DNA from: a virus
Lineage: Duplodnaviria > Caudoviricetes
DNA: 58,571 bases
Strand: one strand, 5' to 3'
IMG/VR virus record: IMGVR_UViG_3300036886_000519
Span: 1-58,571 of that record
The notes below the pieces were generated by a model. The model ran no database searches, was not told the DNA's origin, and was given only the letters and a program-made list of their open reading frames with translations. Below are positions 1 through 58,571 of this stretch, one piece after another. The position numbers and the translations under genes are program-made. Each line of letters begins with the position of its first letter. The stretch's first letter is position 1.

Positions 1-216
1 TCACTCGAAGTCCTGCTCGCTCAGGCAAAGCTGCTTGAGCATCTTGTGATAGGCACGCTTGTCGACCTCATCCTTCAGGTTGCGCACGGTGGTCATCTCC
101 GCTCCGTAGTAGAGAAGTCCGTGGCTGCCCTTGCCGCGTTGAGCCACCCAGCGCGCTTCCACACCGCGCTCCCTGCCCAGGGCCTGAATACGCCGCACAA
201 ACTCGTTGCCCCTCAC
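1..216 (-). CDS. hicA: HicA-like mRNA interferase toxin (type II TA)
   Basis: 71 aa from GTG at 216; RGKGSHGLLY motif and C-terminal 'YHKMLKQLCL' match the HicA pattern; partner hicB would lie left of the window. Confidence 0.7.
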   Translation of the reverse strand: MRGNEFVRRIQALGRERGVEARWVAQRGKGSHGLLYYGAEMTTVRNLKDEVDKRAYHKMLKQLCLSEQDFE

Positions 217-223
217 ACTTTCC

Positions 224-252
224 AGTATCGGACAAAAATGTCCTGCCCGCAA
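224..252 (-). promoter_or_regulatory. sigma70-like promoter of hicA with palindromic operator
   Basis: Minus strand TTGCGG-N17-GATACT; palindrome GGACA-N4-TGTCC (230-243) in the spacer; GTG start 7 nt below the -10 (leaderless). Confidence 0.6.
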
Positions 253-254
253 GA

Positions 255-1223
255 TTACCCCACCTTGATCGGGATGAAGAGCGCCGGATTGCGCTTTGGC
301 ATATCGACCACGTGTGCGTAGCGTGAGGTCATGCGCGGGTCGGAGTGGCCCAGAAGCTCCTGCACGGCGCGCAAGTCGCCGGTGTGCAAGTAGCCCAAGG
401 TGGCGGCGGTGTGGCGCAGCGCATGGTTGGAGAGGCCTGGACGCTTCAGGCCGGCCAGCCGCAGGCAATGGTCCGTCTGCGTGCGGATGCAGCCGCGGGT
501 CAGACGATGACAGTGATAGCTGATGGTGCTGAACAGCGGCGTGCCGTCGGCGTCGGCCGCTACTTCGCCGCGGAGCGCCACGTACCCCTTGATTCGGCTG
601 CCGGTGTCCGGGCGCAGGTACACGATCCGGTCGCGGGTCTTGCCACGCACCAGCAATACGATATTCTCGCCCTTCTCGGTGAGATCCTCGACATTGGCGC
701 GCTGCACCTCGATGGTTCGCAATCCATGCAGCCCCGCCAGGCTGATCATCAGCAGATTGCGCAGCCTCCGGAGCTTGTCCCGGCCGGTGGTCTGGTCGGG
801 ATCGGGGATCACCGACAGCAGCTTGGCCAGTTCCTCATCGCAGAGGTAGTTGAAATCCTCAGTGGCGCGGCGCACGCGCGGGGACTTCACGCCGGCGGCG
901 GGATTGTCGGGCCGCAGGCCGGCGTTGCGCGCGGCGTCGTAGAAGCGCCGGACGATCAATAGCTTCCAACGGATGGTGACGGGATTGTAGTTGGCCTCGA
1001 TCAGCGCCGAACGGTAGCGCTTGACGTGCATGGTGGTGATGGTCGCCGGGTCAAAGTCCTGCGCGATGCACCAGGCGGCCCAGATCTCGACCTCGTTGCG
1101 GTAGTTGTGGACGGTGTCCGCGGAAGCGTCGCCATTGGCCACGTCGACGCGCAGGAAGTCGGCGAAGGCGGCGTCCAGTTCGGAGCGCGTTCGCGGGGGC
1201 CGGTACGTTACCAGGGAAGTCAT
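255..1223 (-). CDS. Tyrosine recombinase (XerC/D / phage integrase family)
   Basis: GLRTIEV (R), GK, HALRH (HxxR), LGHSD and TSRY catalytic motifs; N-terminal core-binding domain; GAGGA RBS before ATG 1223. Confidence 0.92.
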   Translation of the reverse strand: MTSLVTYRPPRTRSELDAAFADFLRVDVANGDASADTVHNYRNEVEIWAAWCIAQDFDPATITTMHVKRYRSALIEANYNPVTIRWKLLIVRRFYDAARNAGLRPDNPAAGVKSPRVRRATEDFNYLCDEELAKLLSVIPDPDQTTGRDKLRRLRNLLMISLAGLHGLRTIEVQRANVEDLTEKGENIVLLVRGKTRDRIVYLRPDTGSRIKGYVALRGEVAADADGTPLFSTISYHCHRLTRGCIRTQTDHCLRLAGLKRPGLSNHALRHTAATLGYLHTGDLRAVQELLGHSDPRMTSRYAHVVDMPKRNPALFIPIKVG

Positions 1224-1282
1224 TGTGGAATCCTCATTGGGGGATGCTGTCGAACCCATGAACCCTCTTCTGGGGCGGCATA

Positions 1283-1621
1283 TCAAGGCACCATCAGGGC
1301 ACTGATCAACGGTTGGAGCCAATTGCGATCGGCGCTGGCGCTGTAAGCCCTCCAGGTCTCGACTGCGGTTCTGATGCGGGCGATTTCGGCGTCGGTGAAC
1401 TCGAAGTCCTTCGTTGGAATCGACAGTGCCGGATTCCAGACGGTGCGCTCTTGGCCATTGACGAACTCGCGCTTGAGATCGATCATCTTTTCCTCAGCCG
1501 GATCGAGAGCGAGCTTGTCTTGCATCGCCCAGATCGCGCGAATGGAACCCACGTCTGCTCGCTGCACTCCCAAGAGCGCGTGCAGGTTCAGACGCTGGGT
1601 GTGGTCCAGCGTCAGTTTCAT
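1283..1621 (-). CDS. Hypothetical protein (possible tail-fibre assembly chaperone)
   Basis: 112 aa ORF with AAGGA RBS directly after the last fibre-like gene; function from position only. Confidence 0.6.
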   Translation of the reverse strand: MKLTLDHTQRLNLHALLGVQRADVGSIRAIWAMQDKLALDPAEEKMIDLKREFVNGQERTVWNPALSIPTKDFEFTDAEIARIRTAVETWRAYSASADRNWLQPLISALMVP

Positions 1622-1632
1622 TGGTTGTTCCT

Positions 1633-2724
1633 TTACGGGTTGGAGTAGAGCAGGATGTAGCCCGCCGTGACTCCGGCGGGATTCTTCACTTTGATTACGC
1701 CCGACCAGCCAGAGGGATTCGAGGCGCCCATCAGTTCCGCGAAACGGTAACCGTTCCCGGCGCCGCCCGCGACGATGAGTTCGCCGTTGTTCAGTACCTT
1801 CAATAGTGTGTGGTCCGTGAGGTTCGACTGGTTGCTTCTGACGACCAGCGGGTCGCTCAACTCCACGCCCACGTCGAGGCTGAGCGCGCCAGAGACAATA
1901 TCGCTGGCCGCGTGCGTGTGAGTGGGAAGGTCAGCGGCCGAGAGCACGGTGCCGGCAGTAGCGCGTCCCTTGGCGTCCACCGTGACCTTGGTGAACGTGC
2001 CCGGTGTGACGCCGGAGTTCGCCAACGAGATCACGCCGGCGTTGACGGCGAGCCCGCCCACTGTATCGATTTGAACGATGCCCTTGCTGGTGGTTGTTGC
2101 GTCCGGGTACGAGAACGATCCGAAGGTCTGGCCTGGCGCGAAGTCAAGGATGGCATCGAAGGCGATGTGGTCGTTGGCGTTGAGCGCAATGCCGAGGTCG
2201 CCAGAATCGTCAGCCTTGCGCCACTTCACGGCACCGGTATTCGGCAGGCGCATGAGACCGGTGGCGGCCTTGTTTCCGGACCCGAACTCCGCGCCGTCCT
2301 GGAACGTCTTCACGCCGGTGATTGTGACCGCGCCGTTTCTCAGGACGTAACTCCGCGCGGCTGCGGTACCGATGTCGTTCTCGATCGCAAGAACCGCCGA
2401 CTGGAGCGCGGTGATGAAGGCCGAAACCATGTTGGCGCGGACGGTCGCGCCTTGGGAGTGCTGGGCAGCCGTTGTGCCGAACGCGCCTCGCTGGCAGCCG
2501 GTGAACTGGGTGGCGTTCTTCCCGGTGTAGACGATCAGCTCGTCGTTGATCGAGAGTACGCCGTAGGCGTCAGCGAAACCGCCGGAGGTCGACTGCACGC
2601 TGATGGTCGTGTCGCCGGCCAGGATCTGGAGTGTGGTCGTGGTCTCCAGGGGCTTCGTCGAGAAGGTGTCGACCGGCGAAAACAGAGTCGCTGCACCGTC
2701 GATGCTGTCCGGATAACTACTCAT
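1633..2724 (-). CDS. Tail fibre-like protein
   Basis: G/T/A-rich; fibre motifs ATTTSKGIVQI, GTFTKVTVDAKGRATAG, HTHAASDI; end of tail module. Confidence 0.75.
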   Translation of the reverse strand: MSSYPDSIDGAATLFSPVDTFSTKPLETTTTLQILAGDTTISVQSTSGGFADAYGVLSINDELIVYTGKNATQFTGCQRGAFGTTAAQHSQGATVRANMVSAFITALQSAVLAIENDIGTAAARSYVLRNGAVTITGVKTFQDGAEFGSGNKAATGLMRLPNTGAVKWRKADDSGDLGIALNANDHIAFDAILDFAPGQTFGSFSYPDATTTSKGIVQIDTVGGLAVNAGVISLANSGVTPGTFTKVTVDAKGRATAGTVLSAADLPTHTHAASDIVSGALSLDVGVELSDPLVVRSNQSNLTDHTLLKVLNNGELIVAGGAGNGYRFAELMGASNPSGWSGVIKVKNPAGVTAGYILLYSNP

Positions 2725-5700
2725 TAAGCCTCCCCGCGTTTGCCATCAGGCGGTCTGGCAAGACTGGCACAGCGACGACGGCCTCCAGTGCCCGGGCGGC
2801 GCGTGGCTTGTGGTATGTCACGGCCGTCGCCCGAGCCTGGCTCGCCACATCGAGCGGAACCGGGCGGCTGTTCAAGCAGAACTGGTCGAAGGCCCAGAGA
2901 CAGAACGAGTAGAGGCCCCGATTGCGCCACATGGCGTAGGCCTGTGCCATCGGCGGATCGGGCGGGCCGTAGATGCCGGTGAGGTACATGCACTCCTCGG
3001 GCGGGCGGCCTAGCATGAGCGGAAACTCCATTGTCTGGCGCATCCGGATGGCGTTCTTCTGCCAGACGTCGTAATCGAAGCCCTCGCAGCGGAAATACTT
3101 GATGCTGTACGAGGCGGTTTTCCACTCGTTCGGCAGATTCACGTGGAAGTTGAGTTGGCGTCGATTGGCGTCGTGCGGCCAGAGGCATTCGAAGACCGCC
3201 GAGGGGTGGAACTGCCGCACATACGCGATGACCTCCTGGCAGTAGGCCCAGATGCGGTCGCGCAGGAAGTTGGCGGACTCGATGTCGTCGTTGGGATCGT
3301 CGGTGTTTGCCAGGAACCGATGCATTGCCCGGCCATGCGCCGCTTCAAAAGCGGCCTTGGTCTCGGCGTCGTAGTAGGGCATCCCAGACTCGTTTGGGAA
3401 ATACCACCACTGCGTCTCGCCGAACTGCAAGATGACCGACAGACCCGCCGCGGCGATCTCGTCGGCGCACTCCCTGTACATCTGCTTCAAGTAGGCGCGC
3501 ACGCGCGTGCCGAAGTGCATCTGCGTCGAGGGCACCGGCAGGTCCACTGACGCGCCATCCCAGTAGCGCGCTGCCATCTCGACGGGCGGGCGGTAGCATT
3601 CCATCGAGAAAGCGAATGATGCCTGGATGCCAGCGGCCTGAAAGTGAGTGGCGAGGTCGCGAATCCATCGCCGCGCGCCCTCGGTCATTACCGGAGCGAC
3701 AGCGTCGATCATCTCCCAGTCGCCCTCTGTGCCCGCCGTGCCGAGGTTGTCTGTCAGTGTGAGCGTCACCGAGTTCGGCGGGCCGACAGCGACAGCGGGA
3801 AACGTCCAGGCGGGAGCTTTCGATTGGATGCGCAGCGTGGTCGAGGTGCCGTAGTTGTCGTCGGCCCACACGCCGGCGAACATGCCATTGATCGCCGCCC
3901 GGAAGTGGCTGACGATGTCCTGAAGCGTCTCGCCGAAGCCGATGGCGTGGTTGATCCGCGTGCCGGAGATCGAGATCCAGACCACGTCGTTGAGGGCTGG
4001 GCTGCCAGAGAACTCGATCGTGGCACAGGGGTACGTGGAGCCCACACGCCGTCGCTTGTTGTTCCAGAAGACGCCCATGTAGACGTCGGCATGGCCGCGG
4101 AAGCCGAGCTTCTCAAGCTGCCAGACGTGCCAGGCCGGGGGCTTCTTGTAGCCGTGGTCGGTGTCGAAGTCGATGGCGAGCGAGACGTTGGAGTATGTCT
4201 GCGGCGCGTCTGGAACGTCCTGCGGTTCGAGCGGCCAGAGGTAATCGAAGTAGAAGTAGCCGCCGGAGGTTGCGGTGATCTCGACCACGTGTACCCCGGC
4301 AGCCAGTCCGCCGCGAAGTTTCACGTTCGCCGTGATGCCGCCATATTCAGCGAGATAGAGATCGTGCACGGAGGTCACGCCATCGACAGCGACGCTGATC
4401 ACGCCGCAATCGGTATCGAGGAAGGTGCCGAGATAGAGGTCATGCTGACGCGGGTGGCTGTAGCGAATCGTGACCTTGCCGGAGGCTGTGCGCTTGGCGT
4501 GGCCCATGCTCCACCACTGCGAGGGCCAGCCCTGCGCGCCGTACTTGTAATCCTCCCAGTAGCCGGTGTACTTGCATCGTCCATCAGACTCTTCGATTCG
4601 AGGTGCGCCGCCGCCGACCTTGAGCGTACGGTCGCCGGTCACGGCGATGTTCGACAGGGCGACGCGCCACTCGATATCGGAGGCTACGCCGGTCACCGGC
4701 GAGACCTTCTTGAGGCGCGTCCCGGCGGGCCACGCAGCGGGGGACGAGTTCTGGTGGCCGCGCTGGACGGAGATCTGCGTGACTCCGTCGAGGGAGACAA
4801 GCAGCAGGCGCTCCTCGCTCGATGAGTCCCCGATGAAGTACCGGCCGCCTGTGAGCTTCGAAACGTCGTCCACCTGGAGCACGGTATCGTTGGCGGCGAC
4901 GTCCGCGGTGAGGAAGCAGCCGTCATCGAGTTCCTCTTCGGCGGGTTCAAAGCGCGGCGCGAAGACTATGTAGATCTTGCGGCAGTCGTTCATTGGGACG
5001 GTGCGGCCCAGCTTGTCGAGGAGCGGCTGCGTGAAGTCCAGCGCGATGCGGTACTTGGTGTCGTTGTCGCCGCCGGTGAAGCGCGGGATGCGGAGCCCGG
5101 TCCAATCGGCACTTTGGGGGCCCACCCCTTCGTGGCCCGAAGTGACGAGGACGCGGTCCAGGTTGCCCAGCTTGCCGTAGCGGGCGACGGGAAGCGGCGG
5201 GGTTGCGAACGTCAGCACCAAAGTTCCCGAGGGCGCACCCTCCGGGCCGGTGCGGATGGCCGTGGCCGTGATCACGCCGGACTGATCCGGCCCGTAGCGC
5301 CCTTCCACCTCCTCGCCCGGGGTGTTGATGATCTCGGCCATTTTGACGAGCAGGTCATAGGCGGTGCCATCCACCTGATCGCTGGCCACCGTGTAGCGCG
5401 TATCGCGGAAATACAGGTGCAGCCAATCCAGACCGCTCTCGGGCAGGTAGCCGTATGCTTCGACTCGGCAGCTTGCCGGCGTCTCCGAGCCAGCGATCGC
5501 CGTGGCGTGATCGAGCAGGCGAACTTCGTAGAGGTCCCCTGCGCCGCAGACGAAGGTGATCGCGTCCCAGGAGACGGAGGGGTACTTGGCCGCATCGAAG
5601 CGAACGGCGCCGTCGAGGGTGTGGTCGTACTCGATATCGAACTCCAGATTCAGACCGGAGAGATCCGTCCGCGGCAGGTGTTTCAGGCGCAGGTGATTGA

Positions 5701-5881
5701 AGTAGTCGTAGGCGTTGTAGAGGCACAGGACCGCGAAATCCTCGGCCGCCTGGAAGATGCCGGAGATGGAGATGCCCGTCTGGGTGGCGTCGTGCAGCGT
5801 GGTGGTCGCCGCGCGGCCGGAGAAGCCCTGCACGTGCATAGTCCGGCGCGGGTCGAAGATGATGAGTGGCTCAGAGGGCAT
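2717..5881 (-). CDS. Large tail-associated protein with carbohydrate-binding-like and C-terminal glycoside-hydrolase/TIM-barrel-like region
   Basis: 1054 aa, coupled to neighbours; aromatic-rich C-terminus (QFGETQWWYF, EGFDY, WAFDQ) resembling DUF2460-associated tail proteins. Confidence 0.6.
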   Translation of the reverse strand: MPSEPLIIFDPRRTMHVQGFSGRAATTTLHDATQTGISISGIFQAAEDFAVLCLYNAYDYFNHLRLKHLPRTDLSGLNLEFDIEYDHTLDGAVRFDAAKYPSVSWDAITFVCGAGDLYEVRLLDHATAIAGSETPASCRVEAYGYLPESGLDWLHLYFRDTRYTVASDQVDGTAYDLLVKMAEIINTPGEEVEGRYGPDQSGVITATAIRTGPEGAPSGTLVLTFATPPLPVARYGKLGNLDRVLVTSGHEGVGPQSADWTGLRIPRFTGGDNDTKYRIALDFTQPLLDKLGRTVPMNDCRKIYIVFAPRFEPAEEELDDGCFLTADVAANDTVLQVDDVSKLTGGRYFIGDSSSEERLLLVSLDGVTQISVQRGHQNSSPAAWPAGTRLKKVSPVTGVASDIEWRVALSNIAVTGDRTLKVGGGAPRIEESDGRCKYTGYWEDYKYGAQGWPSQWWSMGHAKRTASGKVTIRYSHPRQHDLYLGTFLDTDCGVISVAVDGVTSVHDLYLAEYGGITANVKLRGGLAAGVHVVEITATSGGYFYFDYLWPLEPQDVPDAPQTYSNVSLAIDFDTDHGYKKPPAWHVWQLEKLGFRGHADVYMGVFWNNKRRRVGSTYPCATIEFSGSPALNDVVWISISGTRINHAIGFGETLQDIVSHFRAAINGMFAGVWADDNYGTSTTLRIQSKAPAWTFPAVAVGPPNSVTLTLTDNLGTAGTEGDWEMIDAVAPVMTEGARRWIRDLATHFQAAGIQASFAFSMECYRPPVEMAARYWDGASVDLPVPSTQMHFGTRVRAYLKQMYRECADEIAAAGLSVILQFGETQWWYFPNESGMPYYDAETKAAFEAAHGRAMHRFLANTDDPNDDIESANFLRDRIWAYCQEVIAYVRQFHPSAVFECLWPHDANRRQLNFHVNLPNEWKTASYSIKYFRCEGFDYDVWQKNAIRMRQTMEFPLMLGRPPEECMYLTGIYGPPDPPMAQAYAMWRNRGLYSFCLWAFDQFCLNSRPVPLDVASQARATAVTYHKPRAARALEAVVAVPVLPDRLMANAGRLNE

Positions 5882-5882
5882 G

Positions 5883-8800
5883 TTACGTTTGGATCACCAC
5901 CGTGAGGTCGGAGCCAGGATCGGGTGACGCGACCGCGAGGATGTCGAACGCCAGGTCGTCGCCTTCGTGGAGCACGGGCGTCGGCCAGATCGTCGGGCGG
6001 ATGCGCTCCCCCGCGGCGTGGTCCTTCGTCACGATGGCGTCGAAGGTCTGGTTGTCTGGGTCCACGCTGATGAGCCGCACGTACTCCTCATTCGCGCCGC
6101 CCGGATTGATGTGGATGAACTTGCCGGGCTCCAGGCCGAGGCGGCTCGCGCCGTAGGAGGCGGTCTGGATCGTCTGCGTCGTTGGGCTGCCGGTCACCGC
6201 CTGCGCCAGCACGAGGCCGTAGTCGCCATACGGCAGGCGGCGCGTGGCGGGAAGCCCGTAGCCTTCGTTGTTCACTAGGAAATCGTAGGTGTTCTTGTAC
6301 GCTGTCGGCACCGACTGCGCGATGCCCGTGTACTCGAGCGGCTCCCAGGAGGCTCCGCCGTCTCTGCTGATCTTGACCAGGTAGGCCGACTGGCCGTCGA
6401 CGGTGCCCTGCTGGAGATAGGCGTAGATGCAGCGGATCGACGCCGCGTCTTGCACCTTCATAGGGATCGCCACATTCTCGGCGACGGTAAGGGGTCCCGG
6501 AATCTGGAACGTGTAAGCCCCGCCAGAGCAGGTGCGGTCGCCGGGCATGAAAGGCTCGTTATGGTGCGAGAGCGGAAATACCGGGTACGGCCCGTAGCCG
6601 AAATGGTTCGCCACGCCCACCACTGCCGCCACGATGCAGGCGCTGGGGAGTTTGGCCTCCACACGCGCGGGCAGGCCGGGTGTGCGGAAGAAGCCTTTCT
6701 TCACGCTGAAGGTGAACGTCTTCTGGTCGAGCTTGTAGAAGCGGATGCCGGACTGGTGCGCGCACTTCAGCGTGCCGAAGGTGGCCTGGTCCGGGGGCGC
6801 CGGCTGGTATGGCGGATAACTGTGCTCATCCCCAGGCCAGTTCCGCTGGAAGAGGAAAGTCCCGGATCCAACGACGTCTCCCACGTCGCCCGGCCCGACG
6901 ATCTGGGCGCACTCGTAAGATCGGCGGCCAGGGGTGTCCGGATCGGCCGCCTCGTCGTTGAACACCACGAAGTCGCCCACACGGAACACCCGGCTGGTGT
7001 CCGGGTTCACCGTGCAGGAGACGCTTAGCGGGTCGGTGTCCCGATCGACCGCCGCATCAAGACTGGCCCACAGGTCCGTGGCTAGCTCGTCCACATAGTA
7101 GAGCGCCAGCGTCACCTCGTGCGCGCCCACGATGTTCGCGTTGCCGGAGGCGTCCGGAAGCACCTCCATCTGGTCGAGCGCGAAGGTGCCGTAATCGGCA
7201 AGCTTTGGAGTCGCACTCACGACGCCGGGAACTCCGTTGTCTTGCAGGTTCTCGTCCGGAACCGGCGAGGCCACCACGTCGGCGGGCTTCGGACCTGCGG
7301 CCAGATCGTACATGGAGTCCGTGGTCGTGCGGCCCTGAATGTCGATGGAGTAGTCCTTGTTGAGCTTCCAGCAGGAGACGCGGAACTCGCCCAGACCTCC
7401 GGGCATGTCCGGATGCGTCATCGAGCAGACCATGCCCGGCTCGGTGTTGAGCGCCAGGACCGTGGTCCGGAAGACCAACTGGCGCGCCGCCTTCCACTCT
7501 GCGATGCTGATGCCGCCCAACTCCTCGCGCAACCGGATACTGATGATTCGCGCCGCCTGCGACTTGGTGGAGGCGCCGGAGAGATTGACGTTCGATTTCA
7601 GGAACAGCGGACCAGCCGCGCCGCCCAGCAGCGTGGCGCGGTCGATATCGTAGACGGTGACCGAGTTGTTGACGAACTTGTAGTCCTGGTCCGCGAAGTT
7701 GGCGGTGAGGTGGTCGAACGAGGGCTTGAGCGGGGCCAACTGGAGCGAATTGAACACGATGTTCCCGATGCTGAAGGCCTCGACCGTCGAGGAGTTCACG
7801 CGCACACCGATCTTGAGCTTGCCGAACGCGAATGTGTAGTACCCCAGGCAGTTCATCAGCACTTCCTGGAGCCAGTCGCGGAGGGGCTTCTCCTCATTCA
7901 ACGTGCCTCGGAATTTGAACTGCGTCTCGCTGCCGGCGCCGACGAGCGCGGTCACCTGCTGGTCGCAGATCGCCGCCGCGTCGACGGCGGCTTGCACATC
8001 GAAGAACGTCTCCGCGAGGTTCAACTGCGCGGGGGTGGCGTTCGCGCCCAGCCGGAGTCCGCGCGCCCGCAACAACATGTTGATGGCGATCCAAACCGGA
8101 TTCACGAGGGGCGGACCGAAGACTCGCACGCCAGGCGAGGTCCACATCCACCCGCTCATGCCCATCTGGACGTACGCCACCATAGCGTGGTCGCCGGGCT
8201 TGGTGAGTTGTAAGCCCTTGGTGTCGCTGCGACGGATCACGAGAAACGCGGTTCCGGCCGCGTAGTTGTCCTTGTATGTTGAGTTGCCGGAGAAGACCTT
8301 GCGCCAGTCGCCACCGGTGGCGTTCCCGGATTGGTCGAGAGAGAACCAATCGCCGTCGGCCGCGGGGTCCGCGCCCAGGACCTGCCGGATGCCGTAGGTG
8401 GGTTGGTTGGGCCAGCCATGCTGCGCCTGGCCGTCGAGCGTGCTGCCGACGAAGACCGCGCCAGTGCTGCCCATGGCGACTGGATTCCTGTTCAGGTCTT
8501 CGTAGTGCGCGGCGGTGTAGGAGATGAGCGGTCCTTCGCCCACGATCCCCAGTGCCTCGTAGAAGTCGCTCTCGTCGCGGCCCGCCGCCACCTTGCAGTT
8601 CACCGGCATTTCGCTATCGGTGTAGATCTCCGGAATGACCTGGTCGTAAATGGAATCTGAGACCAGCGACACGCTGGTGATGCTCGACCGTCCGAAGCCG
8701 AAGACGCCGGTGGAGTTGTCCTTGATGGTCACTCCTTGCGGCTCCGCGATCACCGCACCGTAGTACCGCTTCATGCCGTGCGCCAGGCAGCCGTTGGCCG

Positions 8801-9791
8801 TGTCGTATCCCTTGTCGCAGTTGGTTGGATCGCCGGAAGGGAAATGGACCAGGTCCATCGCACCGGCAGCGGCGAACGGGCACGCGCCAATGTTGAACGC
8901 CTTCCAGCAGGAGCGCGACACCTTCCGTGTCGGGTAAGGAAGATTCAGTTCGTACAGACCATCGGCGGCGGTGACTTTGAACTCCGCGCCGGAATCGAAC
9001 TGCCAGTTGATGATGTCGCCCTTCCACAGGTCGAGCTTGATCTGCTGACCAACGTGGTAGAGCGAGAACTCGATGGTCGCGCGGAACAGATCCACGTCGT
9101 TCGCCAGATCGCGCATCACGCGGTCGGCGTTGCCGAAGGTGAACGTGGCGTCGTCGGCTTCGTTGCCCATGCCCTGCGAGATGCCATCGAAGTCCACCAG
9201 GCGCGGCAGGTACAATTGCGCACCGATGGTGCAGCGCCGGTCGGAGAGGTAGATGGCGGGGTAGCCGCTCTGGAGAGGCTGGATCTTAAGCAGCGGGATC
9301 ATCTGCTGTACTTGCGAAAGCAGAGCGTCCTTTAGTGCCTGCGGCGGAAACCGGGTCTCCGTCGAGGAGAGCGTGTAGGTGGGATTCGAAGCCGGGATCT
9401 CGACCAGCGTAACGCCGAGGCTGCAGGCGTGGTCCGCGAGCATCTCCCAGGAGAGCGGCTCGTTGGCGAACCGGCAGGTGTAGGCCGTCGTGCTGTTGCC
9501 GTTGTCGTTGGGTGCGTTGTAAGTGAATGCGCCGTAGGGGCCGTACTTCAACTCCCAAAAGTCGCGGAGAGCGCGCCGGTCAGCGTCACGCAGGAAGGCG
9601 CGCCGCACGGTGAAGCGTTTCGCGCCCGCACCCAGCAGGAAGCGCTGCTCGATCTTGGCGTTGCCGCTCCCAAACTGGTGGATCGCCACGTCCGGATGGT
9701 TCGACCGCCCGAATGGGTAGTCGGAAACGATGGGGAACGTGCCGGAGACGGCGATCTCAGGAACGGCGATGTTGCCGAGGAAGTCAGGCAT
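5883..9791 (-). CDS. Tail tip / hub (central fibre) protein with N-terminal DUF2460-like domain
   Basis: 1302 aa; Cys cluster C-x8-C-x17-C-x8-C like GTA hub/lambda gpL; NPVWIAINML and gpJ-like central region. Confidence 0.75.
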   Translation of the reverse strand: MPDFLGNIAVPEIAVSGTFPIVSDYPFGRSNHPDVAIHQFGSGNAKIEQRFLLGAGAKRFTVRRAFLRDADRRALRDFWELKYGPYGAFTYNAPNDNGNSTTAYTCRFANEPLSWEMLADHACSLGVTLVEIPASNPTYTLSSTETRFPPQALKDALLSQVQQMIPLLKIQPLQSGYPAIYLSDRRCTIGAQLYLPRLVDFDGISQGMGNEADDATFTFGNADRVMRDLANDVDLFRATIEFSLYHVGQQIKLDLWKGDIINWQFDSGAEFKVTAADGLYELNLPYPTRKVSRSCWKAFNIGACPFAAAGAMDLVHFPSGDPTNCDKGYDTANGCLAHGMKRYYGAVIAEPQGVTIKDNSTGVFGFGRSSITSVSLVSDSIYDQVIPEIYTDSEMPVNCKVAAGRDESDFYEALGIVGEGPLISYTAAHYEDLNRNPVAMGSTGAVFVGSTLDGQAQHGWPNQPTYGIRQVLGADPAADGDWFSLDQSGNATGGDWRKVFSGNSTYKDNYAAGTAFLVIRRSDTKGLQLTKPGDHAMVAYVQMGMSGWMWTSPGVRVFGPPLVNPVWIAINMLLRARGLRLGANATPAQLNLAETFFDVQAAVDAAAICDQQVTALVGAGSETQFKFRGTLNEEKPLRDWLQEVLMNCLGYYTFAFGKLKIGVRVNSSTVEAFSIGNIVFNSLQLAPLKPSFDHLTANFADQDYKFVNNSVTVYDIDRATLLGGAAGPLFLKSNVNLSGASTKSQAARIISIRLREELGGISIAEWKAARQLVFRTTVLALNTEPGMVCSMTHPDMPGGLGEFRVSCWKLNKDYSIDIQGRTTTDSMYDLAAGPKPADVVASPVPDENLQDNGVPGVVSATPKLADYGTFALDQMEVLPDASGNANIVGAHEVTLALYYVDELATDLWASLDAAVDRDTDPLSVSCTVNPDTSRVFRVGDFVVFNDEAADPDTPGRRSYECAQIVGPGDVGDVVGSGTFLFQRNWPGDEHSYPPYQPAPPDQATFGTLKCAHQSGIRFYKLDQKTFTFSVKKGFFRTPGLPARVEAKLPSACIVAAVVGVANHFGYGPYPVFPLSHHNEPFMPGDRTCSGGAYTFQIPGPLTVAENVAIPMKVQDAASIRCIYAYLQQGTVDGQSAYLVKISRDGGASWEPLEYTGIAQSVPTAYKNTYDFLVNNEGYGLPATRRLPYGDYGLVLAQAVTGSPTTQTIQTASYGASRLGLEPGKFIHINPGGANEEYVRLISVDPDNQTFDAIVTKDHAAGERIRPTIWPTPVLHEGDDLAFDILAVASPDPGSDLTVVIQT

Positions 9792-9797
9792 CTCGAC

Positions 9798-11186
9798 TCA
9801 GAAGGTAACCGCCGGCGCCAGCGGGAAGGCCCCCGCCCAAGGCGACACGCTCATACCCCGCGTGATCAGCATCTGGACCGTGCATTTGTTTGGGTTGGTG
9901 TCCAGCGGCCCGAACAGCACGTTCGAAGGAAACGTGATCGTTCGTCCGCCCGTCGCGTCCTGGCAGATTTCCAGCACGGTGGTGTAGCCCGGCTGCGTAG
10001 TGGAGAAGTCGAACACGGGGCTGGTGACACTCGTCGTCAGTTTGAACTTGCGGTAGCCGTTCCCGCCTCCGTTGAAGAGCGCGCCGAAGTTGTAGCTTGC
10101 TGAATTGATGACGGTCGGGTTGAAGTCCATCGCTGTGCGGTAGCCCGGCGCGGACATGTAGGAGTTCAGATTCAGGCTGTTCGGTGTGATGTTGAACCCG
10201 AACAAGCTCCATGGGCCGCCGGACGTCGAGCCGCCAATCGAGCTGCCGGATGGCGTACCATTCGGGTTCAGAAAGCGCACTCGGAAGTCCTCGTAGGCGT
10301 CCATCTGTTCCGGCTTGATATCGAGGACCATGTAGGGCGGCCCTGCGGGGACGCTCTCTCCGAATCGAACGTAAGCTCCGTTTCTTCCGTTGATCTGGAG
10401 GATCTTGTTCAACGAATCCCAGGTCGCGTCCATCGAACCTAGACTCCCGGTGGTGAGCCAGAACGGCAGTGCGTTCTGCGCCCCGCTCCCGCCCGGTTTG
10501 GCATCGATCTGGCCTTGTACCCCGCTCGTGACACCGTCCAGGTAGCCGAACTCCGCATTGCTGACCGAGCCGGTACCGATCTTCGCTGCATCCACGCCCG
10601 ATGCGATCTGTGAGTCCGCCACCGTGCCAGAGACTTGCCCGAAGCTGTAGTCGCCGGTTTGCGCGCTTACATCGCCTGTCCGCCCGAACACGCTACTCAC
10701 GCCTGCGTCGATGGCGCCCGGTTGCCACCGCCGGTTCGACTGGCTCCAAAGGAGCGACTGCCCGTCTGACGCCCCGCCGCCGAGGATCTGCGAAGGCTGG
10801 ATCATCACGGTGGGCACGGGCGCGTTCAGGACGCGCACCTGGTTCACGCGCAGCGGCGTCGCACTCGCACTGGTAAGCACGACCCAGCGCTCCGACCACG
10901 CCAGCCCGCTCCTCGGGCGGTAGATCACAACGTAGCTCGTCCCCGCGGGAGTGGCCGTGTCGTTGGGTTCGAGATCGACGGAGATGATGCCGTTCGTTAT
11001 CGTATAGGACTGTTCCCACCGGGTGATGGTGCGCGCATCCAGTGTCGTCATATCCGGAGCGCTCACCGTGATGCGGCCGGAGAACAGCGTGCCGCCGAAG
11101 CCGGTGTAGCCGGTATCCCGGATCTGGGTCGGCGTGGCTTTGGCGACCGTAGCCAAGAACAGCAAGAGAAGAAGAGCACGTTTCAT
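9798..11186 (-). CDS. Tail-fibre-like protein with apparent Sec signal peptide
   Basis: MKRALLLLLFLATVAKA N-terminus; fibre repeats SVFGRTGDV..GDY and EFGYLDGVTSGVQGQID; C-terminal QDATGGRTITFP domain. Confidence 0.65.
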   Translation of the reverse strand: MKRALLLLLFLATVAKATPTQIRDTGYTGFGGTLFSGRITVSAPDMTTLDARTITRWEQSYTITNGIISVDLEPNDTATPAGTSYVVIYRPRSGLAWSERWVVLTSASATPLRVNQVRVLNAPVPTVMIQPSQILGGGASDGQSLLWSQSNRRWQPGAIDAGVSSVFGRTGDVSAQTGDYSFGQVSGTVADSQIASGVDAAKIGTGSVSNAEFGYLDGVTSGVQGQIDAKPGGSGAQNALPFWLTTGSLGSMDATWDSLNKILQINGRNGAYVRFGESVPAGPPYMVLDIKPEQMDAYEDFRVRFLNPNGTPSGSSIGGSTSGGPWSLFGFNITPNSLNLNSYMSAPGYRTAMDFNPTVINSASYNFGALFNGGGNGYRKFKLTTSVTSPVFDFSTTQPGYTTVLEICQDATGGRTITFPSNVLFGPLDTNPNKCTVQMLITRGMSVSPWAGAFPLAPAVTF

Positions 11187-11201
11187 GACGGTTCCTTTGC
11201 G

Positions 11202-11603
11202 TTATGCAAGTTCGAGCAGTTCGATCTGAACGTCCGACCTTCCAGGTCCGCAGGACTGCTGCCAGTCGCCATTGAACCGGACGGTGTACCGGCCAACGGT
11301 TGCGACGCCAGTTGGATCGTAGGAGAACTGGGGGCTGGTGTCGTAGGGGTCGTAAAAGTAGAACGGTTCGGTCGCGCCATTCCGCGCTTCGAAGAAGTTC
11401 CGAAGCGTCAGAAGCGCGGTGGGCGTGAGGCGCTTCGCCTGCCGCCACCGCCGCCTGCTATTGGTCGCCAGCACCGACCGTTGGGACTCTCCGTTCTTGT
11501 ACTCGTTCTCGATCAGCGGGTACGCCCGCTCATGGATGAACGACTTGCACAGCGACAGCGGGAGCACGGTCACCGGCGCCGCGTTCTGGACGCTTCCGGG
11601 CAT
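11202..11603 (-). CDS. Distal tail protein (DUF2460-like)
   Basis: NGESQR..RRRW, FFEARNGATEPFYFYDPYD, VRF, IELLEL pattern; follows tape measure. Confidence 0.75.
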   Translation of the reverse strand: MPGSVQNAAPVTVLPLSLCKSFIHERAYPLIENEYKNGESQRSVLATNSRRRWRQAKRLTPTALLTLRNFFEARNGATEPFYFYDPYDTSPQFSYDPTGVATVGRYTVRFNGDWQQSCGPGRSDVQIELLELA

Positions 11604-12073
11604 CAGCCAGTCACAATATCCGCGAGTCGTTGGTCTGGACGCACACCCAGCCGGTCGGCCACGAAGTGGGCGTAGCCTGCCGGGTCATTCCTATCGGACG
11701 CGGGTGCGTAGACACGAAACATCTCCTCCACGGTCGGAGGCTTCCCGCCCGTGTAATGACCATCGATGTACTGGCCGACGAGCACCCGCAGGATACGCCA
11801 CCCCTCATCGAGGGCGCGGCGGCTCAGCTCCTCGCGTGCCGCGCCGGGGAAACGGTGCGAGGCCCAAGCCACGAAGTCCACATAGCCGCCGCCCGTGGGG
11901 TAGGGTTGGCCCTTTGCGTCCCGCCAGATGCGGATATTGCCGGGGTTCGCGTTGCTCTGGGCACAGGTCGGATAGCGGATTTTGCGTGCCTTTGCCTGGG
12001 CTTCCGTTACGAAGAATCCCTCGTTCTCTGCGATTGCCCGCGCGAGTTTGTCGGTCAGTTCCTGGCGCGTCAT
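11603..12073 (-). CDS. Lysozyme-like virion/lysis protein
   Basis: AIAENEGF, ANPGNIR and YAPASDRNDPAGY motifs typical of phage lysozyme-fold proteins. Confidence 0.6.
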   Translation of the reverse strand: MTRQELTDKLARAIAENEGFFVTEAQAKARKIRYPTCAQSNANPGNIRIWRDAKGQPYPTGGGYVDFVAWASHRFPGAAREELSRRALDEGWRILRVLVGQYIDGHYTGGKPPTVEEMFRVYAPASDRNDPAGYAHFVADRLGVRPDQRLADIVTG

Positions 12074-12122
12074 GACAAGATCTGCCCTGCCAGATGTGGG
12101 TGCATTCGCTTCCTCCATTCGC

Positions 12123-15100
12123 CTAGCTGACAATCGTTCCGGGGCTCAACTGAAGGCTGGTGAGCTCGCGCCGGTTCGCGTTCGATTTCGTCGCGGCCAT
12201 CGATGCGCTCTGCACCAAGCGCGGGTTGTTGGTAATGGCCTGCACCGCTTGACCCTGCAGCAACGCGGTCGTGGCGGGCCCGTCGAGTTGAATCACCAGC
12301 CCGCCACCGGACGGAGTGCCGGCGCCAATCCGGTCGAGACCGGGCAAGCCTCCCAGCGCCGGGAGCGGGGTGCCGTTGTTGTACTGCGGCGATTGGAACA
12401 GCGACCCGGCGGTCTCCACCAGCGACAGGGGCGTCACTGTACCGGGCATGCCGGTCGTCTTCTGACCGGTGGTCATGGCGTACAACTGGATCAGGTCGCG
12501 GATCTGGGGCGAGCGGATCGCCATGTCGATGTTGCCACCGAACTCGGATTTGGTCATATCCACGATCTGCTTCAACACGCCCTTGTCCGCGATATCGACC
12601 CCGTAGAGCGCCTTGATCTTCTCCTTCGCCTTATCCGCAGCGCCCTTCACGAACAACCGCACGATGCCCGCGACTGCTCCGGCGATGCCACCGATGGCCG
12701 CGCCGAGGGGACCGCCGAACTTGTAACCGATCAGCGCCCCGCCCGCTGTGGTCTCCGCGACGCCGATCTTGCCACCGCGCCGAAGACCGTCCATCGCCAG
12801 AAGAGCGCCACCCATGAGCGCGGCATCCGATTTGCCGAGAGCCTGGAGCTTGTCGCCAAACGATCCGTACTGGCTGATCCAGCCGCCAGTGGCCATACGC
12901 CCGCCGCCCATGTTGACCCAGTCGTTCTCGCCAAATCCGAGGAACGATTTGAGGCCCGGCAACATGCCCGCCAGCCCAGCCTTCGAGAACATCCCTCCGG
13001 CTGCTGGCGCGGCACCCATGCCGGCACCGCCTGCTGGCGAGGACGGCACGAACGGCGGCGTCCCGCCCACTGTCGTGCCTGAAAAGAGGACGGTACCTCC
13101 CGATCCGAAGATTGGAGGCAGGATGGACCCAAGCCCACCGCCGCCACTGCTGCCGGGAACGAACGGAGGGGTACCGCCAGGCGCGCCGCCCGCGAACACC
13201 GGGACCGCACCGATCCCGAGGATGCCGCCCAGCCCGCCGAGCAGGCCGCCCCCACCCTTGCCGCCACCGATACCGCCCTGCTGCATCTGGACGTTCGCGC
13301 CGGGGACGAACAGGTTCATCAGCATCGCAGCTACGCGTGAGGTCACGACGTCCTTGATGGCGGTGAGCAGCGCGGTCTTGAGGGAGTTTCCGATGGCGGA
13401 CCACACCGACTGCGACTTGGTCAAGAGCGCGTCGAAGACGCCGCCAGCCTGCTGCTTGAGCGATTGGAAGATGCTTTGGTACTGGTCCGTCACGAGTTTG
13501 CGCGTGGACGTCGCGCCCTTGATCTGAGCAACGTCGATCTCCGTGCTGGTGGCCTTCTGGAGCGCGTCCTTCTCGTGCTGGCCCAATTCGCGGATCTTGT
13601 TACCGATCTGGTCGAGATACGGTTCGTAGAAAATGCCCTGCGCCATCGCCGCCTTCTTCGCCTCGTCCACCTGGCGTTCCGTGCGGGCGTCGATCTCCTC
13701 CAGTTCGATTCTGGTCCGGTTCTTCATGGCCTGGACCTCGATGGCGGTCTTGGCGTTCTCCAGTGCGACCTTGTCCTGAAGCGTGCGCGCGTCCACCGAC
13801 TCCAGTTGGGCCAGTTGCAGATTCTTCCGCTGATCCACCGCCGCAATAGCCGCCGAACGGCCCTGGTCGTCGATAGTGTCCTGCCATTGGGACTCCTGCT
13901 CCCACACGTAGAGGCTCTGCTTCATCGGTTCGAGCACGAATTGCTCGACCAGCTTCTGCTGCCGCACGGCCATCGCCTTCCACATCGCTTCGATGCGGCG
14001 CGACTCCTCCTCGTTGAACTTCATGTCGAACGCCGCGAGCCTTTCCGCGGTTGCCTTGTGGATTGTTTCGAGAGTGGAGGCGTTGAGCTTGAAGTGCAAA
14101 ACGGCGCCGCTCTTTTCATCGGTGTACGTGGACCGCTGCGCGATCTCGCGATTCTCCTCCTCCTTGATCCTTTCGATTCCAGCTGCGCGCTCCTCGATCG
14201 AGCGCAGCACGACATTCAGCGATTCCCTCGCGGCTTGGGTTTCGGAGTGCGTGGACTCGATGATCTTCATGGAGTCCTCGATGCGGGCACGCGCCTGGTC
14301 ATGCTCCGCGCTCTTGCGCTCCTCGACGGCGCGCATGTAGACTTCCTGGGCCGACTTCTCGGCTTCGCCCCGCTTCTTTCGCTCCGTCGCGATCCGGTTA
14401 ACTTCGTCGTCCGAGAGTTCGCCCTTGCCCAGGATCTTGATTTTCGGAAGGCCCACGCCGCTGAAGTCGCCCCACGACTCGCCCGCCAGCAGCTTTTTCC
14501 CGGAGATGATCTCGCGAACCTGGCCGTCCGTGTAGCCCATCTTCTTTACGTCGTCGGACTTGAGCTTGCCCTTGAGAAGATCCTGCTGGAGTCCCTTGCG
14601 GCGCATGTCCTCGTACTGCTGGTCCAAGCCAGCCTTGGTATCCTGCCAGGTCTTCCAGATGATCGCGCCGCCCGCCACGACACCGGTCAGTAGCAGCGCG
14701 ATGGGATTCGCGGTAAGCGCAAGGGCAAGCCCCTCGACGGCACTTGCAATTCCCGCAATCTTCGTGATGATGCCGTACGTGACAATTGCGCCGGCCACGA
14801 AGATCGCCGCTTCCCCGAACTTCACCAGCCAGTCGGAGTTGTCTTTCAGGAAGCCCACGAGATCACGCAGATTGACGATCCACGACCTCAGATACCCCTG
14901 GAACTCCGCTCCAATCGCCTCCTTCAGCTCGATCACTTCCCGGGCGAGAATCTTGCTCTGCCCCTCTGCGGTTCCGGCCGCAGCGCCAGCCGCGCCTTGA
15001 ATCTTCGCCCCCTCGCGCATGACCGCGTTGTACCGGAGTTGCCTGACCTCGTTTTCGTCGAGCGTCTTGCCGGTGAGCTTCTCCTGCCGGTCCACATCCT

Positions 15101-15674
15101 TATTCAGATCGACGAAGATCCCCATGCTCCGGAGCCCGCGCGAGGTGCCAGACTCGATTGCCAGGAGCAGCTTCTCCATAGCCTCGCCCGGCGAGATATT
15201 CTCGATGGCGGCGGCATCCTTGGCCATCTTCGCCAGACCAACACCCTTCGCCAGATCCATGTCAGAGACGATCAAGCGGCTGATAGTGTGGGATGCTTCC
15301 TCCCCGTAGAAGCCGATCTTGCGCACGGCTTCCGCCTGCGCCATAGCAGCACTCTCGGAGACCCCGTGCGCCTTGGCCAGCGCCTTCATGGAGGCTTCGA
15401 GGCGCGCCTCGTGCGCCGCCATCTGAACGGCGCCGAGCGTCCAGTCCTTGGCCCACTCAATGCCTTTCTTGATGGCGTCGGCGAGGAGGTTGCCCGCCGT
15501 CGCGCCCTTCACCATGCTGGCCGTCATACCGTCGATGCCGGCAGACGCGCCCCGCGCAGCCTTCGATGCCGCCTGCTCCATGCTAGAGAGGCCGGTATTG
15601 ACGCTCTTGATCGAGGCGTTCGCTCTGTTGACGTCCACCTCGACGACGAGTTCGAGCTTATTGTTGTCGGCCAT
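12123..15674 (-). CDS. Tail tape measure protein
   Basis: 1183 aa Ala/Gly-rich helical protein after the chaperone pair; hydrophobic Gly-rich segments. Confidence 0.9.
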   Translation of the reverse strand: MADNNKLELVVEVDVNRANASIKSVNTGLSSMEQAASKAARGASAGIDGMTASMVKGATAGNLLADAIKKGIEWAKDWTLGAVQMAAHEARLEASMKALAKAHGVSESAAMAQAEAVRKIGFYGEEASHTISRLIVSDMDLAKGVGLAKMAKDAAAIENISPGEAMEKLLLAIESGTSRGLRSMGIFVDLNKDVDRQEKLTGKTLDENEVRQLRYNAVMREGAKIQGAAGAAAGTAEGQSKILAREVIELKEAIGAEFQGYLRSWIVNLRDLVGFLKDNSDWLVKFGEAAIFVAGAIVTYGIITKIAGIASAVEGLALALTANPIALLLTGVVAGGAIIWKTWQDTKAGLDQQYEDMRRKGLQQDLLKGKLKSDDVKKMGYTDGQVREIISGKKLLAGESWGDFSGVGLPKIKILGKGELSDDEVNRIATERKKRGEAEKSAQEVYMRAVEERKSAEHDQARARIEDSMKIIESTHSETQAARESLNVVLRSIEERAAGIERIKEEENREIAQRSTYTDEKSGAVLHFKLNASTLETIHKATAERLAAFDMKFNEEESRRIEAMWKAMAVRQQKLVEQFVLEPMKQSLYVWEQESQWQDTIDDQGRSAAIAAVDQRKNLQLAQLESVDARTLQDKVALENAKTAIEVQAMKNRTRIELEEIDARTERQVDEAKKAAMAQGIFYEPYLDQIGNKIRELGQHEKDALQKATSTEIDVAQIKGATSTRKLVTDQYQSIFQSLKQQAGGVFDALLTKSQSVWSAIGNSLKTALLTAIKDVVTSRVAAMLMNLFVPGANVQMQQGGIGGGKGGGGLLGGLGGILGIGAVPVFAGGAPGGTPPFVPGSSGGGGLGSILPPIFGSGGTVLFSGTTVGGTPPFVPSSPAGGAGMGAAPAAGGMFSKAGLAGMLPGLKSFLGFGENDWVNMGGGRMATGGWISQYGSFGDKLQALGKSDAALMGGALLAMDGLRRGGKIGVAETTAGGALIGYKFGGPLGAAIGGIAGAVAGIVRLFVKGAADKAKEKIKALYGVDIADKGVLKQIVDMTKSEFGGNIDMAIRSPQIRDLIQLYAMTTGQKTTGMPGTVTPLSLVETAGSLFQSPQYNNGTPLPALGGLPGLDRIGAGTPSGGGLVIQLDGPATTALLQGQAVQAITNNPRLVQSASMAATKSNANRRELTSLQLSPGTIVS

Positions 15675-15998
15675 GGTGTCCGGGCAGCTTCTCGCGTTCC
15701 AGTAGATCCCGCTCTTCCGCGATGATCAGCATTGCGCAAAACTCGTCCGCGCGAATCTCGTCGAGTCCGATTTGGACGGACAACTTGAGCGCGCCCATCA
15801 GATCGAGGGCGCGCCGGATGAGCAGTCCCTTCTCCGCGCATTGGGCGGCGTCCAGCCGATCCAGCGGGCAATGCTCGCACCGCTGGCCGTCCTCCTCCGG
15901 CGCATCGGGGCACAGGCCGGGATCGCATAGTTCTTCCCGGCGCAGCGCCCAATGCACCAGGAACCGGAACGACGGATCATCCGGCCACTCCCCCGCTA
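15658..15998 (-). CDS. Tail assembly chaperone extension (gpT-like, reached by -1 frameshift)
   Basis: -1 frame is open from the AGT TTT TAG end of the upstream gene (LAGEWPDDPSFRFLVHW...) to 15658; no clear own RBS. Confidence 0.7.
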
Positions 15999-16607
15999 AA
16001 AACTTGCGTCGCGGTCCTCCGCGAATGCGGTGTCCATCGCGTCGATGGCAGCCTTCACCGCGACAGCCTGGTGGATGATGGGCACGTCGCCCGCATACCC
16101 CTCGGTGGCGGTAACGAGCTTCTTGTAGAGCGCCGCAGCGGACGCGATGTTGATGGTCACCTCCTGCCGGCCAAAGGGCAGGTCCAGCAGCCGCGCGAAG
16201 CCGCGCCGGTACTCGAATACATCCTTGGCCGAGGGCATCTTCAGCAGGTGGACGGTGGTGGCGCCCAGCACGCGGAGAGTGACCGTGAAGGAGTCACCAT
16301 CTGGAAGGACATCGTCCACTTCCGCCAGGCTCAACTGCTCGACGACCTTCATGGCCTCGAAGGCATCGACCTCCGGGTCTTCACCTGCGCGGATCTTCCC
16401 CACTAGCGCGGCGTCCACATCTTCGCCGTTGGCGACGGTGGTCTCGGAGATGCCGCGCCCCAACTGCTTCACCAGCACCTTGCGGCGGCGCTGGCGGGTG
16501 ATCCATTCGTCGTCGGACGGAAAGCGGACTCGAACAGTCTTCACGCCGCCCGGCGTCCTAAGATTGATGGCAATCGGTCTGCTTGCGTCAAATACTGGGG
16601 TTTCCAT
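15996..16607 (-). CDS. Tail assembly chaperone (gpG-like)
   Basis: Between tail tube and tape measure; GGAGAGGA RBS before ATG 16607. Confidence 0.7.
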   Translation of the reverse strand: METPVFDASRPIAINLRTPGGVKTVRVRFPSDDEWITRQRRRKVLVKQLGRGISETTVANGEDVDAALVGKIRAGEDPEVDAFEAMKVVEQLSLAEVDDVLPDGDSFTVTLRVLGATTVHLLKMPSAKDVFEYRRGFARLLDLPFGRQEVTINIASAAALYKKLVTATEGYAGDVPIIHQAVAVKAAIDAMDTAFAEDRDASF

Positions 16608-16621
16608 TGTTGAATCCTCTC

Positions 16622-17662
16622 CTATTGGCAGATGGCGTCCACGCCGCACTTCGCTACCGCGGTGATGATGCCGTTGGTCGCGTCGTAGATCGGAGTCGCC
16701 TCCACGGCGACCGTAACGATCTGGTCCGTCTCGCCCACTTCTGCCGTGGCGAACGCTACCTTCTGCCAGGTGATGTCGAGCGAATTGTTGGCGTCGAACT
16801 GGAGGTGGATCACCGCGGTGCCGGTGGTCTGCGCCTTGAGCAGCGTCAATTCCGTCGAGTTGTGATCGAAACGAGCCACGAACTTGAGAGCGCCCGTCCG
16901 GTTACCGAACTCCAGCCTGCCGCGAATGGCGCCGGTGGTCGCGTCGCCCGACGTCTGGAAGCCGGAGCCAGGATAGAACCCCGCATCCATGCGGATGTTG
17001 TTCTTCCACGACGTTTCGAGCGAGACGATGTTCTTGCTCATCACGTAGTCGACGCCGTTGATCGTGAGCGTTAGGGACGCGGACGGCAGGAGCTTCTCCA
17101 CCGTCGCGGCCGGCATGGTGATAGCGGAAGGCTCCGTCAGTTTCCCGCAGCCCTGGAACTCAACGGTGATCTTGCTGTTCGCGCGGCCCGGGCCGGAGCC
17201 AATCGAAATCGTCCATCCCTCGACCGCGCAACCGGGCATCAGGCGGTCGATCACAGAGCCAGCACCCGGGCGGATCTGCTCCACGAAAGAGAAGGACGGC
17301 AATTCAGTCGCGTCGCCGTTCGACGGGATCAGCGGAGTGCAGGTGTATGTGAAGTTCGGCGTCGTGCCCGACTTCACTACCTTGCCCAAGCCGAAACACA
17401 TCGCCCACACCGCGATCTCCGCGCTCAGGTACTTTTCGAGCGTGCCGGCGATGTCCCAGGAGGTCTTGAACGTGGTCGTCGCGAACTCGTGGCCTTTGCC
17501 GTACTCCTCGGCGTCGTTCTCCGTGTTCAGTTTCGGGTTGGCGAGTTGGGCGTTGAGCTTCTTCAGGCGCCACATCGCCGCGACCAGATTGGCGGTCGCG
17601 ATATCGGTCTGCTTGCCGAAGCCGAAGCAGATCTGTACTTCTTGCAATCTAGTCGTCGACAT
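16622..17662 (-). CDS. Major tail (tube) protein
   Basis: 346 aa beta-rich T/G/S protein in canonical position upstream of chaperones. Confidence 0.75.
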   Translation of the reverse strand: MSTTRLQEVQICFGFGKQTDIATANLVAAMWRLKKLNAQLANPKLNTENDAEEYGKGHEFATTTFKTSWDIAGTLEKYLSAEIAVWAMCFGLGKVVKSGTTPNFTYTCTPLIPSNGDATELPSFSFVEQIRPGAGSVIDRLMPGCAVEGWTISIGSGPGRANSKITVEFQGCGKLTEPSAITMPAATVEKLLPSASLTLTINGVDYVMSKNIVSLETSWKNNIRMDAGFYPGSGFQTSGDATTGAIRGRLEFGNRTGALKFVARFDHNSTELTLLKAQTTGTAVIHLQFDANNSLDITWQKVAFATAEVGETDQIVTVAVEATPIYDATNGIITAVAKCGVDAICQ

Positions 17663-17810
17663 GCGTCGTTACCTCCTCGGTGTTGGCCGGCGGTTCGCAC
17701 TGGCTCCAGCCAGAGACCAAAAGCGGTGTCAGGACATCGGGCGTTGCTTCGAACTCTCTCGGCTCGCCCTGCCCGAATGGGGGTGCAAGCCACACGCGGT
17801 CTTCACTCAT
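17649..17810 (-). CDS. Small hypothetical protein
   Basis: 53 aa ORF overlapping both neighbours, GGAGG RBS. Confidence 0.55.
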   Translation of the reverse strand: MSEDRVWLAPPFGQGEPREFEATPDVLTPLLVSGWSQCEPPANTEEVTTHVDD

Positions 17811-18276
17811 CGCCAGCCTCCGTAAACGTGATGGGCACCTCGAAGTAGTCCAGACCTTCCGCGTCCGTCTGCCGCTGGATCTGCGGCAGGTCCATTGGGT
17901 AGCAAGAGGGGTGGACGGTAGCATTGAGCATCTCGATGCCGGCCGCAGTCGGGATGCCCTTGGTGATCAAACGGAACAGCCGATAATAGGCAGTGGGCGG
18001 ATCGCCTTCGAACGTCTCCTTCGCGCGCAGGAACAGCGTGACCTGATGCTTCCAGACATCGACGCCGCCGAACGAGCCGGGCTGCGTGCCCTGCCAGACC
18101 GCCATGATGGACGGTGAGGGCATTGCGTGGATCGCATGGACCAGGCTGACGTTCTTCGGGTACGAGTCGTGATACGGGTAGATCCGCATCGGATCGCCGC
18201 CCACTTCGGCGAGCAGATCCGGAATATCGCGAAGCATCGCGACGAGGTTCGTGACGATTTCAGACGAGTCGATCAT
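17803..18276 (-). CDS. Putative tail terminator protein
   Basis: 157 aa, position just upstream of tail tube; ATGA coupling. Confidence 0.55.
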   Translation of the reverse strand: MIDSSEIVTNLVAMLRDIPDLLAEVGGDPMRIYPYHDSYPKNVSLVHAIHAMPSPSIMAVWQGTQPGSFGGVDVWKHQVTLFLRAKETFEGDPPTAYYRLFRLITKGIPTAAGIEMLNATVHPSCYPMDLPQIQRQTDAEGLDYFEVPITFTEAGDE

Positions 18277-18728
18277 AGTTGCTTACCGCCGAGGGCCTTC
18301 TCAACCAGCAGCCGCGCCTTCGACTCCCGCAGAACGCGATTCGCCGCCTCGAGCACGGCAACCCTGTTCTTCGGCGAGAACGAAATCCACGGCTCAATCT
18401 TGTTGGTGATCCACGCCTTGATCCGGTCCTTGCGGGTGGAGTTGCTGGCCTTCGCCTTGTTCTCGCTGACCGTCCGGACCAGAAAATTCCGGAGCATGTC
18501 GCCGGTGAGCATGAGGTTGCGCCGGTTTCCCTTCCCAAGCTTCGTTTTCCAGATCGCGTATCGCTTTGTGAGCGGCTTCGCGGACGAGTCAGTCGGACCC
18601 TGCGCGGCCGCCAGGCGGTTCTTGACCGCCGCCACGCCGACGTTCCCGATCTTGAACATTTGGGTCTGCCGGAAGTTCAACCGGTCCAGCCGGATTTGCT
18701 TCTTCTGATAGACACGAACAGACGGCAT
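18273..18728 (-). CDS. Putative neck / tail completion protein
   Basis: Basic protein, PLTKRYAIWK and LMLTGDMLRN motifs as in virion morphogenesis proteins. Confidence 0.6.
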   Translation of the reverse strand: MPSVRVYQKKQIRLDRLNFRQTQMFKIGNVGVAAVKNRLAAAQGPTDSSAKPLTKRYAIWKTKLGKGNRRNLMLTGDMLRNFLVRTVSENKAKASNSTRKDRIKAWITNKIEPWISFSPKNRVAVLEAANRVLRESKARLLVEKALGGKQL

Positions 18729-19030
18729 CAAACCCTCCGCAATGCGAGGTTGTATCCACCAGCCTGATCCACCAGCGTTTGCCACACGATGTAATCAACG
18801 CCCTGGATCGTGGCGCGATCTCCACGAACCGGGGGCGTAGCGAAATCGGAGATCGAAAGAGCGAGGTGCAGATACACGCGGTCCTGTTGCCGTTCTTCAT
18901 CGGTTGCCCGAGTCACCATTCCCGTCGCGGAAAACGAGTCACCCGACTCGGGTTGATACACCACGGGCTCACCAAACGTCTGCTGGCACGCAGCGTTCAG
19001 CAGGGCGCAGAGATTGCTCCAGGTGCTCAT
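18728..19030 (-). CDS. Head-tail joining protein (gpFII-like)
   Basis: TFGEPVVYQP and PVRGDRATIQGVDY motifs, 100 aa, post-capsid position. Confidence 0.75.
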   Translation of the reverse strand: MSTWSNLCALLNAACQQTFGEPVVYQPESGDSFSATGMVTRATDEERQQDRVYLHLALSISDFATPPVRGDRATIQGVDYIVWQTLVDQAGGYNLALRRV

Positions 19031-19043
19031 ATGGGGAAGACCT

Positions 19044-19066
19044 GGGGCGGTCCAAGCAACCGCCCC
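19044..19066 (-). terminator. GC-rich hairpin after capsid/cement genes
   Basis: GGGGCGGT-N7-ACCGCCCC; weak U-tract. Confidence 0.4.
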
Positions 19067-19077
19067 GAATGATCAGC

Positions 19078-19785
19078 CTATGCGGATGCGGTCGTGTAGA
19101 GCACCCAAACCTCGATCACGCCGGCGGTCAGCGGGCCGGTCGCGATCGTGACATTGATCTTCCCAGCAGCCGTCATTTTGAACGGCGTCGCTTGGCACGT
19201 CGGAACGATCACCGCATCAAGGCTCGGCTTGGCCGTCGCCGTCAGGATGGAGTTGGCCGCGGAACCCGCAGCGGTGCCGATGGCCACAGTGGCCGACCCG
19301 CTCGCCGTGCATGCCGCGGTGGCGTTGACGACACCACCGAACACTACCGCGTTGTCCGGGATGGTGTCGCTGTTGGCCGGAGTGCAGGTGGCGCCGCCGT
19401 CCACGGAATAGTCATAGATCGCATGCGCGACCTTGATGCCGTGCGCCTGCCCTGAGAAGCCGGGCACGCCAAACAGGTTGACCCGCACAACGGCGACGCC
19501 CGTCGCGGCGGCCACCTCAACCGCTCCGATCAGCAGGTTGCTGCCGACGGTGGAGGTTACCCTCTTCGCCGAGTCGTCCCAGTAGGCCAAATCGCCCTGC
19601 GCAAAGGTGCTGCTGTCCTTGGCGAGGTCGTAGACACCCTCGACGTCGCACTCGACATCGGCGCCCGAGAGCGTGTCGTTGGCGGCCACACCGAAGACGT
19701 TGCCCACCTTGAAGCCGCCCCCGGACAGCACGTCGTAGGGCGCAGCTAGGGTGAGATTATCACCGCTTTTTACGAAATTCGTCAT
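19078..19785 (-). CDS. DUF2190 capsid cement/decoration protein with extra C-terminal domain
   Basis: MTNFVKSGDNLTLAAP...GVYDLAK...GDLAYWD...VRVNL; ~125 extra residues; AAGGAG RBS. Confidence 0.8.
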   Translation of the reverse strand: MTNFVKSGDNLTLAAPYDVLSGGGFKVGNVFGVAANDTLSGADVECDVEGVYDLAKDSSTFAQGDLAYWDDSAKRVTSTVGSNLLIGAVEVAAATGVAVVRVNLFGVPGFSGQAHGIKVAHAIYDYSVDGGATCTPANSDTIPDNAVVFGGVVNATAACTASGSATVAIGTAAGSAANSILTATAKPSLDAVIVPTCQATPFKMTAAGKINVTIATGPLTAGVIEVWVLYTTASA

Positions 19786-19831
19786 GATTCCTTTCTCCTT
19801 TTTGTTTGCTCGGAATGTTGACTCAGCCGCC

Positions 19832-21901
19832 CTACGCCGCGGTGTTCTTCTGCAAGCCGCGATGGTCGATCGCCGCCGCCGCAAAATCCAGGCGAGCCTT
19901 GATCTCGACCCCGTCCACCTCGAAGCCCTGCCGGGTCTCGATGTAGACACCCTGCTGCCCCTCGAGATAGCAGTACTCGATCGTGTCAATCGTGCTCGGG
20001 TCGGCCGCCGTGTACCAGTTGGTGTCGCCGTAGGTGGCGACCGCGTCCAATCGCGGTTCCACGATCGGCACCATGGTGCGCACGAAGGCGGGCACATCGG
20101 CGGAAGATGCGGTTGCCGCCAAGTTGATGGGATTGGTGATCTGGACAGCAATGCCTTCGAGCGCCGCCGGGATGATCAGGAACTTGGGAATCAGGTTCAG
20201 GATCGTGCCCTTGGGCGCAGTCTGCTTGCGCATCGCTTTGCGCGCCGCGGTGATGTTGGCCACGGCCGCGAGAGCATTGGTGGCGGTCAGGTTCTTGTGC
20301 GTTGCGTGGAACAGAGGCACGCCATCGGCCATGTTGGCGTTCGCCGTGATCACAGCCCACACGGTGTCGCTCTCGAGCGTGGCGGCCGCGATGCCCAAAC
20401 CGGCAGGAATCCGTGTCAACGCCTGGAGGTCGTCGTTGAGGACCACCTTCCTGGTGATCGGTACAATCCCGCCCCAGGTCGTGAGCGCGTAGGACTCCTT
20501 GGAATCGCTCAGATAGATGCGAACGAACTCACCGTTTTCGTTGGTCTTCTGCAAAGCCGCGATGTCGCTCAACTGGATGCGATTCACCGGCTTGAAGTCG
20601 GCGGCCGTGACCTGCCGGCAAAACGGCACGAAGGTGCGGGGCGCCGCCTCATACGCCTGGCGCAGGGTCTTGTTGGCGACGTTTGCCAGGATGCTGGGGA
20701 AGTCGCTGGTGGTCATGGAGCCTTGGAAATACTCGGAGGCCCCATGCCGGCCCTGGAGCGCAACACGAGCGATCTCGTGCCGGTCCATTCCGCGAGTCTT
20801 CACGCCGGCGGCATTCAGGCATTCGCGTGCCATGTCCACCAGCGTGAGCCCGGCAAATTCGCGGCCCTTGTCGACCATCTCGCGAGACGCGCGAGGGCTG
20901 CCCCTCAGGAGCAACGCGGCCTCCATCCCTTCGCGCCGCTTGTCCGCCTCGTCTTTGCCGCCGAAGTGGGGCGGGTTAATCTGCACGGTGGGATGCTTCT
21001 GGAACTCGGCATCGAGCTTCGTCATGATGCGCTCACGAGCGGTGTCGACGGACACGCCCTCGTCAATGAGCGCTGCGAGGAAGCTCTCCTCCACCTTGAA
21101 TGGGCCGGTCGCGATCGCGCGAATCGTGCTCGCGCGCAACCGCTCCGCCTTCACCGCCTCGTCGCGCGCGGCGGCGAGGAGTATTTCGTTCTGACGGGCC
21201 TCAACGCCCGCATCCTGCGTGGTCGTTTCCATGCCAGGTTTCTCCTTTGTGTGGGCTGATGCCCGTTGCTGTTCAACTACACTCGGTTGTGCCGGTAGCG
21301 TTCCCGCCGCCGACATGAAAGTTGTGTCCGCGTCGGCGGCCACTGATACGAGAGAGATTTCGAACGGTTCCCAATCTGTCGCGGTGAATTCTTTGCGCTC
21401 CTGGCCCTTCGGTGTGGTGTCGACTTTCTTGTAGATCCACATGCCGGGGCTGAGGTTCTGAATGATGCCGCCCTTGACGTCGTTCCAGATCGGCGTTACC
21501 GCATCGCGTTTGCTGAACTGGATCGTTGCCAGCCCGGTGGACTTCTTGGCCCATGCCTTGCGCACGACGCCGAGTTGGCTCTCCACCCCGTATGCGCTGT
21601 GCGAGTCCAGCACGGGACCGCCGTTGTTCAGGCGATCCATGCGGCAGCCTTTCATGTCAAGGATGAGGTCGTATTGCTCGCCAGTGCGCCAGTCGAACCG
21701 GGGCACCTTGGCACCCGTGTACCAGACCGCGTCGATGGTTCGGGCGTCATCATTGGCCGATGGCGGAGCGAAGGTCGCCGCCACTGTGAAGCGCTCGATT
21801 TGGACTTCCGGGCTTTCCTGTTGGCTCTCGGGCTGCGCCGCCGCAGCGATGACCTCCACCGGCGCAGTCTCCAGCGCGGTCCCCGTGATTTCTTCGGGCA
21901 T
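19832..21901 (-). CDS. Prohead protease / major capsid protein fusion
   Basis: PVLDSH, WEPFEISLV protease motifs; TTSDFPSIL, DFK, NDDLQAL, IEYCYLEG capsid motifs; GGAGGAG RBS. Confidence 0.92.
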   Translation of the reverse strand: MPEEITGTALETAPVEVIAAAAQPESQQESPEVQIERFTVAATFAPPSANDDARTIDAVWYTGAKVPRFDWRTGEQYDLILDMKGCRMDRLNNGGPVLDSHSAYGVESQLGVVRKAWAKKSTGLATIQFSKRDAVTPIWNDVKGGIIQNLSPGMWIYKKVDTTPKGQERKEFTATDWEPFEISLVSVAADADTTFMSAAGTLPAQPSVVEQQRASAHTKEKPGMETTTQDAGVEARQNEILLAAARDEAVKAERLRASTIRAIATGPFKVEESFLAALIDEGVSVDTARERIMTKLDAEFQKHPTVQINPPHFGGKDEADKRREGMEAALLLRGSPRASREMVDKGREFAGLTLVDMARECLNAAGVKTRGMDRHEIARVALQGRHGASEYFQGSMTTSDFPSILANVANKTLRQAYEAAPRTFVPFCRQVTAADFKPVNRIQLSDIAALQKTNENGEFVRIYLSDSKESYALTTWGGIVPITRKVVLNDDLQALTRIPAGLGIAAATLESDTVWAVITANANMADGVPLFHATHKNLTATNALAAVANITAARKAMRKQTAPKGTILNLIPKFLIIPAALEGIAVQITNPINLAATASSADVPAFVRTMVPIVEPRLDAVATYGDTNWYTAADPSTIDTIEYCYLEGQQGVYIETRQGFEVDGVEIKARLDFAAAAIDHRGLQKNTAA

Positions 21902-21928
21902 AAAGGACTCCTCCATGTAGCTGTTGAT

Positions 21929-23497
21929 TTACGACCTGTAGCTTCTCGTTGGCGAATCCCACTGCCTGGCTGAATGTTTCACCGTGCCGGTCTGCTGTGG
22001 TTTCGCGGGTGGCGCCGGCGTCGTCTCACCGCCGACGGTCTGCTGCTCGACGCCCTTGTCGTTCACTTTGCGCGGATCGCAATCCAGGATGATCTGCAAT
22101 TCATCGAGCAGATCGTTCATCCGCTTGATTTCCTGCAACTGCTTCTCAGGGTCGTAGCCGTTCTGCGCGATAGCCTCGGACAACGTCAACGTGCCAGTGC
22201 GGATGCGCTTCAACTCGGCCATGGCATCCTTCAGCGGATCCACAGACTCGAACTTGGGCGCCGTCCATTGCACGCCATAGTTCGCCTCGGGAATCTTGCC
22301 GATGAACACCAAGGTGTCAATAAACCTTCGCCACGTCGGCCGGCAGTACATCGGGATCAGCGTCAACCACCGAAACGCCTCGATGGCGTTACGGAACCCA
22401 AGCATGCCCGCGCGATAGGAGGAGTAGTTGACGTTGGACAGATCCCCGGATAGCAACTCATAGGGAACGTCGATGCCGGCTCCGATCCCCTGGAGCTCGG
22501 TCATCAGGTAGTCGCGGTACCCGCCAGCCGGCGACGGCGCGTTGAACTTGATGTCCTCGCCCGGCTTCAAATACTCGATCATGCCGGGATACATCCGCTC
22601 GAGCGTGTTGCCGGTTTTCGGGTCCGTGGACTTCGCGCCGATGGGCAGACCGCCCGCACCCTCGGGCCGCGTGACGATGCCAGCCAGGCACGCCTCAGTC
22701 TTCTTCCGCATGCGCTCAGCGTCGCGGTAATCGTCGAGGTCCCGCATCGCCAGCATGACGGGCGCTAGCCAGGGCACGCCGCGCACTTGGCCGGGCCGCA
22801 AGATGCAGTAGGTGTGCATCACTTGGGCGGCTGGCACCGGTTGGCTCAGAATTCCACCGCGCGGATTCAGCATGAAGACGCCGCCCGGGTGATAGTTATA
22901 CAGCCAGTAATACTCGCGCTGTCCGAAGAGGTTGAATTGAACGCCCTGGACGATGTGTCCTGTGGCGATACCCATCGTCCTGGAGACATCCAGGAAGTCC
23001 CCCTCCAGCACCTGCAACTGGAGTGGCACACGGAAATTGTCCTGCGGCAGCCGCGGCCGGAACCGGACGATACCGTCACCGCTTTCGGCGGTGGTCCTCA
23101 CGATGAGCGCCTGCATCCCATAGAAGTCCAACTGCCCGCCCGGGTCGCAGTTCTCAGCGAAGTAGAGCCACTCAGCATCGATGATCTTGTCGAGCGCCGG
23201 CGTCCCCGTCTTCGCCTGGGGCACGATCCCGGTTCCCACTGTGTTCCCGACCAGTTCGGCGATGGCCTTGCTCGCGTACGGGTTGTTGCGCAGCAGATCG
23301 CGCGACCGGTTGCGCAGGTTGATCAAGGAGGCGCCTACCTCGGTGTTCGCGTCGCCGCCCGCCGCGGACCATCCGTCCGTACGACGCCCCGACTTCGCAC
23401 CGTCATACGCGAACATCTCGGTCGCCGAGCGAAACCGCGCGCGCCGATATGCCCGCTCGGGCGAGAAGTATCCGATCACTTTGTCGAGGGCGCTCAT
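21929..23497 (-). CDS. Portal protein, lambda family
   Basis: LRNRSRDLLRNN, RPGQVRGVPW, GDLSNVNYSSYRAG, VDPLKD motifs. Confidence 0.95.
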   Translation of the reverse strand: MSALDKVIGYFSPERAYRRARFRSATEMFAYDGAKSGRRTDGWSAAGGDANTEVGASLINLRNRSRDLLRNNPYASKAIAELVGNTVGTGIVPQAKTGTPALDKIIDAEWLYFAENCDPGGQLDFYGMQALIVRTTAESGDGIVRFRPRLPQDNFRVPLQLQVLEGDFLDVSRTMGIATGHIVQGVQFNLFGQREYYWLYNYHPGGVFMLNPRGGILSQPVPAAQVMHTYCILRPGQVRGVPWLAPVMLAMRDLDDYRDAERMRKKTEACLAGIVTRPEGAGGLPIGAKSTDPKTGNTLERMYPGMIEYLKPGEDIKFNAPSPAGGYRDYLMTELQGIGAGIDVPYELLSGDLSNVNYSSYRAGMLGFRNAIEAFRWLTLIPMYCRPTWRRFIDTLVFIGKIPEANYGVQWTAPKFESVDPLKDAMAELKRIRTGTLTLSEAIAQNGYDPEKQLQEIKRMNDLLDELQIILDCDPRKVNDKGVEQQTVGGETTPAPPAKPQQTGTVKHSARQWDSPTRSYRS

Positions 23498-23710
23498 TTA
23501 CTCCCTGCTGTGCATGGCCAGGCTGAAAGGCGATGGCGTCGGCCCCGAACCGGTGGCGATCGCTGTGTCGATGTCGGCGAGCGCCTTCCGCATGTCGTCG
23601 ACGCTGTTGTACTCGACCGCGCGGTCGGTGAACTGTACACGGCGCGTACCGCTGAAGATGGCGCGTTGCAGCGTGTCGCGCATCGATTGCAGTTCAGTCA
23701 GTTGAATCAT
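23498..23710 (-). CDS. Head completion protein (gpW-like)
   Basis: SGTRRVQFTDRAVEYNSVDDM; between terminase and portal. Confidence 0.85.
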   Translation of the reverse strand: MIQLTELQSMRDTLQRAIFSGTRRVQFTDRAVEYNSVDDMRKALADIDTAIATGSGPTPSPFSLAMHSRE

Positions 23711-25644
23711 TTGAACCAGTTCCCGCCACCGCCACGCGTGCCCCAAAAGCAGTCGCGCGTGCCCCAATACCCGTCATTGGTTGGCGCCCTCGCTACGTCG
23801 GCCGGAATGCTCCCCTCGAGTTCCGCCCAATCCTCGTCCGAGAAGCGATCGATTCCACAGACCGCCGCAGCCGCGCGGCACAGCACCGCGAGGTCGAGTG
23901 GTTCGTTCCTGATCGACTTGTCAGGTATCCACTCCACCTTGCCGCTCGACCGGATGATCCGCGACTCGGAGCAGAGCCCGCGATAAAAGTCCTGATCCTT
24001 GTAGGCGTAGTGCTGGTACCCAGGCGGGTACGTGCCATCGTCGGGCAGCACTATCCGTAGCCAATCGTAGAACTCCTGCTTGGCCCAGTGCGTGCCAATG
24101 TGCCAGATCCGAACGTTTTGCCGCTTGCGCGCGGCGTCTGTAGGCGACACCGACGCGATCAGTTTCAGAAAGTTCGGCGTGCCCTTGGTCGGCACCACGG
24201 TGCGCGGGGCATAGATCCTGTCGCCTGCCGGGCCGTGAGCCGGCTGCGGATGGCGCGCGGCGAACTCGTACACCATCTGCGGCCGAAATCCGGTGTCGAT
24301 CGTCATGGCCATGATGGGCATGGTCCTGCCCGACTCGCACGGCCAGTCCACCGCCAGCAATGCTTCCAACTCCTGCCAGACTTCCGGCGAGGACGTTTTG
24401 AGCGATTGCCCGGCCTGATCGGGCACCTGGATCACCCGGTAGTCAACCGACCAGGACTCCTTGCCGCGCCCATATGCCTTGATCTCCACCTCGAGCCGGT
24501 CATCCTGGACGTCCACGCCAGCCACAAGCAGCGACGCCTTCGCTGGCACGATCCCGAGGTCGTAGTCCTCGCGCCGCAGATAGACCTTTTCCCAGTCGGG
24601 CGCCGACCCGCGTTCTGTCCAGAGTTCCGCCAGCACGGTGTTGAGGAACGCCTTGAGCGTCTCTGTCGAGCCCTTGGCGACCAGGAACTCCGCGGCGATC
24701 GTTCCCCAGGACCGCTTCGGCGAGATTAACTGCGACACACGGAATCCCGGAATCGGCGACCCAGGGTTCTGCGGACGGTACTCGCCGCGCTCCACCATCC
24801 ACGACTTCTGGTTGTGCGGGATATTCTGATGGCAGTTCTCGCAGAGGTATGCCGCGTTCTCCGGCTCGCCTTCCGGCCACACGACCCCGCCGCCAGTGCC
24901 GTCGCCGAACACCAATATCTGAAAGTGATTGCATAGCGGGCACGGGACGAAGTACTCGCGCTGGTCGCTGGTGTTCCACGCGGCTTGGATCCTGCTCTCC
25001 CCATCGACGGTCGGCGTCGAGCACATGATTACCTTCTTGTTGTGCTCGAACTCTCCGGTGCGCTGCATCGCTAGCGATACGGGATCGCCCTCCGATCCTG
25101 CGCTCAGGGGGTACCTGTCCACCTCGTCCAGCAACAGATACCGAATCGGACGCATGGCCAGGCCGGACGGCGAGATGGCACCGGTGAATGTGATGTGCCC
25201 GGAACCGTTGGCGAACACCTTGTGCATCGCCGTGTTGTTTGAATCGCGCGACTTCACCGCGGCGAGCTTCCCGCGGAGTGCCGGCGAGTGCCGGAACAAC
25301 GGCGCGACGCGATCCTTGGAGAGCGCCTTGGCGTCTTCCGCTCGCGGCTCCACCGCCAGCGTCGGCCCCGGATCTACGTCCGCGATGTAGCCCAGGAAGT
25401 TCACCATCACGGAGGTCTTCAACATCTGTGCAGCGGACATCAACACCACCTGCTTGCACGGATGCGACGGACTCAGGACGTCCATAGGCTCCCGCTGGAA
25501 GGGCCTGGTATGCCACTGGCCCCGTTCCGCCGATCCGGACCCGGTGAGCACCACATTCTCGTCGGCCCACTGCGACACGGAGATATCGCGTGGTGGCAGC
25601 AATGCTTCCGATCCAACCTGGTACATCGAGAATGGTGCAGTCAT
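23707..25644 (-). CDS. Terminase large subunit, GpA family
   Basis: SQWADEN, AQMLKT, LLDEVDRYP, STPT, VPCPLC, GVDVQDDR, NEPLD motifs. Confidence 0.95.
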   Translation of the reverse strand: MTAPFSMYQVGSEALLPPRDISVSQWADENVVLTGSGSAERGQWHTRPFQREPMDVLSPSHPCKQVVLMSAAQMLKTSVMVNFLGYIADVDPGPTLAVEPRAEDAKALSKDRVAPLFRHSPALRGKLAAVKSRDSNNTAMHKVFANGSGHITFTGAISPSGLAMRPIRYLLLDEVDRYPLSAGSEGDPVSLAMQRTGEFEHNKKVIMCSTPTVDGESRIQAAWNTSDQREYFVPCPLCNHFQILVFGDGTGGGVVWPEGEPENAAYLCENCHQNIPHNQKSWMVERGEYRPQNPGSPIPGFRVSQLISPKRSWGTIAAEFLVAKGSTETLKAFLNTVLAELWTERGSAPDWEKVYLRREDYDLGIVPAKASLLVAGVDVQDDRLEVEIKAYGRGKESWSVDYRVIQVPDQAGQSLKTSSPEVWQELEALLAVDWPCESGRTMPIMAMTIDTGFRPQMVYEFAARHPQPAHGPAGDRIYAPRTVVPTKGTPNFLKLIASVSPTDAARKRQNVRIWHIGTHWAKQEFYDWLRIVLPDDGTYPPGYQHYAYKDQDFYRGLCSESRIIRSSGKVEWIPDKSIRNEPLDLAVLCRAAAAVCGIDRFSDEDWAELEGSIPADVARAPTNDGYWGTRDCFWGTRGGGGNWFK

Positions 25645-26201
25645 CAGTAACCGGCGTCCGAGATGGCTTTCGCCATCTTGCGGCGCAGCGCGTTCGTCTC
25701 GCCGGCGAGTATCCGGTGAATCTCTGCTTCACTTTTCGCGGCGGCCACCAGCGGCGCCACGCGATCCGGGTACGCTGACAGCGCATCACCGACGATCGCG
25801 GACCAATGCGCAGCATACTCGCCAGCCTTGGTAGCCTGGATCAACTTCCCGGCGCGCTCCTCATACTCCAACTGCGCCGTCTTTGCCTTGAACGTCTCGC
25901 TTACAGCGCGGGCCCGCAGATATGCAGCGACAGGATCGCTCGATACGTCGGGCTGACTGGGCATGCCCGAACCGCCACGCGCTGTTGTGGGTGGCGCACG
26001 GAGTGGCACCACTTGCGGTCTGGTCGCCTGGTGCAGCGTCTTGCCCGCGAACGTGTTCCTTTCCCATTCCTGGTTCGCCCGCTCCGGATCGATGGTCCCG
26101 TCCGCGTTCGGCGTGATCCGCTTCGTCTTGATCGCCTTCTGGACGGCGCTGAGGGCAACACCGCGCAACCGTGCGTACGCCCGCTGAGAGACTCCAGTCA
26201 T
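25644..26201 (-). CDS. Terminase small subunit (Nu1-like)
   Basis: N-terminal HTH SQRAYARLRGVALSAVQKAI; coiled coil; coupled to GpA. Confidence 0.8.
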   Translation of the reverse strand: MTGVSQRAYARLRGVALSAVQKAIKTKRITPNADGTIDPERANQEWERNTFAGKTLHQATRPQVVPLRAPPTTARGGSGMPSQPDVSSDPVAAYLRARAVSETFKAKTAQLEYEERAGKLIQATKAGEYAAHWSAIVGDALSAYPDRVAPLVAAAKSEAEIHRILAGETNALRRKMAKAISDAGY

Positions 26202-26312
26202 ATGGATACCTGGCGGTCAGCCAATCTCACGACCGCCGTCATTGAATCTTTCTTCCGAAAAGTCGAACTTCGGCCTTGCTTTCCGCCGCCACCGAAGTGA
26301 TGTATGGGTTCG

Positions 26313-26558
26313 ATGCCACGGACCACCAAGACCACCAAGCAAACCGCCGCCGCCTGCTACGCAGAGCGCCACGCCGAGTGCCAGGACCTGCTCAGGCGGA
26401 TCGCGAGCCGCCTGGAGCAACACAAGAAGGAGCAGGCACAGGAGCCCCTCAACTGGGGCTACCCCGGCGACCTCGGCCACATCACGGAAGAACTGGCCTA
26501 CGTCCTTGCCAGCCTCGGCGACCGCAGCGCGGTCGACGCGAAAGGACTGGACTACTAA
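26313..26558 (+). CDS. Hypothetical protein
   Basis: 81 aa, NWGYPGDLGH motif seen in small genes upstream of DUF3489. Confidence 0.65.
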   Translation: MPRTTKTTKQTAAACYAERHAECQDLLRRIASRLEQHKKEQAQEPLNWGYPGDLGHITEELAYVLASLGDRSAVDAKGLDY

Positions 26559-26579
26559 CCAACGACAAGGAGAATCACA

Positions 26580-27128
26580 ATGCCCACATTCACAATCGAC
26601 AACGACAACAACATCACTGCCTTCACTGCCGCCGAGCAGGTTTCGGAAGGCCAAGAGCATTTTGCCACCGAGAAGGAACTCTCCAAACTCTCCGCTGGCT
26701 GGCCCATCGCGCGGTTCGTCGAGGTTTGGAACAGCTTCGCCGGCGTGCCGCCCTTCGGCGACCTGAAGCCGGTCAAGAAGTTCACCGACCGCAAGACGGC
26801 GGCGGCCCGGATCTGGAAGGCCATCCAGGTACTGACGCCAACCCCCGCGCAACAGGCGGCCCCGGTCGCGCCGAAGAAGGCCAAGGCGACCAAGCAGACC
26901 CGCGCAAAGGACGCGACGCCCACGGCGCGTGAGGGCAGCAAGAAGGCCCAGGTACTCGAACTGCTCCGCCGCACCGAAGGCGCCACGCTCGCCGACATCA
27001 TGGCCGCCACCGGCTGGCAGAAGCACAGTGTGCGCGGCTTCATCTCCGGCGCACTCGGCAAGAAGATGGGGCTCAAGGTCGAAAGCATTAAGCGCGAAGA
27101 CGGGCAGCGCGCCTACTCGGTGAAATAG
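26580..27128 (+). CDS. DUF3489 family winged-helix protein
   Basis: REGSKKAQVLELLRRTEGATLADIMAATGWQKHSVRGFISG; AAGGAG RBS. Confidence 0.9.
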   Translation: MPTFTIDNDNNITAFTAAEQVSEGQEHFATEKELSKLSAGWPIARFVEVWNSFAGVPPFGDLKPVKKFTDRKTAAARIWKAIQVLTPTPAQQAAPVAPKKAKATKQTRAKDATPTAREGSKKAQVLELLRRTEGATLADIMAATGWQKHSVRGFISGALGKKMGLKVESIKREDGQRAYSVK

Positions 27129-27138
27129 GAGGCCATCC

Positions 27139-27447
27139 TTGCCACGCCCCGTACAACACGCACGCGAGTATACCCGCCCCGGCGTCGCCTTCCGCATCCA
27201 CCCCGATCGGAAGGACCGCATGGCCGGTGCGATCGGGACGGTTCTGAACAAGACCGTTCGCCCCAAGTCGGACGTCTTCCAGGAACTGCTCCGCCGCCAG
27301 CAGGAAGACGATGCGCTCGACTCTGCCTATTGCTGGCTGTCCGACGCCTTCCCCGGCTTCTACTTCGGTTTCATCGGCCCCGACGAGCAGGGCTGGCTGC
27401 AGTATGGTTGGATTCCGGAGGGCCAGCCCCAGTACGGTTGCGAGTAA
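27139..27447 (+). CDS. Hypothetical protein
   Basis: TTG start after AGGAGG; followed by hairpin. Confidence 0.55.
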   Translation: MPRPVQHAREYTRPGVAFRIHPDRKDRMAGAIGTVLNKTVRPKSDVFQELLRRQQEDDALDSAYCWLSDAFPGFYFGFIGPDEQGWLQYGWIPEGQPQYGCE

Positions 27448-27455
27448 GCCCTCCC

Positions 27456-27484
27456 CCGCCGCCGGCTTCAACCACCGGCGGCGG
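27456..27484. terminator. Hairpin between convergent genes
   Basis: CCGCCGCCGG-N9-CCGGCGGCGG perfect 10-bp stem. Confidence 0.6.
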
Positions 27485-27494
27485 TTGTCGTTCG

Positions 27495-27908
27495 TCAATC
27501 CCCACCGTCGGCGTCCCTGACCCTGGCATCCGCTGCCAATGCGGCTATCTTCTGCAAGACGATCTCCTCACGCAGCAGACCGGCGATGGTCCTCATCCCG
27601 ATGTCCTCGACCAGTCTCGTGATCCGCGACTGCAAGGTGTCATCGCGCAACAGGACGGCGGCGGCCTTGGCACTAACCTCCTCCACCAGCGAGGCGAACT
27701 GCCTCTGGATACCCTCCGAGCGCACGTGACACTCCGAACACCGTACGAAGGTCCCGTTGATTCGCAGGAGGATGCGGTTCTCCAACTCGGCGATTTCCTT
27801 GCGCACCTCCGCCACCAATGCACGGTTTTGCAGGCTGACGTAAGTGGCGATCAGCCCTGAAATCAGCCCGATGATCGGAACCGCAAGCTGCAGCACGTTC
27901 CCGTTCAT
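27495..27908 (-). CDS. Single-TM coiled-coil protein (possible lysis accessory)
   Basis: VLQLAVPIIGLISGLIATYV hydrophobic segment then coiled coil; GGAGG RBS. Confidence 0.55.
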   Translation of the reverse strand: MNGNVLQLAVPIIGLISGLIATYVSLQNRALVAEVRKEIAELENRILLRINGTFVRCSECHVRSEGIQRQFASLVEEVSAKAAAVLLRDDTLQSRITRLVEDIGMRTIAGLLREEIVLQKIAALAADARVRDADGGD

Positions 27909-28048
27909 AATCGCCCCTCCAGGATTCTCAACTCCGCCGACCAGTCCTTCAGCCCCAGGCACAGACCATGCACATCGGGATTGCCTGCCCGCAGCTCGCG
28001 CTCGATCGCCGCTATCTCCCGACGACAGTGATCAATGTCACGCTGCAA
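27905..28048 (-). CDS. Small hypothetical protein
   Basis: 47 aa ORF overlapping both neighbours. Confidence 0.45.
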   Translation of the reverse strand: MQRDIDHCRREIAAIERELRAGNPDVHGLCLGLKDWSAELRILEGRL

Positions 28049-29294
28049 CTGGCTGTCGCTCAGCGCTGATGTCGCCGAAGCTTCTTCCATCGCCATCGAG
28101 CGTCGCCTCCTTGCCGCTGAATTCCTGGAAGCGCCGGCAGATTACGTCGCAGTACTTCGGCTCCAGTTCGATGAGCCGCGCCTGGCGGCCGGCCTTCTCG
28201 CACGCGATCAGCGTGGTTCCAGAGCCGCCAAACGGATCGAGCACCGTGTCACGGCCCTTGCTGCTGTTCCTGATGGCGCGCTCGACCAACTCGACCGGCT
28301 TCATCGTCGGGTGCAGGTCGTTGACGTGCGGTTTCTTGATGAACCACACGTCGCCCTGGTCGCGGGCGCCGCACCAGAAGTGCTGCGTGCCTTCCTTCCA
28401 GCCGTAGAGGATCGGTTCGTATTGGCGCTGGTAGTCGGATCGCCCCATCGTGAAGGTATTCTTCGCCCACACGACAAACGTGGACCAATGGCCACCCGCA
28501 TCGCGGAACGCCTTCTGCAGCGTGTGGATCTCTGACGAGGACATGCAGACGTAGATTGCGCCCTTGGTGACAGCCAGCATGTTCACGCAGGCGTCGCGCA
28601 GAAACTGCTCGAAGTCTTCGCCGAGGTCGTCGTTTTTGATTGGCCGTGCTTTCCCGCGGAGCTTATCCTTCATCGTCGCCCCGTAATTCACGTTGTACGG
28701 TGGATCGCAGAAGACCATGTCGGCCAGGCCGCCGGCCAGCACCTTCTCGACGATTTCCATCTGCGTCGAGTCCCCGCAGAGTAAGCGATGGTCGCCCATG
28801 ATCCACACGTCGCCAGGCACTGTGACCACAGCAACCTGCGTCTCGGGGACAGCGTCTTCGTCGGTCAGACCCTCTGTGGTCTCCTCGTCGCCGGCCAGAA
28901 TCGTTTCCAGTTCCTCTTGGGAGAACCCGATCAGGTCGAGATTGAACCCACTGACCTCGAGGTCCTGCAACTCGATGCGCAGCATCTCCTCGTCCCATCC
29001 AGCGTTGAGCGCGAGCTTGTTATCTGCCAGCACCAGCGCGCGCCGCTGCGCTTCGGTCAGATGGTCGAGGACGATCACAGGTACCTCGGTCATCCCGAGC
29101 TTGCGGGCTGCCAACAGGCGGGCGTGGCCGGCGATAATGATCCCATCGCTGCCGGCCAGGATTGGCGAGGTCCACCCGAACTCGGCGATCGACGCCGCGA
29201 TCTGGGCGACCTGCTCGGCACAATGAGTGCGGGCATTCCGGGCGAAAGGAATCAGTTTCTCGACCGGCCACGTCGCCACCTGTAGGTTCGTCAT
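28038..29294 (-). CDS. ParB-like N-terminal domain + N6/N4 DNA methyltransferase
   Basis: NARTH..IAASIAEFGW..IIAGHARLLAA; DPPY; HPTMKP; DPFGGSGTT. Confidence 0.93.
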   Translation of the reverse strand: MTNLQVATWPVEKLIPFARNARTHCAEQVAQIAASIAEFGWTSPILAGSDGIIIAGHARLLAARKLGMTEVPVIVLDHLTEAQRRALVLADNKLALNAGWDEEMLRIELQDLEVSGFNLDLIGFSQEELETILAGDEETTEGLTDEDAVPETQVAVVTVPGDVWIMGDHRLLCGDSTQMEIVEKVLAGGLADMVFCDPPYNVNYGATMKDKLRGKARPIKNDDLGEDFEQFLRDACVNMLAVTKGAIYVCMSSSEIHTLQKAFRDAGGHWSTFVVWAKNTFTMGRSDYQRQYEPILYGWKEGTQHFWCGARDQGDVWFIKKPHVNDLHPTMKPVELVERAIRNSSKGRDTVLDPFGGSGTTLIACEKAGRQARLIELEPKYCDVICRRFQEFSGKEATLDGDGRSFGDISAERQPVAA

Positions 29295-29566
29295 GCGTTG
29301 TTGGGGTGCGTGGATTTCTGGAACAGGCCCAGCGCATTGTGCAGATCGACGATCCTGGCGATCATCGGCACAACCACGCTCAGCAGTTTTTCCCAACTGA
29401 ATTGCTTTGCCAGGTCCGCACTTGCGTCGAAGCCGGACTTGACCACGTCGAGCACGAGTTCCAGTTTCTTGTTGCCCTGGCCAGGCAGCGGGATCGCTTG
29501 CTCGACCGCCTGGACGGCTGCCAGGACCAGGGGGAAGATTCGGAGAATGATGAGTAGAGTGTTCAT
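29291..29566 (-). CDS. Holin-like protein (LL-H-type pattern)
   Basis: Hydrophobic N-terminus, AVQAVEQ..GQGNKK..IVDLHN pattern. Confidence 0.5.
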   Translation of the reverse strand: MNTLLIILRIFPLVLAAVQAVEQAIPLPGQGNKKLELVLDVVKSGFDASADLAKQFSWEKLLSVVVPMIARIVDLHNALGLFQKSTHPNNA

Positions 29567-29590
29567 TCGTTTTGGCTCCAGTCAGAAGTG

Positions 29591-29612
29591 GGGCGGCCTG
29601 CAGTAGCCGCCC
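29591..29612 (-). terminator. Hairpin after 189-aa gene
   Basis: GGGCGGC-N8-GCCGCCC followed on minus strand by CACTTCT. Confidence 0.4.
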
Positions 29613-29622
29613 CGGTTCGAGG

Positions 29623-30192
29623 CTACGCAGTCGCCTTCGGCTGCGCCTGGTTCACGACGTTGCCGATCGCCGTGGTCGCGGTGGCCAGCGCCTGGACGAT
29701 CTGCTGCAGCGTGGCGAGCAACGGCGTAATGGTCGCGTCCACCTGCTTGGCGACGGCGGCGGCGACGGCCTGAGCATCCACGCTCACGCCGGCGGCGCTC
29801 ACATCGGTGGCGCGGTTGGCGGGCACGGCGCCCGCGGTGAGGTTGGCCCCGGAAGCACGCATCACCGGGTTGAGCTCGTCGGTCCACAGCGCATCGGCCG
29901 CGATGTCGGCGTGCCGGATGGCCTGCTTGCCGACCATGTTGGCGGTCTCGACCGCGTTCTGCAGAGCCTGAGACGCGATCTGATTCATCCGCGTCTGCTC
30001 GGTCAGAGCCTGGCGCGCGGCCTGGATGTCCAGGTCCTGGTAGGCGTCGTAGGTCCGCTTGATGTTGGCGTATGTCACCCGTTGGTTCTCGTTGTGGGCG
30101 GCGCCGCCGGTGGCGTTGGCGTTTTTGAAAGACTCGTCCGTCCCGGTCTCGAACTCGCGTTCGGCCTGGTTGGGCGTGGCTACTTCGGGCAT
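29623..30192 (-). CDS. Ala/Gln/Asn/Thr-rich helical hypothetical protein
   Basis: 189 aa, AAGGAG RBS, strongly biased codons. Confidence 0.75.
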   Translation of the reverse strand: MPEVATPNQAEREFETGTDESFKNANATGGAAHNENQRVTYANIKRTYDAYQDLDIQAARQALTEQTRMNQIASQALQNAVETANMVGKQAIRHADIAADALWTDELNPVMRASGANLTAGAVPANRATDVSAAGVSVDAQAVAAAVAKQVDATITPLLATLQQIVQALATATTAIGNVVNQAQPKATA

Positions 30193-30237
30193 GCTAGTTT
30201 TCTCCTTGTCGATTGAATGAAGTGCAACTGCTGTTTC

Positions 30238-31860
30238 TTAGGAAGCCTGACGGCTCCCGTAGAAGGGCGCCGGACCGTGATGCTGAATCCGGCGTGAATC
30301 ACGAAGCCGGGGATTGTCGACCTGCTCCTGCGGTACGCCGCGCGCAGCCGCGACCTCCGAAAGGGGCTGCCCAGTTTCCGCGAGAACGGCTCCCTCGCCG
30401 GCGAGGTTCGCCATGCGCCGCAGGATCACATCGCAGTAGGCCGGACTGATCTCGCACCCGTAGCCGACCCGGGCAAGCACGTGCGCGGCCGCCATGGTCG
30501 TTCCGCTCCCCATGAACGGATCGAAGACGATGTCGCCTGCGTCGGAAAATGCCTTGATGAAGAACTCGGGCAGCGCTCGAGGGAATGGCGCAGAGTGCGA
30601 TCCCTGAGTGCTCTCTGTTGTAGCCTCGATCACGTTGCTCGGCCGCGCAAGGCCCTCATGCCTGCCGTCCATCAGTTTGCGACGCATGTGGCCCCATCCC
30701 TCTGATCCTTGTGGAGGCGACGAGGCTGCTGTCCCACGCGGGCCCGTCCCCAGCAGCCCGCTCCCGGAGTTCGATTTCGGGTTGTCTGGCGAGTAGTCGA
30801 AGCAATCGTCTGAGGGGTGACTCACCGCATCCACACGGAACTTGATTTGCTGCTGGCGGCAGAAGTGGAAGATCGGCTCGAACGCGTTCTTGAAGCGGTT
30901 GCCCCAGCCGCCAGGCACACCGTTATCGGTTTTGCGCCAGCAGAATTCGTCAACAAATCGCCAGCCCCACTGCCGCCGGTGGGCTAACACCAGGTCCATC
31001 ACGTATAGATTCCGCTCGCCTTCATCGGCGTGCGCCTTGATGTTCAGGAAGTAGGATCCGTCCGGTGTCAGCACCGACTCGACGCCGGCCGCCACAGCAC
31101 GGAACCACTCCACGTACTCCTCGGGCGGCACCGGCTTGAACCCGCTCGACGGGTCGTACTCGCGCTGCGTGGCGTAGGGCGGGGACGTGATCGCCACGTT
31201 CGCGCTGGCGCCGGCCATCAACTTCTCGACGGCGGCCTGGTCCCGGCAGTCGCCACAGATCAGACGGTGCGGCCCGATCAACCACACGTCCCCAGGCATC
31301 GTAACCGGCTGCGCGGGAGGTTCCGGAGCCGGTTCCTCCTCGGCGCCGGCGGCTGCCTCTGGTTCCTCGCCGGCCAGCAGCACGCGCAACTCCTCGTCGG
31401 AAAACCCCACCACCGCCAGATCGAACCCATCCATCTCGAGCGACTGCATCTCCTCACGGAGCGTCGCCTCGTCCCACCCCGCGTTCAGCGCCAGCTTGTT
31501 GTCGGCGATTACAAGGGCCCGTTTCTGCGCCGGCGTCAGGTGCGCCAGCACGATGACGGGGACCTCGTCCATCACCAGCTTGCGGGCGGCCAGAAGCCGC
31601 GCGTGGCCGGCGATGATGACGCCTTCGCCGTCCACCAGGATCGGATTCACGAAGCCAAACTCGACGATGGACGCCGCGATCTGCGCTACCTGCTCCGGAG
31701 AGTGAGTCCGCGAGTTCCGGGCGTACGCCAGGAGTCGGCCGGCGGGCCAGATCTCGATGCGCCGCGCCATGGCGGGCGTAATGGCTGCAGGAAGTGTTGC
31801 CATCTGTTGAGGGGCCCTTCGGCCAACCGTGTCGAACACCGGCGCGGCCAGGGTGACCAC
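30238..31860 (-). CDS. ParB-like N-terminal domain + N4/N6 DNA methyltransferase
   Basis: NSRTHS..IIAGHARLLAA; SPPY; HSAPFP; DPFMGSGTT; start may be 31803. Confidence 0.92.
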   Translation of the reverse strand: MVTLAAPVFDTVGRRAPQQMATLPAAITPAMARRIEIWPAGRLLAYARNSRTHSPEQVAQIAASIVEFGFVNPILVDGEGVIIAGHARLLAARKLVMDEVPVIVLAHLTPAQKRALVIADNKLALNAGWDEATLREEMQSLEMDGFDLAVVGFSDEELRVLLAGEEPEAAAGAEEEPAPEPPAQPVTMPGDVWLIGPHRLICGDCRDQAAVEKLMAGASANVAITSPPYATQREYDPSSGFKPVPPEEYVEWFRAVAAGVESVLTPDGSYFLNIKAHADEGERNLYVMDLVLAHRRQWGWRFVDEFCWRKTDNGVPGGWGNRFKNAFEPIFHFCRQQQIKFRVDAVSHPSDDCFDYSPDNPKSNSGSGLLGTGPRGTAASSPPQGSEGWGHMRRKLMDGRHEGLARPSNVIEATTESTQGSHSAPFPRALPEFFIKAFSDAGDIVFDPFMGSGTTMAAAHVLARVGYGCEISPAYCDVILRRMANLAGEGAVLAETGQPLSEVAAARGVPQEQVDNPRLRDSRRIQHHGPAPFYGSRQAS

Positions 31861-31946
31861 CCGCCCTGACCACCCAGTTAAGTGACTCTAACTAGAGACT
31901 TTGTGCCACCTGGCCACCCGCGGCAAATAGTGGCCAGGGAGGACCC
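31854..31946 (-). other. Putative cos packaging site (cosQ-cosN-cosB-like)
   Basis: GGGTCCT (identical to lambda cosQ) at 31946-31940; 22-bp imperfect dyad at 31904-31925; TGACCACCC repeats at 31854 and 31867. Confidence 0.6.
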
Positions 31947-32085
31947 AAGATTCGATCCGGCAGTGCCCGTTTGGCGTCGGACGCCACCCGTTGGCGCCCG
32001 GGTGGCCCGTGTTGCGACGTCTGGCTCCGGGTTGGCTGGATGGCCACCCGCCGCCTCGGGCGCGCCTGGCCGCCACTGACCGCCA

Positions 32086-32358
32086 TCACCGCACCTCGAC
32101 GTGCCACTTGCGAATGCGTGCTGCGATGGTGAACGCCGTCTGCTGCGCTGCGGTTGCACCCACGCTGCGGCAGCGCTCCGCTTCGTCCTCCGCGATCTCG
32201 AGGCAGACAGCCTTCGTTGAAGTCACGGCCTGCTCGCGTGCCTCGGTCAAGGCGACCCGCAGTGTTTCGGTGACTCCCTCCGCGTTCTCCTTGGCGGCGA
32301 TGTTCAGTGCGCGGCACACCCGCTCAGCAAGCTTCTCTGGGGTAATCACGCTTGGCAT
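32086..32358 (-). CDS. Hypothetical protein
   Basis: 90 aa helical ORF with GGAG RBS. Confidence 0.55.
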   Translation of the reverse strand: MPSVITPEKLAERVCRALNIAAKENAEGVTETLRVALTEAREQAVTSTKAVCLEIAEDEAERCRSVGATAAQQTAFTIAARIRKWHVEVR

Positions 32359-32537
32359 GGTCTCGCTCCGTTCACCGCTTGCTCGGCGGCGGGTCGCTGG
32401 TCCCGCCGGCCAGCCCATCTGGCCTCCGCCGCCAACTGCCGCAACTCGCGGCGGAAGGGCCAGCCGTTCCACGACGCCACCAGCCCGCGCTCGATTGCGA
32501 CATGCCTGCCGCCCTTGCCGTTCTTACGTACCCTCAT
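32346..32537 (-). CDS. Small basic hypothetical protein
   Basis: ATGA-coupled to upstream gene. Confidence 0.4.
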   Translation of the reverse strand: MRVRKNGKGGRHVAIERGLVASWNGWPFRRELRQLAAEARWAGRRDQRPAAEQAVNGARPCQA

Positions 32538-32857
32538 GGGTTCACCATGCATCCGGTTACGACCTGCAGAAAGACGGAACGGAGATCGTCGCCGTGTCCC
32601 AGTTGCTTCAGAGACCAGGCGATATGCCCGCCTTCCAGGTGCTCGCGAAAGCTGTATCGGGTGCCACCATAATCTGTGAGGTTAGCGCCGCGCCCCTCAG
32701 CCTCTCGGCGAAACATTACCGCCCGGTTCACATGCCCTTTAGGGTGGCGGACGACGTGGGCAATCAACCCGAGTGCCTGCAAGCGTTTCAGACGCTGCTC
32801 CGATATCTTGTCCTGGAGTTCGCCGTCAGCGTTGTACAGCGGGATCAGTCTCGGCAT
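32534..32857 (-). CDS. Hypothetical protein (first gene of late operon)
   Basis: 107 aa ORF downstream of a sigma70-like promoter. Confidence 0.6.
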   Translation of the reverse strand: MPRLIPLYNADGELQDKISEQRLKRLQALGLIAHVVRHPKGHVNRAVMFRREAEGRGANLTDYGGTRYSFREHLEGGHIAWSLKQLGHGDDLRSVFLQVVTGCMVNP

Positions 32858-32971
32858 AGTGATACACGCGTCCCAGAAGGGATGCGAGAAGGAGTTTCAT
32901 GAGAGTCTCGGCTCTCGCAGATTGTTAGGGAGGAGTTCTTCGGAGGGTGCGCTTTGCGCTTGCCTGTCGAA

Positions 32972-33017
32972 CCGCGCCTTCACCGTAAATATACGCAAGG
33001 CGCGGGAAAAGTGTAAA
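32972..33017 (-). promoter_or_regulatory. Putative late promoter with inverted repeat over the -10
   Basis: TTTACA-N18-TATATT on minus strand; CCGCGCCTT/AAGGCGCGG (32972-32980, 32997-33005). Confidence 0.5.
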
Positions 33018-33043
33018 CCGATGTGCGGGACAATCGAGGGGGT

Positions 33044-33550
33044 ATGGATGAGCCGTTTCGTTTGTTTCGATGGAAGCCCACGCAGGGGAACATTTCTGGA
33101 CGACTCTACACTTGTGCTCGGCCAGGACGCTCGCATGGCAGGCAAGTCAAACAGATTCCAGATGACTGGGTCGATGCCTGGGTACTCGGCATGCCCGCGA
33201 GGGAGCAGTTGTTCATTGTCTCTCTCCTCGGATCGAAGGAGGACGGCAAGAGCGAGTTCAGCTATTACTCCTTTCGAAGCGGCTTCGAAACTCCCGCCCC
33301 GGACCACCGCCCCACCTTGCAGCAATGGCTGGACACGAGGTACGGGTCTGGCCGCTATCAGGTGCTTGAGTTTCCTACCGTCGACCTGAAGCCACTCGCC
33401 CCCGAGACCCTGAGCAACGTGGGTTCCACGATCCGCGCGCTTCTTCTGGACGGCCGGACTGTCGTCTTGGTGGACTCGGGCGGCATCGGGAGAACGGGTA
33501 GAGTCTGTCACTCCCTGGGATTCGTGCAGGTCAGCGATGCACTCGTTTGA
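33044..33550 (+). CDS. PTP/dual-specificity-phosphatase-fold protein lacking the catalytic Cys
   Basis: LYTCARPG, IVSLL, FPTVD, VVLVDSGGIGRTG in place of HCxxGxGRTG; GAGGGG RBS. Confidence 0.7.
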   Translation: MDEPFRLFRWKPTQGNISGRLYTCARPGRSHGRQVKQIPDDWVDAWVLGMPAREQLFIVSLLGSKEDGKSEFSYYSFRSGFETPAPDHRPTLQQWLDTRYGSGRYQVLEFPTVDLKPLAPETLSNVGSTIRALLLDGRTVVLVDSGGIGRTGRVCHSLGFVQVSDALV

Positions 33551-34241
33551 TCCACGGCTGATCAACATCCGGGTTATAGAATCGCGAGCGCGTCTCCATT
33601 GGCGGTGGCCCGATAAGCTCGATGGACTGGCAGGTAACCTCGCCAATCCGGTGCTCGGCGCCGATGTAGTACGCCGCGCCATAGCGGGCGGCGAAGGGCC
33701 GTCGCTCATAACCCTCGCAGAAGTACAGGCTCTCCATGGTCCATCCCAGCGCCAGCGCCTGGTCTCGAATCTCATCTACCAGTTGCTTCGCGCGGGCGAT
33801 GCGTTCGGCTTCGGGGCTGGGCTTCGGGGGGATTGGCTCCGCTCGCTTCGTGCGATCGGACTCCTCAGGCAGCGGCGGCTTGTAGTCGCACGCACGAAAT
33901 GTCCGCACCGCGGCGAGCAGTTGGGCCTCGCTGAAATGCTCGACCGCCCAAGCGTGCACGGCGTTGAAGCGCACGCGCAAATCTTCAAACGCGGCTGCAT
34001 CGAGATGCCCGGTGGTCGCGGCCCTCTTAGCAGCGACCATGCGTGACCGCAGCCAGATGTAATACTCGGGATCGAGCCGCCGGTATACCGTGTCGTTGAT
34101 CTGGAAGTCGCGGGCGAACTGCTCCGGGTTCGCGGTCGTCCACGTCGCGAGGGAAGTAGACACGAACAGGCAATCCCGCGAGTTGTCTTCGGGTGCCTCC
34201 GGCATCAATTTGGCGCACTGCTCCTGTAACTCCATGCTCAT
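33531..34241 (-). CDS. Hypothetical protein
   Basis: 236 aa ORF with GGAG RBS following the primase. Confidence 0.7.
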   Translation of the reverse strand: MSMELQEQCAKLMPEAPEDNSRDCLFVSTSLATWTTANPEQFARDFQINDTVYRRLDPEYYIWLRSRMVAAKRAATTGHLDAAAFEDLRVRFNAVHAWAVEHFSEAQLLAAVRTFRACDYKPPLPEESDRTKRAEPIPPKPSPEAERIARAKQLVDEIRDQALALGWTMESLYFCEGYERRPFAARYGAAYYIGAEHRIGEVTCQSIELIGPPPMETRSRFYNPDVDQPWIKRVHR

Positions 34242-34291
34242 GATTGCTCTCCTGGCTGGGTGTGAATGCCCGGTTTCTCAACTGCGCGTCA

Positions 34292-37200
34292 TCATGGCGG
34301 CTCTTCGCCGATGGTCACCGGCGCGATGGCTGGTCTGGTCGGTTCAATCTCGCCACGGTGTTCGACGTGGGGACGTTGTGGAAACGTGGTGGGGACGTTT
34401 GCGGCCAACGTCCCCACCATTAATGTCCCTTGTTTTGTGTCAGTTGCAGACGCGGTGGGGACGGTGGGGACATTGGTGGCACTTTCAGGCCACCTACTAA
34501 TATTGTTTTCGCTCTCTCCCTCTATATCTTCTATACACACGCGATTTTCTTGCGCGCGAGAATTCCGGGGTACGTCCCCCATGTCCCCAACGTCCCCACC
34601 GCCTCCGTAATCGATTGATTCTATGGGGCCAAACTGGTGGGGACGTGGGTCGGCAAACGTCCCCACCATGTCCCCACCAATGTCCCCACCAAACAAGTCC
34701 AGGAGGTTCGTACTGCGGGAACCAGTTCCGCCGGGGCTATCGCCGCCGTCAGCTAACGCGAGGGCATAAAGCACGCCGGTCTTGTGATTGTTATGGCTGC
34801 TTTGCTTTACCGTGAGCCCGTTGAATACTCGATCACGCTTCGCGGCAAGCGCCTTGCCCAAACGGGTCTGCTGCGAGCGCGCCGAACCGTCTCCACGCAC
34901 GCTGAGCATCAGGTCGCGCTCTTCGCAAAACTGATTCAGTTCGCCAACTTTCTTCGGTTCCTCGCGATATGCCTCCCACCAGGTTCCGGTGAACTCGCGC
35001 CACATCTGACCATCGGTATCCGCCGCTTCGTAGAGTTCGTTCAGATTGCAGAGGAAGCCGGGGATTCCCGCAACCTCTAACACGCCGCCCATGATTCCGG
35101 ACCAGCTTTCGAACGACCCCAGGCGCGTCGCGTGTAAGGGTTTCCCGGCAGAGATCCAGGCTTGAACCACGGTGAGTGCTGCATGGACGAGCGCCGAACG
35201 ATTCTCTCGGGCCCATTCGGTGATCAGTGGATGTTTGAATCCTGCTCTCAGCCACGGCATGTCGATCCTCGGATCAATGCGGAGCCGGATGCAGCGCCGG
35301 CTCATCTCGCCGGATAGCCGCGGGTTATTGCCGGTCATCAGCCAAAGGGCATTGTTCCGGAGGTGCAACATCGTGGATTCGCCCAGGAGCCGGTCCGTCC
35401 ACCACGGCAAGGTCACAACGGATGCCAGCGCGGCTGAATCCAGTTTCCGTTTCTCACTGAGGTTGTCGAGGAGGATGATGGGCCGGCCTGTAATCAGTTC
35501 AGCCGTGATCATCTTCCGAACCTCGTCTTCACTTTCCGGTACAGTCCGTCCTTCGGACGCAGAACCAGTCGAAACGATGCTGATCAAGCTGGCCAGCAAC
35601 CCTTTGCCGGAGCCCTGCGTCGGGGCCTCGATCAGGTGTATCGGAGCTAGGTCGCCAATGATGCGCTGCAGAAAGGGGAGGAGTATTGCGGCGACGGCAT
35701 GAGCGCGATCCGAATCGCTTACAAACGGGAAGTCCCCGAGCAGTTCATCCACTATGAGCCCTCTAGCGTGCGCGATTTGCTCCCGTGAGGGAATGATTGG
35801 AACTTCCGGGATTTCCAACGACTCGTCGGAGAACATCCAGAGCGCGTCGGCGCGATGGTAGCCGGCGGCGATGATCAGCGCGGCGTCTTTTCCGAATGTC
35901 GGGGTTCGAACTACCGATTCCAGCGGCGGGAGCGCCGGATCCGGGTTCACCATCATGTCTCGGGCCGTATCCCTCGATGGCGGCGCAGCGAGCACCGCTT
36001 CCTCGGTCACTCTGAGCCAGTTGGCGCTTCGGGCCAGTATGCCGTACATAGCCGTGTCGCCGAGCGCTTCGATCCGCCCCTGGGTGCCCGTGCCGGCAAT
36101 GCGCACAAGAGCGCCGCCTTTCTGGAAGAGGAACGGCTTATTGGTGATGTCTGGCCCTACTGGCTCGTTAATCGCGTGAATTGCAGTCCAGGCGTCGGCG
36201 ATCACGTCACGCAATTGCCGATTGTTGACCTGGATGCCTCGCAGCGGCTGTGGTTCCGGATCTGCGACCGGCGCGGTCGCGGCGTTCCCCCTCGGACTGC
36301 CGCCGCCGACAACACCAGTTTGGGTCGCGCGCCGAGGGCGAGCGATTTCCACGACCTTCAACTGCTTCCGAAGCGTGGTGACCGGCAGCCGAAGCTTCCC
36401 ACACCGCGACTGAATTAGCCTGAGGTACCGATCCTGTTCAATGGGGGCGAGCCGACCGACCTCCGATAGGATCGGCTCGAGTATCCGGCTGAGATCAGCA
36501 TCCGGAACGTCGGTACTGAGCTTTGAGATGGCCAGTTCCAGCGGGGTCTGGGCTGCGTCGAGGATACCTTCGAAATCGGCCGCCGTCTTCCCCGAGGCGA
36601 AGAACTCGTTAACGTCAATCTTGGCGTCGGCCAGTAGCGCTTCGGCTTCGGCGCTTCCGCCTGGCAATGCACCCAGCTTCTCCCGAGCCGTACGCTGCTT
36701 CTCGGCGAGAGGCAAAACCGCCACGCGTGTCGCAATCCCGTGAGCGGAGAGAATCCGCGCGGTCTTCAACGCGCCCTGCATCCCCGCCTCGGATATCTCG
36801 TTGTCCTGGCAGATGTAGACCGTTTTCACGCCGGCGAGTTTTGGCAGCAACCGTTCCCAGTCGGCCTCGCGGATCTGCACCGTTACAGGCGACACCACCG
36901 GGAATCCGTGCTCCATCAGGGAAATGCAATCCGTGACCCCTTCAGTGATGATGACCCGCTCGGGCCGCGCAAGCAGCACATCCTCGTTGTAGAGGACGTC
37001 ATTCCGGATGTACGGCGAGACGTGGCTGTTGTTGCGGTCGTTGCGAATCGCCAGTTTCTTGTACTTCGACTTCTCCCATTCCTGATCCGGCGTCCAGGGC
37101 GTGCGCCGTCCGATCATGAAGACGACGTGCCCGCGACTCCAATATGGGAAGACGATCCGGCCATCGAAAAAGGGGAGCAGTCCGTCCTGCGCCGTGGGCT

Positions 37201-37828
37201 TGAAGACGGAGGTGGCCGTCAGCTCACGCATGGTGAAGGCGCCAGGCCCGTCCATCAACGTGCGCGCCACGCTGGGCTCGCCATTTTCCGCGTACCCGAT
37301 CTGCAACCGGCCGATCGTCTCCTCGCTGATTCCGTATTTCCCCCGAAACCAGGCGAGGACCTCCGGGTTCCCGACGAGCCGCTGGTGATACACACCCGCA
37401 GACGCGGTCAGCACCTCACGCACGCGAAGCCTGATCTGGTGAGCTTCCTCGGCCTGTTCCGGACTGCCGGAAGCGAGCGTCGACAAAGGCGGCAGTCGAA
37501 CGCGTGCCGCCAGGAAGTCGCGAGCCTGCCGGTGGGAGTCCGGCATTGAGCCAGACTGCCCGCGGGTGACCACGCCGAACCGGACGAACTCAACCAACTG
37601 CAGCACATCGCCGCCGGTACCACAGGCGTGGCAAAACCAGCCCTGCTTGTCGAGCCAGACATGAAGCGAGCGGTGCGACTGGCTCCGGTGGTTCGGGCAA
37701 TCGCAGTACAGGGTCTGTCGCGATTCCTGCGTAATGCGGCCGCCGAGGAGTTCGCGGCCTATCTCGCCAATGTCCACATCGGTGACCTGCCGGTAGTAAT
37801 CGTGGATATCTACCGGAAGCGCAGTCAC
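34292..37828 (-). CDS. DnaG-type primase fused to C-terminal P-loop helicase-like domain
   Basis: CPNH..CHAC zinc finger, GRIVFP, ITEGVTD and QDNE TOPRIM, KIDVNEF; Walker A APTQGSGKG and ILLDN. Confidence 0.88.
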   Translation of the reverse strand: MTALPVDIHDYYRQVTDVDIGEIGRELLGGRITQESRQTLYCDCPNHRSQSHRSLHVWLDKQGWFCHACGTGGDVLQLVEFVRFGVVTRGQSGSMPDSHRQARDFLAARVRLPPLSTLASGSPEQAEEAHQIRLRVREVLTASAGVYHQRLVGNPEVLAWFRGKYGISEETIGRLQIGYAENGEPSVARTLMDGPGAFTMRELTATSVFKPTAQDGLLPFFDGRIVFPYWSRGHVVFMIGRRTPWTPDQEWEKSKYKKLAIRNDRNNSHVSPYIRNDVLYNEDVLLARPERVIITEGVTDCISLMEHGFPVVSPVTVQIREADWERLLPKLAGVKTVYICQDNEISEAGMQGALKTARILSAHGIATRVAVLPLAEKQRTAREKLGALPGGSAEAEALLADAKIDVNEFFASGKTAADFEGILDAAQTPLELAISKLSTDVPDADLSRILEPILSEVGRLAPIEQDRYLRLIQSRCGKLRLPVTTLRKQLKVVEIARPRRATQTGVVGGGSPRGNAATAPVADPEPQPLRGIQVNNRQLRDVIADAWTAIHAINEPVGPDITNKPFLFQKGGALVRIAGTGTQGRIEALGDTAMYGILARSANWLRVTEEAVLAAPPSRDTARDMMVNPDPALPPLESVVRTPTFGKDAALIIAAGYHRADALWMFSDESLEIPEVPIIPSREQIAHARGLIVDELLGDFPFVSDSDRAHAVAAILLPFLQRIIGDLAPIHLIEAPTQGSGKGLLASLISIVSTGSASEGRTVPESEDEVRKMITAELITGRPIILLDNLSEKRKLDSAALASVVTLPWWTDRLLGESTMLHLRNNALWLMTGNNPRLSGEMSRRCIRLRIDPRIDMPWLRAGFKHPLITEWARENRSALVHAALTVVQAWISAGKPLHATRLGSFESWSGIMGGVLEVAGIPGFLCNLNELYEAADTDGQMWREFTGTWWEAYREEPKKVGELNQFCEERDLMLSVRGDGSARSQQTRLGKALAAKRDRVFNGLTVKQSSHNNHKTGVLYALALADGGDSPGGTGSRSTNLLDLFGGDIGGDMVGTFADPRPHQFGPIESIDYGGGGDVGDMGDVPRNSRAQENRVCIEDIEGESENNISRWPESATNVPTVPTASATDTKQGTLMVGTLAANVPTTFPQRPHVEHRGEIEPTRPAIAPVTIGEEPP
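34367..34692. repeat. Iteron-like GTCCCCACC array, putative replication origin
   Basis: About 12 copies of GTCCCC(A)/GGGGAC in both orientations flanking an AT-rich core at ~34495-34550. Confidence 0.75.
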
Positions 37829-40017
37829 TGCCGTGCCTCCGGGTGGAGCAGGAAGGAGAGAAAGGTGTTGCGGCGGTCCACCTGGCGTTTGGCGGCGCAG
37901 TTGTCGATGCCCCACCGGTCCCCGAGAAGAATCACGGAGTCTGTCGCGCGCGTTACTGCGGTGTACAGCAGATTGCGGTGGTGCATGAAGGAATGCGACT
38001 TGTGGGCGATCACCACCGCGCAGGGGAATTCCGATCCCTGCACTTTGTGGATCGACGTCGCATAGGCCAACTGGATATTGCCGAGCGCATCGCTGCCACT
38101 CTTAATCTCTACCCGTCGGCCATCGAAATCGATGGAAAGACTGCCGTCCGGCGTGGCGTCAACCACGACGCCCATCGCGCCGTTCATAACGCCCAATTCG
38201 TAGTCGTTCTTCGTCTGGATCACCTTGTCGCCCGGATATGGCCGCGCGCTGTGGCCAGCCTCGACGGTAGGCACATCCACCCCGAACAACTTCTGCTGCA
38301 AGAGGCGCTGCAACTCGATATTCAACTCCACTGTGCCGAGCGGGCCTTTGTGCGTCGGCGTGAGCACTTGCACTTCACGAATCAGGTCGTAACCGAACCG
38401 CTCCCACAGCACCTCCTCGAAGAGAAGCAGCAGCATGCGCCGCACATCCTCGCGGTCCGTGAATTTGTCGATGACGTACCAAGGCCGGCGCGCGCCGACG
38501 AACGAATCCGACGTGGGCCGCACCTCGCCGTTGAGGATGGCTGTGGAGTTCTCCTTCAGAACACCGGCCTGGCGGATGATCCGGGTGAGCACAGTCGTGG
38601 GGATCGCAACCGACCGCACCAGGTCTCGCAGAAGGTTACCTGGGCCCACCGGCGGCAACTGGTTGTGGTCCCCGACGAGCACCACGGCGGTGCGCGTAGG
38701 GTCCACGGCCTGGAACAACCGCCAGGCGAGGGCGATATCCACCATCGAGACTTCGTCCACGACGAGAATGTCCGCTTCAATCGGATTCAGTGCATCCCGC
38801 GAATACGTGTTGCCGTTGAAACCCAACAACCGATGAATGGTGCTTGCTTCATGGCCAACTACTTCCTCGAGGCGTTTTGCAGCCTTTCCAGTGGGCGCCG
38901 CGAGCACGATCTTCAACTCCAATCGTTCGGCGATGCTGGCGATGGTCGATACCGCGTATGTCTTGCCGCTACCGGCGCCGCCGGTCATGAGCGAGATGGA
39001 AAAGTTGAGGGCGTTCCTGACCGCATCGCGCTGCTCGGGATTCAATTCGCCGCCCTCAGCATCGAGAAGATGCTCTATGTCGACGACAGCGTGCGGGCTG
39101 CGCCGACCGGCGGTCTGAAGGACTTCGGCGAGTTCCGTCTCCATCCGGTGAATCTCCGGATCGGCAACTACCAACCGCTCGAACGGCTGCGAGACAAGCC
39201 GCCCCTCGGCAATCAGAGCTTCGAGATGCCCTTCAATCACGTCGCGGCTGTCGAGCGTGTCCATCACCAGGAGCGTGTTGGCGCGGTCAAGCAAGTCTTC
39301 GTACTCGACCCAGCAGTCCCCGTCATCGAGGGCGGCCAGCACGCAGTAATGGAGCCCGGCGCGAAGCCGCGAGGGCAGGTCCTTGGGCGTTCCCATCTTG
39401 CGGGCGATCTTGTCGACCCGTTTGAAGCCGTAACCGGCTATTTCCCGCATCAGCACATAGGGATCGTTGTCCAGGATCGGCACGACCTGGCTGCCAAATT
39501 TGCCCACGAGCGTAGTTACCTGGTAATGGGTGAGCCCGAAGCGGGACAGGTAGGTCATCGCGGCGTTGAAGTCGCTGTTGGCGATCCAGATCCGTTGGAG
39601 ATCCAGGATCGCCTCCACCGGCGCCTTCGCGATTGCGGCCACGGCCGCGGGCTGGCTGCGGATCGCCGCGTCGAAGCGCGCGCCGAAATGGTCGGCGATC
39701 AGCCGCGCTTTGGCCGGGCCGATGCCTTTCACGTCCGGGTGATTTGCCAGGAAGTTTGCCAGCCCGTCCGCGTCCATCTCTTGATCGAAGCCCATGCAGT
39801 CGGCCGCGAATTGCCGTCCGTACTTCGGATGGTTGGTCCACTGGCCTTCCAGACGAACCGCGTCATTCTCCCTGGCAAACACCTTCCCGGCAAAAGTGAT
39901 GAGATTACCGTCCGATGTACGGAGGCGCCCGGCGCTGAATGCCGCGCCCGAGTAAAAGACTATTTCCACGACGCCGCGGAGGGAACATCGGACCTCTGAG
40001 GTTGCCGCCTTCGTCAT
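37825..40017 (-). CDS. recD2: RecD2-like SF1B helicase
   Basis: HPKYGRQF, KGIGP HhH, GGAGSGKT, VDEVSM, GDHNQL, YATSIHKVQGSEF, LYTAVTRA. Confidence 0.93.
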   Translation of the reverse strand: MTKAATSEVRCSLRGVVEIVFYSGAAFSAGRLRTSDGNLITFAGKVFARENDAVRLEGQWTNHPKYGRQFAADCMGFDQEMDADGLANFLANHPDVKGIGPAKARLIADHFGARFDAAIRSQPAAVAAIAKAPVEAILDLQRIWIANSDFNAAMTYLSRFGLTHYQVTTLVGKFGSQVVPILDNDPYVLMREIAGYGFKRVDKIARKMGTPKDLPSRLRAGLHYCVLAALDDGDCWVEYEDLLDRANTLLVMDTLDSRDVIEGHLEALIAEGRLVSQPFERLVVADPEIHRMETELAEVLQTAGRRSPHAVVDIEHLLDAEGGELNPEQRDAVRNALNFSISLMTGGAGSGKTYAVSTIASIAERLELKIVLAAPTGKAAKRLEEVVGHEASTIHRLLGFNGNTYSRDALNPIEADILVVDEVSMVDIALAWRLFQAVDPTRTAVVLVGDHNQLPPVGPGNLLRDLVRSVAIPTTVLTRIIRQAGVLKENSTAILNGEVRPTSDSFVGARRPWYVIDKFTDREDVRRMLLLLFEEVLWERFGYDLIREVQVLTPTHKGPLGTVELNIELQRLLQQKLFGVDVPTVEAGHSARPYPGDKVIQTKNDYELGVMNGAMGVVVDATPDGSLSIDFDGRRVEIKSGSDALGNIQLAYATSIHKVQGSEFPCAVVIAHKSHSFMHHRNLLYTAVTRATDSVILLGDRWGIDNCAAKRQVDRRNTFLSFLLHPEARQ

Positions 40018-40463
40018 GCTCCCCACCTCGTGTGCGCGGCGAGAAGATACGCCTGCACGAAGTGACAGGCCGCCTGACGGCTGGAACAGAAGAACACCGG
40101 GATGCGGTGATCGAGGATGATGGCGAGCGCGCTGCCGAGCACTGCGTTCGGATGGGAGCCACCCCGGTAACGTCCTTGCAGAACTTCCAGGAGGCCTGCC
40201 TCGACGACCACGCAGGCAGCGCGATAGCCAGCCAGTTTCGAGAGTTCGCGTCGGAAGCGGGCTCGCTGGTGAATAACCGTGGAAACGAAATCGTCGAGCG
40301 TTTTCCGTTCCACGGCGACCTCACCCTCCAGGCCTGCTACCGAGTAATCCCCGGCTGGCAGAGCGCGGCGTTCCAGCACCACCAGCCGGGAATCGAACGA
40401 AAACGGCTCCTGCTCCCTCGTGTCGGCGATGAGCGTGACCAGCGCCGGGCTAGAACGGGACAA
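40014..40463 (-). CDS. ERCC4-domain nuclease (putative junction resolvase)
   Basis: DTREQ, GDYS, VERKTLDD motifs. Confidence 0.88.
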   Translation of the reverse strand: MSRSSPALVTLIADTREQEPFSFDSRLVVLERRALPAGDYSVAGLEGEVAVERKTLDDFVSTVIHQRARFRRELSKLAGYRAACVVVEAGLLEVLQGRYRGGSHPNAVLGSALAIILDHRIPVFFCSSRQAACHFVQAYLLAAHTRWGA

Positions 40464-40905
40464 GCGCGTCGCCCGCCTCCTGCCGGAACTTGCTCGGCGT
40501 CCGATCGTTTACGATGCGGCTGTTGAAGTAAATGTTCTCGTTGTCGCCCTTGGTCTTCTTGGTGACCTCCAGCTTGACGTCGAGCAGCTTGCCCAGATTT
40601 CTGGGCAAGTCCGACAGCTTCTCCAGGTCCAGACCGCAGACGTGCAAATCGGTCTTCACGAACTTCAGCGTGTTGGCGGTAAAGACGCTATTGCGCCACA
40701 TGAGGCGGTTGATGTGGCGCGGCGCGAGGATACGGAGTGTCCACTTCAGCATCGGGTTGCCGGTGGTGTGCGCTTCGGTGAGTTCCACCTTCTCGACAAC
40801 CACCTGATACTTCCCGTCGGGAACGCTCTCCATGTCCGAGCGCTCCGCCGGAGTTTCACTCCGGAAGTCGTCGTCAAACTGCGATAAATCAATGTTCTTG
40901 CTCAT
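40450..40905 (-). CDS. DUF669 family ssDNA-binding-like protein
   Basis: VPDGKYQVVV, GNPMLKWTLRI, C-terminal VPF; AAGGAG RBS. Confidence 0.8.
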   Translation of the reverse strand: MSKNIDLSQFDDDFRSETPAERSDMESVPDGKYQVVVEKVELTEAHTTGNPMLKWTLRILAPRHINRLMWRNSVFTANTLKFVKTDLHVCGLDLEKLSDLPRNLGKLLDVKLEVTKKTKGDNENIYFNSRIVNDRTPSKFRQEAGDALVPF

Positions 40906-40928
40906 ACTGGAATCTCCTTGGGACGGAT

Positions 40929-41684
40929 TTACTTCGCGGTCGTGGCCGCGGGCTTGCTGCTTGCTGCCGGTTTGACCGATGTCGACGTGCCGTTGAATGC
41001 GGTCAAGAATGCCTTGAAATCGAGATCGAGGATGTCGGGCAACCGGCCCGTGCGGTCGCCGGCCTCGTAGTAGAGGCTGGGCTTGGTGCGGATCACGCGG
41101 CGCACGAGCTGTTCGCCGTTCTCGCCGCTGCTGACTTCCAAGTCGCAGAACAACACCATGTCGGCCATCCCGAGCACGATCTTGCGGGCCTTGTCCGGCA
41201 GCGTCGGCACTACGCGCGTGTATTTGCCAGTGCGCGAGTCCATTTCCATTTCTTTCGCGTGCGAGATGAGGAACAGCCCGTAGGGCAGGAAGGCGAGTTT
41301 GGTGAGCACGCGCTGGAACTCGTTGTTGACGAGCGCATAGCCCTTGCCGTAGCCGAGATCGGATTCGTGCTCGACCTTGAATTTGCGGAGGATGAATTCG
41401 GCGCAAAACTTGTAAGCGTTGTCGATCGTGTCCAGAATTACCGTCTTGAATGGGTGTTTGCCTTCGACGATCTCGGCGCAGGCCGTCAGCAGGTCCTCCC
41501 AGGAGAGGATGGGCACCTGGAAGACGTCCAGCGCGTTCAGACCCGGTTCCGTGGCCAGGAACAGCGCCCCTTCGGTTTGTGCGCAGGTGCTGGACTTTCC
41601 GATTTTGGTTTGCCCGTACCACAACACGGTGAGGTCCGCGAGGTCCGGTTTGGGCGGTGTCTTGGCAGTGGGAAGTATCGACAT
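40929..41684 (-). CDS. AAA_24 ATPase (Sak4-like annealing protein)
   Basis: YGQTKIGKS, TVILDTID, YGKGY, LISH motifs. Confidence 0.85.
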   Translation of the reverse strand: MSILPTAKTPPKPDLADLTVLWYGQTKIGKSSTCAQTEGALFLATEPGLNALDVFQVPILSWEDLLTACAEIVEGKHPFKTVILDTIDNAYKFCAEFILRKFKVEHESDLGYGKGYALVNNEFQRVLTKLAFLPYGLFLISHAKEMEMDSRTGKYTRVVPTLPDKARKIVLGMADMVLFCDLEVSSGENGEQLVRRVIRTKPSLYYEAGDRTGRLPDILDLDFKAFLTAFNGTSTSVKPAASSKPAATTAK

Positions 41685-41704
41685 GATGGTTGGGTTTCTC
41701 CTTT

Positions 41705-42724
41705 TCAGAAAGCTGGTTCACTCACTTCTGGCGGCGCCACCCGCAACTCCTCGTTGGGCGCCACCCGCTTGTAGAAGTTCTCGATGACGTTGGGATTACC
41801 GTTCGAGCGGCACAGCGCGAAGTACGCGCAAGGCCTGTGATAGTTGAAGCAGAAGCCGGTGTTTTGATAGAAGACGCCGCGCCGGCGGGCGTCGAGGTAT
41901 GCCTGGGTCAGTTCCCAGAGTTCGCTGCGCAGAATGTCGAAGCGGTCACGGGAGAGGTAAAGCATTTCCCGGTGGAGCATGGCCGGATCGGTGTACTTTT
42001 CCGCGAGGCGCTCCTGGAACTCCTCATCCGTTTCCGGCAGCTTGCGCTTTGCGGTTGTCTTGCCCGTCTTCGACTTGGCCAGCAGTTCCGCGCGGCGCGC
42101 GTCGAACTCTTCCTCCGTCTCGCCCTTGCTCTGCTGGAGCTTCGCTTTGACGAGGATGTTGTAGAGGATGCCGGTGATGGTGATGCCCATCGTCTGCTCC
42201 ACGTAGGAGGCGTAGATGGTGATCTGGAAGTCCGTCCATAGCCGCTCCAGATAGTCGGCGTCGAGTTGCGCCGCGGTCTTGTGCTCCAGGAGGAAGTAGT
42301 CGTTTCCGATTCGGACGATGCCGTCGACCTTGCCGGCGAGGACAAAGCTGCGGGATGCCGCGCCCGTGGCCGGATTGATAATAGGCCCTTCGAAGGTCTT
42401 CTCCAGCGCCACCACTTCGAACTCTTCTGCCGCATACCGCGCCGCGTAGGCATTCATCATCGCGGTGGCCAGATGCCAGTCCCGGCGTTGGCCCTCGTCA
42501 TACAGTCGGTTGGGGCAGAGAGTGCCGATGAGATCCAGCACGCGCTCGAGGTCGCGGCGTTGGTGCCACAGCTCAAGGCACTCGTGGGCGAGGGAGCCGA
42601 AATGGAGGTTCCCATCACGCTCCAGACCGACCAATTGCTGGATGTAACGCCAGTCCACCGCCTTCCGGCAATTCCGAAAGAGCGACCACATGCTGTAGGT
42701 GGAGGTCATGAGATAGGCGCTCAT
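41705..42724 (-). CDS. PD-(D/E)XK exonuclease (Cas4/RecB-like)
   Basis: GKVDG..LEHKT, Q..IY, N-terminal Cys plus C-terminal C-x6-C-x5-C. Confidence 0.85.
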   Translation of the reverse strand: MSAYLMTSTYSMWSLFRNCRKAVDWRYIQQLVGLERDGNLHFGSLAHECLELWHQRRDLERVLDLIGTLCPNRLYDEGQRRDWHLATAMMNAYAARYAAEEFEVVALEKTFEGPIINPATGAASRSFVLAGKVDGIVRIGNDYFLLEHKTAAQLDADYLERLWTDFQITIYASYVEQTMGITITGILYNILVKAKLQQSKGETEEEFDARRAELLAKSKTGKTTAKRKLPETDEEFQERLAEKYTDPAMLHREMLYLSRDRFDILRSELWELTQAYLDARRRGVFYQNTGFCFNYHRPCAYFALCRSNGNPNVIENFYKRVAPNEELRVAPPEVSEPAF

Positions 42725-43239
42725 CGGGCACCTCCGGCGACGAAGTAGCGGGGCCCGATGCCGGCGGCGTCGAGCGCTTCGCGAATCAGCCGTTTCCGGA
42801 CTTGGATGATCTGGCGGGAGCAGCCCAGCGCCTCAGCAGTTTCAACCGTGGAGTGCCAAAATAGCGCCAGCGCGGTCTCTTGAACGGCACTGGGCAGCGG
42901 GGCGAGCGCTCGTTCGAGGTCAATCCGGAACCGCCCGCGAGCCGCCGAACTTGGAGCGGAATCGGCGACCGGGATCTCCTGCTCCCTCCGGCTGGGCGCC
43001 AGGTGGTACCGCAGGATGGACGTCAGTTCTTTGTCCATAACACGCGATGCGAAGGTACGGACCGACGCTCGCTGGCTATCGAACTTCGGCCAGCGGGTGA
43101 TAAAGGTCAGGACGAGTCGGCTTTCTACGTCTTCTCGTTCACCGACAGCGAACCCGCAGCGTCGAACGAACGCATTGGCCTTCCGCTCCGCGAGGTTCTG
43201 GACAACCGGGATCGCCTGGTCAAGAGTGACGTCAGCCAC
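42721..43239 (-). CDS. ECF-like sigma factor
   Basis: EREDV..KFDSQRASVRTFASRV (region 2); DLERALAPLP..ETAEALGCSRQ (region 4). Confidence 0.75.
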   Translation of the reverse strand: MADVTLDQAIPVVQNLAERKANAFVRRCGFAVGEREDVESRLVLTFITRWPKFDSQRASVRTFASRVMDKELTSILRYHLAPSRREQEIPVADSAPSSAARGRFRIDLERALAPLPSAVQETALALFWHSTVETAEALGCSRQIIQVRKRLIREALDAAGIGPRYFVAGGAR

Positions 43240-43591
43240 GTCGGCCTCCTTGCGGAATAGCGATCCCCACACCGGCCAGTTCGATCTCCATCGAGAAAGG
43301 CAACCCGTGCCGCACTTGGACCTCACGGATCTCGCCGGCCTCCACATCACGGACGTAGGCAAAGAACTCCGCAATCTGTGGCCGGAGTTCCGACGTGGGC
43401 GCCGACGGCTTGCCGGTCGTCACGGGCGACCCGAACTTAACGTCGCGCACCATGACTGGCCCGGGGTTGAAAACCAGTTCGCCGCCGCGGATCTGGAGGT
43501 ATTCAAAGCGGCCGAAACCGAGTTGCTGCATGGCGGCGACGAACGCCGCCTCGGACGGCAGCAAGTCCTGGATCGTGACGGGCTGGGTCAT
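43232..43591 (-). CDS. Hypothetical protein with two DUF2292-like halves
   Basis: LGFGRFEYLQIRGGE and VEAGEIREVQVRHG; ATGA coupling. Confidence 0.6.
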   Translation of the reverse strand: MTQPVTIQDLLPSEAAFVAAMQQLGFGRFEYLQIRGGELVFNPGPVMVRDVKFGSPVTTGKPSAPTSELRPQIAEFFAYVRDVEAGEIREVQVRHGLPFSMEIELAGVGIAIPQGGRRG

Positions 43592-43800
43592 CGCGCCACC
43601 TCCGCGAGGTCTCCACCTGCCTGGCGGCTCAGAAGCCAATCCTTCACGTCGGACGGGGCGTAGCGGATCATCTGGCCGATCCGGTGGAAACGAGGTCCCT
43701 TGCCGTCCGTCCGCCAGGTTCGCAACGTCCCGATCGAGACTTGGAGTGTCCCGGCCAGTTCCTTCTCTTCGAGTAGTGTTTCTAGGGGGTTGTCGCTCAT
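43588..43800 (-). CDS. Xis/AlpA-like helix-turn-helix protein
   Basis: LLEEKELAGTLQVSIGTLRTWR..GPRFHRIGQMIRY..DVKDWL. Confidence 0.88.
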   Translation of the reverse strand: MSDNPLETLLEEKELAGTLQVSIGTLRTWRTDGKGPRFHRIGQMIRYAPSDVKDWLLSRQAGGDLAEVAR

Positions 43801-43860
43801 TTCGCCTGTCCCTCACGCCTTGTGCGTGTTTGGTACAAGGTGATGATCCGCCCTAACCGC

Positions 43861-43903
43861 GTAGGCGAATCAAGATAGGCGAGGTAGGCGAAAAGGTAGG
43901 CGG
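43861..43903. repeat. Four TAGGCG(A) direct repeats upstream of the early operon
   Basis: TAGGCG at 43862, 43876, 43885, 43897. Confidence 0.7.
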
Positions 43904-43908
43904 CGCGG

Positions 43909-44769
43909 CTATCGGCGGGTGCGCAACTTGGGGTCTGTGCGCAGGATTCCTTCTATACGCTTTGATTTGCTGGACTTGTTGCCCAGCGTTCCCTTCATCC
44001 ACTTGTAGAAATCCGACTTGTGGACGCCGGCGTCTTCGAAGATGACCTGGTCGGTGCAGTTGAAATCGCTCTTGTACTTCTCAACCACCGCGTGCCGCTG
44101 CTCGACCGGAGTTGGCGTGATTTCGTCCGCGTCGGTGATCTCCAAGGCAACAAAGCGGCCGTCTTCCGAAAGCCCAACCCGCTCCTCCATTGAGATGAAG
44201 TCGCTATGGCGCCGGGCCAGGGTCTCACGCAACTCGACCGTCAGGTGATTGCTCGTGGGCGCGACGGCCACGAACGGTGTAGTGCACGAGAGCGCCAGCT
44301 CGCGAAGGGCGGACCGGAAGTCGTCGCGCCGGGCAAAAACCAGCAAAAAGACCGGATGATTCCGCGTGGCGCGGCTCGTCGAAAGCCCCAGTTCCCAAAC
44401 GCCGTGCGCCCTAACTTGCAGATTCTGGGTCCGGACGCAAAGCCCCTCCACTATTGGTCGCACCAACGCTCCGATGTCCAGCGTGCAGACGAGTGCGTCC
44501 TTGGGTGCCAGAGGCACGTCATCGCAGAGCTTGTGAGGGTGTCTGCAGATGGCGGCGAGCGTCCCATCTCCGTACTGAACGATCCTGCGCGGGCAGTCAT
44601 GATCGCGGGGATGGGGGCAAGGGTACGTCGCGCCGATATCTTCGGTCGGCCGCAGGTGGGGACGGATCAGCGGGAATTCAGTGCCACAGAAATGTTCCCA
44701 GTAGGCCGGAATCGCGGCGAGGCCTGGAACGCTCTCAATCCCCTGCCAAAGCCGCGTCAGCTTGCGCAT
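43909..44769 (-). CDS. Hypothetical protein with Cys cluster and C-terminal HTH
   Basis: CPHP..C..C..C near N-terminus; DQVIFEDAGVHKSDFYKWMKG. Confidence 0.7.
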   Translation of the reverse strand: MRKLTRLWQGIESVPGLAAIPAYWEHFCGTEFPLIRPHLRPTEDIGATYPCPHPRDHDCPRRIVQYGDGTLAAICRHPHKLCDDVPLAPKDALVCTLDIGALVRPIVEGLCVRTQNLQVRAHGVWELGLSTSRATRNHPVFLLVFARRDDFRSALRELALSCTTPFVAVAPTSNHLTVELRETLARRHSDFISMEERVGLSEDGRFVALEITDADEITPTPVEQRHAVVEKYKSDFNCTDQVIFEDAGVHKSDFYKWMKGTLGNKSSKSKRIEGILRTDPKLRTRR

Positions 44770-45919
44770 CGTGGGCGGTCTCCTCGGTAAGGACGAACCC
44801 GCGAGCGCGCAGCCAGTCCTCAATCACCATTGCCTCTTCGCCGCGGTTGTAGCCGGATTTGTTGCCGGCTTTGATAGTGACCGTTCGGGGCTTCTTTTCG
44901 CCCTCCAGCTTGATCTTGAAGACCGCCTTGCGGATGTGTGGTTCCGTTTCGATGTCCCTCTGGATCAGCGCCAACGCATGAAACAGGCCTTCGGCGCGAT
45001 GAATTTCTACGTGTTCAAAGGCGCCGCCCCAGGAGTATTCAACCTCCCGAAGGTTCACTGAATCCAGCCCGGAAATGTCGCGGCAGTTCAGGGATGCGCG
45101 GCCATCCTTCTTGAGCGGCTCGAGAGTGTACTTTTCGATGAACACGAACCGGTCTTCCCCGCCGAAAATGTGGCGGCCAAAAAGCGCGCGGTACTCGCGC
45201 ACGTCTGCGAACGCCGACGCGTTGATGCGGAGTTCGTTGTGGACGACGTCGTAGATCACTACGTCCGTCTTCTCAGGGCGGAAGAATGTCGACGTCGATC
45301 TGGGACCCTTCCGACTCGGCTCGCGCTTGCACGGCTGTCCATGCTCGATGAGGAACCGGACCTCACCGGCAGAGTCCTTTCGAGTAACGCGGCATCCAGC
45401 GCCACGCTTCTTCGCCAGAAAGTAAGCGTCGAGCGATTCCTCCAACGCCGACAAGTCCGCCGGCAGGTCGTCGATGGCGATAACCTCTTCCGGGTTGGCC
45501 GCACGGAAGCTCTCAAAGGATTTCCGTTTCTGGAAGAACTCCTCATGCTCCTTCCTTTCCAGCGCCTCGGGGTTCTTGAGCCAAATCTGGGTGGCCAGAT
45601 CCAGCGCCGTGACTTCACCGTCTGAATCAATCTGGCTTGCCACCGCCATGTCCAGCAACTCATCAAAGCGCCCGTCCGAGCCAAGGCTGCCGATCAAGTG
45701 CAGCGCTTCGACCAAATCTCCCGGCATTTCCTCGTCTGGCTGGGCGAGGATGCCTCCGAGCGCCGTAGCGTCGATTTCCTGATCCGCGCTGGATGGAAGG
45801 GAGAAGCCCTTCATTTCCAGGAACAGTCGGAAAGGTTCGAGCAAAGGGATCAAATTCGCAGGTTGGATCTTCTTCAGAAGGTCTGGCTGCGCAAAGCTTT
45901 TCAGGTTGAATCGGGCCAT
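44735..45919 (-). CDS. Conserved-looking hypothetical protein
   Basis: 394 aa from ATG 45919 with GGAGGT RBS; overlaps next gene by 35 nt. Confidence 0.75.
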   Translation of the reverse strand: MARFNLKSFAQPDLLKKIQPANLIPLLEPFRLFLEMKGFSLPSSADQEIDATALGGILAQPDEEMPGDLVEALHLIGSLGSDGRFDELLDMAVASQIDSDGEVTALDLATQIWLKNPEALERKEHEEFFQKRKSFESFRAANPEEVIAIDDLPADLSALEESLDAYFLAKKRGAGCRVTRKDSAGEVRFLIEHGQPCKREPSRKGPRSTSTFFRPEKTDVVIYDVVHNELRINASAFADVREYRALFGRHIFGGEDRFVFIEKYTLEPLKKDGRASLNCRDISGLDSVNLREVEYSWGGAFEHVEIHRAEGLFHALALIQRDIETEPHIRKAVFKIKLEGEKKPRTVTIKAGNKSGYNRGEEAMVIEDWLRARGFVLTEETAHDAQADAALAGD

Positions 45920-46009
45920 CGTGGGCCACCTCCCAAGGGTGTTTTGGCTGTAGCGGCAGGCCAAGGGGGGAATGTCATGACCCGGAGTACAACTCCACAG
46001 CGTAGCATG

Positions 46010-46026
46010 GCGAACAAACAGCGAAT
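46010..46026 (-). promoter_or_regulatory. LexA-box-like direct repeat (GTTC-N7-GTTC type) for the leftward operon
   Basis: Minus strand ATTCGCTGTTTGTTCGC overlapping TTGATT and just above TGcTACGCT. Confidence 0.55.
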
Positions 46027-46121
46027 CAAAATCACCAGCCATGTTGCTGAAAACGTGATAAATCGAGTTCTTGCCAAAGGGCCCCTGTGGATTATTTAGG
46101 CGACCCCTCGCCTATTTTTCC

Positions 46122-46150
46122 TTGTTTTCGCGTTTTATTCGCCCTATAAT
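46122..46150 (+). promoter_or_regulatory. sigma70 promoter of tcmP with overlapping LexA-box-like repeat
   Basis: TTGTTT-N17-TATAAT; TTTCGCGTTTTATTCGC (46126-46142) in the spacer. Confidence 0.6.
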
Positions 46151-46239
46151 GCGAGTTGGCCGGGTGGATCTTCCAGCGGTGAAATCCGCCTTATGCTAGG
46201 CTGCCGGGTTGGTCGGATGGAAGGACGTTCTCAGTGGCG

Positions 46240-47370
46240 ATGCGAAGCACAGTCTTCTTTGAAATCCAGCAGCCTCCATCGAAGGTGAAGTCGCTGATAG
46301 CGAGCCAGTACTTCAAGGCCTGGGCAATGGTCATGACGGGAACGAAGTCGAAGGAGTCGAACGTCGGTTACATCGATCTCTTTGCGGGCCCAGGAATGTT
46401 CGACGACGGCTCCGAATCAACACCGATTCTGATCCTCAAAGATGCCATCGGCACCGACAGGATCAAGCACAGCCTTTGGAGCTACTTCAACGACCGGGAC
46501 CAGGGCAACATCGATTCGCTCCGCCGCGAGATCAGTAGCCTCGCTGGAGTCGAATGTCTTGTCCACGAGCCTGGCTTCAACTGCGAGTTGGTCTCGCCGG
46601 CAATTGCTGATTACCTCCGTGCATATTCTCTGAGGCCCACCTTCGTTTTCGCCGACCCTTTTGGCTACGTGGGCATATCCCTCCAACTCCTGGACCGGCT
46701 ACTGAAGCACAAGAAAAGTGAATTGCTGGTTTTCTTCAATACGAATCGTATCAGCCCCGGCGTCGCAAACCCGTTCGTGAAGGAGCACATTGACGCGCTG
46801 TTCGGCGTCGAGAGGGCAGCAGCCGTGCGCCAGAGGGTAAGGGATCTCCACGGTCTCGATCGTGAGGAGGCTGTCCTCGACAGTTTCGAAGAGGCTATGC
46901 GCAATGGTGGATTTGCTTACATCACCCGATTCCGCTTCGCAAGCATGTCGCAGCACCGGACCAGCCACCATCTGATCCACTGCTCGAGGCACCCGAAGGG
47001 CGAGGAGATAATGAAGGACATCATGGCCCGCCACAGCCATAAACGTCCTGATGGGGTCGCTACATTCGAGTTCAAGAAACAGACGATTCAGCGCTCACTT
47101 TTTGACCAGGAGGCTGGTTATACTGAACCGCCGGAGGAACTGGCTGAGGCCATCCTCAGGGTTTTTGCAGGCAGGACAATGACTCTCGCAGAAGTTTGGC
47201 GTGCGCATGCTCACGGCACGAACTTCGTCGAGCGGAACTATCGGGAGGCCTTGCTTTATTTGGAGGCTCAGGGAAAGATCAGCGTTGAGCCGCCGTCGGC
47301 CGTCCGCGGCACTCGAAACGGGCAACAGGTCTGGGGAAGCGACACAAGAGCCAGATTCCCGCGACAATAG
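46240..47370 (+). CDS. tcmP: Three-Cys-motif partner protein (SAM-dependent methyltransferase fold, C-terminal wHTH)
   Basis: YIDLFAGPG, FADPFG, YREALLYLE; adjacent to DUF5131. Confidence 0.85.
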   Translation: MRSTVFFEIQQPPSKVKSLIASQYFKAWAMVMTGTKSKESNVGYIDLFAGPGMFDDGSESTPILILKDAIGTDRIKHSLWSYFNDRDQGNIDSLRREISSLAGVECLVHEPGFNCELVSPAIADYLRAYSLRPTFVFADPFGYVGISLQLLDRLLKHKKSELLVFFNTNRISPGVANPFVKEHIDALFGVERAAAVRQRVRDLHGLDREEAVLDSFEEAMRNGGFAYITRFRFASMSQHRTSHHLIHCSRHPKGEEIMKDIMARHSHKRPDGVATFEFKKQTIQRSLFDQEAGYTEPPEELAEAILRVFAGRTMTLAEVWRAHAHGTNFVERNYREALLYLEAQGKISVEPPSAVRGTRNGQQVWGSDTRARFPRQ

Positions 47371-47388
47371 AACAGAGAGGGGTGCACC

Positions 47389-48135
47389 TTGGGCTTACGC
47401 TCAGAGATCGAGTGGACGGAATCAACCTGGAACCCTGTCACGGGCTGCACGAAAATCAGCCCTGGCTGCAAGCACTGTTACGCCGAGCGGATGGCCAAGC
47501 GGTTGCAGGCGATGGGGCAGAAGAACTACGCAAACGGCTTCGAGTTGACGTTGCAGGATCACACGGTCGAATTGCCTTTGCGATGGAAGAAACCCCAGAC
47601 CGTTTTTGTGAATTCGATGAGTGATCTGTTTCACGAAGATGTTCCTGTTCACTTTATCAAGAGGGTCTTCGATGTCATGAATCGCGCCTACTGGCACCGC
47701 TTCCAGGTACTAACGAAAAGGTCCGAACGACTGGCAAAGATCGACGGAGAACTGGAATGGGCACCGAACATCTGGATGGGCGTAAGCATCGAGCTCGACA
47801 AATACTGCGCTCGCGCATCCGATCTTCGCAGCACTGGGGCGCACGTGAAGTTTCTTTCCTTGGAGCCCCTATTGGGACCATTACCTAGCCTCGATCTTTC
47901 AGGGATCAACTGGGTCATTGTCGGCGGCGAATCCGGACCAGGCGCCCGTCCGATGGACCAGACGTGGGTGACGGCTTTGAGGGATCACTGCACTCACGTC
48001 CAGGTGCCGTTCTTCTTCAAACAATGGGGTGGAGTTGTCAAGAGCCGGACCGGTCGTTCGCTTGACGGCCGCACATGGGACGAGATGCCCGATGAGGATC
48101 TCGCTCCCGAAGAAGCACTGCGTATTCTGGCGTAG
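47389..48135 (+). CDS. DUF5131 (phage Gp37/Gp68) radical-SAM-like protein
   Basis: [54 protein letters not shown]. Confidence 0.93.
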
Positions 48136-48223
48136 CCGCGCCAAGTATGGATCATTCCCGCACCAATTCGTCTGCAAAAGGCAGATGCCCGGGTCCGGAT
48201 CGGTGGTAGAGATGTCCTGCCCG

Positions 48224-51200
48224 TTACGCGGGTGCCCCTACCACCTCGACAACCTCAGCGATCACCCGCACCTGCCCTTCGTCCGTACCACTCAGGATGA
48301 TCGGCGCGAAATCGGGATTAACGGGTTTCAGAGTGATCCTCGTGTGGCGCCAGGACTCGCCGGCCTTCGCCTTCTCGCTATCGTAGCGCTTGACGGTGTA
48401 GCGCTCGCCGGTCTCCGAGTCCGTGGCGTCACGCAGTTGGACGAGGACGGTCTTGCCCTGGCGGGTGCCGGTGACCGGGGCGGCGAAGAGGCAGTAGGAG
48501 CCGTCGGGAATGGTGGGCTCCATCGACTTGCCGACAATCTGGGCGACGAACATGCCCGGGCGCAGGCGGTGCCGGGTGTCGACGGCGACCCACTCCCAGC
48601 CTTCGTCCTCGACGTGCTGCGGATCGCCAAAGGCGCCCGCGGCGGCCTTGAGCGGCAAGAGTGGCACGCAGGTTATGTAGCGCTCCTCGGGTCGGCCTCC
48701 AGCGAGCCGCAGCCCAGACGGTAGTGCCCCAGCAGGCAATACCGAGGCTCCTGCTCGCGGAGCGCTCTGCAGTCGTCGATAAGCCTCTGCCGCCATCCAT
48801 GTGGTCACAATCTTCTGGAACGGCTCGTCGTTCATGAACCGGACGAAGATCTCCTCGTTCTGATCCATGCGCTCGACGAAGAGCCTGTCCAGCAGATTCT
48901 TAAACACCAACTCGAACTTGTCCTCCGGGTTCACCGCGGCGGCCTGCCGCAGCCCCTCGTCGGCAACCGCCGCCTGGACGATTTGATCGAAGAAGAGCTG
49001 GTCGGCTTGGTTGAAGTCCGTGCCGAACCGCTCGTTGACGATCTCGATGAGCTGCGAGAGCGGCACCGGTTGTTCCCGAACCAACCCGCTGCCTACCTCG
49101 GTGGGACCGTCCAGGGGGCGCGCGCTGCCGTCCTGCAGCGAGATCGAGCCCTCGCTGATCTTCTGGAGGCGGTAGTACTCGAGTCGCACCTCATCGTCGA
49201 ACAGGTAGGCCGCCCCACCCCTCCGTCGCGGCAGCTTCGCCGAAAGATGGCGCAGAAACACGTACAGGCGCTCAAGGTCCGAGTCCTGATAAGGGACCAC
49301 TTGGCTCAGGAAGCCATAGAGGTTGCGAAAAGCCAGTACTTTCCCGCGCCACAACTCCGCCTCCTCCTCGTTGTCCCTCTGGAGCACTGTGAACCGCGAT
49401 ACCGCGGGATCGAGCGCCGCATTCATAGCCTGATGATCCTGCGCACTCTGGCGCTGCCTGGGCTTGAAGTAAACGGTGCAGAAGCGTTCGACCTCCTCGC
49501 CGAGGTAAACGCCCGAAGCATCCAGCTCCGCCCTGATGGCGTACATGCGCGCGGGATCGACCTCTTCGCCCATCTCAGCGCCTTCGTAGAACGTCTTGAA
49601 CGCCTCCCTGATCTCCTCGCGATCGTTGACAAAGTCGAGAACGAATGTGTCCTCCTTGAGAAGGTGGGTCCGGTTCAGCCGTGAGAGCGTCTGCACGGCC
49701 TGGATGCCCGCGAGCCGCCTATCCACAAACATCGTGTGCAGGAGCGGCTGGTCGTACCCGGTCTGGTACTTCTCCGCCACCAGCAAGACGTGGTACTCCT
49801 GTGTCGCGAACTTCTCCGGAAGCTCCTTCTCGCGAATGCCGAGGTTCATCCTCTCCTCGGTGTAGGTCACGTCCGGGAGCTTGTCGTCCAACACCGTCCC
49901 AGAGAAGGCAACCAGTGTCTTAATCGGGTAGCCCTTCTCCTGGATGTAACGGTCAAAGCTCTGCTTGTAGCGCACGGCTTCCAGGCGCGAGCCAGTGACT
50001 ACCATGCCCTTGGCCCGACCGCCGATCTTGTGCCGAGTGACCGCCTGGAAGTGCTCGACCATGACCTGGGTTTTCTGGGCAATGTTGTGCGGGTGCAGGC
50101 GCATGAAGCGGGCGAGCGCCCGCGCGGCCTTCTTGCGCTCGACGTTGGGATCGTCCTCACAGGCCTTGAGCAGCTTGAAGTAGGTCGCGTAGGTCGTGTA
50201 GTGCTTGAGGACGTCGAGGATGAACTCCTCCTCGATCGCCTGGCGCATGGTGTAGCGGTGGGTTGGCTGTCCGTCGCGCCCGAACACCGCGAGCGTCTTG
50301 TGCTTGGGTGTGGCGGTGAAGGCGAAGAAGCTCAGGTTCGCCTGCCGGCCGCGCTTGGCCATACTGCGAAAGAGCTCTTCCATTTCATCGCAACCTTCCT
50401 CTGCCGCGCGCTTGTTCGCTTCTTCCCGTAAGCCCTCGCCGCCGAGGACTTCCTTGAGGTCGGTGGCGGACTCGCCGCCCTGCGAACTGTGGGCCTCGTC
50501 GATGATCACAGCACGACGCCGCGTTGGCAGAGCACCAGCCCCATTCGCACCCTTCTCCTCAGCAATCTTACGCATCTGGCGCAACACCACCGGGAACTTC
50601 TGAAGCGTCGTGATAATGATCGGCACTGCCTTCTCGAGTGCCTCGGCGAGCTGTCGCGAGCTCTCGTCGATCTTCTGCACCACACCGCGCTTGTGCTCGA
50701 ACTGGTAGATCGTGTCCTGGAGCTGTTTGTCGAGCACCACGCGGTCTGTCACCACGATCACGCTGTCGAAGACCCGCTCGTTGGCCATGTCATGGAGACA
50801 GGCGAGGCGGTGCGCAAGCCAGCCGATCGTGTTGCTCTTTCCACTTCCAGCCGAGTGCTCGACGAGATAGTTGTGCCCCACGTCCTCCCGCCGGGCCGAG
50901 TCGACCAGCAGGCGGACGGCCTCGAGCTGGTGGTAGCGGGGGAAGATCATCGACTCGACGTTCACTTTGCGCCCCTGGTCGTCGCGCTTCTCTTCAATCT
51001 GCAAATGCATGAAACGCGCCAGGAGATCAAGAAAACTGTCTCGCTGCAGCACCTCTTCCCAAAGGTATGCCGTGCGGTAGGTGCGCCCGGCAGGATCGGG
51101 AGGGTTGCCGGCGCCGCCGTCGCAGCCCTTGTTGAAGGGCAGGAAGTGCGTCGCCCCGCCGGCTAGCCGCGTGGTCATCAGCACTGACTCAGTATCGACG

Positions 51201-51775
51201 GCGAAGTGGACGAGAGTGCGCCGCTTGAAATCGAAGATCTGTTCCCGAGCGTCGCGGTCCTGCTTGTACTGCCGACGCGCTTCCTCGACGGTCTGGCCGG
51301 TGAGAGGGTTCTTGAGCTCCAGCGTAACGACGGGGATTCCGTTCAGGCTCAACGTGACATCGATCGACTTCTCCGAACGCGGCGAGTAGTGTAGTTGGCG
51401 GGTGAGCCCCAGGCGGTTCGCAGCATAGCGGGCCTCGAGTTCCGGGTTCAACCCGTGCGCCGCCTTAAAGAACGCCACATGGAGTGTCCGCCCGTAACAC
51501 TTGAAGCCGTGGCGCAGGGTAGCGAGGGACCCATTCACATCCATCCACTTGCACAGGTCGGTGAGGATCTGGTTGCCGGTCTTGTCGCCGTGCAGCGCCT
51601 CCAGTTTCGCCCACTCCTTTTGCTGCGTCTCTCGGATGAACGCCAGCACCGTCGCCGGGAAGATCGCGCGCTCACGATCGAAGCCTTCGCAGGCAACGCA
51701 CGCATACCCGTTCTGGAGTAGATGCGCCTCGATGACCGTCTCGAAGGCGCACTCCCAGTAGCGAGGCTCAATCAT
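48224..51775 (-). CDS. hsdR: Type I restriction subunit R with C-terminal S24 peptidase domain
   Basis: ELKN nuclease, [24 protein letters not shown]; then AAAG, GKSM, VKR. Confidence 0.93.
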
Positions 51776-52422
51776 GATCCCATCCTCATCAGTCGTTGCG
51801 CCAGCCACCAGACCGCTACCTGACAATAGGGAGCAAGGTGGCCACCGCCCGCGATGTACCGGTCTCGTTCACGCTCAAGCCGCGCTCGCGGCACCGGGCC
51901 ATGAGTTTTTTCCTTCTCGCGCTTCCACCATTCGGAAATGGCGGTGAGGACCCCTTTCCTGTTGTTCTTTAACAGGGGCAGGTTAAGATTCAGTACTACG
52001 TTCAACTGCGCATCGAACTCGGCATCGTCCGATTTGACCGAGCCATCGATCTCATAGCGCACGCGCGCCTCGATATGGTGTGCCGGGTCGGCGGGATTCC
52101 ACCGGAGATCGCGGTCACCCTTCCTCGTATCGCAATACTGGGAATCCCACGGCTGCCCCCTTCCACCCAGGCAGGCTCCGAGCAAATTGCGGTAGTTGAG
52201 CTGTTCGCCCGGGGAGCGGGATTGACTTCGCCAGTGCTCGATCTTCATGGTAGCTGGCCCGTCATGAACCCGTCCCAAGCAGTAGCAGCATAGCCCCCGC
52301 TGCTCGGCCACCAAAGCGTGCCTTAGGTCGTCCTTCTCCGCATAGTTGTCATAGTCGGAGTGCGGAGTGAGCCGATGCGTCGTCAGACTCGGCGGCTCGG
52401 GCCCCTTCGTGATCGCCCTCAT
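51772..52422 (-). CDS. HNH endonuclease (TIGR02646 / PtuB-like)
   Basis: [28 protein letters not shown]. Confidence 0.85.
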
Positions 52423-53672
52423 TCCTTACCCTCGATAAAGTCGAGGAGAGTTCGGGCACGTGTCACTTCTGGATCGTCTTCCCCGAGGCGGGCCGTTAAG
52501 GCGGCCAATAACTCGCGTGCGCGCTCGAAATGCTGCTTTCCGGTCTCCTGGGAGAGTTCTGAGAGCAGTTGGTTCACCTCCTGTGCTCGCGGGTCTGCAT
52601 GCATGATCTCCTCCAGCACCCGGCTGGAGTCGACGCCGAAGGAGTGGGTCGGCGAATAGACCTGGCCGTCCGCGATGATCTGGATCCGGTCGTGCTCCAC
52701 TTCACCGATGACCTGGGGCGAATGTGTCGTTGCGATGAACTGGCACCGGGGAAACGCTGTGGTCAGGTTGCGCACAATCTGCCGCTGCCACTTAGGATGC
52801 AGGTGCAGGTCGATCTCGTCGATGAGGACAACCGCCTCCGCCTCTGCGGCCGGATCCGCCATTGCCGGGTTGGCCTGCACCAGTCGGCGTGTCAGGTCGA
52901 GCACCAGAGCAAGCACGCCGCGCTCGCCATCGGAAAGCTGCCGCACGCGGAGCGTCCTGCTGCCCCGATCGATCAACAGCATCTGGCGATCCTCGCCACC
53001 CACACGCAGGTTGGCATAGCCTGGAAGGAACCGCGCCACGGCGTCCTCAAAGGCGGCGAGCGCACGACCCGCTACCGGACGTTCCGCCTTCAGTGCCTCC
53101 TGGACCCGCATCCAGGCTGAGAACTCTCCGAGCCTAAGCTCGCGGCTCGTGAACGCGTCCGCGAACGCCGCAGTGATTCCTCCGGCTGCCACGCTTTTTC
53201 TGGGAGTTCGCTCCCACGGTACTGCCCGACTGGTCGAGAAGAGGACCGCAAGAGGCCGCCCGCCGGGCTCGTTCCCGCTGACGGGTAAAGGCGGCGTGCC
53301 GATGTAATCAGCCTTTTCCGGTGTCTCGTGGACCTCCTTCCGCGGCATGCCTGCCATTTTCTCTTGGGCTGCGCTGGCCTCACGCGGTCTGTGGATTAGG
53401 TAGCGGTACTCCGTGTCACCGATCTGTACGCCGCACTCGACATCCAAGGCATCGGCTCCAACGCGAATATCGTCTGCGGTGAACGATTTGCCCGGTATCC
53501 GCAGCCGGTTCACGTCCTTGACGACCGCCAGCAAGCACACGCTAAGCGCGTCGAGCAAGCTCGTCTTGCCGACGCCGTTGACGCCCACGACCAGGTTGAA
53601 TCCGGGCTGGAATCGGAACTCAGCCGCGTCGATGGCCCGAAGGTTCGCGAGCTTCAGCGTAGTGGCTCTCAT
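52419..53672 (-). CDS. ABC-type ATPase (PtuA-like)
   Basis: GVNGVGKT, LSDGER, VLIDEIDLHLHPKWQ, ATTHSP. Confidence 0.88.
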   Translation of the reverse strand: MRATTLKLANLRAIDAAEFRFQPGFNLVVGVNGVGKTSLLDALSVCLLAVVKDVNRLRIPGKSFTADDIRVGADALDVECGVQIGDTEYRYLIHRPREASAAQEKMAGMPRKEVHETPEKADYIGTPPLPVSGNEPGGRPLAVLFSTSRAVPWERTPRKSVAAGGITAAFADAFTSRELRLGEFSAWMRVQEALKAERPVAGRALAAFEDAVARFLPGYANLRVGGEDRQMLLIDRGSRTLRVRQLSDGERGVLALVLDLTRRLVQANPAMADPAAEAEAVVLIDEIDLHLHPKWQRQIVRNLTTAFPRCQFIATTHSPQVIGEVEHDRIQIIADGQVYSPTHSFGVDSSRVLEEIMHADPRAQEVNQLLSELSQETGKQHFERARELLAALTARLGEDDPEVTRARTLLDFIEGKE

Positions 53673-54958
53673 GCGCCCCTCCCGACGTCGATTTGCCCGG
53701 TCACGGCTGCGGCGATGAGCGCGGAGCGGCGCTCCCTGAGCAGGGCGACCGTGCGCTCCGTCGCAGCACCTAGGGTGTCGAGCTTCGCAGTCTCCGAAGC
53801 AACATAGGCAACGATCTCCGATTGCTCGTCGGAAGAAGGAAGCGGTACCTCGATATCGCGGAAGCCCTCCCAGTAGAGCCGCAAACGGTCCCACACGATC
53901 CCGTGAGAACGCCGTGCGCACTCGGCGCTAAAGGCTGACGTCCTAAACAATAGACCCGCGTACGCCGACGACAACGAGCCTGCTGGCGCTGCGACGACAT
54001 AGTCCGGGCTGACGAGGCCGTCCTGAGGAGCAATGCCGACAGCACCCTGCCACATACGCATCTTGTTGAACGCGACGTCGCCCCGTCGAGCGATCTTGTA
54101 GGTGTTGAAATCTGCAGCGGTACTCTCGATTCGTTCATCGGAAAACTCGCGAAGCACTACCCCGGCGTTGATTGAAACCTCCAGCAACGGCAGGTCTGGT
54201 TCTCCGCGTTCGTCTCGCTCGCGGAAGAGCCATGCGACCCTGGACGTTTCCCAACGTGCAGGGATCTCACCAAGCCAGGGGATGCCGGAGTCGCGTAGCG
54301 GGGTGAGAGGGTCGATACCCCGGGTGACCGCGCACGTGATGATCGCCCGGCTCTTCTCGGCCAACAGCCCGAGCAGCCGTTCCTTCGCCGCCACCAGGGC
54401 ATCCAGACGCGCCGTCTCCCGCTCGAGGTAGTCGGCGATGACTCGTTGCAGCGAGATCGGTGGGGCAGGCAATACCATCGCCCCGATATCCGACTTCGGA
54501 ATCCCAAAACGCGTCACGCCATTCGCTGCCGCGAGCTCTAGCTGCACGCGCACAGGCTTTGCCTGGAGACAGCGGAACAAGAATGCTCCTGCCATCCGGC
54601 CTTGGTGCGGACGGAGAACCGCAAGGTGATAACCGCAGATCAGATCGTCGGCGGCCTCACGGACGAGCGCAGGCACGCCGATATCGTCCCAGGACTCGGA
54701 GTCCTTGGTAATAACGACATCGTCTACGGCTAGCCGAAACTTATGGATCTCGTCTTCAGTGGCGGTCGCCTGCATGAAGTCCAGATTGAGGTCGATGAAG
54801 TCATTGTTGTAGACGTCTGAGTAGTTGCAAAGGCGGATGGCAATTTCGTTGTCTGCCGGAATTTTGTCGACGTTACTAACGAGATAGTCGGCTACGGATC
54901 GGAGTGGCTTTGCCTCCCAGCCGTCGGGAAGCGTTTTCACCCACCCGAGGTGGCTCAC
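53669..54958 (-). CDS. hsdS: Type I specificity subunit S
   Basis: Two TRDs with conserved helices; DSGIPWLGEIP, RSALIAAAVTGQID. Confidence 0.92.
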   Translation of the reverse strand: MSHLGWVKTLPDGWEAKPLRSVADYLVSNVDKIPADNEIAIRLCNYSDVYNNDFIDLNLDFMQATATEDEIHKFRLAVDDVVITKDSESWDDIGVPALVREAADDLICGYHLAVLRPHQGRMAGAFLFRCLQAKPVRVQLELAAANGVTRFGIPKSDIGAMVLPAPPISLQRVIADYLERETARLDALVAAKERLLGLLAEKSRAIITCAVTRGIDPLTPLRDSGIPWLGEIPARWETSRVAWLFRERDERGEPDLPLLEVSINAGVVLREFSDERIESTAADFNTYKIARRGDVAFNKMRMWQGAVGIAPQDGLVSPDYVVAAPAGSLSSAYAGLLFRTSAFSAECARRSHGIVWDRLRLYWEGFRDIEVPLPSSDEQSEIVAYVASETAKLDTLGAATERTVALLRERRSALIAAAVTGQIDVGRGA

Positions 54959-56940
54959 TCCGTCACCTCCCGCAGCAGCCGCACGATCTCCTCTTCTGCC
55001 TGCTTCAGGTCAGTGTCGATCTCATCGAGCGGACGCGGCGGGCTGTACCTGTAGAAGTGGCGGTTAAAGTTGATCTCGTACCCCACCTTGTCCTTGCTGC
55101 GGTCCATCCAGGCATCTGGTATATGGGGCCGCACCTCTCGCTCGAAGTAGGCGTCAATGTCCTCTTTCAGGGGCACGTTCTCGAAATCGCGGAGTTCCGG
55201 GTCGGGCTCGAAGCCTTCGTTCCTACCGCCCTTGGCGGCCGGCTCGGCCTCGGAATCCTTGCACGTGAACACGCTGCGGAAAAGCCTTTGCTCTGCTTCC
55301 TTCCAGCGGGATCTGCGCCCCTGTAGCAAATCTTCGATGCGGTTCCATACCGCGTTCCAGCCCCGCTGAGGCTCCCGCCCGAGCGCCACGTCCACGGCCT
55401 GCACGTCGTCGAGCAGGTGCGGACAGGCGTCGAGAAAGCGGGCCTTGTCCTCAGAGGTCATCTGGTAACGCAGGCGTAGGGGCCGCTCGACGGTGACGCG
55501 GGTATAGCCGAAGTCGGCGTTGTCGAAGACCTTCAATCGCTCACCGTCTATTAAGCGGCCGTACAGCCGCACGATCTCGTCGATCTGGCTCGTCGTCATG
55601 TGCCGGCGCTTGTCGCCGAGGCTGCGTTTGCTCTCCTCGCTGCCACCGGGAGTCCAGATGTCGCGGCCATCAAGGAGCTGGATCTTGCCCTTGCGCCGCT
55701 TCTCCTTGCGGTTGGTGACAATCCAGATGTAGGTGCCGATTCCTGTGTTGTAAAACATCTGTTCGGGCAGGGCGATTACGGCCTCGAGCCAGTCGTTCTC
55801 GATGACCCACTTTCGTATGTTGCTCTCGCCCGAGCCCGCGCCACCGGTGAACAGTGGCGAGCCGCTGAAGACAATTGCCAGCCGCGAACCGTGCTTGCGT
55901 TCGGCCGGGCGCACCGTCTCAAACTTGCGAACCATGTGCTGCAGAAACAGCAGTGACCCGTCGTTCACGCGGGGCAGGCCCGCGCCGAAGCGGCCGGCGA
56001 AGCCAAACTTCTCGTGCTCCCGCTGGATCTCCTTCTGCTGCTTCTTCCAGTCCACGCCGAACGGTGGGTTGGTGAGAAAGTAGTCGAACGTCTCGCCTGC
56101 GAACTGATCCTCGGTGAAGCTGTCGCCGAAACGAATGTGATTCGTGCCGCCGTTCTGGTCCACCTCCTTCATTAGCATGTCGGAAGCGGCGGTAGCGAAG
56201 GCGCGCTTGTTGTAGTCCTGCCCGTAAACGTATAGCCGGGCCGCGCTGTGGTGTTCTCGCAGGTAGTTCTGGGCCTCAGCCAGCATGCCGCCGGTGCCAC
56301 AGGCCGGGTCGAGCAGCGTTCGCACGGTGCCGGGGGTGGCGAGCAGTTCGTCGTCGCGGATGAAAAGGATGCTCACCATCAGGCGGATGACCTCGCGCGG
56401 AGTGAAGTGGTCGCCCGCAGTCTCGTTGGCAAGCTCATTGAAACGCCGGATGAGGTTCTCGAATATGAGCCCCATCTGCGGGTTCTTCACTCTCTCCGGG
56501 TGCAGGTCCACGTCGCAGAACTTGGACACAACGAGGTAGAGGATGTTCGCCTCGCCCATCTTCTCGACCTCGTTTTCGAACTCGAAGTACTCGAAGATGC
56601 GGCATACGTTGGCCGAAAACCCCTTGATGTAGCTGACGAGGTGCTGACCGATGTGGTCAGGATCGCCCTTCAGTCTCTCGAAGTTGAGCGGCGAGTGGTT
56701 GTGGAACCGCTGGTTCGCCGCCTTGTTGAGCTTGGCGTCCAGTGCCTCGCCTTTCAGCTTGCTTCCCCACCGTTCGTGTTCGGCCAGGACCTTGCGCTTC
56801 GTGGGCGCAAGCACGCAGTCGAATCGGCGCAGTACGGTCATGGGCAACATGACTCGCTCGTACTGCGGCGGGCGGTACGGGCCACGCAGTAGGTCGGCGA
56901 TTTGCCAGATCAGGTTTGCAAACGAATTGTGATCAGACAT
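54955..56940 (-). CDS. hsdM: Type I methyltransferase subunit M
   Basis: IWQIADLLRG, HFTPRE, DPACGTGG, NPPF, GYEINF. Confidence 0.95.
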   Translation of the reverse strand: MSDHNSFANLIWQIADLLRGPYRPPQYERVMLPMTVLRRFDCVLAPTKRKVLAEHERWGSKLKGEALDAKLNKAANQRFHNHSPLNFERLKGDPDHIGQHLVSYIKGFSANVCRIFEYFEFENEVEKMGEANILYLVVSKFCDVDLHPERVKNPQMGLIFENLIRRFNELANETAGDHFTPREVIRLMVSILFIRDDELLATPGTVRTLLDPACGTGGMLAEAQNYLREHHSAARLYVYGQDYNKRAFATAASDMLMKEVDQNGGTNHIRFGDSFTEDQFAGETFDYFLTNPPFGVDWKKQQKEIQREHEKFGFAGRFGAGLPRVNDGSLLFLQHMVRKFETVRPAERKHGSRLAIVFSGSPLFTGGAGSGESNIRKWVIENDWLEAVIALPEQMFYNTGIGTYIWIVTNRKEKRRKGKIQLLDGRDIWTPGGSEESKRSLGDKRRHMTTSQIDEIVRLYGRLIDGERLKVFDNADFGYTRVTVERPLRLRYQMTSEDKARFLDACPHLLDDVQAVDVALGREPQRGWNAVWNRIEDLLQGRRSRWKEAEQRLFRSVFTCKDSEAEPAAKGGRNEGFEPDPELRDFENVPLKEDIDAYFEREVRPHIPDAWMDRSKDKVGYEINFNRHFYRYSPPRPLDEIDTDLKQAEEEIVRLLREVTE

Positions 56941-57027
56941 CGGTCAGGTTCGCTCCTGGGACCGCATGTACTCGGTCGCGTCGGATGTTCGGGCTGAGCA
57001 CGTCGGCGGCAACCCAAAGCCTATTCT

Positions 57028-57270
57028 CTAATCCAAGGTCTCCGCCGTTAGGTTCATCACCCATTGGAGATCCCTTCCTTCCGGAAGTACTCGGCGCGCA
57101 GATCCTCGCCGTTCTCGCCGAGATTCAGCGATCTCCGACGTTCCACATCCCACGTGGCCGACAACGGCGAAAACCAGTTCGTTGGCTGCGTGCTTCAGGA
57201 TCAATCCACGGGAATCCTCGCACCGGGTCGTGGCGACGACGCGCGGTAACGGGTTCTCAGCAGCAGCCAT
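57028..57270 (-). pseudogene. N-terminal remnant resembling anti-phage dCTP deaminase
   Basis: GAGGAGG RBS; NELVFAVVGHVGCGTS P-loop-like start, then abrupt loss of the reading. Confidence 0.5.
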
Positions 57271-57282
57271 TCGGAGGCCTCC

Positions 57283-57765
57283 TCACATGTATGGTGAACA
57301 ACCGCTATTGTCTCTCACAGACGGACTCGGATGCATTGGTTGGACGTCGTTCCACAACTTGCGCTGGCGGATCCAAACGACTTGAGCACAGATGCTGCGT
57401 AAAAAGCGTTCATTGAGCCCGGAAATTGCACCCTCCGGCGAGAGCAGGTGCTCCTGGATGTCGGGAGCGAGCATGAGCAGATTCATGATTTGGGTGATCC
57501 TGGCCCGTGTCACGTACCCGAGTCGCGCCAGGTCTGCGTAGTCGCGGACTTCTCCACGCTCGACCATCTCCTGGAACTTGATGGCGAGGGCCATCAGTCT
57601 GGTAATCCGAGGAATTCGCGGGCGATCGCCCGAGTTGCTGAACGGGTCGTGCTGCGTTCTGCTGCCCTCGCGGCGACACTGGCGCACTGGCAGCGTCACC
57701 TCCACCTGAATGGCCCCGTCCGCGCGCGGACCTGGGCCGGCCATGGTCAGCACTTTCCTTGGCAT
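57283..57765 (-). CDS. HTH protein associated with serine recombinases
   Basis: LMALAIKFQEMV..YADLARLGYVTRARITQIMNLLMLAPDIQE. Confidence 0.8.
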   Translation of the reverse strand: MPRKVLTMAGPGPRADGAIQVEVTLPVRQCRREGSRTQHDPFSNSGDRPRIPRITRLMALAIKFQEMVERGEVRDYADLARLGYVTRARITQIMNLLMLAPDIQEHLLSPEGAISGLNERFLRSICAQVVWIRQRKLWNDVQPMHPSPSVRDNSGCSPYM

Positions 57766-58571
57766 AGTTCCTTGGCTCCTGTGTTGCTGAAATTGACGGT
57801 GACTTTGCCGGTCCGGCCGTCGTAGCCGACCTTGGCAACCAGCAACTGGATCATCTGCTCCTGCTCCTTGGTCGTCAGGGAGGACCAGATGGCGTCGAAC
57901 TCAGCCAGTATCCGGCGGAGGTCCTCCGCATTGATGTGGTCCGTGTCGAGGTCGCCACGCTCGGCGGTGAGCTCCACCAACCGGCGCTCCGTGGTCTCGA
58001 TCTCGCGCTGAAGAGTAGCCATCCGCTCGAACCGCGCGCCGGAGTCCACGCTGGTATCCGCCGCTTCTCGCGCGAGGTTCTGGTTGAGCTGCCGGAGGCT
58101 TCGCCGTTGGGCTTCCGACTCCTGGTCAATCTCCCGCCGCCGGCGCGCCACCTGGTTGAGAGCTTCGGTGGCGACTGCCTCGGCCAGTTTGGGGTCGGTC
58201 CCAATGCGGCGGATGCTGTCAAGGACGGCAGATTCGATCGCCTGGGCCGGAACGGACTTCGTTTCGCAGTTCTTCCATCCCTTCTGCTGAGCGTTGTAGC
58301 AGACGTAGTAGCGGTAGCGTTTGGACTTCCGCATCGTGTAGGTGTGCATCATGGGGGTCTCGCAGGGCACGCAGAAGAGCAGGCCGCGCAGCAGGGCGCC
58401 GAACTTGTTCTTGAGGCTGGCGCCGTTGTCGCCATTGTTGCGTCGTAGAGTTTCATGGACTCGATCCCAGGTATTCTGCTCGATGATTCGCTCATGCTCC
58501 CCTGGGTACAGGCAGCCTTTGTGGTCCACCATCCCGGTGTAGATGGCATTGGTGAGGACCCCGTGCATCGT
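57747..58571 (-). CDS. Large serine recombinase, C-terminal part (5' truncated by window)
   Basis: LTNAIYTG..GEHERII recombinase domain; LRGLLFCVPC..YYVC..C zinc ribbon; coiled coil. Confidence 0.9.
   Translation of the reverse strand, partial: TMHGVLTNAIYTGMVDHKGCLYPGEHERIIEQNTWDRVHETLRRNNGDNGASLKNKFGALLRGLLFCVPCETPMMHTYTMRKSKRYRYYVCYNAQQKGWKNCETKSVPAQAIESAVLDSIRRIGTDPKLAEAVATEALNQVARRRREIDQESEAQRRSLRQLNQNLAREAADTSVDSGARFERMATLQREIETTERRLVELTAERGDLDTDHINAEDLRRILAEFDAIWSSLTTKEQEQMIQLLVAKVGYDGRTGKVTVNFSNTGAKELCQGKC

Follow-up and report, generated by a model that had tools for sequence, protein, structure and literature searches.

A gene in the DNA analysed here raises the question of whether a restriction enzyme can carry its own DNA-damage switch. 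In the window, by which we mean the whole stretch of DNA examined (IMG/VR record IMGVR_UViG_3300036886_000519, 58,571 nt, a 58.6-kb provirus), the restriction subunit HsdR of a type I restriction-modification (R-M) system is followed by a C-terminal S24 peptidase domain. An earlier note on this DNA had proposed that such a fusion places the restriction motor under SOS control. Whether this is plausible depends on whether the fusion is genuine, whether the peptidase is intact and what its cleavage would do to HsdR; we consider these points in turn.

A single reading frame joins HsdR and an S24 module

Our analysis bears out the fusion described in the earlier note: a complete HsdR and an intact C-terminal Peptidase_S24 module share one frame, an ORF on the minus strand (48224..51826) which is free of stops across 1200 codons (Table 1). 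The positions which that note gave for the cleavage segment, the Ser of VGKSMEP and the Lys of TVKR are also accurate, and all three are in frame with HsdR. Residues are numbered here from the TTG at 51826 (S1101, K1146, A1063, G1064). Translation probably begins at the ATG at 51775, in an ATGA overlap with the stop codon of ptuB; the protein then has 1183 residues, equal in length to a database copy (P0002).

Judged by its motifs and profile matches, the HsdR part is a complete nuclease and DNA-translocating motor. The nuclease domain is matched by Pfam HSDR_N (3.2e-14) and has D...ELK at residues ~157-173; the motor carries GSGKS at 327, DEAH at 443 and TATP at 504, and is matched by SWI2_SNF2 (1e-24), ResIII (2.4e-11) and a T1R_D3-like family in Pfam. 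PADLOC assigns it to REase_I (5.4e-30). The score against NCBIfam TIGR00348 (hsdR) is 185.2 bits and does not reach the cut-off of 284.55, and the protein belongs to a divergent HsdR family. The boundary that had been drawn between a normal HsdR end and a linker was upheld as well, as relatives without S24 (85-87% identical) stop at the same point; they end 10-25 residues beyond a shared core-end motif (...WMA(S/A)EAYRRL), with unrelated tails.

Table 1. Features of the fusion gene and its operon, with positions in the window
Feature	Position	Strand	Basis or remark
hsdM, type I methyltransferase, first operon gene	54955..56940	-	Pfam N6_Mtase 1.8e-52, HsdM_N 2.6e-24; PADLOC MTase_I 3.2e-257
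hsdS, specificity subunit	53669..54958	-	Pfam Methylase_S; PADLOC Specificity_I 1.2e-78; GTG start overlaps hsdM stop (GTGA)
ptuA-like AAA/ABC ATPase (Septu)	52419..53672	-	PADLOC PtuA1 1.5e-114; Pfam AAA_21; ATG overlaps hsdS stop (ATGA)
ptuB-like HNH nuclease (Septu)	51772..52422	-	PADLOC PtuB1 1.6e-70; ATGA overlap with ptuA
HsdR core	48764..51775	-	PD-(D/E)xK nuclease, SF2 motor, helical C-terminal region; Pfam and PADLOC
Linker, 14 residues (1022-1035)	48722..48763	-	Differs among relatives
S24 module (LexA/UmuD/cI-type) with stop codon, residues ~1036-1200 (~165)	48224..48721	-	Pfam PF00717, AF2, Foldseek, VIA
Cleavage-site segment, 13 residues (1054-1066)	48667-48629	-	In frame with HsdR
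Predicted scissile Ala1063-Gly1064	48640-48635	-	Conservation of P5, P2, P1 and P1'
Predicted nucleophile Ser1101 (GKSMEP in VGKSMEP)	48524..48526	-	Conservation; alignment to M. tuberculosis LexA
Predicted general base Lys1146 (YTVKRY)	48389..48391	-	Conservation; alignment to M. tuberculosis LexA

The tail is widespread but optional among HsdR proteins

The earlier note had itself raised the prospect that the fusion is a one-off or an assembly artefact. This can be ruled out, as the S24 tail is matched by 1727 long proteins and is present in 89 of the 120 HsdR cores closest to this one (85-100% identical), and as, of 598 pattern matches in metagenome contigs, 458 encode a relative. Even when the explanation is widened to errors of gene calling or to a decaying gene, we find it so improbable as to deserve practically no weight, and nothing turned up in its favour: the frame is open throughout, the catalytic residues are conserved (see below), 84 of the 119 other tail relatives listed are complete HsdR::S24 fusions drawn from separate assemblies, and the same HsdR-S24 junction recurs in 44 of 80 metagenome loci. 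Named MAGs of several phyla also carry the fusion (six loci in a single-protein scan of named genomes).

Within the HsdR family the S24 tail is an optional module. It is absent from 31 of the 120 nearest cores, which end about 160 residues earlier, and its gain and loss on the tree of HsdR cores require at least 16 state changes, against a mean of 27.5 and a minimum of 22 in 200 shuffles. In 245 of 270 proteins with the module, 25 residues at most separate it from the C-terminus. Three proteins of this kind had an NCBI name at hand, in each case DEAD/DEAH box helicase family protein, which hides the S24 feature in those three records.

Operon and prophage context

Translational coupling links the five genes of the operon hsdM-hsdS-ptuA-ptuB-hsdR::S24, of which the fusion gene is the last; the operon lies in a defence island of the prophage. 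For ptuA a longer, GTG-started ORF reaching 53921 is probably not used; the PADLOC PtuA1 match begins at residue 84 of that ORF. Both Septu-like proteins score below the NCBIfam cut-offs (PtuA 233.9 bits, cut-off 500; PtuB 84.3 bits, cut-off 150), and the ptuB-like gene has no Pfam match. Among related HsdR::S24 loci in metagenomes, hsdM lies upstream in 16. The placing of ptuA-ptuB between hsdS and hsdR recurs in six related metagenome loci; in other relatives this slot is filled by 1.6-4 kb of unlike sequence. Defence cargo embedded in a type I R-M operon is known from PrrC/RloC-type arrangements. The present operon is alike in this respect, but its cargo is a Septu-like pair and the downstream hsdR has an S24 tail.

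The earlier note had linked the fusion to prophage induction. The window is indeed a provirus, but beyond that the link is weak. A six-frame Pfam scan of the window found no S24 domain besides this one, for instance in a prophage repressor; no other IMG/VR contig yielded the module in single-protein and six-sequence-alignment scans, and no INPHARED phage did so by tblastn. The one match among PLSDB plasmids is 42% identical and lies on a 1.8-Mb Halomonas replicon. The pattern-based scans among these are strict, which makes absence from them weak evidence; most carriers of the tail are chromosomal or metagenomic.

Fold and catalytic residues of the S24 module

Profile, structural and conservation analyses agree, well beyond what chance would give, in identifying the tail as an intact LexA/UmuD-type domain in which the putative catalytic Ser and Lys and the Ala-Gly site are all conserved. 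Pfam Peptidase_S24 (PF00717) is matched at E 1.5e-7 (31.5 bits against a gathering threshold of 23.3; 35.6 bits in the six-frame scan), as it also is by 79 of 82 related representatives, while PADLOC returned 0 families for the module alone. An AF2 model of the last 168 residues (pLDDT 91.5, pTM 0.86) gave 29 PDB matches at E<=1e-3 in Foldseek, led by LexA C-domains (E 1.3e-5 and higher). By VIA-align the best matches are all LexA, cI or UmuD', with signal peptidases next (Z <7): 3k2z_A (Z 12.8, rmsd 3.1, 130 residues aligned), E. coli LexA 1jhh_A (Z 12.2, 3.4, 126; model residues 13-166 on chain residues 69-198), cI 8gmu_A (Z 12.0, 2.9, 119) and UmuD' 1umu_B (Z 10.6, 3.6, 101). Chains solved on RecA filaments are among the structures matched, namely 8gmu_A again, 8gms_A (Z 11.6) and 8trg_I (Z 10.9). 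A homodimer prediction run on two copies of the module, without controls, scored 0.00 and is neutral on dimerisation.

The module is thus alike in fold to LexA, lambda cI and UmuD (Z 10-12.8 over 100-130 residues), and it has the same order of elements, from the cleavage-site strand through Gly-x-Ser-Met to Thr-Val-Lys. As in LexA, the predicted scissile pair is Ala-Gly with a preceding Ala (...AA↓G, the arrow marking the cut), and as in all three proteins the module is C-terminal to the part that would be regulated. That part differs, however, being a nuclease-motor of about 1000 residues here and a small DNA-binding domain or a 24-residue arm there. The Lys strand is flanked by longer hairpins than in LexA, and there is an extra N-terminal strand (LRLxxxxPEERYxTC) that is conserved with the module.

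At the sequence level a 28-sequence profile of the tail reaches LexA at E 7e-4, placing GkSM (S1101) on GDSM and tvKrY (K1146) on TVKTF of M. tuberculosis LexA. The pair A1063-G1064 precedes Ser1101 by 37 residues, and model residues 21-166 align with E. coli LexA 75-198/200. Conservation was counted among 271 aligned relatives, with denominators that vary per position. The dyad is kept almost throughout (Ser 262/264, Lys 258/261), and so is the cleavage site, at P1 (Ala, 247/249), P1' (Gly, 237/249), P2 (Ala, 245/249) and P5 (Leu, 237/246).

These properties bear on what might trigger the module. It could respond to something other than RecA, for example a phage protein or a local change of pH or conformation, as when translocation stalls, or mature slowly and constitutively; or it could serve mainly in oligomerisation or RecA docking, with cleavage secondary. 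A LexA-like protein, IrvR, is described as autocleaving independently of RecA (PMC7101444). The module also diverges from solved LexA-type proteins, with 16-25% identity in structural alignments and no match at E<=1 in a single-sequence phmmer search of PDB sequences, and its hairpins are extended; this weak similarity, together with the longer beta-hairpins, means that docking to RecA may differ from that of LexA. Against such readings, the near-invariant Ser, Lys and Ala-Gly argue that cleavage itself has been selected, beyond binding alone, and among proteins of known structure its nearest relatives all respond to RecA*. Moreover, the subfamily includes HTH-S24 proteins with the classical layout of an SOS-type repressor (among 82 representatives scanned, HTH_31 in five, HTH_3 in four and HTH_25 in three). 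We consider a different trigger or role doubtful.

Self-cleavage as a candidate route to restriction alleviation

Response to RecA filaments leads to the reading that we favour, to which we give about an even chance: RecA*-stimulated self-cleavage at ...LKAAA↓G would free the tail and leave an Ala-Ala end similar to a ClpX signal, providing a built-in form of restriction alleviation. On contact with RecA-ssDNA filaments the S24 module would cut its own chain at this site, as LexA, lambda cI and UmuD do, so that the tail is released and HsdR is left ending in Leu-Lys-Ala-Ala-Ala. The new Ala-Ala C-terminus would resemble the ClpX signal that cleavage uncovers on the N-terminal part of LexA. The E. 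coli LexA cut site is VAA↓G, and the VAA detail of cleaved LexA reportedly goes back to Neher et al. in 2003. HsdR might then be degraded, or loss of the tail might prevent assembly of the two-R complex that cutting requires. Restriction would fall and methylation go on, and unmodified sites arising from repair or recombination would be protected. The S24 tail would in this way be the in-cis equivalent of the ClpXP or Lon-like proteases that act in trans on other type I systems.

Parts of the published record are consistent with individual steps of this scheme. PMC3874165, PMC12707154 and PMC4231737 describe the removal of type IA and IB HsdR by ClpXP in damage-induced restriction alleviation, and 10.1101/2024.10.21.619520 describes the inactivation of P. 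aeruginosa HsdR by Lon-like proteases. Cleavage of LexA is stated in PMC10584840 to uncover latent ClpX signals. For ssrA-like degrons, the pertinent section of PMC10862746 gives the terminal Ala-Ala as critical and an upstream Leu as favourable, while in E. coli a terminal Ala-Ala by itself does not suffice for recognition by ClpXP. The two Ala residues ahead of the predicted cut may just reflect the substrate preference of the protease itself rather than a degron.

The proposed mechanism shares with ClpXP alleviation of EcoKI-type (IA/IB) HsdR, and with the Lon-like case in P. aeruginosa, the post-translational removal of HsdR when the chromosome is at risk, with modification left intact. 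In those systems, however, an external protease acts on a translocating or heat-stressed enzyme, whereas here sensor and protease would both be built into HsdR. The problem of keeping restriction off a cell's own DNA after damage or recombination has been solved for few type I systems, through ClpXP, Lon-like proteases or control of assembly; a LexA-type tail that cleaves itself, if it works as suggested, would be a new and self-contained solution. Since the tailed and tail-less alleles among the 120 nearest cores differ by little else, the idea is directly testable with natural controls. Against the alleviation reading, a RecA*-triggered off-switch could be exploited by phages.

The module on other defence enzymes

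The S24 tail is a portable module common to many unrelated defence enzymes, a point absent from the earlier note. Besides HsdR, we found it on Type ISP-C/IIG and MmeI-like enzymes, on DEAD-MZB and Schlafen-type (SLFN-g3) helicases, on HNH and PLD proteins and on a STAND-like NTPase. Frequent swapping of the module between HsdR and ISP-type enzymes was considered and rejected, as the module tree needs one change, with a branch support of 96.

Restriction alleviation is not an obvious logic for the Schlafen-type, HNH, PLD and STAND-like proteins, which have no methylation partner. In these effectors, and in the DEAD-MZB helicases, an infection signal would be needed in place of a methylation mark of self and non-self, and this distribution favours a switch of the opposite sign: the tail would hold the effector inactive or sequestered until RecA filaments on intermediates of phage replication or recombination trigger its cleavage, with a release like that of UmuD to UmuD'. 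The conservation of the catalytic residues and site is compatible with such activation, as is the presence of UmuD' among the structural matches. For the HsdR studied here, however, hsdM and hsdS, coupled to it in one operon, already provide control of self against non-self, and a core that lacks the tail in 31 of its 120 nearest relatives needs no release from it. Activation by damage in the absence of phage would, in addition, direct restriction at a chromosome in which unmodified sites are arising, which is the opposite of what known type I systems do. We therefore regard activation as unlikely.

Restriction alleviation concerns HsdR; a broader reading covers all carriers. The presence of one conserved LexA-type module on at least six unrelated defence classes may point to a portable, post-translational 'DNA-damage fuse', by which RecA filaments would directly switch bacterial immunity proteins through self-cleavage. 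We offer this tentatively, as possible rather than probable. If it is true, part of the defence arsenal is under SOS control at the level of protein, independently of transcription.

A search of the full main texts of papers found no description of a restriction or defence enzyme that bears an S24 domain. In the 2025 EcoSal RM review LexA and S24 both have 0 occurrences, and in the 2013 NAR type I review lexA is found in a reference title only; 'S24' in the Millman preprint was discarded, as it denotes Table S24 and not the peptidase domain. The S24 module on HsdR and other defence enzymes suggests an undescribed way to switch immunity upon DNA damage, and because so many other enzymes carry it, the result of a direct test would bear on how immunity is wired to the DNA-damage response.

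The module was also seen as a stand-alone protein of 195 residues. No obvious defence partner is found among its neighbours, which encode a cyclase-AAA_16-TPR protein, an acyltransferase and a radical SAM protein (locus L070).

HsdR::S24 joins a complete HsdR to a LexA-like domain

The hsdR::S24 gene lies in an ORF that is open across 1200 codons from a TTG. An ATG at 51775 (surrounding sequence ATCATGATT) shares bases with the TGA that ends the upstream gene, and the protein's database entry, P0002, has 1183 aa; for these two reasons we have taken this ATG as the start. Residue numbers here count from the TTG and are 17 lower in the ATG form. As the earlier note had proposed, the Pfam domains of an HsdR and a Peptidase_S24 domain follow one another in a single frame (see table). 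Together with these domains, the core motifs GSGKS (327), DEAH (443), TATP (504) and a D...ELK nuclease motif indicate that the HsdR part is complete. The PADLOC REase_I models match it (5.4e-30), and the NCBIfam hsdR model scores 185.2, below its cut-off of 284.55, which points to membership of a divergent HsdR family.

Features of the window and of the HsdR::S24 protein
Feature	Position	Strand	Remarks
Tyrosine integrase	255-1322	-	one end of record
Head protein/protease fusion, 694 aa	19832-21916	-	major head protein + head maturation protease, PHROG 4523, E 4e-203
Two ParB_N + N6_N4 DNA methyltransferase fusions	28038-29396, 30238-31860	-	besides type I hsdM
Two overlapping ORFs (304, 435 aa)	43909-46042	-	no Pfam, NCBIfam or PADLOC match
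TcmP (three-Cys-motif partner) + DUF5131 pair	46234-48135	+	convergent to hsdR::S24; PADLOC candidate systems PDC-M30/PDC-M41, B component E 1.2e-119
hsdR::S24 ORF	48224-51826	-	from TTG
Septu-like ptuA/ptuB pair	51772-53672	-	between hsdS and hsdR
Serine recombinase gene	57747-58571	-	other end of record; runs off window
HSDR_N	residues 135-223		Pfam
SWI2_SNF2 + ResIII	residues 296-540		Pfam
T1R_D3-like	residues 667-721		Pfam
Peptidase_S24	residues 1087-1193		Pfam, 31.5 bits; gathering score 23.3

As a single-sequence phmmer query against the PDB, the tail retrieved nothing at E ≤ 1. A profile of A2, the alignment of the tail with 27 short relatives, retrieved 22 sequences at this threshold, all LexA, lambda cI or UmuD; the best was the M. 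tuberculosis LexA C-domain (E = 7.1e-4), with GkSM aligned on GDSM and tvKrY on TVKTF. An AF2 model of the tail with A2 as input (pLDDT 91.5, pTM 0.86) gave 29 Foldseek matches in the PDB at E ≤ 1e-3, LexA C-domains on top. By VIA-align, it superimposes on LexA of T. maritima (3k2z_A; Z 12.8, rmsd 3.1, 130 aligned) and E. coli (1jhh_A, model 13-166 on residues 69-198; Z 12.2, rmsd 3.4, 126 aligned), on lambda cI bound to the RecA filament (8gmu_A; Z 12.0, rmsd 2.9, 119 aligned) and on UmuD' (1umu_B; Z 10.6, rmsd 3.6, 101 aligned), with signal peptidases next at Z < 7. Profile and model thus bear out the LexA/UmuD-type identity claimed earlier, and indicate a genuine S24 domain in the tail.

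The cleavage apparatus is conserved

We aligned 271 domain rows from the module searches to the HMM of A2, and counted each residue among the rows that have one at that position. The Ser, the Lys and the Ala-Gly site that the earlier note had seen intact are also kept across relatives: Ser1101 in 262/264, Lys1146 in 258/261, P1 Ala1063 in 247/249 and P1' Gly1064 in 237/249 (Ser in 8, Thr in 4). Ala occupies P2 in 245/249, P3 is Ala in 200, Val in 36 and Ile in 6 of 247, and P5 is Leu in 237/246; the consensus of the predicted site is VPLvPLK(A/V)AA|GAF(G/S)DP. Such conservation argues that selection acts on the catalytic apparatus. If it works as every solved relative does, the module would cut itself at A1063|G1064 on activation, for which RecA-ssDNA filaments are the canonical trigger; a trigger other than RecA, or a mainly structural role of the tail, seems to us rather unlikely.

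The module is optional, modular and widespread

Among the 120 best matches to residues 1-1000 (85-100% identical), 89 carry the module (1170-1196 aa) and 31 do not (1006-1037 aa); the latter share a ...WMA(S/A)EAYRRL motif, after which 10-25 unrelated residues lead to the end. By this comparison the tail is optional within the window's HsdR family. On a FastTree phylogeny of the cores, presence and absence require at least 16 changes, a number perhaps inflated by tree error at such similarity, against 27.5 on average and never fewer than 22 in 200 shuffles; presence is therefore clustered, yet the module was repeatedly gained or lost.

With residues 1030-1200 as the query, 1727 of 4471 candidate proteins (660-2100 aa) matched at E ≤ 1e-3, with tail identities of 71-100% in the 120 listed. 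Of the other 119 in this list, 84 share the window's type of HsdR core, at 80-89% identity, and 35 have a different one, which in the scanned members P0005, P0122, P0123, P0127 and P0128 is N6_Mtase-Eco57I-Type_ISP_C (ISP-type). A relative was encoded at 458 of 598 pattern matches in metagenome contigs, and the 80 loci kept divide into 44 of HsdR type, 20 of ISP type and 16 of another kind or too short; the fusion to which the earlier note drew attention is thus recurrent. In the module tree, HsdR-type and ISP-type modules (72-79% identical) form two clean groups (1 change, support 96), which suggests that the module is kept with its own enzyme family. ISP-type proteins (~1300 aa; loci L024, L032, L035-L038 and L075-L078) are in some cases named by JGI only 'SOS-response transcriptional repressor LexA'.

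A HMMER search with the 168-aa tail against 1.84 billion representatives gave 1920 matches at E ≤ 1e-3, of which 1128 reached 1e-10 or better and 191 reached 1e-30 or better. Pfam recognised S24 in 79 of the 82 representatives scanned (those of at least 240 aa among the best 150). Their partners, tallied for the first 25 of 41 families, include Type_ISP_C (12), ResIII (9), Eco57I (6), HTH_31 and MZB (5 each), DEAD, HTH_3 and N6_Mtase (4 each), SLFN-g3 helicase, SWI2_SNF2, RE_endonuc and HTH_25 (3 each), T1RH-like_C, PLDc_2, AlbA_2, MmeI_Mtase, HNH_4, nSTAND_NTPase5 and TnsA-like (2 each) and LlaJI (1). Layouts confirmed one by one are an MmeI-like enzyme, two DEAD-Helicase_C-MZB helicases of ~1900 aa, two Schlafen-type helicases and a methyltransferase-HNH protein; at locus L062 the module sits on an HsdR just 26% identical to the window's. 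In 245 of 270 proteins, the C-terminus lies at most 25 residues past the module end. Among named records, the module occurs in Elusimicrobia, Bifidobacteriaceae, Nitrospirales, Oceanococcaceae and two Acidobacteria MAGs; names for HsdR::S24 proteins come from Trueperaceae, Accumulibacter, Acidobacteria, Gammaproteobacteria and Sterolibacteriaceae MAGs, among others (at NCBI, three 'DEAD/DEAH box helicase family protein' and one 'type I restriction endonuclease subunit R'). From these comparisons the module appears widespread and modular.

In a Bifidobacteriaceae MAG (L003:2581-7101), the module is internal to a 1507-codon open frame, with ~200 residues after it. Some of the loci of another kind are stand-alone frames of 186-247 codons that encode little more than the module (L070:8920-9507, also L061, L073, L074 and L081); around that of L070 lie genes for a radical SAM protein, an acyltransferase and a cyclase-AAA_16-TPR protein.

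A possible role in restriction alleviation

The predicted cut would yield a ~118-kDa HsdR ending in ...PLKAAA and a ~15-kDa tail. Neher reportedly described, in 2003, the VAA detail of the ClpX signals that follow LexA cleavage. LexA cleavage uncovers latent ClpX signals (PMC10584840), and in ssrA-like degrons the terminal Ala-Ala is critical and an upstream Leu favourable, Ala-Ala alone being insufficient (PMC10862746). Removal of type IA and IB HsdR by ClpXP is described for damage-induced alleviation, and assembly control for type IC (PMC12707154, PMC3874165, PMC4231737); Lon-like proteases are described for P. aeruginosa (10.1101/2024.10.21.619520). Given such ClpX signals, Ala-Ala degrons and proteolytic HsdR removal elsewhere, the reading we favour, with about even confidence, is that the window HsdR, in contrast to the ClpXP-removed type IA and IB subunits, has alleviation built in as its S24 tail. 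This could act through a degron on the cleaved HsdR or through altered HsdR assembly once the tail is lost. The main argument against pure alleviation is that the module also appears on effectors without methylation partners; that cleavage instead activates the enzyme is an alternative we consider unlikely.

The kinds of process proposed here for HsdR::S24, namely autoproteolytic switching by S24 domains and alleviation of restriction by proteolysis, are already known. Full-text literature searches, and two RM reviews (PMC12707154, PMC3874165) checked by term, turned up no account of HsdR or another defence enzyme with an S24 domain; supplements and most subscription journals lie outside this scope, and prior mention is possible.

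Genomic context

The gene is the last of a five-gene minus-strand operon, hsdM-hsdS-ptuA-ptuB-hsdR::S24, in which every junction is a 4-nt start/stop overlap. Among related metagenome loci, hsdM lies upstream of HsdR::S24 in 16, and the hsdS-hsdR gap holds both ptuA and ptuB in six and 1.6-4 kb of other sequence in further ones; because of this varied content, the slot appears to be a place for variable cargo within the type I operon.

The IMG/VR record describes the window as a provirus, and its phage genes encode an integrase, tail proteins, the head-protease fusion, a portal and a large terminase; further genes encode a primase, a RecD-like helicase, ERCC4, AAA_24 and a PD-(D/E)xK nuclease. 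As the window has no second S24 domain, and the module was found neither in other IMG/VR contigs nor in phage records, the prophage setting of hsdR::S24 looks incidental. The defence island may be part of the prophage or of a neighbouring element. The 304- and 435-aa ORFs separate it from the phage replication genes.
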